35,825 nucleotides of DNA from a virus (Duplodnaviria; Caudoviricetes), in IMG/VR virus record IMGVR_UViG_3300037419_001082, positions 1 to 35,825 of that record; one strand, given 5' to 3'. Positions within the stretch are counted from its first letter, which is position 1, and each line of letters begins with the position of its first letter. Shown here piece by piece: positions 1 through 35,825 of this stretch. The notes under the pieces were generated by a model, which was not told the DNA's origin, did no database searches, and saw only the letters and a list, made by a program, of their open reading frames with translations. Both the position numbers and the translations under genes were made by a program.

Positions 1-117
1 AAAGCTTTAGGATTGGCAAAAGATAATCGTGATGGCGAAAATAAAGAAGAATACCGTTTAATTGAAACAGTTTTAGAGGATGTTTTAGAAATTAATTATA
101 ATGCTAAGAATAAATAA
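1..117 (+). CDS. 3' end of a hypothetical protein (partial)
   Basis: Open frame from position 1 (KALGLAKDNRDGENKEEYRLIETVLEDVLEINYNAKNK) to TAA 115-117. Confidence 0.6.
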   Translation, partial: KALGLAKDNRDGENKEEYRLIETVLEDVLEINYNAKNK

Positions 118-157
118 TTGGTATTGGTAATATACTTATAGTGTAGAAAATAATTAA

Positions 158-379
158 ATGAAAGAAGGCTATCAGATGGAAAGAGAAGTTTTAAAAAAGA
201 AGAAATTCCCACATAAATTAGACCATTATCTACATTTAGTATTGGCTAAATACAATGGAGAATTTGTTACGTGGGAATTTAATTCTGATACAGGTGAATA
301 CTTTTATGGACATTATTTTGATGCACTAGCTAAAGCAGAAGTAGATTTTGACAAACGCTATAATGAGTTGGCAAGGTAA
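158..379 (+). CDS. Hypothetical phage protein
   Basis: 73 aa ORF (start possibly ATG 176), followed by a hairpin. Confidence 0.7.
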   Translation: MKEGYQMEREVLKKKKFPHKLDHYLHLVLAKYNGEFVTWEFNSDTGEYFYGHYFDALAKAEVDFDKRYNELAR

Positions 380-380
380 A

Positions 381-406
381 TTTACTCCCCTTAACTGGGG
401 AGTAAA
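381..406 (+). terminator. Stem-loop after ORF (terminator or processing hairpin)
   Basis: TTTACTCCCC-TTAACT-GGGGAGTAAA perfect 10-bp stem; lacks a clean U-tract. Confidence 0.5.
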
Positions 407-424
407 AAATCTTTTAAATATCTA

Positions 425-453
425 TTGACAATGCATTGATAATGTGGTATAAT
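425..453 (+). promoter_or_regulatory. Sigma-A consensus early promoter
   Basis: TTGACA 425-430, 17 bp spacer, extended TG, TATAAT 448-453. Confidence 0.9.
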
Positions 454-485
454 TAATTTATAAAGAACAAGGGGAGTGTTGGTGA

Positions 486-965
486 ATGAGTAAATTATAC
501 GAAGTATCAAGAGATTTAAGAAGTGATTTTATCAGTGATGTTAAAAATGGTAATGTTAGTGATTTAAATGATTGGTTGGATAGTGTCGTTGATAATGCAG
601 TAATTTACACAAGTGATTGCTATGATATTCTTCAAGAATTGTCAGTATGTGATTTTGATGATTATATTGCTAATTTTGGAGAAGTAACAAATGTCTCAAG
701 TTTAGCATGGTTCTACCTAAGAGAATACATTTATGAACAAGAAGATATGAGTGAATATGAAGAGATTATAAACACTTATGAAGCATATAGTGATTTAGTA
801 GAAACGATTCAAGAAAAACAAGATGAACTTCTTACACTTGATGAAGAAGATGAAGATGAAAGAGAAGAAATGAGTGGTATTAATGAGGATATTCTAGCTT
901 TAAAAGAAGAGTTAGAAACATATCAAGCAGATTTAGAAGATTTTGGGTTTGAGTTTGGAGAGTAA
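486..965 (+). CDS. Ocr-like (T7 gp0.3-like) acidic DNA-mimic anti-restriction protein
   Basis: Very acidic 159 aa. DLNDWLDSVVDNAVIYTSDCYDIL and YIYEQ resemble T7 Ocr [22 protein letters not shown] and RIYEQ (recalled). First gene behind a consensus promoter. Confidence 0.65.
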   Translation: MSKLYEVSRDLRSDFISDVKNGNVSDLNDWLDSVVDNAVIYTSDCYDILQELSVCDFDDYIANFGEVTNVSSLAWFYLREYIYEQEDMSEYEEIINTYEAYSDLVETIQEKQDELLTLDEEDEDEREEMSGINEDILALKEELETYQADLEDFGFEFGE

Positions 966-967
966 TA

Positions 968-1174
968 ATGATTACATGGCTTTATAATCGGTTTGGACAT
1001 ATTCAGATTTATCAAGGTGAAGTAGGGTATCGTCACATCATGAATAATGATTGTGACGTACTCTTACAAAGTGAAGATGATGTTAAACAATTCTTTTATG
1101 ATATTGGATTTGATTATGATGGTGTTCATGTTAATGATTGGGGCTTATCAATTGATTTAGGATATTTTAACTAA
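968..1174 (+). CDS. Hypothetical phage protein
   Basis: 68 aa ORF, RBS GGAGAG upstream. Confidence 0.7.
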   Translation: MITWLYNRFGHIQIYQGEVGYRHIMNNDCDVLLQSEDDVKQFFYDIGFDYDGVHVNDWGLSIDLGYFN

Positions 1175-1230
1175 TTAGGTATATTATCAATAGATTGTGC
1201 ATACACTAGTTATATAAATCTAAAGGAGAG

Positions 1231-1530
1231 ATGATGATGTCTAAAGTTGTAGATTTTTGCTTTGGAACAACAATGGGTAGTAAAAAAGATGAAGAAGTTA
1301 TTATTCTTATTAAAAATGGTGTAAATGGATATTTTAATTATTATGAGGGAGATGTAAGAGGTCATAAAGATGATATGCGAAAAGAAGTAGATAGATTAAA
1401 TGAAGAAATTGGAGTTAGTAAATCAGTTGCAATGGCTATGAAGAATGGCTCAATGTTTGGATGGCATACACCTTCGGCTAATCCTAATAATTATAATGAA
1501 GATGGTACTTTTAAAAAAGATGTGATTTGA
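1231..1530 (+). CDS. Conserved hypothetical mobile-element protein (GSMFGW motif)
   Basis: Pattern ILIKxGxxGY...LNxxIGV...AMxxGSMFGWxxPxAxP recalled from phage/ICE hypothetical proteins. RBS AAGGAG; start may be ATG 1237. Confidence 0.75.
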   Translation: MMMSKVVDFCFGTTMGSKKDEEVIILIKNGVNGYFNYYEGDVRGHKDDMRKEVDRLNEEIGVSKSVAMAMKNGSMFGWHTPSANPNNYNEDGTFKKDVI

Positions 1531-1533
1531 TTA

Positions 1534-1562
1534 TTGACAAATGTAATAAATTATGCTATAAT
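1534..1562 (+). promoter_or_regulatory. Sigma-A promoter, conserved-spacer class
   Basis: TTGACA-AATGTAATAAATTATGC-TATAAT. Confidence 0.85.
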
Positions 1563-1568
1563 TGAAGA

Positions 1569-1630
1569 GTAAACAATACTTGTTTAACTGGATTATTTCA
1601 AGAGGTGTGAAAACATCTCTTGAAAATTTA
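1569..1630 (+). ncRNA. Candidate small RNA
   Basis: Promoter 1534-1562 followed by ORF-free two-hairpin sequence (TAAACAA-TAC-TTGTTTA; 13-bp stem 1596-1625 with GAAA tetraloop), then the next promoter. Confidence 0.4.
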
Positions 1631-1643
1631 ATTAAAAAATGTA

Positions 1644-1672
1644 TTGACAATAGACTTAAAATGTGGTATAAT
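1644..1672 (+). promoter_or_regulatory. Sigma-A consensus promoter
   Basis: TTGACA 1644-1649, N17, TG-TATAAT 1667-1672. Confidence 0.9.
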
Positions 1673-1713
1673 AAAAATATAAAGAGCGATAATTAAAAAG
1701 GGAGAGATGTTAA

Positions 1714-2193
1714 ATGGCTAGAATCGAATTTAAAATTAAACAAGGTGTTACTTATGATGAATTGTATGATAAATTAAATAAGTTGAATTTAATTAGTGGA
1801 GATGAAATTCTAGATGATGATGAAATGCACATTGACATGAGTACAAGTGTTTGGATTGGAGCAATGTCTAAAGAATTACAAGAAAAAATGACGAAAACTT
1901 TAGTTGAAGATTGGGAATTTGGTTCGGAAGAAGATATTTATGATGAAGAAGATAATTTAATTGAAGAAGAGGATAGTAGATGGAGAGATTTAGTTGTTCG
2001 ATTACATGAAATGTTTATGATTGATGAAGAAACAGGAGAAGGTTATTATGTTGATGGACAGTATCAAATTTATGTGATTGGTCAATATAGTGATGATGAT
2101 TTATGGCTTCAAGAAGATGATAGTTATGAAAGTGATTTATTTAAAGGAATAAAAGAGAAATTATCTACAATTAAAGAAATTGAAATTGTTTAA
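1714..2193 (+). CDS. Highly acidic hypothetical protein (possible nucleic-acid mimic)
   Basis: 159 aa, D/E-rich, RBS GGGAGAG. Confidence 0.8.
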   Translation: MARIEFKIKQGVTYDELYDKLNKLNLISGDEILDDDEMHIDMSTSVWIGAMSKELQEKMTKTLVEDWEFGSEEDIYDEEDNLIEEEDSRWRDLVVRLHEMFMIDEETGEGYYVDGQYQIYVIGQYSDDDLWLQEDDSYESDLFKGIKEKLSTIKEIEIV

Positions 2194-2201
2194 AAAATCT
2201 A

Positions 2202-2250
2202 TTGACAATTCACTTTCTATATGATATAATAAAAATATAGAAAGTGAATT
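2202..2250 (+). promoter_or_regulatory. Sigma-A promoter embedded in a 16-bp inverted repeat
   Basis: TTGACA 2202-2207, TATAAT 2225-2230. AATTCACTTTCTATAT (2207-2222) is the reverse complement of ATATAGAAAGTGAATT (2235-2250). Confidence 0.9.
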
Positions 2251-2271
2251 AAATAAAAAGGAGAGATTAAG

Positions 2272-2511
2272 ATGAACAAAGCAAATAGAATTACTACTAT
2301 GAAAGATATAGAGATTGGTGATATTGTTGAAGTTGCAATTGAAGAAGGTCATGTGATATTCCGTTACAAATTAAAAGTAACTGATATTGAGATTGGTGAT
2401 GAAAATGAAATCATTGCTTATGGAGAAGGTATTACAAAAGAACATGAAGATTTGGCAGAAGAATTTACACATAGAATTGATTGGTCAAATTTTTACAAGA
2501 TAGTTGGATAA
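2272..2511 (+). CDS. Hypothetical phage protein (SH3/KOW-like IEIGD motif)
   Basis: 79 aa, RBS AGGAGAG; stop lies in the palindromic site. Confidence 0.8.
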   Translation: MNKANRITTMKDIEIGDIVEVAIEEGHVIFRYKLKVTDIEIGDENEIIAYGEGITKEHEDLAEEFTHRIDWSNFYKIVG

Positions 2512-2540
2512 AACTTACATTTTATAAAGGAAGTGGTAAA

Positions 2541-2681
2541 ATGGAAAATGAATATATTTGTTGGGGTTGTTTGAAAGTTTCTAAAAAAAGTGAATTAAAG
2601 AAAGATGACATAAGTGAGTATGTTTGCCCTAAATGTGGAGATGACCACATATCTCAAACTTATAACGCAAGTAATTGTTAA
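2541..2681 (+). CDS. Small zinc-ribbon protein
   Basis: CWGC...CPKC. Start ATG 2541 after RBS AAGGAAGTGG (ORF track 2481..2681). Confidence 0.7.
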   Translation: MENEYICWGCLKVSKKSELKKDDISEYVCPKCGDDHISQTYNASNC

Positions 2682-2736
2682 TAAACATTGAGAGAACAAT
2701 GTAATATAAAATACCGATTTTATCAAAAGGGAGAAG

Positions 2737-2919
2737 TTGATAATAATGAAAAAGATTGAAGAATTGGAACAAAAAATGAATGAAAATTATGATAAAATCA
2801 AAGAAAAAGAAATGAAAATTAAAAGACTACAAGATGAAATTGAAATGTTAAAACATAATCGTAAATATTATCAAGAAGAAATTGACAATATTAAAAGGAG
2901 AGATGGAGATGGGTATTAA
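2737..2919 (+). CDS. Small coiled-coil hypothetical protein
   Basis: Heptad-rich 60 aa, RBS AGGGAG. Confidence 0.7.
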   Translation: MIIMKKIEELEQKMNENYDKIKEKEMKIKRLQDEIEMLKHNRKYYQEEIDNIKRRDGDGY

Positions 2920-3277
2920 TACAAGAGGTTTAATACATTCAGATGTAACAACAGGAGACATTGTAAATGTTTTAATGAATAAATTTAAATTAGACTACAT
3001 TAGTGTTGAAGGAACTCATGCAGATTACTATAAAATCATTACATTTAAATATAAAGGTGAAGATAGAAGATTGTCAGTGTTTGAAGCTATTGACGATATT
3101 GAAAATTATGAACACTTTATTACTAGCAAAGAGATTACAATAATTGATTTTAATTTGTGGGGTAGTGCAATTGAAATAATTGAAAAAATTCTTGAAGGAT
3201 TTGGTGGATATATCATTGAAAGTGATTGTGATGTATATCAAAGTCCTAATCTTAGATATGTTGGTAAAAAGTTTTAA
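2909..3277 (+). CDS. Hypothetical phage protein
   Basis: ORF track 2882..3277; likely start ATG 2909 after GGAGAG. Confidence 0.8.
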   Translation: MGINTRGLIHSDVTTGDIVNVLMNKFKLDYISVEGTHADYYKIITFKYKGEDRRLSVFEAIDDIENYEHFITSKEITIIDFNLWGSAIEIIEKILEGFGGYIIESDCDVYQSPNLRYVGKKF

Positions 3278-3284
3278 AAGTCTA

Positions 3285-3330
3285 TTGACAAAACACTAAC
3301 TCTATGCTATAATAAAAGTATAGAGTTAGT
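3285..3330 (+). promoter_or_regulatory. Sigma-A promoter embedded in an inverted repeat
   Basis: TTGACA 3285-3290, TATAAT 3308-3313; ACTAACTCTAT 3295-3305 / ATAGAGTTAGT 3320-3330. Confidence 0.9.
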
Positions 3331-3350
3331 TAATAAAAGGAGATGTTAAA

Positions 3351-3566
3351 ATGGGAGTATTGAGAGAATTAAAACAAGAATTTGATTTTATTTTATCGGA
3401 TAAATTAATTGAAGCAAGTAGTGGAATTGGTGATGGTGAAGTGTTTCATGCAAAATTAATTCATGGATTTTATGCAATTCTATTTGATGATGGAAGTGAC
3501 ACAGTTACATATACAGTTGATGAAGTAGTTGAATGTCTTGAAGATGGAGATTGGATTATAGTTTAA
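3351..3566 (+). CDS. Hypothetical acidic phage protein
   Basis: 71 aa, RBS AAGGAG. Confidence 0.8.
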   Translation: MGVLRELKQEFDFILSDKLIEASSGIGDGEVFHAKLIHGFYAILFDDGSDTVTYTVDEVVECLEDGDWIIV

Positions 3567-3599
3567 TAAAAGGATTATTTTATTAAAGGAGTGATATGA

Positions 3600-3686
3600 A
3601 TGGTTTTATTTGGATTAATAATGTTTCTTGTTATTTTTAGTGCTTTTAATTTCGGTATGGGATTTTTATGTGGAAGGAAATTTTAA
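3600..3686 (+). CDS. Membrane micropeptide (28 aa, not in ORF track)
   Basis: MVLFGLIMFLVIFSAFNFGMGFLCGRKF; RBS AAGGAGTG; flanked by palindromic sites. Confidence 0.6.
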   Translation: MVLFGLIMFLVIFSAFNFGMGFLCGRKF

Positions 3687-3725
3687 TTTGATAAAATTTA
3701 TCTTTTATTAAAGAGGTGATATTAT

Positions 3726-3977
3726 ATGACAAAAAGAATTGATATATACTCTATTTTATTGCAAAATGGTTATAGATTACCACAACATTCAATGATTATG
3801 GGTAGATGGGAAGCAAGAGCAGATATTTATAAATTTTTAAAAGAAGGTGTAGACCATAATAATTATAAAGATAGTTTTGGCAAAAGTGCTTTAATATCTC
3901 AAATGGCTTCATATAGTGATGAACAATGGTTTAAATTGGTTAGAAGATTATGCAAGAATGGACATTTTAATCAATAA
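3726..3977 (+). CDS. Hypothetical phage protein
   Basis: 83 aa, RBS GAGGTG. Confidence 0.75.
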   Translation: MTKRIDIYSILLQNGYRLPQHSMIMGRWEARADIYKFLKEGVDHNNYKDSFGKSALISQMASYSDEQWFKLVRRLCKNGHFNQ

Positions 3978-4016
3978 TTGATAAAAACATATTCTTTTAT
4001 TAAAGGAGATAGTAGT

Positions 4017-4196
4017 ATGGATAAAGAACAAGTAAAACAAATTGTCAAAGAAATGATTATAGATGAGGAAATTAAATTTTATATCAATATAGACAAAGAT
4101 TCATTTTATGATGGTTTAGAAGTTAAAATTGAAGTGTTTATAGATGGAGAATGTAAACAAACAAATGAAGATAGTGTGTATATGAGAGTTGATTGA
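4017..4196 (+). CDS. Hypothetical acidic phage protein
   Basis: ORF track 3978..4196; start ATG 4017 after AAGGAG. Confidence 0.75.
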   Translation: MDKEQVKQIVKEMIIDEEIKFYINIDKDSFYDGLEVKIEVFIDGECKQTNEDSVYMRVD

Positions 4197-4229
4197 TAAA
4201 AACATTCTTTTATTAAAGGAGATGATAAT

Positions 4230-4394
4230 ATGGTTTGTGAGACATATGAGCAATTTACAGAATTATCAAAAGGCAAAGATGATTTTGATATGACAGTTAC
4301 AACTAGATTATTATTAGAATTGTTTGACCGTAAAGTTGATTTTGCAATATTGAAAAAAATTGAGGACAATTATCTTATAAAAATTTTTGAATAA
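4230..4394 (+). CDS. Small hypothetical protein (54 aa, not in ORF track)
   Basis: MVCETYEQFTELSKGKDDFDM...KIFE; RBS AAGGAG. Confidence 0.7.
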   Translation: MVCETYEQFTELSKGKDDFDMTVTTRLLLELFDRKVDFAILKKIEDNYLIKIFE

Positions 4395-4398
4395 TCTA

Positions 4399-4427
4399 TT
4401 GACAAACAACAAATGATATGGTATAAT
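4399..4427 (+). promoter_or_regulatory. Sigma-A consensus promoter
   Basis: TTGACA N17 TG-TATAAT. Confidence 0.9.
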
Positions 4428-4458
4428 AAAGTATACTTAAAAAAAGGGAGATGTTAAT

Positions 4459-4761
4459 ATGGTTAAAAAATTAAATAAAGATGAAGTTGTTTTTAACATC
4501 AACAAATTATTAGAGCAAATTAATGGTATGTATGATTTTATTGATGAAGCAAATGGTTATTTAGATGAGTTAATAACTTATGGCGATAATGTAATTAATG
4601 CAACTGATAATGATATTGATGATAAACATTATACAACTACTTATGATAGAATTAATGACTTCTACATGAACTTTCCTACTTATAATTGTCTAGATGATTT
4701 CAAAGATTTATTAAATTTATTAAAAGAAGATTTACAGGAAAAAGTAGAGAGAGTAAAATAG
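4459..4761 (+). CDS. Hypothetical acidic helical protein
   Basis: 100 aa, RBS AGGGAG. Confidence 0.8.
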   Translation: MVKKLNKDEVVFNINKLLEQINGMYDFIDEANGYLDELITYGDNVINATDNDIDDKHYTTTYDRINDFYMNFPTYNCLDDFKDLLNLLKEDLQEKVERVK

Positions 4762-4807
4762 TCAAGAGGGAGATTTATTCTCCCTTAAAGAATATTCTAA
4801 AAGTATA

Positions 4808-4836
4808 TTGACAAAAGACTTTGGATATGATATAAT
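4808..4836 (+). promoter_or_regulatory. Sigma-A consensus promoter
   Basis: TTGACA N17 TG-TATAAT. Confidence 0.9.
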
Positions 4837-4862
4837 TAAAGTATAGAAAAGGAGATGTTAAA

Positions 4863-5006
4863 ATGAATGAAGAACAAGTAAATAAATTAATTGATGTGAT
4901 TGACGAACTTGTATATACTATCGAAGAATTACACAGAGGTCAATTAGCAGATTATGAAATTAACAGATTGAAGGAAACTGTAAAATCATTAAAGTGGTCA
5001 ATTTAA
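4863..5006 (+). CDS. Small hypothetical protein (47 aa, not in ORF track)
   Basis: MNEEQVNKLIDVIDELVY...KWSI; RBS AAGGAG. Confidence 0.7.
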   Translation: MNEEQVNKLIDVIDELVYTIEELHRGQLADYEINRLKETVKSLKWSI

Positions 5007-5046
5007 TAAAATATTTGTTTTATCAAATACAAAGGAGATGGTATTG

Positions 5047-5307
5047 ATGAATTTAACAGAAAAAGAAATTAAAATAATGAATATTATAAAAGAAACAATG
5101 GATTCTTATGGAGATGGATTTACAGATGTAATGATTGAAGATTTAATAGCAGAAACAGGATATAAAGTAAATACAGTAAAAGGTGTTTTAGGCAGTTTGG
5201 ATAAGAAAAATTTAATATTCTTTATGGATGTAAATAGAGAATATAATGTTTATGGATTAACTAGAAATGGATTCAAAGCATTAGGTATAGATGTAGATTA
5301 TTTATGA
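5047..5307 (+). CDS. Winged helix-turn-helix DNA-binding protein
   Basis: LTEKEIKIM...IEDLIAETGYKVNTVKGVLGSLDKKNLI...YGLTRNG winged-helix pattern (ORF track 5038..5307). Confidence 0.75.
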   Translation: MNLTEKEIKIMNIIKETMDSYGDGFTDVMIEDLIAETGYKVNTVKGVLGSLDKKNLIFFMDVNREYNVYGLTRNGFKALGIDVDYL

Positions 5308-5340
5308 TTTGATAAAACATTTATTTTATGAGGTGATATT

Positions 5341-5505
5341 ATGAATAATAATGAAATGAAAAATTATGCAATAGATTTAAATGAATTATGGAAGAGTGGT
5401 CAATTTTTAGAATATGCGAAATTCATTAGTAATTTATATGAAAATTATAGTACAGATATTATAATTGACACTTTGAAATATTTAAAAGATATACAGGAGA
5501 GTTAA
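5341..5505 (+). CDS. Small hypothetical protein (54 aa, not in ORF track)
   Basis: MNNNEMKNYAIDLNELWKSG...IQES; RBS GAGGTG fused to the palindromic site. Confidence 0.65.
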   Translation: MNNNEMKNYAIDLNELWKSGQFLEYAKFISNLYENYSTDIIIDTLKYLKDIQES

Positions 5506-5541
5506 GCGATTTGATAAAAGTTAATTTTATGAGGTGATTGA

Positions 5542-5706
5542 ATGGATAATAAAGAGCAACTATTAAAATTATTATCAGAAGCACAAGATAAATTATATGA
5601 CATTGTAATTTATGGTAATACAGATGATTGTCGAGACAAAAATCGTGATTTAAAATGGGAAGCACTTGACCTAATTAAACAAGTGAAGAAATTGATAAAA
5701 AGTTAA
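5542..5706 (+). CDS. Small hypothetical protein (54 aa, not in ORF track)
   Basis: MDNKEQLLKLLSEAQDKLY...LIKS; RBS GAGGTG; stop lies within the core of the next site. Confidence 0.65.
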   Translation: MDNKEQLLKLLSEAQDKLYDIVIYGNTDDCRDKNRDLKWEALDLIKQVKKLIKS

Positions 5707-5728
5707 TTTTATAAAAGGAGTTGGTTAA

Positions 5729-6055
5729 ATGTCGCATACTTATCAAGGAAAAAGAGCAAACATATTTTACAACGGTTTATTTGATAGAAGAGATTATATA
5801 GAAATTATTGACAAAGAAACAGGTGACGAAGTTAAAATTGATGTGGATGATATATTGAATTTTCTTGAAGAAGAATATTATCCACACAATAAATCTAATA
5901 AAGTTGAGTTTAAATATATGGAAATTGGTTTTGATTTCTTGAAAGATAAAGATTATCAAATTTTAGATATTAAGAAATTAAATAGTCTTGGAAAAGAAGG
6001 TTGGGAACTTATGTCAATTGTTAATGGTCAATGTATTTTTAAAAATCGAGTTTGA
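5729..6055 (+). CDS. Hypothetical protein with C-terminal DUF4177-like domain
   Basis: EFKY...LNSLGKEGWELMSI matches the DUF4177 signature LNxLGxEGWEL. Confidence 0.7.
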   Translation: MSHTYQGKRANIFYNGLFDRRDYIEIIDKETGDEVKIDVDDILNFLEEEYYPHNKSNKVEFKYMEIGFDFLKDKDYQILDIKKLNSLGKEGWELMSIVNGQCIFKNRV

Positions 6056-6086
6056 TAAAAAGTTACTTTTATAAAGAGGTGATTAA

Positions 6087-6233
6087 GTGGAGGTAACACT
6101 AAATGAAACAAAAATATCATTAATTTGTGATTCAGATTGGTATAATTTATATGGTAATAAATTATTCTTTTTCAAAAGAGAGTTGATAACAATTCAAGAT
6201 ATGATTAATCTTTATGAAAATAAAAATAGATAA
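6087..6233 (+). CDS. Small hypothetical protein (48 aa, not in ORF track)
   Basis: GTG start after GAGGTG; stop TAA lies in the next palindromic site. Confidence 0.6.
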   Translation: MEVTLNETKISLICDSDWYNLYGNKLFFFKRELITIQDMINLYENKNR

Positions 6234-6261
6234 AAGTCTCGTTTTATGAAAGGATGATTAA

Positions 6262-6513
6262 ATGTTTTACAGAGAAGCAGATATATTTGATTTTTATAAA
6301 GAATATGACCATTTAAAATGGTTGCTAGGCGAAGATGTAATAGAATTAATAGATAATGGAGATAAGCTAAAAGCAGTTAAATTAATAAAAGATAAATTGT
6401 TTTACGATTTATCAAGAAGTAAAAAATTAGTCGATAGATATATGATTTATAAAGAAGCTTATGAAGATTTCAAAAATGATAAAACAGTTTATGTTGAATA
6501 TAAAATTCGATAA
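6262..6513 (+). CDS. Hypothetical protein with ribosomal L7/L12 C-terminal-like helix pair
   Basis: LIDNGDKLKAVKLIKDKLFYDLSRSKKLVD resembles the KIxAIKxxRxxxGxGLKEAKxxVD motif. Confidence 0.55.
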   Translation: MFYREADIFDFYKEYDHLKWLLGEDVIELIDNGDKLKAVKLIKDKLFYDLSRSKKLVDRYMIYKEAYEDFKNDKTVYVEYKIR

Positions 6514-6542
6514 AAGGTTGATTTTATAAAAGAGGTGATTAG

Positions 6543-6692
6543 ATGAAAATAGCTTTATTAGGAGCGTTTATATTTGTTATGGCATTTGCATTAGTAATGT
6601 ATTTTATAATGTTGCATAATCCAATTGCTATATTGTTTATACCATTATTTCTATCAATAATACTAGTACCCATTGGAATGAAAGATATTTGA
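6543..6692 (+). CDS. Membrane micropeptide (49 aa, two hydrophobic segments, not in ORF track)
   Basis: MKIALLGAFIFVMAFALVMYFIMLHNPIAILFIPLFLSIILVPIGMKDI; RBS GAGGTG. Confidence 0.7.
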   Translation: MKIALLGAFIFVMAFALVMYFIMLHNPIAILFIPLFLSIILVPIGMKDI

Positions 6693-6721
6693 TAAAATCT
6701 TACTTTTATTAAAATAATCTA

Positions 6722-6750
6722 TTGACAATACGTATATAATATGTTATACT
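6722..6750 (+). promoter_or_regulatory. Sigma-A promoter
   Basis: TTGACA N17 TG-TATACT. Confidence 0.85.
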
Positions 6751-6779
6751 TATAATATAAAGAATAAGGAGATGATAAT

Positions 6780-7172
6780 ATGGGATTAGATATGTATTTA
6801 ATGGAAGGTAAAAGACAAAATGATGGGAAAATTATGGTTGATTGGAATAGTCAAGAAATTGGATATTGGAGAAAAGCTAATCAGATTCATAATTGGTTTG
6901 TCAAAACTCTTGCAAATGGTGTTGATGAGTGTCAACCAATTCAAGTAACAAAAGAAGATGTGGGGATATTACATGATTTATGTTTAAAAGTGTTAAACAA
7001 TGAAAATCTTGCTTCAAGACTTCTACCTACTCAAAGTGGTTTCTTTTTTGGTGGTACAGAATATGATGAATGGTATTTTGATGATTTAAAACAAACAATT
7101 GAAATTACAAAAAGAGTTTTAAGGGAATTTGATTTTGAAAATAATATATTGATTTATGAAGCAAGTTGGTAA
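6780..7172 (+). CDS. Widely conserved phage hypothetical protein (MGLDMY/YWRKAN family)
   Basis: MGLDMYL...YWRKANQIHNWF...LLPTQSGFFFG..EYDEWY. Confidence 0.85.
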   Translation: MGLDMYLMEGKRQNDGKIMVDWNSQEIGYWRKANQIHNWFVKTLANGVDECQPIQVTKEDVGILHDLCLKVLNNENLASRLLPTQSGFFFGGTEYDEWYFDDLKQTIEITKRVLREFDFENNILIYEASW

Positions 7173-7178
7173 AATCTA

Positions 7179-7223
7179 TTGACAAATCACATATCCTATG
7201 TTATAATAATAACATAGGATATG
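7179..7223 (+). promoter_or_regulatory. Sigma-A promoter overlapped by a 15-bp inverted repeat
   Basis: TTGACA 7179-7184, TATAAT 7202-7207; CATATCCTATGTTAT 7190-7204 / ATAACATAGGATATG 7209-7223. Confidence 0.9.
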
Positions 7224-7250
7224 ATAAACTTATAAAGGAGCGATAATCAA

Positions 7251-7556
7251 ATGGAAAATACAAAATTAATAGCAATTAGTGAATACAATGGTGTTTTTAG
7301 AACAGAAGAGGCTATTATTGAAAAAGAAACTTCAAAACAATTTAAATTAAAAAATACATCGAGACGTATCCTTAATAAGTCTGACATTGGAATTCCATTG
7401 CCTTATGGATTGATGTTTGCCTATGAATATGATGTTAAACGATTAATTTCAGAAGAACTTGAAAAAAGAGTAAGAAGCGTAAACAAAACGATTGAAAATA
7501 AAACAAATGAATTATATAATTTAGAAAAGTCAAGAGAAAGATTTGGTTTAATCTAA
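7251..7556 (+). CDS. Hypothetical phage protein
   Basis: 101 aa, RBS AAGGAG. Confidence 0.8.
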   Translation: MENTKLIAISEYNGVFRTEEAIIEKETSKQFKLKNTSRRILNKSDIGIPLPYGLMFAYEYDVKRLISEELEKRVRSVNKTIENKTNELYNLEKSRERFGLI

Positions 7557-7654
7557 TGAAAAAAGTCAGTGGGAAAGAAATTGTTTTATGGATATCAATT
7601 GGACTTTTATTTGTCGGAATACATGGATTGCTTAAATTTTTAATTTGGCATTGA
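7556..7654 (+). CDS. Possible membrane micropeptide (32 aa)
   Basis: TAATG coupling; MKKVSGKEIVLWISIGLLFVGIHGLLKFLIWH. Confidence 0.5.
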   Translation: MKKVSGKEIVLWISIGLLFVGIHGLLKFLIWH

Positions 7655-7694
7655 CAATTCACTCCCTATATGGTATAATAAAAATATAGGGAGT
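7651..7694 (+). promoter_or_regulatory. Sigma-A promoter embedded in an 11-bp inverted repeat
   Basis: TTGACA 7651-7656, TATAAT 7674-7679; ACTCCCTATAT 7661-7671 / ATATAGGGAGT 7684-7694. Confidence 0.9.
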
Positions 7695-7759
7695 TTGGTT
7701 TGATTAAACAATCTATTGAGAATGGATAAAATAAGAGTTTTATTAAAGGAGAGAAGAGA

Positions 7760-8017
7760 ATGAATAAATTAAAAGAAGTTATTGAGTATGATATTCCAAT
7801 TCAAGGAGAAGAAGCAGTAAAAAAACATAATGAAATGTGTGAAAAAATGTTTGGTGTAGACAGATTCAAACCTCTAAAATCAACAGAAGAACATATAGAT
7901 ATTTTATTCGAAAAATTCTATCATGCCATTCAAAAAGTTGGAGATGATGGGGGTTGGTATGTAGGAGATGGAATTAAAGTTAAGATTGAATTGGAATATG
8001 ATTATGAAGATAAATAA
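7760..8017 (+). CDS. Hypothetical phage protein
   Basis: 85 aa, RBS AAGGAG. Confidence 0.8.
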   Translation: MNKLKEVIEYDIPIQGEEAVKKHNEMCEKMFGVDRFKPLKSTEEHIDILFEKFYHAIQKVGDDGGWYVGDGIKVKIELEYDYEDK

Positions 8018-8028
8018 GGAAAATTAAT

Positions 8029-8112
8029 ATGTTGAAGCTTTTATATTTTATTACATTTTTAGTTTTCTCATTAAACATGTATATGCTTATTTTACTAATT
8101 CAACAAAATTGA
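8029..8112 (+). CDS. Membrane micropeptide (27 aa, not in ORF track)
   Basis: MLKLLYFITFLVFSLNMYMLILLIQQN; RBS AAGGA; stop lies in the palindromic site. Confidence 0.5.
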   Translation: MLKLLYFITFLVFSLNMYMLILLIQQN

Positions 8113-8140
8113 TAAAATTCTGATTTTATGAGGTGATGAT

Positions 8141-8335
8141 ATGGACAGATTAACAAAAGAAGAGGTAAATAAATTAGTTTTAATGATTGAAAATAAAGTA
8201 GGAATAAAATATGACTACAATAAAGATGAATTAGCAGAAGCAGTTGTTTTTGCATATCAGATGGGGAAACAGGTAATAAGCGATGAAGTTGTAAAAGATT
8301 TAGATAAAATGTTGATGAATAGAAAAAAATATTAA
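8141..8335 (+). CDS. Hypothetical phage protein
   Basis: 64 aa, RBS GAGGTG. Confidence 0.75.
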   Translation: MDRLTKEEVNKLVLMIENKVGIKYDYNKDELAEAVVFAYQMGKQVISDEVVKDLDKMLMNRKKY

Positions 8336-8373
8336 TGTAATAAAATAACGGTTTTATCAAAAGGAGCGATTTA

Positions 8374-8619
8374 ATGGAAATTAAAATTGGTGAATATACA
8401 ATCATTGAAGATTTAAAGAATGGTGTATTTGAATGTTTGAGACATGGGCAAGAGTGGAGAGGTTTAATTGGAGACAATATGGTTTTAGCTTTAGTATCAA
8501 AGATTCAAGAGCAACAGGAATTTATTAAAGATATTGCAGAACATAGGATTGAAGATTTTGAAGATTTTCACCCCACAATTGATGTATGGAGTAGAAAAGC
8601 TAAGAAATTATTAATTTGA
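8374..8619 (+). CDS. Hypothetical phage protein
   Basis: 81 aa with LRHGQEWRGLIGDN motif, RBS AAGGAG. Confidence 0.8.
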   Translation: MEIKIGEYTIIEDLKNGVFECLRHGQEWRGLIGDNMVLALVSKIQEQQEFIKDIAEHRIEDFEDFHPTIDVWSRKAKKLLI

Positions 8620-8652
8620 TAAAAGAATAGTTTTATGAAAAGAGGGGAATAG

Positions 8653-8889
8653 ATGAAAGGTGTGTCAATTGATTGGAAATTGATAGAAATATCTAAACAT
8701 TGGGAATTAGAAATTGAAGTTGGAAATGATTGGGGAGAACCACCTTATATTGAAACGAGAAAATATGAAACAAGAGAAGATTTAGATGAAGCTTTAGTTT
8801 ATCAAAGTTATTATGATATTGTATTGAGCATTAAAGAAGTAGTTGAATATGATAGAATTTGGAATTGGGAAAAAGAAGAGGAAAATTAA
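8653..8889 (+). CDS. Hypothetical acidic, Trp-rich phage protein
   Basis: 78 aa, RBS GAGGGG. Confidence 0.75.
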   Translation: MKGVSIDWKLIEISKHWELEIEVGNDWGEPPYIETRKYETREDLDEALVYQSYYDIVLSIKEVVEYDRIWNWEKEEEN

Positions 8890-8907
8890 ATTTTATTAAA
8901 AAATCTA

Positions 8908-8936
8908 TTGACAAAACATAATTAATATGATATAAT
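8908..8936 (+). promoter_or_regulatory. Sigma-A consensus promoter
   Basis: TTGACA N17 TG-TATAAT. Confidence 0.9.
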
Positions 8937-8966
8937 AAAAGTATAAACAAAGGGGAGAGATGTTAC

Positions 8967-9242
8967 ATGTCAGAATTATTAGATAAATTATTATGGAGTA
9001 CAAGTGATTCAGAATGGGAAGATATTATTGATGAGTTAAATGAAGATGAAAAACAAGAATTATTTGATAGTGCAGAAATATATTTAAACGATAAAGAACG
9101 TGACCTTGAGGAAGTTCAAGATAAATTAGGTGATAGTGATTATGAAGATGAATGGGAAGAATTAGATACAGAAGAAGATGATATTTTATCAGACATTGAT
9201 TCACTCACATCATTGATTAGAGTGATTGAAGATTTGATGTAG
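8967..9242 (+). CDS. Extremely acidic small protein (candidate DNA mimic)
   Basis: 91 aa, dominated by D/E; own consensus promoter. Confidence 0.8.
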   Translation: MSELLDKLLWSTSDSEWEDIIDELNEDEKQELFDSAEIYLNDKERDLEEVQDKLGDSDYEDEWEELDTEEDDILSDIDSLTSLIRVIEDLM

Positions 9243-9335
9243 TAGAACAATGTTACGATAATAACAAAATTTTTGTCGAAAAGACCTAGTATACCGTACT
9301 ATCACTCTAACATATACTATTAAGGGGTGATAGTT

Positions 9336-9701
9336 TTGCTTGAAAAACAATCTAATACATTAAGACAAGGAAATATTGGTTTGGGTATTGCAATTTCTTA
9401 TTTTACTATGAGGGGTTGCTATGTTAGTTTACCTTTAAATGATATTCAAGACTATGATTTAATTACTGATTATGGTGATGGTATTCTTAAAAAAGTACAA
9501 GTAAAAACGACAAGGTTCAAAGAAAGAGGAAAACATTACAAAGTTGAATTAATGACAACTAAAAAGCCATTTACTCAAAACAGTTCTGATATTGTTTTTA
9601 TTGTTGATGGTGATGGAGTTCAATATTTAATACCTAGAGATGAAATAAAGGCTAGTAAAGGTATTGTATTGGGTAAAAATTATGAAAAATATATTGTATA
9701 A
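9336..9701 (+). CDS. PD-(D/E)XK endonuclease, group I intron-associated type (PDDEXK_5-like)
   Basis: GxIGxxxAISYF...VSLPLND..DYDLIxD...KVQVKT motif. ORF track 9327..9701; TTG 9336 fits RBS AGGGGTG. Confidence 0.8.
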   Translation: MLEKQSNTLRQGNIGLGIAISYFTMRGCYVSLPLNDIQDYDLITDYGDGILKKVQVKTTRFKERGKHYKVELMTTKKPFTQNSSDIVFIVDGDGVQYLIPRDEIKASKGIVLGKNYEKYIV

Positions 9702-9705
9702 TCTA

Positions 9706-9734
9706 TTGACAATACATAAATAATGTGGTATAAT
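9706..9734 (+). promoter_or_regulatory. Sigma-A consensus promoter
   Basis: TTGACA N17 TG-TATAAT. Confidence 0.9.
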
Positions 9735-9792
9735 TGTATTATAGAGATGAGTAATAGACAACTAATGTTCACTAAAAAGGAGAAATGAAAAA

Positions 9793-10014
9793 ATGCACAT
9801 TAAAAGAGGAAATGGACAAATAGTTATGATGGAAACGATTAATTGCGTTAATTATTTTGATATGAAACATATAGGTAATGAGCTTAAAGAAATAGGTAAA
9901 AATGAGTATATATGCGAAAAATGTAATGCAATTATGACTTTCAAAGAACCTGTTTTAGTTCAAGATGAAAACGGAAGATTAAGAATGAAAGTGGTTGCAG
10001 AAGTAAAACAATAG
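9793..10014 (+). CDS. Small putative Zn-binding protein
   Basis: C...H...CEKC, 73 aa. Confidence 0.65.
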   Translation: MHIKRGNGQIVMMETINCVNYFDMKHIGNELKEIGKNEYICEKCNAIMTFKEPVLVQDENGRLRMKVVAEVKQ

Positions 10015-10080
10015 TACGCATTACGATAATAATGTGGATTTGATAAAAACTGAATTTTATCAAAAGGGGGAGATATTGAA

Positions 10081-10371
10081 ATGGAGAATTTAGTTTTAGA
10101 GAGAGTTATTAATGGTGGGATTCAAAGAGGATTTAAATTTGAAAACGGTTTTGGTGCAAGTGTAGTTCGACATTCTTTCTCATATGGTGGAGACAGAGGA
10201 CTTTGGGAATTAGCAGTGGTTAAATTTAGAGATGAAGATTGGGATAGTTCTTCATTAACATATATGACTGATATTACAGATGATGTAATTGGATATTTAA
10301 CATGGATAGAAGTAGAAATATTATTAGATAAAATTAAAAATTTGGATGAATTTGGTCAAGCAAAGGAGTAG
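10081..10371 (+). CDS. Conserved phage hypothetical protein
   Basis: FKFENGFGASVV...SYGG..GLWELAV...TDITDDVIGYLT motif typical of a widespread phage family. Confidence 0.85.
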   Translation: MENLVLERVINGGIQRGFKFENGFGASVVRHSFSYGGDRGLWELAVVKFRDEDWDSSSLTYMTDITDDVIGYLTWIEVEILLDKIKNLDEFGQAKE

Positions 10372-10403
10372 AAATACTCCTTAAAACTTTTTTGATAAAT
10401 CTA

Positions 10404-10432
10404 TTGACAAATCACTTTTAATATGCTATAAT
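10404..10432 (+). promoter_or_regulatory. Sigma-A consensus promoter
   Basis: TTGACA N17 TG-TATAAT. Confidence 0.9.
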
Positions 10433-10460
10433 TAATTATAAGCCAAAAGGAGATGATAAT

Positions 10461-10739
10461 ATGAATTTTATTAAAGAAGGTGTTCATAGTGGTGTGGCAG
10501 AGTTTGATTTTAAAATGTATATGAATAGAAAAATTTCACCAATAGGGAGTGGAAATCAGTTGTTACTAGGATTATTTGACGATTGTATGTATTCAGAAGT
10601 AATCCTAGATAAGAAAGTTGGTAAAACATTCCATATGATAGGAGTTATTAGAAATGATTTTGATGAGCAATATAATGTTGATTTGTTAATGAGTGAATTA
10701 ACAAATAGATATGACATTGAAATTTCTAAAAAAGACTAA
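10461..10739 (+). CDS. Hypothetical phage protein
   Basis: 92 aa, RBS AAGGAG. Confidence 0.75.
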   Translation: MNFIKEGVHSGVAEFDFKMYMNRKISPIGSGNQLLLGLFDDCMYSEVILDKKVGKTFHMIGVIRNDFDEQYNVDLLMSELTNRYDIEISKKD

Positions 10740-10758
10740 GAAAATTTTCTTAGTCTTT
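10731..10758. terminator. Perfect 28-bp palindrome (terminator-like hairpin)
   Basis: AAAGACTAAGAAAATTTTCTTAGTCTTT. Confidence 0.55.
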
Positions 10759-10778
10759 ACAATTTTTAAAAAAAGGTA

Positions 10779-10807
10779 TTGACAATAGATAAAAAATGTG
10801 CTACAAT
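10779..10807 (+). promoter_or_regulatory. Sigma-A promoter
   Basis: TTGACA N17 TG-TACAAT. Confidence 0.8.
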
Positions 10808-10839
10808 TAAAGTATAAACAAGAGGGAGATGTGGTAAAC

Positions 10840-11829
10840 ATGAAAAAAACATTAATCGAATTATTACAAATTCATAGTCCATCTAAAAAAGAAAAAAAAG
10901 TCAGAGAACATATCATCAATATCTTTGAGAGCGAAAAGTTAGTTGATAAATATTGGGTAGATGAAACAGGAAACTTACTTGCAGAAAAAACATATGGAGA
11001 AGATAATGTATGTGTTTTACTAAGTTCTCATATGGATACAGTAAAAGCAGTTAAAGAAAATTTAGAGATTATTGATGAAGATGGAAAAATGTATGCAAAA
11101 GATAGTTGTGCAGGGTTTGATGATAAAGTTGGCTTAACAATTCATTTAACATTGTTAAGGAAATTAAAAGAAGGACAGATTAAATACAAAGGAAAAATAC
11201 TTGTTGCTTTTTCTGTTGAAGAAGAAATTGGAGTAATTGGTGCAAGTGCAGTTGACAAACAATGGGTTCAACAAGCTAATTTATGTATTATTGCAGATAG
11301 AAGAAATGGAACTGATATTGTAACAGGTTGCGGAAATGCCTTTTGTTCGAATGAAGTAGGTCAATTTATTGAAGATTGTTCCGCAATGTTAAATTTAAAT
11401 TATAAGTGTGTTGAAGGTGGAATTAGTGACGCTTTAGCTTATAGTGAAATGGGTGTAAATAGTGTTAATTTGAGTGTAGGATACAGAAATGAACATACAG
11501 AAAATGAACATTTGATTTATGAAGATATGGTAAATACATTGGTATTAATTGCTCAAATGCTTACACTTATTAATGATTTTGCTCATACATTTGGTCAAGT
11601 GCCATTAGAAAATAAATGGGTTGAGCAATGGAGTAGAGGATATAATTATTACCCTACAACTTTCCATAACTCAAAATACAATGAATTAGCTTATGATGAT
11701 ATTTATTTTGATGAATATGGTGATATAACAGTTGATGATTTTGGTGATTGTATTTCATTAAAACAAAGTGGACATGAAATTTTAGTTAGCAAAGAAATAT
11801 TTAAACAAATTTATAAAAATTTAAATTAA
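10840..11829 (+). CDS. M20/M28 family zinc metallopeptidase
   Basis: HMDTV, GFDDK, EEEIG, DRR and C-terminal H(T)ENE metal-ligand motifs. Start ATG 10840 after GAGGGAG (ORF track 10798). Confidence 0.9.
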   Translation: MKKTLIELLQIHSPSKKEKKVREHIINIFESEKLVDKYWVDETGNLLAEKTYGEDNVCVLLSSHMDTVKAVKENLEIIDEDGKMYAKDSCAGFDDKVGLTIHLTLLRKLKEGQIKYKGKILVAFSVEEEIGVIGASAVDKQWVQQANLCIIADRRNGTDIVTGCGNAFCSNEVGQFIEDCSAMLNLNYKCVEGGISDALAYSEMGVNSVNLSVGYRNEHTENEHLIYEDMVNTLVLIAQMLTLINDFAHTFGQVPLENKWVEQWSRGYNYYPTTFHNSKYNELAYDDIYFDEYGDITVDDFGDCISLKQSGHEILVSKEIFKQIYKNLN

Positions 11830-11887
11830 TAGGTATAAAATTAGTATAAGTGGCATATAATATAATATAGAGTATAGTTAGTTACCA

Positions 11888-11917
11888 TTGACAATAGACA
11901 AGTTGACATGCTATACT
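11888..11917 (+). promoter_or_regulatory. Sigma-A promoter for regulator pair
   Basis: TTGACA N18 TG-TATACT. Confidence 0.65.
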
Positions 11918-11951
11918 CTAAATGAGAGGTGAGAAAAAGGAGAAGATTTAT

Positions 11952-12893
11952 ATGAGTAATATTCAAAAAGAAAGAGGCATTATTGATTCAAATAAACAAA
12001 TGTTTATCAAACAATTTGACAATGAATTGACAAAAACATATTACAGTAGATTGTTTGAGTCTGATTTATTTGAATTTGAACAAAAAGTAGGGAAAGATGT
12101 ATTAGATTTTACAGTCAATGAATTAATGGATTTTATTAAAGAATTAAATACAACATCATATAATGCAGAAGTTAGTGGTCGAATTTTAAGCAGTTATTTC
12201 AACTATTGTATTGCAAATCATATTATCAATATTGATAATCCTTTGAATGATATATCACAAAAAGAATTGAGAAAATTAGGAAAACAAACAAGTTTCTTTT
12301 CAGAAGAGGATATTGATGATATAATTGGAAGCTTGGTCAATCCACAAGATTCTGTAATTATCAGATTATTATTCGAAGGATTTAATGGAAAAGAATTTAG
12401 TGAGATAACATCATTGACTAAACATGATATTGATGTTTTAAATAATGAAATTAAAGGTAAAAAAGTTACTGATAAATTAATGCAGTTAACAGGAGAAGCA
12501 TTTAAACAAAAAGAGTATTATAAGAAAAATGGTACTGATTTAATTGAAAATGTAGACTTTAAATTAAATATGGTTATGAATGATTATATTATTAGAAATA
12601 CAATTACTAAAACAGATGTAAATGATAAACAAGTTGATAAGAGTGTTGTTTTTAGAAGAATAAAAATGATTAGCGAAGTTCTAGAAATTGATGGATTTAC
12701 ATCAACATCTATTTATAAGAGTGGTCAATTATGGTATGCAAATAAAATAATGATTGAAAATAATAAAACTAAAATGGATAAAGATGTGTATAACAGAGTA
12801 ATGAAAAGATTTGGCTTAAATAATTATTATGCAATTAGAGAGTATTTAAATGATAAAAATATAAATGAACTGTATAACAGGAAGGAGATTTAA
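11952..12893 (+). CDS. MrpR/YopR-like phage repressor with tyrosine-recombinase fold
   Basis: N-terminal SAM-like region (FEQKVGKDVLDFT..EL) and LVNPQDxxIIxLLFEG..GKEFSEIxxL motif as in the SPbeta MrpR family. Catalytic R and HxxR are replaced. ORF track 11922. Confidence 0.75.
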   Translation: MSNIQKERGIIDSNKQMFIKQFDNELTKTYYSRLFESDLFEFEQKVGKDVLDFTVNELMDFIKELNTTSYNAEVSGRILSSYFNYCIANHIINIDNPLNDISQKELRKLGKQTSFFSEEDIDDIIGSLVNPQDSVIIRLLFEGFNGKEFSEITSLTKHDIDVLNNEIKGKKVTDKLMQLTGEAFKQKEYYKKNGTDLIENVDFKLNMVMNDYIIRNTITKTDVNDKQVDKSVVFRRIKMISEVLEIDGFTSTSIYKSGQLWYANKIMIENNKTKMDKDVYNRVMKRFGLNNYYAIREYLNDKNINELYNRKEI

Positions 12894-12895
12894 TT

Positions 12896-13186
12896 ATGGG
12901 TTGGTCGGCACATCATGGGAAAGAAATGATATTAAATGAGGCAAAGGTAAAAAATGCTTTACAAAATAAAAAATGGACATTTAAAGAATTATATGAAAGA
13001 ATTAATGTTAAATATGAATTAGATTTAAAATATAGAGGATTTATGAATACAATTAAAAATAAGAATCAATGGAAACTCATATATGCATATGCCATTGCAG
13101 ATTTATTAGAAGTTCCAGTTGAAGAATTATTTGAAGTAAAAGAGGTTGAGTCCGATGAATTAAATAAAACTACCACAAGTGAGTAG
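12896..13186 (+). CDS. XRE-type HTH transcriptional regulator
   Basis: WTFKELYERI...AYAIADLLEVPVEELF pattern. Confidence 0.75.
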   Translation: MGWSAHHGKEMILNEAKVKNALQNKKWTFKELYERINVKYELDLKYRGFMNTIKNKNQWKLIYAYAIADLLEVPVEELFEVKEVESDELNKTTTSE

Positions 13187-13205
13187 CGATAATCGTTACT
13201 CACTT
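13177..13205 (+). terminator. Hairpin at end of regulator operon
   Basis: AAGTGAGTAGCGAT-A-ATCGTTACTCACTT. Confidence 0.5.
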
Positions 13206-13331
13206 AATTCATCTTTACATAGCAGAAATTGACGAAATAAATTTGTCATAATTGTAATATTGACTATTTACAATTGTCTAAAAACATATTAAAATAGAGT
13301 AAGGGAATATAAGCATGAGAGGGGAAATTTT

Positions 13332-13688
13332 ATGAAAAATGTAGCTTCTACTATTAAATTGTCACAACAATTAGAATTATTAATTGATGATGAGAATGAT
13401 AGGTTGCTAATTTTTGAGAAACTAAAGACAAAACAACCTTATAAGGTAATTGCAGAAATGAGAAAATACAAGTTGGACAAGCAGTATCTTGAAAAGTCCA
13501 CATTTATGAAAATGTTTTCATCAAATCAATTAATGGCTTTAAAACTACTTACAAGGGAAAATTTGTATAACAGTCACCTACAAGAATTACACGCATTTTT
13601 AATCAAGAGTGGATTGACGATTGAAGATTTCTATGACCTACATAGAAAAACGAAAAAGTTATTTTTAAATATTTTAATAACTTTTTAG
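13332..13688 (+). CDS. Hypothetical protein
   Basis: 118 aa, RBS GAGGGG, promoter-like TTTACA-N17-TAAAAT 13267-13295. Confidence 0.7.
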   Translation: MKNVASTIKLSQQLELLIDDENDRLLIFEKLKTKQPYKVIAEMRKYKLDKQYLEKSTFMKMFSSNQLMALKLLTRENLYNSHLQELHAFLIKSGLTIEDFYDLHRKTKKLFLNILITF

Positions 13689-13694
13689 ATTTAC

Positions 13695-13723
13695 TTGACA
13701 AATGTAATAAAAAATAATAACAT
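13695..13723 (+). promoter_or_regulatory. Sigma-A promoter, conserved-spacer class
   Basis: TTGACA-AATGTAATAAAAAATAA-TAACAT. Confidence 0.65.
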
Positions 13724-13821
13724 GAGTTATGTTAGCAAGTTTTCACAAGTTGAGCGACAAATTAAATGTCGCTTTAAAACTTTTGATAAATATAATAAAT
13801 AATTAAAGGAGAGGTCTAACA

Positions 13822-14895
13822 ATGGCAAAAGAACAAGAAATTACATACCTAGAACAAACAGAAGGCGAGTTTAAATTAAGAGGAATTGTAAAGCGTATTG
13901 ATAGTGACCACGCTTACAAAACAGGAACAATTGCAAAAGGTAAAAGTGAAGGGAAAGAATATCGTTCATTAAAATTTGGAATTCAAACATCTCCTACAAA
14001 TGAAGTTCCAGTTGAATTATTTGCAATGGAGACAAATGATGTATATGTATGGAATGCCAATAAAAAAGAAGGTGGAAAGCGTGACTTTAGTTTGCGTAAC
14101 AAACTAAAAGAAGGTGAAACACTGTTAGGACAAGTTGTTCGTGTTGGTTTAACACTTGATTCAGAAGGAAAGTTTAATGCTCATAATTTAACCCCTTTCG
14201 ATGCAGTTGAAGAAATTTTTGACAATTTAGAAAACGGTGATAGTGTTACGGTGAATGGTGAAATTGAATTTTCTTCATATGAAAAAGAGGGTGGAGAAGT
14301 TGTTCAACAAACTAAATATATCATCAAAAACATTTCACGTACTAAAAATCCAGTTGATTTTGAAGCAGAGGATTTTGTTGAAGTAAATGACTTCTCACAA
14401 GGAATTGTTGTGATTGATAGTGATTTGGATAAAGAGAAAAAAGAATTGAATTTATTCGTTCGTACAATTGGATATCAAAACCGATTTGCAGACGGTAAAT
14501 TAATTATTGATGGGAATACAGAAGAAGGTTCACAATTAGCAATGGCATTTAAAAAGCTAAAGTTTGGTACTTTTGTAGAAGTATTCGGTAAAATCGAAAA
14601 TAAAGTTGAATTAAAAGAAATTCCACAAGAAGAGAAAAAGATTGAAAAATCTAATCCTTTTGCGAGTTTTGAATTTGAAAAACCACAATCATTAAAAGGT
14701 TATAAAGGAAAAACATATATTAACCGTTTATTAATTACAGGTGTTGAAGTAAGTTCATTTGTAGATAAAAAATTCACAGAAGATGATTTTATTGTCCAAT
14801 CTCTTGTAGAAGATAAAACAAAATCAGAAAACAATCCATTTACTAATGGTGATGGAGATATTAAAGAAGATAGCACAGATGGTCTATGGGATTAA
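13822..14895 (+). CDS. Single-stranded DNA-binding protein-like (tandem OB folds; SPbeta YorF-like)
   Basis: Two OB-like repeats (GDSVTVNGEI, GTFVEVFGKI) and acidic C-terminal tail ending DGLWD; lies upstream of the AAA ATPase. Confidence 0.65.
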   Translation: MAKEQEITYLEQTEGEFKLRGIVKRIDSDHAYKTGTIAKGKSEGKEYRSLKFGIQTSPTNEVPVELFAMETNDVYVWNANKKEGGKRDFSLRNKLKEGETLLGQVVRVGLTLDSEGKFNAHNLTPFDAVEEIFDNLENGDSVTVNGEIEFSSYEKEGGEVVQQTKYIIKNISRTKNPVDFEAEDFVEVNDFSQGIVVIDSDLDKEKKELNLFVRTIGYQNRFADGKLIIDGNTEEGSQLAMAFKKLKFGTFVEVFGKIENKVELKEIPQEEKKIEKSNPFASFEFEKPQSLKGYKGKTYINRLLITGVEVSSFVDKKFTEDDFIVQSLVEDKTKSENNPFTNGDGDIKEDSTDGLWD

Positions 14896-15005
14896 TAGTA
14901 TAGTAGAATACTATTATACTATAACAGAACGTAAAAAATATTGCAGATAACTTTGGGTGGTGTTGACACACTACCCAAAATCTTATATAATAAGGAGAGA
15001 ATAGA

Positions 15006-16061
15006 ATGAGTTTTTTAAATAAGATTGAACCTAATGTACCTAAAGTTGCTCTAGAAAGCTATTTTATGGTACTTCATGCACCTTCAAAATTTGGTAAATC
15101 AACATTTGCTTATGAGTTAGCTAAAAAGCATTATAAAGGCGATTTAAGTAAAATGCTTTTAATTGCTACTGAAAGTGGATTTAATGCTTTAAATGGTGTT
15201 TATGCAGTTAAAGTAAATGATTTTAAAGATGGTGACGAAGATTTAGATACAAGAGGATTTGTTGAAGTTGTTGATGAATTAATCGAAAACAAAAAAGATG
15301 TTCCTTTTAAAATGATTGTAATTGATACTTTATCGGCTCTCGAAGATTTAGCAGAAAAAGAAGTTATTCGTCAACAAAAACGAAAAGGTAAGCAAATTTC
15401 AACAATCGGTGAATTAGCTTATGGTATTGGTTATAACCTTGTTGAAGGATTGGTTGATGAACAAATTACACGATTACGTCAAGCAGGATATGGTGTATTA
15501 GTAATTGCTCACTCTAAAATGAAAAAAGTAGAATTGCAAGATGGTACATCATATGAATTTGCTACATTAAATGCTTTAGGAAAAGTAATGGATGTTATCA
15601 CAAGAGAAGCAGATTTTATTATTTATGGGGATATTACTACTACTCATAATGAAGGTGTTGTTTCATCTAAGCGTGAATTAGTTTTCCGTAGTGCAAATGG
15701 ACATTTATGTGGTACACGATTCAAGCATATGCCTAATCGAATTGATTTTGACATTGATTTATTCCTAGAAACATTTGAAGAAGCAGTTCAAGGGAATTTT
15801 GATGAAGAGATTAATATTGATGAAATGCGTGAAGAAGAATTACAGGCTAGAGAAGATAAGGCAGATAAATTTTTAGAACGCAATTCAGTTCCTAAAACAG
15901 ATGTAATTGCAGAAATTACAGAAGTGATTAGTGCAATGAAGAAAACTCAAAAATTAGAAGCTAAAAAATTAGCAGAATCTACACTTGGTACGATGAATTT
16001 TGATGAAGTTACAGATACATCATTACTAGTTAAATTCCTAGAAGCAGTAAAACAAATTTAA
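15006..16061 (+). CDS. AAA_24 family ATPase (Sak4/YorG-like recombination-replication protein)
   Basis: Walker A APSKFGKST, Walker B IVIDT, GxGY and IAH motifs. Confidence 0.85.
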   Translation: MSFLNKIEPNVPKVALESYFMVLHAPSKFGKSTFAYELAKKHYKGDLSKMLLIATESGFNALNGVYAVKVNDFKDGDEDLDTRGFVEVVDELIENKKDVPFKMIVIDTLSALEDLAEKEVIRQQKRKGKQISTIGELAYGIGYNLVEGLVDEQITRLRQAGYGVLVIAHSKMKKVELQDGTSYEFATLNALGKVMDVITREADFIIYGDITTTHNEGVVSSKRELVFRSANGHLCGTRFKHMPNRIDFDIDLFLETFEEAVQGNFDEEINIDEMREEELQAREDKADKFLERNSVPKTDVIAEITEVISAMKKTQKLEAKKLAESTLGTMNFDEVTDTSLLVKFLEAVKQI

Positions 16062-16073
16062 ATTCAAAATTGA

Positions 16074-16102
16074 TTTACAAATACAATAAATAATGATATA
16101 AC
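16074..16102 (+). promoter_or_regulatory. Sigma-A promoter, conserved-spacer class
   Basis: TTTACA-AATACAATAAATAATGA-TATAAC. Confidence 0.7.
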
Positions 16103-16229
16103 AGAACTTGAAAAAAATTCCAAGTGTTTTTTAAAAACTGTGATAACAGAAACAAGAAAATATTACAAGTGATTTTGGAGTTGGAGAGAAACCAACTCCA
16201 AAAGTCTTATAAAAGAAAGGTGAAGAAGC

Positions 16230-16880
16230 ATGATGAAAAAACTATTGACACCGTTGGTTCTGACAGGACTAGTTGTATCTAATGCTATCTTCATTGACTC
16301 TAATTTAGATTTACAAAGAGAAAATCGTAATCTAAGCGTGACATTAGAACAACAGGTCAATGAAAATGATAGTTTGAAAGAAGCCAATGAGGTTTTAAAG
16401 AACAAAAATGGTGTTCTTTCAAATGAAAGTATTCGATTGAAAGGTCAAGTCAAGGCTTTAGAAAATGAGAATCGAAAACTTGAAAAAGAACTACTACAAC
16501 AGAAGGTGTATCTTAGGAGTAAGCAAGTAGAGACTAATAATTGGAAACCATTTCAAATAACCTTTTATACACCACGTTGGCAAGAGGGAAGTGGGAATCC
16601 TAATATTCCTGTAAAAACCGCAACAGGATATAGGGTTAGTCCTAGTAATTATACATATAAAGGACTTAGAATTATTGCAACCAATAACAAAATCATTCCT
16701 ATTGGCAGTTTAGTAGATATTAAGTTTAATGGTGAAATCCATCATTGTATTGTGTTGGATAATGGTGGTGCAATGAAAAAGAATCCATATTTAATTGATT
16801 TTCTAGTACCAACTGTAAAACAGGCATTTAAGTATGGTCGTCAACATGGACAAGTTAAAATAATCCGTAAAGGATGGTAA
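16230..16880 (+). CDS. Secreted 3D-domain cell-wall protein (lytic-transglycosylase-like)
   Basis: Signal peptide, coiled coil, then ITFY...TATG...IIAT...IPIGSLV...LDNGGAMK...IDFLV...FKYGRQ 3D signature. Confidence 0.85.
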   Translation: MMKKLLTPLVLTGLVVSNAIFIDSNLDLQRENRNLSVTLEQQVNENDSLKEANEVLKNKNGVLSNESIRLKGQVKALENENRKLEKELLQQKVYLRSKQVETNNWKPFQITFYTPRWQEGSGNPNIPVKTATGYRVSPSNYTYKGLRIIATNNKIIPIGSLVDIKFNGEIHHCIVLDNGGAMKKNPYLIDFLVPTVKQAFKYGRQHGQVKIIRKGW

Positions 16881-16882
16881 TA

Positions 16883-17422
16883 ATGAATATTTACGTTGAA
16901 GGATTAGATGGTAGTGGTAAAACAACTACCATTCAAGCATTAAAGAAACGATTAGGTAATTATACAGTAATGAAGGGCAGTAGCTTTGAAATTACATCTC
17001 AAGGGAAAAATATCTTTTTACCATATTTCTACACCTTAACTATGAGAAAGAACTTAATATGTGATAGATTCATATTTAGCAATTGGATTTACGCAACTGT
17101 ATTTTCTGATTATGAAAAATTAGACAAAATTGAATTTGAGTTTCTTCAAAAAGAAATGGCTAAGAATGGATTCATGGTATTTCTTTATTGTTCAGAAGAA
17201 GAAACTAAAAAGAGATTGAAAGTTCGTGGAGAAGATTATGTAAAAGAAAATCAATTACAAATCATTTCCGATTTATATCAAAAAGCAATTACCGAATCGG
17301 TTTCAGAATTGAATATTATGTCGATTGATACAACAAATAAATCAACAGATGAAATTGTAGATGAAATCATTGCTAATATGGAATTTCTTAAAAAATGGAA
17401 ATTTATGAATGAAATGGAGTAA
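16883..17422 (+). CDS. Deoxynucleoside monophosphate (thymidylate-type) kinase
   Basis: IYVEGLDGSGKTT P-loop, ICDRF, RLKVRGE (ORF track 16874). Confidence 0.85.
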   Translation: MNIYVEGLDGSGKTTTIQALKKRLGNYTVMKGSSFEITSQGKNIFLPYFYTLTMRKNLICDRFIFSNWIYATVFSDYEKLDKIEFEFLQKEMAKNGFMVFLYCSEEETKKRLKVRGEDYVKENQLQIISDLYQKAITESVSELNIMSIDTTNKSTDEIVDEIIANMEFLKKWKFMNEME

Positions 17423-17428
17423 TTGCAC

Positions 17429-17623
17429 ATGAGACATATTGAATTTAATACAGAAGAAATTGAAGAATATGTTTATAACAAATTAGTATTACATGGTTTT
17501 GCGGTTACTCAAAAAAATGCAGAAACAATAGCAGAAATCGTATTTGATTATCTTGTGGATAAAGGTGTCGTCACAGAAATTTATGATGAAGATGATGAAT
17601 TTTGGGAAGATGATGAGGATTAA
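17429..17623 (+). CDS. YozD-like small protein
   Basis: TEEIEEYVYNKLV.HG.......ETIAEIVFDYL.DKG resembles the Bacillus YozD family. Confidence 0.6.
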   Translation: MRHIEFNTEEIEEYVYNKLVLHGFAVTQKNAETIAEIVFDYLVDKGVVTEIYDEDDEFWEDDED

Positions 17624-17629
17624 AATTGT

Positions 17630-17661
17630 AGCCAACATATATAGTATGTTGGCTCTTTCTT
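17630..17661 (+). terminator. Intrinsic terminator
   Basis: AGCCAACATA-TATAG-TATGTTGGCT followed by CTTTCTT. Confidence 0.7.
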
Positions 17662-17699
17662 AAATATTAACAATCTATCAAAATATTTTTACAAATCTA

Positions 17700-17728
17700 T
17701 TGACAAATTCATATACAAATGATATAAT
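17700..17728 (+). promoter_or_regulatory. Sigma-A consensus promoter
   Basis: TTGACA N17 TG-TATAAT. Confidence 0.9.
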
Positions 17729-17773
17729 TAATGATAGATAGAGCGATATACAAAAAAATACAAGGGAGAGAAA

Positions 17774-18454
17774 ATGATGAATCAAGAACAATTTTTTGAA
17801 GAAAATATCAATCTAGTACACCATACTCTTAAACGCTATTATCCTAGTTTTAGAGAAGAAAAAGTGAGAGAACCACTTATGGATACAAATTCATATGATG
17901 ATTTATTTCAAATGGGTTGCGTTGGATTATGGAAAGCTATTCAAAAATATGACAGTTCAAAGAGTAGCTTTGGCAATTATGCAATTATAACAATTCGTGG
18001 TGAAATTCAACGATATTTAAATAAAACTCATAAAGGATTTAGTGTTTCATCTGATATTATTAAATCAGTACGCTTCATCGAAAAAACTTTAAAAACAGAA
18101 GGTGAAAGCGGAATCATTAAATCTGAAATCATGAATAGATTTAAATTGTCAGAAAAGATGTATGAAGATGCCTATGAGTTGGCTCTAGAAGGTATTTTGT
18201 TTCTTGATTATCAAATGGAAAATGGGGATAAAATTTCCGATACAATTCCATTTCATGATAATGAATTTGAGATGGCAGATATCCATGAATTCATGAGTCA
18301 TTTGACAGATGATGAACAAAAAGTTATTAAAATGACCGCAGAAGGATACACATTAAGAGAAATTGGAAAAGAAATCGGTTGTAGTGGAGAAAATATTCGT
18401 TTAATGCGATTAAAGATAAATAACAAAGCAAAAGAATCTATGCAAATGGCATAA
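17774..18454 (+). CDS. RNA polymerase sigma-70 family factor (SigF/SigG/SigB-like)
   Basis: NINLVH...DDLFQMGCVGLWKAIQKYD...FGNYA...IRGEI region 2; TLREIGKEIGCS region 4 HTH. Confidence 0.92.
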   Translation: MMNQEQFFEENINLVHHTLKRYYPSFREEKVREPLMDTNSYDDLFQMGCVGLWKAIQKYDSSKSSFGNYAIITIRGEIQRYLNKTHKGFSVSSDIIKSVRFIEKTLKTEGESGIIKSEIMNRFKLSEKMYEDAYELALEGILFLDYQMENGDKISDTIPFHDNEFEMADIHEFMSHLTDDEQKVIKMTAEGYTLREIGKEIGCSGENIRLMRLKINNKAKESMQMA

Positions 18455-18506
18455 TTTTTATTGCAAATTGTTTCATTATTTATTATACTTGTGAGAGGGT
18501 GATATT

Positions 18507-19091
18507 ATGAAAAGTTTTAAATGTCAAGTTTGTGGACACAAAAAAGAAGAAGATTTAATGGAAGTTGTAACAATTGTATCTCCAACTACACAAAAAAAAC
18601 GTAACTTGCGTTATTGTAAAGATGATTGTTATGATTCTTATTTAAAAGAACGAGAGTTTAAAAGAATCGAAAGAGAAGAGTTGGATTATTTAACAGATGT
18701 TATTTTAAAGGTTCATGGTATTGAAGTGATTCCTAAACAATTCTTCCCACATTTACAAGATATTCGCAATGGCTCAATTTTATTCGGAAAAATTAAGCGT
18801 AAACAGAAAAAAGGCTATTCATATAAAGTCATAGCAGAGACATACAAACATGTTGAAGAAAGTATTGATTGGGCAAAGAAAACAAAGACATTCAATGATA
18901 CTATGAGTGAACTAAAATATGGACTAGCTATTGTTTGTAATAATTTAAGTCTTGTACGTGACAAGTTAATAGAACATGAACGACAACAAAAAGTTATTGA
19001 AATTCAACAGGAGAATATGGCAAAGCAAAATGATATTACTCCTAAAAAATCTAGCAATAGAAAGCGAACGGACATCACAAAGTTTCTGTAA
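18507..19091 (+). CDS. Zn-finger replication protein (YorH-like, possible helicase loader/initiator)
   Basis: N-terminal CQVC...YCKDDC; directly upstream of the helicase. Confidence 0.6.
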   Translation: MKSFKCQVCGHKKEEDLMEVVTIVSPTTQKKRNLRYCKDDCYDSYLKEREFKRIEREELDYLTDVILKVHGIEVIPKQFFPHLQDIRNGSILFGKIKRKQKKGYSYKVIAETYKHVEESIDWAKKTKTFNDTMSELKYGLAIVCNNLSLVRDKLIEHERQQKVIEIQQENMAKQNDITPKKSSNRKRTDITKFL

Positions 19092-19100
19092 GGTTGGTGA

Positions 19101-20600
19101 GTGGTAATGGAAGAAATTGAAAAGATAAAGAATAGTGCTAAGATTTCAGAAGCAATGTTTGTTGGTTATCTTTATAAAGATATGGCAAACTTTGTTGAAT
19201 ATCATGATAAAGTTGAAGAAGATGATTTTTTACATAAGGAATGGCGATTCTTTTTCAATTTAGGTAAATATATCTTAGGACAAAAATATAAAACAATTGA
19301 TGATATCGCAATTCAAAAAAGTTTAACTGAATTAAGTTGGATTGATAAATTTGATGAATATGGTGGATATCAGACAATCGAACAAGTTAAAGCGTTAGTA
19401 GAAGATAGTGAGAGCAATACAGAAGTTTACTATGAAGATATCAAGCGTAATAGTACAATTAAAAAGCTAGTGAATTTATTTGGTGTAGATAAAATATTCA
19501 AAAAGAATGGTAACTATGACTATTCGAAAATGAATAAGGATGAAATTGTTGCTTATTGGCAATATCAAGTAAATCAAATTAGTTTGTCAATGGGTGGTAA
19601 ATATGATGTTCAAAACCTTATTACAAGTGCAGATGAACATATTGAAGAATTGAAGCAAGCGGTTGAGGATATGTTACCTTTTACTCATTCAAAATATATG
19701 AATCGTGCAATTGGTGGTGGTACTGCAAGAGGGCATGTTACAATGGTTGGTTCATATGGTAATAATGGTAAATCAACATTCTTAACTGAAAAATTTATCT
19801 TTAGTTGTATTGTACATCAAGAGCCATTATTAGCTATTGTAAATGAGGAAAATGCAGGTGCATTTAGAAATAAACTTCTAGCAGTAGTTATTTTCCATGA
19901 GTTAAATGAATGGACTTTTGACCGTAGTAAATTCTTAACAGGTGACTTTACAGATGATGAATTAGACATTCTAAGAAAAGCATGGAATAGAATACATGAA
20001 TTGACCGAAGGGGATAATTCATTAATCAAAATTGCTTTCTTGGAGAGTTATAATTATAAAGATTTAGAGAATCTTGTTAAAACATATCACTTACAAGGAT
20101 ATGATAATTTGCTAGTTGATACTCATAAAGTTGAAGATGGAGTGACTAGTGATAGATGGATAGCTTTTACTGAAATGACAAAAGCTATTTACAAATTAAC
20201 TAGGAAAGATGCAGGTGGATTAAATCTTAGAACTGTATTATCACTTCAATTAAGTGATGCTTCAATTGGTGCTAGATTCTTAGACTTTAGTACAATTGCA
20301 GAAGGTCGTGCCTCTAAGAATGAAGCGAGTGTTTTCATTGCTTTTCGTAATGTATTCCATGATGAATTGGAAGGTGGAAAGAATGAATTGAAGTGTTGGA
20401 AGTGGGTATCTAAAACAGAGAAAGAAGAATTTACTCTTAAACAGGGTAAGAACTATATGTTATTCTTCATTCCTAAAAACAGGTTTGGTAGTAATTCAAG
20501 TAGTACTGATTGTCCTGTTATTATTATGGAAGCGAATTTCAGATTTGCCTCATTCAAAGAAGTGGGATATTGCATTGTTCCGATGTCTAGTAAATTTTAA
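19101..20600 (+). CDS. DnaB-like replicative helicase
   Basis: Walker A GSYGNNGKST, Walker B LLVDT, QL and KNRFG motifs. Confidence 0.88.
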   Translation: MVMEEIEKIKNSAKISEAMFVGYLYKDMANFVEYHDKVEEDDFLHKEWRFFFNLGKYILGQKYKTIDDIAIQKSLTELSWIDKFDEYGGYQTIEQVKALVEDSESNTEVYYEDIKRNSTIKKLVNLFGVDKIFKKNGNYDYSKMNKDEIVAYWQYQVNQISLSMGGKYDVQNLITSADEHIEELKQAVEDMLPFTHSKYMNRAIGGGTARGHVTMVGSYGNNGKSTFLTEKFIFSCIVHQEPLLAIVNEENAGAFRNKLLAVVIFHELNEWTFDRSKFLTGDFTDDELDILRKAWNRIHELTEGDNSLIKIAFLESYNYKDLENLVKTYHLQGYDNLLVDTHKVEDGVTSDRWIAFTEMTKAIYKLTRKDAGGLNLRTVLSLQLSDASIGARFLDFSTIAEGRASKNEASVFIAFRNVFHDELEGGKNELKCWKWVSKTEKEEFTLKQGKNYMLFFIPKNRFGSNSSSTDCPVIIMEANFRFASFKEVGYCIVPMSSKF

Positions 20601-20617
20601 AAAGGAGTTGAAAACTA

Positions 20618-21700
20618 GTGTCAACAGAATTAGCAGATATTAAAGAATATATATATGAAAATGACCTAGTTTTTGACATTCTTGAAAGTCTTGGTTGCGA
20701 ACATATTAAATTAATCAATGGTCGTTGGGAATGTCAACATGATTATATTTCTGAATGGAATAAAAGAGCAGTACAAGTAAAAAATCAACCAACACTATCA
20801 TGTGCAATTCGTACAAAAGGATTGAACATGGATATATTTGGTTTGATTGGTTATATTGAGTTTAAATTAGATAATGAGAATGAATGGCAATCCAATCTAC
20901 ACAAATCAAAAGATTGGATTTTTTCAACTCTTAATATCGGACACCTATTCAAAGGAAAAACATTTGAAAAAAAACAAAAGACAAATCCTTTAGATTTTTT
21001 AGATGAAATTAAAAAACGGAAAACAGGTATTGTTGATTTAAATGAAGTTACTCCTAATGAATGGTTAGATGATAGTGTTTTAAATGATTATATTCAAGTT
21101 CCGAATGAGGTATTTGAAAATGATTATATTCCATGTTGGGTACAAGATTACTTTGAAATTGGCATTGATTTATGGAGTAAACGTTATACTATACCTATTC
21201 GCTCTCATACAAATGGTAGAATAGTAAGTATAAAAGGAAGAGATATGACAGATGAAAGTGATTATAAATACTTATATCTGTATAATTTCAACAAAAGTAT
21301 CGAATTATATGGGTTATTGCAAAATAAAGATGAAATATTGGAACGAAATCAAATCATTATTTATGAAGCGGAAAAGAGTGTACTTCAATCATTTGGATAT
21401 GAGTATGGAAATGGAGTTGCTATGAGTGGAAGTAGTCTCTCACCTGTTCAAGCACAAATCATTAAAAATCTTTCACTAGATTTAGAAATTGTGATTAGTA
21501 TGGACAGTGAAAAGACGGTGGAAGATTATTTACCAATTATAAAACTATTCTCTAACAGAAATGTTAGTTGCACATATAATTATGACAATTTACTAGATGA
21601 AAGAGAGTCAATTTGTGACAGAGGAAAAGAAATTTTTGAAAAAATATTGGAAAATCGTGTAAAAATTGATACTTCTAAGGTTGACAAATATAATAAATAA
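20618..21700 (+). CDS. DNA primase (TOPRIM)
   Basis: RYTIPIR...GRIVSIKGR...KY.Y...LYGL...IYEAEKS...AMSG...ISMD. Confidence 0.88.
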   Translation: MSTELADIKEYIYENDLVFDILESLGCEHIKLINGRWECQHDYISEWNKRAVQVKNQPTLSCAIRTKGLNMDIFGLIGYIEFKLDNENEWQSNLHKSKDWIFSTLNIGHLFKGKTFEKKQKTNPLDFLDEIKKRKTGIVDLNEVTPNEWLDDSVLNDYIQVPNEVFENDYIPCWVQDYFEIGIDLWSKRYTIPIRSHTNGRIVSIKGRDMTDESDYKYLYLYNFNKSIELYGLLQNKDEILERNQIIIYEAEKSVLQSFGYEYGNGVAMSGSSLSPVQAQIIKNLSLDLEIVISMDSEKTVEDYLPIIKLFSNRNVSCTYNYDNLLDERESICDRGKEIFEKILENRVKIDTSKVDKYNK

Positions 21701-21709
21701 TGATATAAT
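21681..21709 (+). promoter_or_regulatory. Sigma-A promoter, conserved-spacer class
   Basis: TTGACA-AATATAATAAATAATGA-TATAAT. Confidence 0.88.
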
Positions 21710-21757
21710 TAGTAGTGTAATAGAGAATACATAAAAATAGATTGGGAGAGTGCTAAA

Positions 21758-23107
21758 ATGGATTTAAAATATGGTGTCGGTGATAAAGTAGTTCTAAGAG
21801 ATGATTTAGTTGTTCGTGAAATGTATGGGAACATTCATTTTCTTGATTCAATGGGAAAAGCAGTTGGGAAACCACTAACAGTTAAAAAAATTGTAAGTGA
21901 TGAGTGTGGCAAATATTATCGTTTTGAAGAATGTTCTTATGGGTTTAGTTATTCAGAAGAAATGGTTAAAGGATTATTTGAAGAAAAACAAGAAATGGAG
22001 AGTGTAAAAATGAGTAAGTATCAAGTTGGGGATAAAGTAGTAGTTCGTAGTGATTTAGAAAATAAAGATTATGGTGGTCTTTATGCAATGCCTAGTATGG
22101 TTGAATTAGCAGGAGAAACTGTTACAATCACAAACTATGATAGTGTTGCCAATGATTATCGTATTTCAGAAGATAGTGGTGATTGGTTTTGGAATAATGA
22201 AATGTTTGAAGGTTTAGCAGATGTGAAACCAACAACAATTGTATCAACACAAGAACCGATATCAAAATATCGAGTTGGAGATAAAGTTGTAGTAGCAGAT
22301 TTAGACCATAGTGGCTCTTATAATGGTTGGGGAGTAGCAAGTACCATGTTAGATTATATTGGTAAAACAGTAACAATCAAACATGTTAGTCTTAATAGTG
22401 GTTATTCTACTTATCACCTTGAAGAAGTTGGATTCACTTGGACAGATGAAATGTTTGAAGGTTTAGCACCTCAAAAATTAACACAAGTAACTCCACCATT
22501 CAAAATTGGTGATAAAGTAACAGTTCGTGTTGATTTATCGGAAGATGAAGTATATGGTGGTGTTGATGTAACAGAAGAAATGGTTCAATTAGCAGGACAA
22601 ATTGTTACAATCACAGATTTATTAGGTGGAAATGATTATGAAATAAAAGAAGATGGTTATGAATTTATGTGGTCTACTTCTATGTTTGAAGAAGGGGTTA
22701 GTCGAGTTCAAACAACAATTAATGATTATTTAGATGAAGAAATTGAAGAAATTGATGATGAGGATTACGAAGAAGATTATGAAGATTATGATTGGGATGA
22801 TGAACCAACTCAACCTTCACATTCAGAGATTGAAGAAGTTACTCAATCAATGACAAAAACTACTTCTACTCCATCTGAAACTATTAATTATTGGGGTAAA
22901 GGTGCAGGATATGGAATTTACATTAGTCGAGTAATTTACAACAATCCTGTTACGGTAATGTTCTACCGAGATGAAATTGGTGGACGAGAATATAAAGTTG
23001 TTGCAAAAGCACAACATGGAGATGTTTATAACAAAGAAAAAGGATTTGAGGTTGCGTTATTGAAAGCAGTAGTTCGTTCTGCTAAACGTAAACTTAAAAA
23101 ATATTAA
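21758..23107 (+). CDS. Tandem-repeat protein (4 KOW/SH3-like repeats, acidic linker, conserved phage C-terminal domain)
   Basis: Four (Y/F)xVGDKVVVRxDL...M...GxxVTI...W/YxxEMFE repeats; C-terminal VIYNNPVTV...D.YNKEKG domain. Confidence 0.85.
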   Translation: MDLKYGVGDKVVLRDDLVVREMYGNIHFLDSMGKAVGKPLTVKKIVSDECGKYYRFEECSYGFSYSEEMVKGLFEEKQEMESVKMSKYQVGDKVVVRSDLENKDYGGLYAMPSMVELAGETVTITNYDSVANDYRISEDSGDWFWNNEMFEGLADVKPTTIVSTQEPISKYRVGDKVVVADLDHSGSYNGWGVASTMLDYIGKTVTIKHVSLNSGYSTYHLEEVGFTWTDEMFEGLAPQKLTQVTPPFKIGDKVTVRVDLSEDEVYGGVDVTEEMVQLAGQIVTITDLLGGNDYEIKEDGYEFMWSTSMFEEGVSRVQTTINDYLDEEIEEIDDEDYEEDYEDYDWDDEPTQPSHSEIEEVTQSMTKTTSTPSETINYWGKGAGYGIYISRVIYNNPVTVMFYRDEIGGREYKVVAKAQHGDVYNKEKGFEVALLKAVVRSAKRKLKKY

Positions 23108-23113
23108 AATAGT

Positions 23114-23142
23114 AGCCACAAATGAGAGTTTGTGGCTCTCTT
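23114..23142 (+). terminator. Terminator-like hairpin
   Basis: AGCCACAAA-TGAGAG-TTTGTGGCT-CTCTT. Confidence 0.6.
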
Positions 23143-23154
23143 GTGGGTGATAAT

Positions 23155-23343
23155 ATGGATGATATGTTAAAAGATAGAATTGATAAGTTGCAAAAATGTT
23201 TAGAAAATGTTCAATCAGAATTTAATAACGAAAATTATTATAATTTACTTGGTGCATTAGATAGATTGAGAGATTGTACAGAATCGGCAATCTATTTATT
23301 ATTAACAGATGAAGAAAAAATTGATAGAAATAAAATTTTATGA
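23155..23343 (+). CDS. Hypothetical phage protein
   Basis: ORF track 23122..23343; ATG 23155 after GGGTGA. Confidence 0.65.
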   Translation: MDDMLKDRIDKLQKCLENVQSEFNNENYYNLLGALDRLRDCTESAIYLLLTDEEKIDRNKIL

Positions 23344-23353
23344 GGTGAGTGAA

Positions 23354-23446
23354 ATGGAACATGTATTATATTTTCTTGCAGGTTACGGTGCTTTCAGTTT
23401 TGTAAAGGATGTTGTTCAAATCATCATCCTTTCAGTATCAAGATAA
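23354..23446 (+). CDS. Membrane micropeptide (30 aa, not in ORF track)
   Basis: MEHVLYFLAGYGAFSFVKDVVQIIILSVSR; RBS GAGGTG; flanked by sites. Confidence 0.6.
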   Translation: MEHVLYFLAGYGAFSFVKDVVQIIILSVSR

Positions 23447-23490
23447 TTTGATAAAATGGCAATTTTATCAAATTCAAAAGAGGTGAAAAA

Positions 23491-23652
23491 ATGGAAAAAT
23501 TCAAGATTTTACTACCATATGTGATTCCTGTGGTATTTTGGCTCTTAATAGCAATTAATTTATCTAAGGATTTCATGGATTTTTTTGGTTGTGTAGCAAT
23601 GTCATTTTTTGGGATTGTGGTTTGGGAGTTTTTAAATCAAGATTTATCATAA
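23491..23652 (+). CDS. Membrane micropeptide (53 aa, not in ORF track)
   Basis: MEKFKILLPYVIPVVFWLLIAI...; RBS GAGGTG; flanked by sites. Confidence 0.65.
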   Translation: MEKFKILLPYVIPVVFWLLIAINLSKDFMDFFGCVAMSFFGIVVWEFLNQDLS

Positions 23653-23709
23653 AAATATCACAATTTGATAAAAGCAAAATTTTATCAAATCAGAAAAGGA
23701 GAATAAAAA

Positions 23710-23937
23710 ATGATAGTATTATTATATGTTTTATCAATAATTGTTAGTTATTTTTTAACAAGATGGGAATACACATTAGATAAACATTCAGATTTAAATC
23801 CTCATGGACTATTTATTTTCTTTATGCTTGTACCAATTTGGAATATTGTATTTCCGTTAACAGGAATTGTATATCATGCAAAAAAAATTAATCATAAGAA
23901 ATTTTTCATGTTAAAAGATAAAAAGGAGAATAAATAG
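23710..23937 (+). CDS. Small membrane protein
   Basis: 75 aa, two hydrophobic segments, RBS AAGGAG. Confidence 0.75.
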   Translation: MIVLLYVLSIIVSYFLTRWEYTLDKHSDLNPHGLFIFFMLVPIWNIVFPLTGIVYHAKKINHKKFFMLKDKKENK

Positions 23938-24146
23938 TGAAAAAAGCAATTAGAGAAATTTTACTTGAAACAAAAATTAACCTTATTGGTTTTTTAGATG
24001 TTATTTTCTTTGGTGCGACAGTAAATTCAGTTATGTCATTAGTAGATAATGATTTTTTAAAGATAGGAATATTTGTTGTATATCTTTTCGTATCAAGTAT
24101 TCCATTCTATATTTTAAACTGGATTGTTGATAAATTAACTAAATAA
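23937..24146 (+). CDS. Small membrane protein
   Basis: 69 aa, hydrophobic, RBS AAGGAG. Confidence 0.7.
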   Translation: MKKAIREILLETKINLIGFLDVIFFGATVNSVMSLVDNDFLKIGIFVVYLFVSSIPFYILNWIVDKLTK

Positions 24147-24148
24147 TC

Positions 24149-24177
24149 TTGACAAATGTAATAAATAATGATATAAT
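24149..24177 (+). promoter_or_regulatory. Sigma-A promoter, conserved-spacer class
   Basis: TTGACA-AATGTAATAAATAATGA-TATAAT. Confidence 0.9.
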
Positions 24178-24217
24178 AGATAATGTAATCAATAACAATA
24201 AAAAGGAGATTGAAACT

Positions 24218-24403
24218 ATGAAAAATGTTTTACCACGCAGAAAGCGTAGAGAGATTGCTAGAGAAAATAAAGGTGAGTTTTTCCCAATTTACAATGGTAA
24301 AGACCCTATATCTTATGAAGAGTATTATGGTAAAGGTTACGAAAGATTTAATAATAAATTCGTAACAATTAAAGAAGTAGAAGAAGTAGAGAAAGCACAA
24401 TAA
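24218..24403 (+). CDS. Hypothetical phage protein
   Basis: ORF track start 24149 is the -35 box; real start ATG 24218 after AAGGAG. Confidence 0.75.
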   Translation: MKNVLPRRKRREIARENKGEFFPIYNGKDPISYEEYYGKGYERFNNKFVTIKEVEEVEKAQ

Positions 24404-24415
24404 GGAGAGATTAAT

Positions 24416-24655
24416 ATGTCTAAAAAGAACTTACAGTTGTCAAAACTAGAAAAATATGATGGAAAGTTCCACGAACCAAAAGTGGTTACAAATCGTAAGT
24501 ATTATGCGATTGTAGAAGTTACAAGTAGTAAAGAATCAAAACAATATGTAGTAGATGTTGATGGAAAATTCCCATTACAAGCACGAAATCAAGCAAATGA
24601 TGAAGCTAAATTAATGGGTGGACAAGTTATCGGTTTATATGCTTATAACAACTAA
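24416..24655 (+). CDS. Hypothetical phage protein
   Basis: 79 aa, RBS AAGGAG. Confidence 0.75.
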   Translation: MSKKNLQLSKLEKYDGKFHEPKVVTNRKYYAIVEVTSSKESKQYVVDVDGKFPLQARNQANDEAKLMGGQVIGLYAYNN

Positions 24656-24677
24656 GGGAGAAAATTTCTCCCTTTTA
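24654..24677 (+). terminator. Terminator-like hairpin
   Basis: AAGGGAGAAA-A-TTTCTCCCTT-TT. Confidence 0.55.
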
Positions 24678-24699
24678 GTCTCTAAAAGGATGTGAAGAA

Positions 24700-26307
24700 A
24701 TGTGGGTAAAGAAAAAATTTAAAAAAAGACCTAATGATAAAGATGACTTTATTAAACAATTAGGCGATATTAGAGGAATCGAAAATATTGACCGTTTCTT
24801 AAATCCAACGGATGATGATTTACATAGTCCTTATTTATTAAAGAATATTGAAATTGCATGTAACAGAATTACAGAGACAATTGATACAGGACAAAAAATT
24901 ACAATCTCTTATGATTCTGATATGGATGGTGTGTCGGCAGGAACAATCATGTATAAATATTTAATAAATCTTACAAGAAATGTTCATATTGCATATCATC
25001 AAAGGTCGGATGGTCATGGTGTAGGTAATCAATTTGAAATGATTGATGATGATACTAGTCTCTTGATTATTGTAGATAGTTCTACAAATGATGTTGAAGC
25101 ATGTAAAGAGTTGACAAAAAAAGGAATTGACATTGTAATTCTTGACCATCATGATGTTGAAAAAGAAAATCCTTATGCAATTATTGTAAATCCTCAACAA
25201 TCGGATTGTAGATATCCTAATAAAAATATTTGTGGTGCAGGAGTTACATACAAAGCACTACAAGTATTAGATGATTTAAATAATAGTGATTACGCAGACG
25301 ATAATATTTGTCTAGTTGGAATTGGTACTGTTGCAGATGTGATGGATTTAAGTGTATTGGAAAATCGTAGATTAGTAATGAAAGCAGTTCAAAACTTTAA
25401 TAATATTGGATTAATTGCTTTACTAAAGAAATTGAAAGTTAACAAAGCGACCCCTACATCATTTGGATTCAGTATTGCACCACAATTAAATGGTGTCATG
25501 AGAATGAACAATATTGAATTAGCTATTAATCTTCTATTAGCAGAAGATGAGGATGAAATTAAATCTTTAATCAAAGCAATCGTAACATTAAATGAAGAAA
25601 AGAAACGAAAAGAACAAGAATTAATCAATATGTATAAATCTAGTATTATTGATGATTGTAAATTTGTTTTTGCAATTGGAGAGGAATCTTCAAAATCATT
25701 TAATGGTAGTGTTGCTCAAAACTTATTATCAGAATATAATAAACCTTCTCTAGTTTTAAGAAGTTTTGATGGTAAATTAAGTGGTAGTTTTAGAGGTGAA
25801 ATTAAATCATTCTTAGAGAATAGTGGTCTAGTTATTTCAGTTGCAGGTCATCAAGGTGCAGGTGGAGTCGAATTATTAGAAGAGAATTTAGAAGAATTAA
25901 AGACTTATATCAATAAAAACTTTGTTGGCACAATGGATAAAAAGACTTTCTATGATATTGAAGTTAATGCAAAAGATGTGACTATGGAGTTAGCACAAGC
26001 AATTGAAAAATTTAATTATATCACAGGAAATGGTCATCAACCATTAAAATTAAGAATTGATGGATTAATTGTAACAGATGAAAGAAACAAAATGGGTAAA
26101 GACCCTTCTGTTTATCATTATAAAATTCCAACAGATAAAGTTGATTTAGTTAAATTTAAAACAACAGAAGATTTTGCAGAAGAAGTTGATTTATTTGACA
26201 AAATTGATGTAATCGGTCAATTGAATATAAATTCTTGGTATAATTCTGGTAAAAAACAAATGATTACAACATTACAAGTATTCTTAGATGAATATAAAAT
26301 TATGTAA
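24700..26307 (+). CDS. recJ: Single-stranded DNA exonuclease RecJ (DHH family)
   Basis: YDSDMDG, IIVD, ILDHH, CGAGV, GTVADV, GSFR and GHQGAGG motifs. Confidence 0.92.
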   Translation: MWVKKKFKKRPNDKDDFIKQLGDIRGIENIDRFLNPTDDDLHSPYLLKNIEIACNRITETIDTGQKITISYDSDMDGVSAGTIMYKYLINLTRNVHIAYHQRSDGHGVGNQFEMIDDDTSLLIIVDSSTNDVEACKELTKKGIDIVILDHHDVEKENPYAIIVNPQQSDCRYPNKNICGAGVTYKALQVLDDLNNSDYADDNICLVGIGTVADVMDLSVLENRRLVMKAVQNFNNIGLIALLKKLKVNKATPTSFGFSIAPQLNGVMRMNNIELAINLLLAEDEDEIKSLIKAIVTLNEEKKRKEQELINMYKSSIIDDCKFVFAIGEESSKSFNGSVAQNLLSEYNKPSLVLRSFDGKLSGSFRGEIKSFLENSGLVISVAGHQGAGGVELLEENLEELKTYINKNFVGTMDKKTFYDIEVNAKDVTMELAQAIEKFNYITGNGHQPLKLRIDGLIVTDERNKMGKDPSVYHYKIPTDKVDLVKFKTTEDFAEEVDLFDKIDVIGQLNINSWYNSGKKQMITTLQVFLDEYKIM

Positions 26308-26318
26308 GAGGTGATATC

Positions 26319-26483
26319 GTGATTAAAATTATTGCAAGTTTAATTATTGGATTTATCTTGGAATTATTATCATTTAGAGATGATATTATTGCTCTAACAC
26401 ATATTGATAATGCTTACTATTATGGGTTATTTGCTCTAATAGGATTAGTTATGTGGGTTGTTAGCAATATGAGAGGTAAATAA
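26319..26483 (+). CDS. Small membrane protein (54 aa, not in ORF track)
   Basis: GTG start after GAGGTG; two hydrophobic segments. Confidence 0.6.
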   Translation: MIKIIASLIIGFILELLSFRDDIIALTHIDNAYYYGLFALIGLVMWVVSNMRGK

Positions 26484-26623
26484 TGGTTACAAAGATAATT
26501 ATTCAATTGTTTATTATTGCTTTAGTAGTTGGTGCAATAGCTTATTTTGTAGGCTACAAATTTTTCTCTAAAGTTGGAGAGAAAATTAAAAATAGAGTAG
26601 AAAAAATAAAAAACGAAGAGTAA
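26483..26623 (+). CDS. Small single-TM protein (46 aa, not in ORF track)
   Basis: MVTKIIIQLFIIALVVGAIAYFVGYKFF...; TAATG coupling, RBS GAGG. Confidence 0.65.
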   Translation: MVTKIIIQLFIIALVVGAIAYFVGYKFFSKVGEKIKNRVEKIKNEE

Positions 26624-26638
26624 AAGGGAGAATGATTA

Positions 26639-27466
26639 ATGAGTAAATTTAAAATTGGTTTAATTACATTTGGAGTAGCATTTGTTTTAGGTAGTATTTA
26701 TGTAATTGGTGGATTAACACATGTTGGAATGGGTTCAGTTGGTATTGTTAAACATATGGATGGAAGTATCACACAAATTAGAAATGGTTGGAGTTGGACA
26801 GGTTGGGGAACTTCAACTCAAGAATACGAAACTTACACTCAATCACTTAAAAAATCATGGTCAGTTGGTACAGGCGACCAACAGGAGTTACCTGTAAAAA
26901 CTAACTTAACATGGGAAATTTCAACAAAAGACAAAGATGTTGAAACAGTTTATCTATCAGTTGGTGGTAAAGAGATTGAATATCTTAGAGATAATATTGT
27001 GAACACTACTATGCAAAATGTAGCAAATAGAATTACACATAAATATTCATGGAATGATATCAAAGGTGCAAAACAAGGAAGTATTTCTGATGAAATTGAA
27101 GCAGAGTTAAAACATGATTTAGCACTACAAGGTATTATTGTAAAATCATTTGGTTTCTCACATGTTGGAAGTCCTCAAGGTATGCAACAATCACAACAAC
27201 AATTGGCAAGTTCTGAATTAAATATTAAACAAGCAGAAGCAATGCAACAAAAAGCTAAGATTGATAATGAAACTAAAATTTTAAATGCTCAAGCACAGGC
27301 ACAAGCGGATTTAATTCAAGCACAAGGTAAGGCTAAAGCAAATGCAGTCCTAAAACAATCATTAACTCCACAAATTGTTGAATTAGAAAAAATCAAAAAA
27401 TGGAATGGTGTTAATAGTACAACGGTTGTTGGTGGAAATTCTTCAACAATGGTTAATGTGAAATAA
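26639..27466 (+). CDS. SPFH/Band 7 (prohibitin-like) membrane protein
   Basis: N-terminal TM, VGIV...GW, C-terminal AQAQA..AKANA.L..SLTPQ.VE...I.KWNG. Confidence 0.88.
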   Translation: MSKFKIGLITFGVAFVLGSIYVIGGLTHVGMGSVGIVKHMDGSITQIRNGWSWTGWGTSTQEYETYTQSLKKSWSVGTGDQQELPVKTNLTWEISTKDKDVETVYLSVGGKEIEYLRDNIVNTTMQNVANRITHKYSWNDIKGAKQGSISDEIEAELKHDLALQGIIVKSFGFSHVGSPQGMQQSQQQLASSELNIKQAEAMQQKAKIDNETKILNAQAQAQADLIQAQGKAKANAVLKQSLTPQIVELEKIKKWNGVNSTTVVGGNSSTMVNVK

Positions 27467-27603
27467 TGGCTACATTTTTATTTTGGGGTTCGTTGGCTTT
27501 GATTAGCTTACTAACTTTAGGAACAATTATTGTCAATGTAAAAATTCCTAAACCAACATATAAAAACTTGGAAGATTTTTCGTTCGAAAAAGAAGATAAA
27601 TAA
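27466..27603 (+). CDS. Small single-TM protein (45 aa, not in ORF track)
   Basis: MATFLFWGSLALISLLTLGTIIVNVK...; TAATG coupling. Confidence 0.55.
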   Translation: MATFLFWGSLALISLLTLGTIIVNVKIPKPTYKNLEDFSFEKEDK

Positions 27604-27632
27604 TTGACAAATGTAATAAATAATAATATAAT
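27604..27632 (+). promoter_or_regulatory. Sigma-A promoter for nrd operon, conserved-spacer class
   Basis: TTGACA-AATGTAATAAATAATAA-TATAAT. Confidence 0.88.
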
Positions 27633-27634
27633 AG

Positions 27635-27672
27635 TAGATGTTAGAGTTGTAGACTTTGACATCTATTTTTTT
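27635..27672 (+). terminator. Intrinsic terminator overlapping the nrd transcription start
   Basis: TAGATGTTAGAGT-TGTAG-ACTTTGACATCTA followed by T7. Confidence 0.65.
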
Positions 27673-27692
27673 AATAAAGAAAGGGGAAAATC

Positions 27693-30014
27693 ATGACTAG
27701 AATCACAAAAAATAGAAAGTCATACATTCAAGAATTAGATTTTGATGTCGATAGATTATCAAGTTTCGTAGATGAAATTGTAGAAGAAACAGGTAAATCA
27801 TTTGACAAAACAGAAATTGAATCTTTGAAACAAAAATTAATTGAGGAAATTCAAAGTAAGAGTAAATTTGAAGCTAGTAAAATACTAGACTTATTAATTC
27901 GTGAAGCTAATGATATGATTTCAGTACGAACACCACAATATGCTTATTTATCTGCTAGAACATTACTAAGAAAATTGTATAAAGAAGCTTCAAAGAATAG
28001 AGGATTTGATTATCGTCAAGGTTATGGTGATTATTATACTTTTGTAAAAATGATGACAGAACAAGGGATTTATGATGAAACTATTCTAAAGTCATACACA
28101 AAAGAAGAGATTGACGAAGCAGGAAAATTGATTGATATCTCTAAAGACAAACAATATAGTTATGCAGGATTATTTTTATTGAATAAATCTTATTTAGCAA
28201 AAGGATATAATGGTGAAACATTAGAATTGCCACAAGAAAGAGCATTATCAACTGCTTTATACTTAATGAGTATTGAAGATAAAGAAGATAGAATGAAACA
28301 TGTTTCAGAATCTTATTTTGTGTTAAGCAATCAATTTATTGGACTAGCTACACCAACTTTATTAAATTCTTCTAGACCAATGGGTACATTAAGTTCTTGT
28401 CATATTTTAACAATGGATGATAGCTTACAATCTATTTCAGATGTTTGGAAAGATGTTTCTACATTTAGTCAAAATGGTGCAGGAATCGGAATAGCTCTAC
28501 ATAATTTAAGAGCAGATGGAAGTTGGATTCGTGGTTATAAAGGGTTAGCAACAGGTGTTATTGGTGCTATGAAAGTTTTAAATTCTATTGCAGAATATGT
28601 CAATCAAGGTGGAAAGAGAAAAGCAGGTATTTCAGTTTATTTACCTGTTCATCATGCAGATATTTATGACTTCTTGGATGCTAGATTAAAAACAGGTTCT
28701 CAAGAAAGACGTACTCATTCATTGTTTACAGGTGTTTGTATTAGTGATGAATTTATGCGTAGATTAGAAAAACGTACTACATGGACATTGTTTGACCCTT
28801 ATGAAGTTAAGCAAAAACTAGGTTTTGATTTAAATTATATGTATGACAAACACAAATTAAAAGATTGGGAAACTCCAAATCCAATTGACCATGAATTTAC
28901 ATATCATTATCGACTTGCAGAACAATCAGATTTAGAACTTTCTAGAGTTGTTGAAGCTAAAGAAATTTATGGTAAAATCTACACTTCACGAAAAACAGGT
29001 GGTACACCATATATATTCTATACTGATACTGCAAATCGTTTAAATCCAAATAGTCATGAAGGATTTATTCTTTGCTCAAATTTATGTACTGAAATTATGT
29101 TGAATACTCACTATGATACAATGTCAAAAGACACATTAGACCCATTAACAGGGATAGTAACCCAACAAAAAATCGGTAAAGATTTAGTAACTTGTAACCT
29201 ATCTTCAAGAAATCTTTATAATATCTTTACAAGTGGAGTTGATTTACAACGAGTAGTAGATATTCAATTCCGTATGCTAGATAATGTTATTAGTTTAAAT
29301 AGAACACCTGTATTACAAGCAACTCACACTAATATGTTATATCGTGCAGTTGGTAGTGGTGATATGGGATTAGCTAATTTATTAGCCGAAAATAAATTAT
29401 ATTGGGATAGTGATGAAGCAGGTGTATTTATCAATAAATTATTTGAGAAAATTCACAAAGCAAATATCAAGGCTTCTAATAAATTAGCATTAGAAAAAGG
29501 TTCATATCCTTTATTTAAAGGTAGTGATTGGGAAACAGGAGAATACTATGAAAAGCGTGGACTTAATTCAGATGAATGGTTAGAGATTAAAGAAATTTCA
29601 CAAACAGGTATGAGAAATTGCAATTTAAGTGCGATTGCTCCGACATCTAGTAATGCAGTAATTTCAAACTGTATTCCTAGTGTTGATGCTCCATATGAAG
29701 TAATTTATAATGAAGAAAAAGCAGGAATGAAAGTACCTATGATTCCTGTAAACTATAATGCGGAAACAATGTGGTATTTCAAATCTGCATTTGAAATGGA
29801 TGAAATGTGGTCAATTAAAAACATTGCAATAATTCAAAAACATGTTGACCAAGCAATTAGTCACAATATGCATTTACATAAATCAGTTAAGGCTAGTGAA
29901 ATGTTGAGATTAGATATGGGTGCATGGGAAATGGGAATGAAAACAGTTTACTACACATATTCAGACACAAATGATATTAATCGTAGTGAAGGTTGTGTAG
30001 CATGTGAATCATAA
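27693..30014 (+). CDS. nrdA: Class I ribonucleoside-diphosphate reductase alpha subunit with ATP-cone-like N-terminus
   Basis: ELPQER, ATPTLLN, LSSC, NQGGKRKAG, SNLCTEI, CNLSS, AIAPT, KTVYY, C-terminal CVAC. Confidence 0.95.
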   Translation: MTRITKNRKSYIQELDFDVDRLSSFVDEIVEETGKSFDKTEIESLKQKLIEEIQSKSKFEASKILDLLIREANDMISVRTPQYAYLSARTLLRKLYKEASKNRGFDYRQGYGDYYTFVKMMTEQGIYDETILKSYTKEEIDEAGKLIDISKDKQYSYAGLFLLNKSYLAKGYNGETLELPQERALSTALYLMSIEDKEDRMKHVSESYFVLSNQFIGLATPTLLNSSRPMGTLSSCHILTMDDSLQSISDVWKDVSTFSQNGAGIGIALHNLRADGSWIRGYKGLATGVIGAMKVLNSIAEYVNQGGKRKAGISVYLPVHHADIYDFLDARLKTGSQERRTHSLFTGVCISDEFMRRLEKRTTWTLFDPYEVKQKLGFDLNYMYDKHKLKDWETPNPIDHEFTYHYRLAEQSDLELSRVVEAKEIYGKIYTSRKTGGTPYIFYTDTANRLNPNSHEGFILCSNLCTEIMLNTHYDTMSKDTLDPLTGIVTQQKIGKDLVTCNLSSRNLYNIFTSGVDLQRVVDIQFRMLDNVISLNRTPVLQATHTNMLYRAVGSGDMGLANLLAENKLYWDSDEAGVFINKLFEKIHKANIKASNKLALEKGSYPLFKGSDWETGEYYEKRGLNSDEWLEIKEISQTGMRNCNLSAIAPTSSNAVISNCIPSVDAPYEVIYNEEKAGMKVPMIPVNYNAETMWYFKSAFEMDEMWSIKNIAIIQKHVDQAISHNMHLHKSVKASEMLRLDMGAWEMGMKTVYYTYSDTNDINRSEGCVACES

Positions 30015-30017
30015 GAT

Positions 30018-30044
30018 AAAGAGCCTTTTGGCTCTTTATTATTT
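30018..30044 (+). terminator. Hairpin between nrd subunits
   Basis: AAAGAGCC-TTTT-GGCTCTTT-ATT. Confidence 0.45.
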
Positions 30045-30060
30045 AGAAAGGTGATATAAA

Positions 30061-31128
30061 ATGAGTGAAAATAATATTGCAAGACCTTTTAGAATATTTG
30101 ATGGAAAAGCGAATAATAAAGCTACAAGAATTTTTGGTGGAGAATCTAGTGGTATTTGTGATTGGGATGATATAAAATATCCTCACATACTAGATTTAAA
30201 TAAACAAATGTTTGGAGAATTTTGGGTAGAAGATGAAATTCGTTTAGGTGACGATATCAATCAATATCGTAGAGCATTGTCTGATGAAGAACGAAAAGTT
30301 TATAATATTATTACAGGATATTTAACAACATTGGATAGTGTTGCTAATAAATTTAATTTTGTATTAGGTTACATATCAACAGATTCATCTATCCAACAAA
30401 CAATTCAATTAATTGGTGCTTTTGAAGGATTACATGCAAGAAGTTATCAATATCTAACTTCTACAATGCTATCTTTTGAAGAAAAGAAATTAGCATTTGA
30501 AACTCCTAAGACTAATGAATTATTAATTAAACGTAACAAACCTGTATTTGAAGAGATTCAAAAAATGGTTGACAATCCAAATGATATGCAAAATATCTTC
30601 CGTTCAATTATTGCTAATCTAGTATTAGAAGGATTATATTTTACAGGTGGATTTGTTTATTTTCATGCTTTGGCAAGGTCTAATAGAATGATAGGCAGTA
30701 ACAATATGATTTCTTTAATTAGATTTGATGAACAATTGCACTCTATTTTTTGGGGAGAAGTTTTAAAAATATTAATGGCAGAAAATGAAGAATTAAATAC
30801 TCAAGAAAACTTGGATTGGGCAATTGATTTTATTAAAAATAGCGTTGAATTAGAAAAACAATGGTCATCTTCATTATTCCAAAATGTAGATATTCTATCT
30901 ATTCGAGAATACCATGATTATATTGAGTATTTAGCCAATATAATTTGTAGAAATTCGGGATTAGGCGATATTTATTCTAATAATACAGATTTAAAATCTA
31001 AATGGATTTTAACATATGGAAGTAAAAAGACAAATAATAATGCAGATGCAATTCCAACTAGAGCAGATTTCTTCCAAACAAATGTAGTTAACTACTCTCA
31101 TGAAGGTGGAGAGGGTTTTGACCTATAA
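30061..31128 (+). CDS. nrdB: Ribonucleotide reductase beta subunit
   Basis: FW.EDEI, LD, EGLHARSY (radical Tyr), LEGLYF, DEQLH di-metal ligands; DFF..V.NY tail. Confidence 0.93.
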   Translation: MSENNIARPFRIFDGKANNKATRIFGGESSGICDWDDIKYPHILDLNKQMFGEFWVEDEIRLGDDINQYRRALSDEERKVYNIITGYLTTLDSVANKFNFVLGYISTDSSIQQTIQLIGAFEGLHARSYQYLTSTMLSFEEKKLAFETPKTNELLIKRNKPVFEEIQKMVDNPNDMQNIFRSIIANLVLEGLYFTGGFVYFHALARSNRMIGSNNMISLIRFDEQLHSIFWGEVLKILMAENEELNTQENLDWAIDFIKNSVELEKQWSSSLFQNVDILSIREYHDYIEYLANIICRNSGLGDIYSNNTDLKSKWILTYGSKKTNNNADAIPTRADFFQTNVVNYSHEGGEGFDL

Positions 31129-31534
31129 GAAAAAAGCCATTTTTTTTCATTCATTAACAGGGAATACAAAGGCAATTGTTAAATTATCGAATACATCAAA
31201 ATATGATGTATTCGATTTAACTGCATTGAATAAAGAAGAAATTAAATTTAATGATTATGATTTAATATTTTTGGGATTAAGTACATATGGAATTGGAATC
31301 CCACATGAATATTTTAAAACCATATATGATGAATTAAATGAAATAAATAATAAAAAAATACTCTTATTTGGTAGTGGAAATACTTTGCACAAATATTATT
31401 GTGGTGGATTAGATGTATTAAAAAATCTATTAGAACAAAAAAATGAAATTATTGAGATTTTTAGATTTGAATCATATCCAAATGAAACAACACTAATAAA
31501 TTTTCAATCACTATTAGATAAGTATAGTAAATAA
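31118..31534 (+). CDS. Flavodoxin (NrdI-like role in RNR activation)
   Basis: SLTGNTK FMN-binding loop, STYG.G, FGSGN...YCGG. TTG 31118 start; ORF track 31100. Confidence 0.88.
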   Translation: MTYKKKAIFFHSLTGNTKAIVKLSNTSKYDVFDLTALNKEEIKFNDYDLIFLGLSTYGIGIPHEYFKTIYDELNEINNKKILLFGSGNTLHKYYCGGLDVLKNLLEQKNEIIEIFRFESYPNETTLINFQSLLDKYSK

Positions 31535-31551
31535 TGAAAGAGGTGATTGAA

Positions 31552-32271
31552 TTGAAAGATATTGTTGGAAAAATATTTTCTACAAATAATGATGGAGAAA
31601 TCAAAGTATTAGAAAAATCTGATAAAAAATCAAATGGAACATTCCTATACTTAGTTAAATTTTTAAATACAGGTAGTCAAAAATATGCTCTAAAATGCAA
31701 TATATTAAACGGTAGAGTAAAAGATAATTATGTTAAAAGAGTTTGTGGTATTGGATATCTAGGCGAAGAAGTTCCATATAATGAGATAATACATGATATG
31801 TGGTCAAAAATTATTGGAAGATGCTATAACCCTAAAAAATCAGATTATAAATATTATGGTGGAAAAGGTGTTACCGTATGTGAAGAATGGCATTGTTATA
31901 ATACTTTTTATCATGATTTAAAGAAAGTTGAAGGATATGATGTTAAGTTATTTGAACAAAGAAAAATTTTTTTAGATAAAGATTTTAAACAATCTCACTT
32001 GCCACATAATCAAAGAGTTTATAGCTTAGAAACTTGTATATTTTTAACACACAAACAAAACATGCAATATACAGATACATCTAATAAAGAAATAGAATTT
32101 TATTCATTAGATAAAAATGGAAATATTGGAAAGCATAGTAGTTTAAAAGGATTTGCAAATGAATTAAATGTAGTTCCATCTGCAATTTGGAATGCTTTAA
32201 ATGGTTTAAGCAAAACTTGTAAAGGATATCAATTGTCATATGATAAAAACACATTAAAAGGAGAAAATTAA
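31552..32271 (+). CDS. Free-standing HNH-type homing endonuclease with C-terminal NUMOD1-like HTH
   Basis: W..IIGRCYNPK...YYGGKGVTVCEEW..Y..F, LDKD...YSLETCIF...N; C-terminal SLKGFANEL....I...L.G..KT.KGY (ORF track 31534). Confidence 0.85.
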   Translation: MKDIVGKIFSTNNDGEIKVLEKSDKKSNGTFLYLVKFLNTGSQKYALKCNILNGRVKDNYVKRVCGIGYLGEEVPYNEIIHDMWSKIIGRCYNPKKSDYKYYGGKGVTVCEEWHCYNTFYHDLKKVEGYDVKLFEQRKIFLDKDFKQSHLPHNQRVYSLETCIFLTHKQNMQYTDTSNKEIEFYSLDKNGNIGKHSSLKGFANELNVVPSAIWNALNGLSKTCKGYQLSYDKNTLKGEN

Positions 32272-32520
32272 ATGAAATTAATCAAAATATACAAAAACCC
32301 TTGTGTACCATGCAATCAAGTATCTCAATATTTAGAAATGGTTGGGGTAAAAGCAGATGAAGAATACGAATATACTCAACGACAAGATATGGTTGATAAG
32401 TATAATGTAATGTCTGTACCTACTTTAATCCTATTAGATGATAATGGAAATGAAGTTGACCGCACAACAGGTGTAGGAATTTCAAAATTAAGTGCATTAA
32501 TTGAAAAATATAAAAATTAA
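32272..32520 (+). CDS. Thioredoxin/glutaredoxin-like redoxin (NrdH-like)
   Basis: CVPC active site, VMSVPTLILLD. Confidence 0.88.
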   Translation: MKLIKIYKNPCVPCNQVSQYLEMVGVKADEEYEYTQRQDMVDKYNVMSVPTLILLDDNGNEVDRTTGVGISKLSALIEKYKN

Positions 32521-32523
32521 TGC

Positions 32524-32552
32524 TTGACAAACACAATAAATAATGTTATAAT
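32524..32552 (+). promoter_or_regulatory. Sigma-A promoter, conserved-spacer class
   Basis: TTGACA-AACACAATAAATAATGT-TATAAT. Confidence 0.88.
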
Positions 32553-32558
32553 AAAAAA

Positions 32559-32685
32559 TATAAATCACACATCTAACACTCACACAAACATGAATTTAAA
32601 ATGTTGCTTCTACAAAATTTTAAATTTCATATACTAGATGGTTGTTGATTAGCCACAACTGTCAACGAGTTGTGGCTTTCTTTTT
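32559..32685 (+). ncRNA. Candidate structured small RNA (~125 nt)
   Basis: Own consensus promoter and terminator, no RBS-bearing ORF, extensive self-complementarity. Confidence 0.6.
32651..32685 (+). terminator. Intrinsic terminator
   Basis: AGCCACAACT-GTCAACG-AGTTGTGGCT-TTCTTTTT. Confidence 0.85.
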
Positions 32686-32689
32686 GCAC

Positions 32690-32718
32690 TTGACAAATGC
32701 AATAAATAATGATATAAT
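32690..32718 (+). promoter_or_regulatory. Sigma-A promoter, conserved-spacer class
   Basis: TTGACA-AATGCAATAAATAATGA-TATAAT. Confidence 0.9.
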
Positions 32719-32757
32719 CATTAATAGATTAATAGTTTAAAAGGAGAGATTGATAAT

Positions 32758-34140
32758 ATGCATAAAGGAGTTAAATTGAGAGATAATGTTGGTTACAAAA
32801 CAATTTGTAAATGTGGACATACTGATGTATGGAATAGTTATTATTCGATAAGAAGTTGTACCAAATGTGGTAATGGAACATTTATTGACATGACAAATAA
32901 ACAAGTTTCTTATGTTCCAAAATTAGAATGTCTTGAAAAGACAAATACAATGTTTAAATTAAAACGCATTAACACATCTTATCGACTTTCTGATGATGGT
33001 AATGTTACATATAAGGAAAATTCAAGTCAAACATTATACTATAATTTAATTACGAAAGAAATTAAGTTGTTTAAAGAAGATGAAGAGGTTGTTCAAGATT
33101 TAGGTTATTATATCAACTTATTTTTCAAAGGTATTCAATCACATGAATTCATAAGTGAAATAAGTACAACTCAAAACAAAAGAATGTATGAAGAAGCAAA
33201 TCGTTTATGGAATGGTGCAAGGGGTTATACATCTGACTCTAAAGGAATTTACAATTTTTTATCAAAACTCAAAAATGAACAAGCATTTCAAATTTTAGCA
33301 AATTGTGGATTCTATTCATTATACAATTGCTTTAGAGGTAGTTATGTTGATAAAGAAGCTACAAAACCACATGAAATATTAGGATTACCAAAAGTGGTGT
33401 TAAAATATATAAAAGATGTAGAGTTTGGATATTATGACTTGCAAAAAATACAAAAAATCTGTACACATATTAATGGTAATAGTTTGAAGTTATTATTTGA
33501 AATTGTCAAAGAGGAATCTCAAATAAGAGATTTAGTCAGTAATGTTGATTATATCTTAGACCTTTATGAGAATTATGGATATAAAGATATCAAGAAATTG
33601 GCATTATATGTTTTCAGAGAAACAAAGTTAACACAAGGAATTGAATATCCTAGTACAACATTAACTAATTTACGAGATTATGCAAGAATGTCATCTGAAA
33701 TGGGAATAGATTATGAAAAATATCCAAAATCATTAAAGAAAGCCCATGATTTAACTATACTAGATTATAGATTAGTAAAAAGTGAGATTGATAAGAAAAA
33801 TTTTGTGAAAGCAGTTGAAGAAGAAGAATATAGGGAATTAGAGTTTAAAGATAAAGAATATGTGATTATTACACCACAAGAACCAAAAGACTTAATTGAT
33901 GAAGGTGAAAAATTAAGTCATTGCGTTTCATCTTATGTAAAAGATGTAATTGCTAAAAAATGTAAAATCTTATTTATGAGAGACAAGGAAAATGTGGACA
34001 AGCCTTTAGTTACTGTTGAAGTTCGTGGAGAAAATATTCGACAAGTAAGAGGATTTGGTAATAGAAAAGTAGTTGGGCAAGAATTAGAATTTATTAGTAA
34101 GTGGGCAAATAAAAAGAATTTAGTTCTTTCAGTTCACTAA
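32758..34140 (+). CDS. PcfJ domain-containing protein with N-terminal Zn ribbon
   Basis: CKCG...CTKCG; LRDYARM...YPKSLKKAHD...DLIDEGEKLSHCVSSY...ILFMR...P..TVEV....IRQVRGFGN. Confidence 0.88.
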   Translation: MHKGVKLRDNVGYKTICKCGHTDVWNSYYSIRSCTKCGNGTFIDMTNKQVSYVPKLECLEKTNTMFKLKRINTSYRLSDDGNVTYKENSSQTLYYNLITKEIKLFKEDEEVVQDLGYYINLFFKGIQSHEFISEISTTQNKRMYEEANRLWNGARGYTSDSKGIYNFLSKLKNEQAFQILANCGFYSLYNCFRGSYVDKEATKPHEILGLPKVVLKYIKDVEFGYYDLQKIQKICTHINGNSLKLLFEIVKEESQIRDLVSNVDYILDLYENYGYKDIKKLALYVFRETKLTQGIEYPSTTLTNLRDYARMSSEMGIDYEKYPKSLKKAHDLTILDYRLVKSEIDKKNFVKAVEEEEYRELEFKDKEYVIITPQEPKDLIDEGEKLSHCVSSYVKDVIAKKCKILFMRDKENVDKPLVTVEVRGENIRQVRGFGNRKVVGQELEFISKWANKKNLVLSVH

Positions 34141-34165
34141 TATAATAAATAATGAGAGGTATTAT

Positions 34166-34918
34166 ATGAAGAAAATATATGATATTAAAGAAATTACAAA
34201 ACAAGAAGCGTTGGAGATGGTACAAAAATACCATTACTCCAACATTCTACCTCAATTAAATAAGAAGTTTATGGGATTTTATTTAAATGATGAATTAGTA
34301 GGAGTTGTTACTTTAGGTTGGGGAACAAGACCTGTGCATACAATTAAAAAATTATTTCCTAGTCTTGACTCAAAAGATTATTATGAAATTGGTCGCATGT
34401 GTATGACAGAAGAAATGGAACGTAATAGTGAAAGCCAAATGCTATCACAATTGATTAAATATATCAAGCAAAATATGAGAGAGATTAAAGTTCTTTTTAC
34501 ATGGGCAGATGGAATGTTGGGCAAAGTTGGATATGTGTATCAAGCATCCAACTTTTTATTTGCAGGTCATTCAGATACAGATTGTTATTTTAAAGATGGT
34601 GCAAAGCTTCATCCTCGACAAACAAAATCTATTTTTGGAACAGAAGGAGATAAACGTAAATCTATTAGACCAACAAAAGAACAGATGAAAGAATATGGCA
34701 TTGACCATTATCAAGGTCGTCAGTTTAGATATGTTTATTTTTTATGTGATAAAAGAGAAATTAAGAGGTTAAAAGATGAATGTTTGGTAGAATTAAATAT
34801 TAATTATCCAAAAGAAAAAGATTTGTATTGGAGAAAAAAGAATGAATTGGGTAAATGGGTTATATCAGAAAGACCATTGTATGATGTTAATGCAAATGAT
34901 GTAAAATTTAATCAATAA
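34166..34918 (+). CDS. Mom-family (GNAT-like) DNA adenine modification protein
   Basis: A..MV.KYHYS, GFY...LVGVVTLG, YEIGRM, NSESQ.LS, TWADG..G.VGYVYQASNF. Confidence 0.8.
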   Translation: MKKIYDIKEITKQEALEMVQKYHYSNILPQLNKKFMGFYLNDELVGVVTLGWGTRPVHTIKKLFPSLDSKDYYEIGRMCMTEEMERNSESQMLSQLIKYIKQNMREIKVLFTWADGMLGKVGYVYQASNFLFAGHSDTDCYFKDGAKLHPRQTKSIFGTEGDKRKSIRPTKEQMKEYGIDHYQGRQFRYVYFLCDKREIKRLKDECLVELNINYPKEKDLYWRKKNELGKWVISERPLYDVNANDVKFNQ

Positions 34919-34923
34919 ATGTA

Positions 34924-34952
34924 TTGACAAATACAATAAATAATGATATAAT
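34924..34952 (+). promoter_or_regulatory. Sigma-A promoter, conserved-spacer class
   Basis: TTGACA-AATACAATAAATAATGA-TATAAT. Confidence 0.9.
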
Positions 34953-34975
34953 TAATATTGTTGAGAGGTGATAAT

Positions 34976-35161
34976 ATGATAGAAGTTGAAAAAGATACTT
35001 TTAAATATTTTGTATCATATACGAACAAATTAAATGTTTTTATTGATACAATCATGACATTAAAAGGTACAGATTTTATGTTAGAGGGAAATTTAATCGC
35101 ACAAATCATTGGCAAAAAACATTTTATTAAGAGTCAATGGTATATACAAATGTTGGGGTAA
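34976..35161 (+). CDS. Hypothetical phage protein
   Basis: ORF track 34958; ATG 34976 after GAGGTG. Confidence 0.65.
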   Translation: MIEVEKDTFKYFVSYTNKLNVFIDTIMTLKGTDFMLEGNLIAQIIGKKHFIKSQWYIQMLG

Positions 35162-35178
35162 TAAAAGGAGATGATAAT

Positions 35179-35355
35179 ATGAAATGGGAATTTATACTTG
35201 CAGATGGAAGCACTATTCATATAGATGGCTCAAAAGATGCAGATTTTCGGTCATTACAATCAGTGATGAAGCTTTTAGAATTGAAAAGATGGATTGGAAT
35301 TTCAGAAAGCGAAGGAATTAGGACTTCAACTGTTATAAGAGTTAAACAAATATAA
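35179..35355 (+). CDS. Hypothetical phage protein
   Basis: ORF track 35137; ATG 35179 after AAGGAG. Confidence 0.7.
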   Translation: MKWEFILADGSTIHIDGSKDADFRSLQSVMKLLELKRWIGISESEGIRTSTVIRVKQI

Positions 35356-35377
35356 TAAATAATAAGGAGATGATAAT

Positions 35378-35728
35378 ATGTTATTAGAATTATTAGATGG
35401 TGGAATTACAAATATTATTTCGGACACTTGGCATTGGGATGGTTGTGAGACTTGTGATTATGGTAGTAAATATGTAAATGAATTTGAGATTCAATTGACT
35501 ACTAGAACTATCAGAATTGAAGCAAGTCGAATGTATGACTATATTTTATCAGAAGGTTATATGATGGAGTTATTTTTACCAAATGTCGATAACATTAAGA
35601 ATATGACAGAAGATACATTTGAACAATGGATTAAAGAACAAATTGATAAATTATTAGAAGAAGAAGATTTTGAAGTAAACATTTGTGGTTTAGTTGCTAG
35701 TGTAACCGTTGAGAAATATAATAAATAA
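35378..35728 (+). CDS. Hypothetical phage protein (CETCDYGS motif)
   Basis: 116 aa, RBS AAGGAG. Confidence 0.8.
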   Translation: MLLELLDGGITNIISDTWHWDGCETCDYGSKYVNEFEIQLTTRTIRIEASRMYDYILSEGYMMELFLPNVDNIKNMTEDTFEQWIKEQIDKLLEEEDFEVNICGLVASVTVEKYNK

Positions 35729-35741
35729 GGAGAGATTTAAT

Positions 35742-35825
35742 ATGATGATTGAAATTATCCAAGAAAAACGAGTTCCATCTAAACGATTTACTTTTGATAT
35801 AGCAAAGCATTTATATCAATATAAA
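35742..35825 (+). CDS. 5' end of a hypothetical protein (partial)
   Basis: RBS AAGGAG, ATG 35742, open to window end. Confidence 0.6.
   Translation, partial: MMIEIIQEKRVPSKRFTFDIAKHLYQYK

Follow-up and report, generated by a model that had tools for sequence, protein, structure and literature searches.

The window, by which we mean the entire stretch of 35,825 nucleotides analysed here, covers part of the genome of a large soil phage, an SPbeta/Tsamsa-like siphovirus. It carries an array of small accessory genes transcribed from repeated consensus promoters (Table 1), and nearly all of these genes lack a Pfam family. Within the array lie the 19 copies of a palindromic element, ATAAAA and TTTTAT around a variable centre, that were listed in a preliminary description of this DNA. 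Every listed start and centre was exact on re-scan. The motif ATAAAA-N5..8-TTTTAT has 21 matches in the window compared to a mean of 0.73 (maximum 3) in 100 shuffles, in agreement with the earlier estimate of less than one chance copy per window. When spacings of 0-15 bases between exact arms were scanned, 19 copies had six bases, one had five, one had eight and one had zero, and no other spacing in that range occurred. The earlier list covered positions 2508-10060. A second patch of minigenes holds two further exact copies, at 23451 and 23668, and at 23324 a copy with one mismatch, and the element is thus not confined to the main array. No exact copy lies inside the replication or nrd genes of the window themselves.

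The site logo extends the arms to about 11 bp, longer than the ATAAAA first listed, with an invariant inner TAAAA. The site is therefore a symmetric 11-6-11 palindrome whose arms finish in AAAA and TTTT beside the centre, and a pair of inverted ~11-bp arms flanking a centre of 6-8 bp is the architecture of dif/loxP-type tyrosine-recombinase sites, as had been proposed. Downstream of the right arm, 18 of the 19 listed sites have a Shine-Dalgarno-like word, and at 15 of the 19 an upstream stop codon ends -9 to +3 nt from the site start (scored on a hand-made gene list), both as first described. The idea that each unit consists of ribosome-binding site, ORF and site held for 13 of the 18 intervals, which contain one gene and no promoter, but not for the other five, which contain 2-4 genes and in four cases promoters; these counts use the same hand-made list, two entries of which are off by one base in the interval count. 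Promoter plus terminator stem-loops of the PeSL type are not part of the sites.

Table 1. Position of sites and genes in the window.
Feature	Position	Strand	Remarks
Small accessory-gene array	2272..10371	+	genes of ~28-130 aa; repeated consensus promoters drive the array
Site, centre CTTACA	2508..2525		exact motif match and arm logo
Site, centre TACCGA	2706..2723		exact motif match
Site, centre GGATTA	3566..3583		exact motif match
Site, centre TTTATC	3691..3708		exact motif match
Off-length site, 8-base centre ACATATTC	3981..4000		two-base-insertion twin of next site (4196)
Site, centre ACATTC	4196..4213		exact motif match
Site, centre TATTTG	5006..5023		also in vB_BcoS-136, flanks unrelated
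Site, centre CATTTA	5312..5329		exact motif match
Off-length site, 5-base centre GTTAA	5514..5530		one-base-deletion twin of next site (5695)
Site, centre AGTTAA	5695..5712		exact motif match
Site, centre AGTTAC	6055..6072		exact motif match; centre 5/6 with preceding site (5695)
Site, centre GTCTCG	6230..6247		29 nt identical to vB_BcoS-136 site, unrelated sequences around
Site, centre GGTTGA	6510..6527		exact motif match
Site, centre TCTTAC	6692..6709		promoter next, no ribosome-binding site
Site, centre TAAGAG	7726..7743		exact motif match
Site, centre TTCTGA	8112..8129		exact motif match
Site, centre TAACGG	8340..8357		exact motif match
Site, centre GAATAG	8619..8636		exact motif match
Site, centre ACTGAA	10043..10060		common to vB_BcoS-136 and Tsamsa
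MrpR-family protein	11952..12893	+	recombinase fold, catalytic residues missing
Sak4-like single-strand annealing protein	15006..16061	+	enzyme of the main rival explanation
One-mismatch site	23324..23341		opens second minigene patch
Hydrophobic minigene, 30 codons	23354..23446	+	different minigene there in near-identical contig G024
Site, centre TGGCAA	23451..23468		exact motif match; absent from earlier list
Site, centre GCAAAA	23668..23685		exact motif match; absent from earlier list

The same palindrome, with its strict six-base spacing, occurs 13-44 times per genome in 21 of 23 relatives, with genome sizes of 110-170 kb. SPbeta is among them, with 34 copies, and Kirov has 24. Site density peaks among accessory genes. 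Strong sites are also scattered across the conserved genome regions; one of them occupies the same position within a 3000-codon ORF in the Tsamsa, PBC2 and FADO groups. Many of the strong sites found in relatives lack an adjacent ribosome-binding site. In the Tsamsa group, backbone sites seemed by eye to recur every 10-12 kb, but such regularity was significant in none of 20 whole genomes (p 0.15-0.98), and site-free gaps of 30-35 kb occur in that group. Lactococcus phage 949 has seven exact sites and Brevibacillus phage Sundance none; de novo palindrome searches revealed no clear substitute site in these two phages. Sundance carries four degenerate copies at a score of at least 14.

Centres and gene replacement among related phages

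None of 22 genomes contained two identical centres. Across eight lineages with 198 sites, identical centre pairs numbered 0 compared to 4.2 expected (p 0.015), pairs agreeing at five of six bases 26 compared to 54.5, and palindromic centres 0 compared to 5.8. Between genomes, common centres were collinear and equally oriented in 960 of 961 cases in the SPbeta group, and in 313/313, 65/65 and 162/162 cases in further comparisons, whereas the slots between a given pair of centres held unrelated genes in 23 of 65 and 9 of 26 instances. Tsamsa and PBC2 (23 and 25 sites) have eight identical centres in common, with fourfold-degenerate sites just 52% identical. Pairs of sites with just one homologous flank nevertheless had the same centre in 256 of 319 cases within the SPbeta group and in 57 of 76 within the Tsamsa plus PBC2 groups, whereas about 1% of random pairs did, with the reservation that the pairs are not independent. 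In these same non-independent pairs identity drops in the distal half of the far arm, and beyond the centre the identical stretch has a median length of 6-7 nt compared to 6 in random pairs. An identical stretch of at least 9 nt past the centre was present in about 23% of one-flank pairs versus 6% of random ones in the SPbeta group, and in 43% versus 8% in the Tsamsa set. Exchange that appears tied to the identity of an asymmetric centre is the comparative signature of dif/loxP-type sites.

Breakpoints at gene starts were found for 61 of 76 with a site versus 194 of 757 without in the SPbeta group, 39 of 60 versus 262 of 1068 in the Tsamsa group, and 17 of 45 versus 107 of 469 in the PBC2 group. 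Most breakpoints lie away from sites: the share of clusters located at a site is about 14-18% for SPbeta-group phages and 1-6% for the Tsamsa and PBC2 groups. The alignment of relatives suggested in the preliminary description thus did place breakpoints of gene gain, loss and replacement at sites, also in strains of the window phage. Contig G024 is 99.7% identical to the window over 9.3 kb, and the alignment is interrupted once, by the minigene that sites 23324 and 23451 enclose. The left edge of this break is past the start codon and the right edge is 8 nt short of the arm; together with the long one-flank identity runs, these edges mean that homology-driven exchange fits too. Among the population joints listed, contigs from four runs (X6, X7, X8 and X9) diverge at 3712, 4 nt past site 3691..3708. 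Repeated promoters attract joints as well in these population contigs, among the joints listed. Several listed joints were short-sided and involved repeated promoters or the site itself, and were excluded from counts.

Three exact centres are common to the window and the matching region of vB_BcoS-136, compared to 0.16 expected (p 0.0003, the best of 12 comparisons). The order of window centres had no significant collinearity with matching regions of 12 named phages (p 0.12-0.96) or with 13 whole genomes, and of these comparisons with named phages only the exact-centre count against vB_BcoS-136 stands. In the viral contigs searched no close relative spans the main array (only L002 was found), and a metagenome scan gave two unrelated matches. 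Among the genomes gathered by that stage, tblastn matches were obtained for only 3 of 33 window minigenes.

Both off-length copies in the window are indel twins of the site that follows. Overall, 3 of 28 off-length copies, both window copies included, were twinned with a neighbouring site (0.06 expected), and adjacent 5-of-6 centre pairs numbered 6 compared to 1.6 expected; neighbour centre similarity in the window alone was not significant (p 0.14). That off-length copies are twins of the next site suggests that new slots may arise by site duplication around a single gene. A gene would enter with a duplicate site, and the slot would be fixed when the centre of one duplicate mutates.

Proposed crossover mechanism and its alternatives

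Because the order of centres is kept while the genes between them are replaced, the sites are likely built-in crossover points. The reading we favour, on comparative evidence and with a fair degree of confidence, is that these 11-6-11 palindromes with distinct centres, where related phages swapped genes, are addressed tyrosine-recombinase crossover points. A putative tyrosine recombinase would join only two sites bearing the same centre. Upon co-infection, or when a phage meets a prophage, two related genomes would be present in one cell; a first crossover at a common centre would fuse them and a second at another common centre would resolve them, exchanging the intervening genes and leaving order and centres unchanged. 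Since each genome has differing centres, deletion or inversion of genes by recombination of adjacent sites would not be expected. How an unrelated gene gains the right centre at both ends is left unexplained by addressed crossover.

The protein encoded at 11952, initially proposed as the enzyme, was discarded, as it is of the MrpR type and lacks the catalytic residues. Neither a YomM- nor a YopP-family recombinase was found in the window, which is a genome fragment. In relatives both families retain R, K, H-x-x-R/K, H and Y, and their profiles match XerA, XerD and XerH structures, although XerH is not the best match (E 2.8e-6 versus 6.7e-17 for an archaeal XerC-like protein). A YomM-like gene was present in 12 of 12 site-rich viral contigs, three of these matches being weak (E 1e-7 to 1e-8), and in one of seven site-poor contigs, which are mostly fragments. 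YopP-like genes co-occur with sites about equally well, and co-occurrence therefore marks the lineage rather than the enzyme. Phage 949 and Sundance carry intact recombinases of both families. In 8 of 9 phages of the SPbeta group a site lies within 10-408 nt of the gene for the YomM-family protein, and one is about 1.1 kb from it in the Tsamsa, PBC2 and FADO groups. The best candidate enzymes would be the intact recombinases of the YomM (or YopP) family that complete relatives encode; the role of the extra tyrosine recombinases in these phages is described as open (PMC13245101).

It is possible, though we put it at somewhat below even, that the whole constitutes a phage-encoded addressed system, in which dozens of sites are substrates of one conserved orphan tyrosine recombinase, centres serve as addresses across genera, slots are exchanged like alleles, and addresses are born by duplication and mutation. 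Phage mosaicism at gene boundaries is usually ascribed to illegitimate or homology-driven recombination. If true, such a system would be a dedicated mechanism of mosaicism. Its sites would form a natural orthogonal set for recombination, and the family could yield many that do not cross-react. The defined site, which SPbeta also carries, predicts where genes swap, the site family would offer a substrate for the extra recombinases, and the slots mark places of host-takeover and anti-defence candidates.

One alternative is that the sites bind a non-catalytic (architectural or regulatory) protein and that their 16-28 bp of microhomology lets Sak4-like annealing swap genes, as in PeSL cassettes or linkers. 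It is unlikely in our view, but the window does encode a Sak4-like gene, a minority of breaks run beyond the core, most breakpoints are away from sites, and repeated promoters likewise draw joints. What it does not readily explain is a centre more conserved than neutral sites, the avoidance of palindromic and near-identical centres, and a median run past the centre near the random value. Similarly improbable is that these are true recombination sites mainly for replication, where sister genomes cross over at the same site to form or resolve multimers and any swapping of genes is incidental. The strong sites throughout the conserved genome part, the conserved one in the 3000-codon ORF, and the link made in PMC10454425 between Kirov Xer-like genes and plasmid-prophage dimer resolution would agree with this. 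However, dimer resolution needs just one site, density is highest among accessory genes, and spacing was more regular than random in none of the 20 genomes.

An operator array or RNA hairpin governing expression of the downstream minigene, both raised in the preliminary description, fared badly with promoter distances and folding tests and is now very unlikely. The ribosome-binding sites that follow the sites would fit, as would the arm-arm hairpin in the predicted fold of 6 of 10 sites tested. But only 1 of 19 sites in the window lies within 10 nt of a consensus promoter (0/23 in Tsamsa, 0/25 in PBC2, 1/33 in FADO and 1/22 in BcoS-136), folding was weak (z < -2 in 2 of 10 sites), an Rfam scan gave 0 matches, a loop has no need of exactly six bases, neither spacer nor loop predicts unique and conserved centres, and numerous strong sites of relatives lack a neighbouring ribosome-binding site.

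We give very little credence to an integron-like array, in which single-gene circles excise between neighbouring sites, reinsert elsewhere and reshuffle the order. The single promoterless genes in 13 of 18 intervals and the twin sites, which suggest that insertion duplicates a site, speak for it, and duplication-born slots may survive as one integron-like step of the logic first proposed. The reshuffling does not: the order of common centres is fixed, adjacent sites have unlike centres and no identical pair occurs, the window has no integron integrase, and no site-to-site circle was among the joints listed for contigs of seven runs (a weak argument, as contigs show presence only and drop rare forms). 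Just as improbable are distributed loxP-like sites that circularise headful-packaged genomes via a site within the terminal redundancy: unique centres would suit, and headful packaging in SPbeta-like phages starts at a pac site (bioRxiv 10.1101/2021.11.22.469490), but Kirov, for all its sites, has fixed 284-bp terminal repeats (PMC10454425) and the Tsamsa group has its 30-35 kb gaps.

Comparison with known systems

No prior description of the element was found in the literature searched, outside which lie the SPBRE consensus and the original SPbeta genome paper. As in integrons, strong promoters precede a series of small genes that have no promoter of their own and end with a site. Unlike in integrons, whose attC is a long hairpin site, cassettes are not reordered between genomes, the site is short, symmetric and of double-strand type, and no active IntI-type integrase lies beside the array in this genome fragment, the MrpR-type 11952 protein lacking catalytic residues. 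MrpR itself is an inactive, monomeric repressor on boxes in promoter regions (PMC10516654; bioRxiv 10.1101/2025.11.27.690993). The window encodes a protein of this family, but the printed SroF box, through which SPBRE was compared, differs from the phage palindrome, and the sites do not overlap promoters as repressor operators would. PeSL cassettes of T4-type phages are repeats in hypervariable early regions that mark insertion, deletion and replacement (PMC2839356), similar to the gene gain, loss and replacement marked by the phage sites. However, PeSLs are promoter plus terminator units that form mini-circles between near copies, whereas the phage sites are not promoters and avoid identical copies.

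The arms resemble those of single-recombinase Xer systems. The difH left arm AGTTATGAAAA and the difSL arm TTTCCGAAAA are about 11 bp long and end in AAAA beside the centre (PMC5357621), and in XerH/difH and XerS/difSL the inner 5 bp are specifically read while outer bases and centre are read loosely (PMC5241119). The phage logo likewise has AAAA-ending arms of about 11 bp with invariant inner 5 bp. These systems have one site per chromosome, beside the recombinase gene, for dimer resolution, in contrast to the many sites with distinct centres of the phages.

The closest parallel is found in the pdif/xrs modules of Acinetobacter Rep_3 plasmids, where many 11-6-11 sites for the host XerC/XerD (in Bacillus, RipX/CodV) surround accessory genes, excision is not favoured because flanking pdif centres differ, and exchange proceeds by recombination between molecules at compatible centres followed by resolution (PMC11705084). 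The phage sites are also 11-6-11 and flank accessory genes with differing centres, genes that by comparison appear to be swapped between molecules. They differ in being symmetric, with an inner TAAAA/TTTTA instead of the XerCD core ATAA-centre-TTAT with distinct XerC and XerD arms (PMC11705084), in numbering 13-44 per 110-170 kb genome, and in keeping their order across genera, unlike dif modules, for which extensive shuffling is reported (PMC13141974). The sites are best read, and probably correctly, as spacer-matched tyrosine-recombination joints between phage genomes resembling the Acinetobacter pdif modules.

Sites in the window and in related phages

The motif is real. A scan of the window for ATAAAA-N5..8-TTTTAT gave 21 copies against 0.73 expected, in agreement with the preliminary description, which had estimated less than one chance copy, and each of the 19 copies that it had listed was found at its position. 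Six bases separated the exact arms in 19 copies; the other two had spacings of five and eight. The proposed array at 2508..10060 does hold 19 copies, but exact copies also occur at 23451 and 23668, where together with a one-mismatch copy at 23324 they lie in a second minigene patch. A ribosome-binding-like word downstream of the right arm (18/19 listed copies) and an upstream stop codon ending within -9 to +3 nt of the site start (15/19) were both as described earlier. The idea that each unit is a ribosome-binding site, one ORF and a site held for 13 of 18 intervals, which contain one promoterless gene, while the other five contain two to four genes.

Among 23 related genomes, whole or nearly whole (two more were added later), TAAAA-N6-TTTTA was present in 13 to 44 copies in 21, including 34 in SPbeta, compared to 0 to 9 copies for each other spacing. 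The exceptions were Sundance (0 copies) and Lactococcus phage 949 (7 copies). The inverted arm is about 11 bp long; its inner TAAAA is invariant, whereas its outer bases are less strictly kept. Sites in relatives are mostly intergenic and concentrated among accessory genes, with single copies also scattered through the conserved region. In three phage groups one site occupies the same place inside a 3000-codon ORF, whose size and position suggest the tape-measure gene; the six-base centre of this site differs among them. The window has no site where Tsamsa, PBC2 and FADO carry a strong one before their MrpR-like gene. The element is real, widespread and apparently undescribed; no paper describing it was found in searches of an open library that covers few subscription papers.

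The window, the only contig in the genome of record, covers part of the genome of a large Bacillota siphovirus. It was present in 11 runs, all of them soil or rhizosphere metagenomes. Its best tblastn matches among named phages were Tsamsa/PBC2-like, with SPbeta-like phages lower in the ranking. Profile searches identified Sak4-like, sigma-factor, PcfJ and Mom-like genes; the helicase, primase, RecJ and nrd labels come from reading translations and from gene order in PBC2. The promoter density at the left end resembles that of a host-takeover region, and similar promoters appear again further along. The endonuclease within the array is possibly a mobile homing nuclease. Two copies of one 12-mer, each after the stop of a gene, flank it on both sides; the one-mismatch count of this 12-mer was no higher than chance.

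Coordinates of features in the window and of selected sites in related phages
Genome	Feature	Position	Observation
Window	Sigma-70-type promoters, + strand	425-11917	Twelve perfect, four near-perfect, within 12 kb
Window	12-mer, two copies	9253-9264; 10021-10032	
Window	PD-(D/E)XK endonuclease gene	9327-9701	Pfam PF11645; inside minigene array
Window	MrpR-type protein gene, + strand	11952..12893	
Window	449-aa protein	21758-23107	Acidic stretch; four internal repeats with matches to PHROG families of unknown function
Window	PcfJ-like gene, then Mom-family DNA modification gene	32758-34918	
Tsamsa; PBC2; FADO	Site inside 3000-codon ORF	121913; 122140; 111639	
Tsamsa; PBC2; FADO	Strong site before MrpR-like gene	34803; 32699; 28188	100-180 nt upstream
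Sundance	Degenerate, asymmetric site versions	27186; 91243; 123245; 127455	Common outer sequence; one lies 1 kb from YomM-like gene

Centres as proposed addresses

The preliminary description had favored integron-type reshuffling of cassettes. This was not supported by the relatives, where common centres keep their cyclic order and orientation in 960/961, 313/313, 65/65 and 162/162 cases (taken in the better orientation of each genome pair) and no reordering was seen. What changes is the content of a slot, the interval between two given centres. The same pair of centres enclosed unrelated fillings in 23/65 slots of the SPbeta group and 9/26 of the Tsamsa group, and one slot had six unrelated fillings among seven genomes. 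Tsamsa and PBC2 have 8 centres in common although their neutral sites are only 52% identical. A run of three common centres in the same order was also noticed in FADO (51093-53130) and SPbetaL7 (84091-84626), two B. subtilis phages with mean protein identity of 39%, a hint of what may be exchange across genera.

No genome carried two identical centres (0/22, and none in two more). Eight lineages, some of which have centres in common, together yielded no identical centre pairs where 4.2 were expected, 26 pairs matching at 5 of 6 bases (54.5 expected) and no palindromic centres (5.8 expected). Such a pattern would follow if recombination were to need matching centres and duplicates were costly. 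Based on this comparative evidence, we consider spacer-matched module exchange a fairly likely mechanism, in which the sites would be addressed crossover joints for tyrosine recombination between phage genomes.

New slots may arise by duplication. Each of the window's two off-length copies is followed, after a single gene, by a six-base twin one indel away: ACATATTC precedes ACATTC, and GTTAA precedes AGTTAA, then AGTTAC. In all genomes, 3/28 off-length sites near a regular site were indel twins against 0.06 expected, although two of the three come from the window itself and prompted the test. Adjacent 5-of-6 centre pairs were also in excess (6 against 1.6, p 0.004). These twins suggest that an incoming gene would arrive together with a second copy of the site and become fixed when one centre mutates.

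Breakpoints and variation at sites

As the preliminary description had proposed to check, alignment breakpoints were enriched at gene starts with a site in all three groups: 61/76 against 194/757 without a site in the SPbeta group, 39/60 against 262/1068 in the Tsamsa group, and 17/45 against 107/469 in the PBC2 group. This test did not require a site in the partner genome, and most breakpoints in it fall away from sites. When two sites from different genomes had only one flank in common, the centre was identical in 256/319 pairs (SPbeta group) and 57/76 (Tsamsa and PBC2 groups together), compared with about 1% of random pairs, with the reservation that such pairs have a common history and are not independent events. 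Along the far arm of these pairs, identity falls off over the outer half. The identical run beyond the centre had a median of 6-7 nt against 6 at random, longer runs being a minority.

Over 9.3 kb, contig G024 was 99.7% identical to the window, and the sole alignment break was a swapped minigene between 23324 and 23451; both versions are hydrophobic and may be distant kin. Three exact centres were common to the array and the matching region of vB_BcoS-136 (0.16 expected, p 0.0003, the best of 12 comparisons), and flanks were unrelated at both of the two inspected. Centre order alone showed no significant agreement with that region. In metagenome contigs, other sequence begins 4 nt after site 3691 in four runs, and one contig joins 3712 to 5005, weakly, as its shorter side is 28 nt. 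Contig ends were listed at sites 5006, 6510, 6692, 8112, 8340 and 8619, and others elsewhere, a qualitative observation. No site-to-site circle joint was among the joints listed.

Candidate enzymes, alternative explanations and known systems

The 11952 protein of the window belongs to the MrpR family, and its arginine and histidine motifs for catalysis are missing. MrpR is described as a repressor whose recombinase activity was lost (PMC10516654; bioRxiv 10.1101/2025.11.27.690993). The complete relatives examined encode two more recombinase families with the full catalytic set, YomM-like and YopP-like. The former is named after yomM, the latter after yopP of the SPbeta record. A YomM-like gene was found in 12/12 site-rich and 1/7 site-poor viral contigs, many of them fragments. 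Because YopP-like genes co-occur with sites nearly as well, because of those fragments, and because both families are present in Sundance and phage 949, where exact sites are few or absent, no single enzyme is assigned. A host Xer protein may instead act on the sites. Two YomM-like alleles, about 65% identical, segregate in SPbeta-like phages; in most of these the end of the gene has a site 10-30 nt away.

Gene exchange at the sites through microhomology by the Sak4-like single-strand annealing protein remains the main rival to spacer-matched recombination. It is possible that the sites primarily resolve or build multimers, but their spacing is not significantly regular. An operator array controlling downstream genes is at odds with sites and promoters that do not overlap, and RNA hairpins with weak, inconsistent folding and no Rfam match. 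P1-like circularisation does not fit the fixed 284-bp ends of phage Kirov (PMC10454425).

Returning to spacer-matched exchange, the closest system in its working is that of Acinetobacter plasmid pdif modules, in which plasmids fuse into cointegrates at sites with compatible centres and no deletion is seen between flanking sites (PMC11705084). Compared with pdif as presented there, the phage arms are symmetric and the XerCD core is absent, and therefore the sites are not pdif members. The phage arm resembles the difH and difSL arms (PMC5357621; PMC5241119), and the nearest phage precedent is that of PeSLs (PMC2839356).
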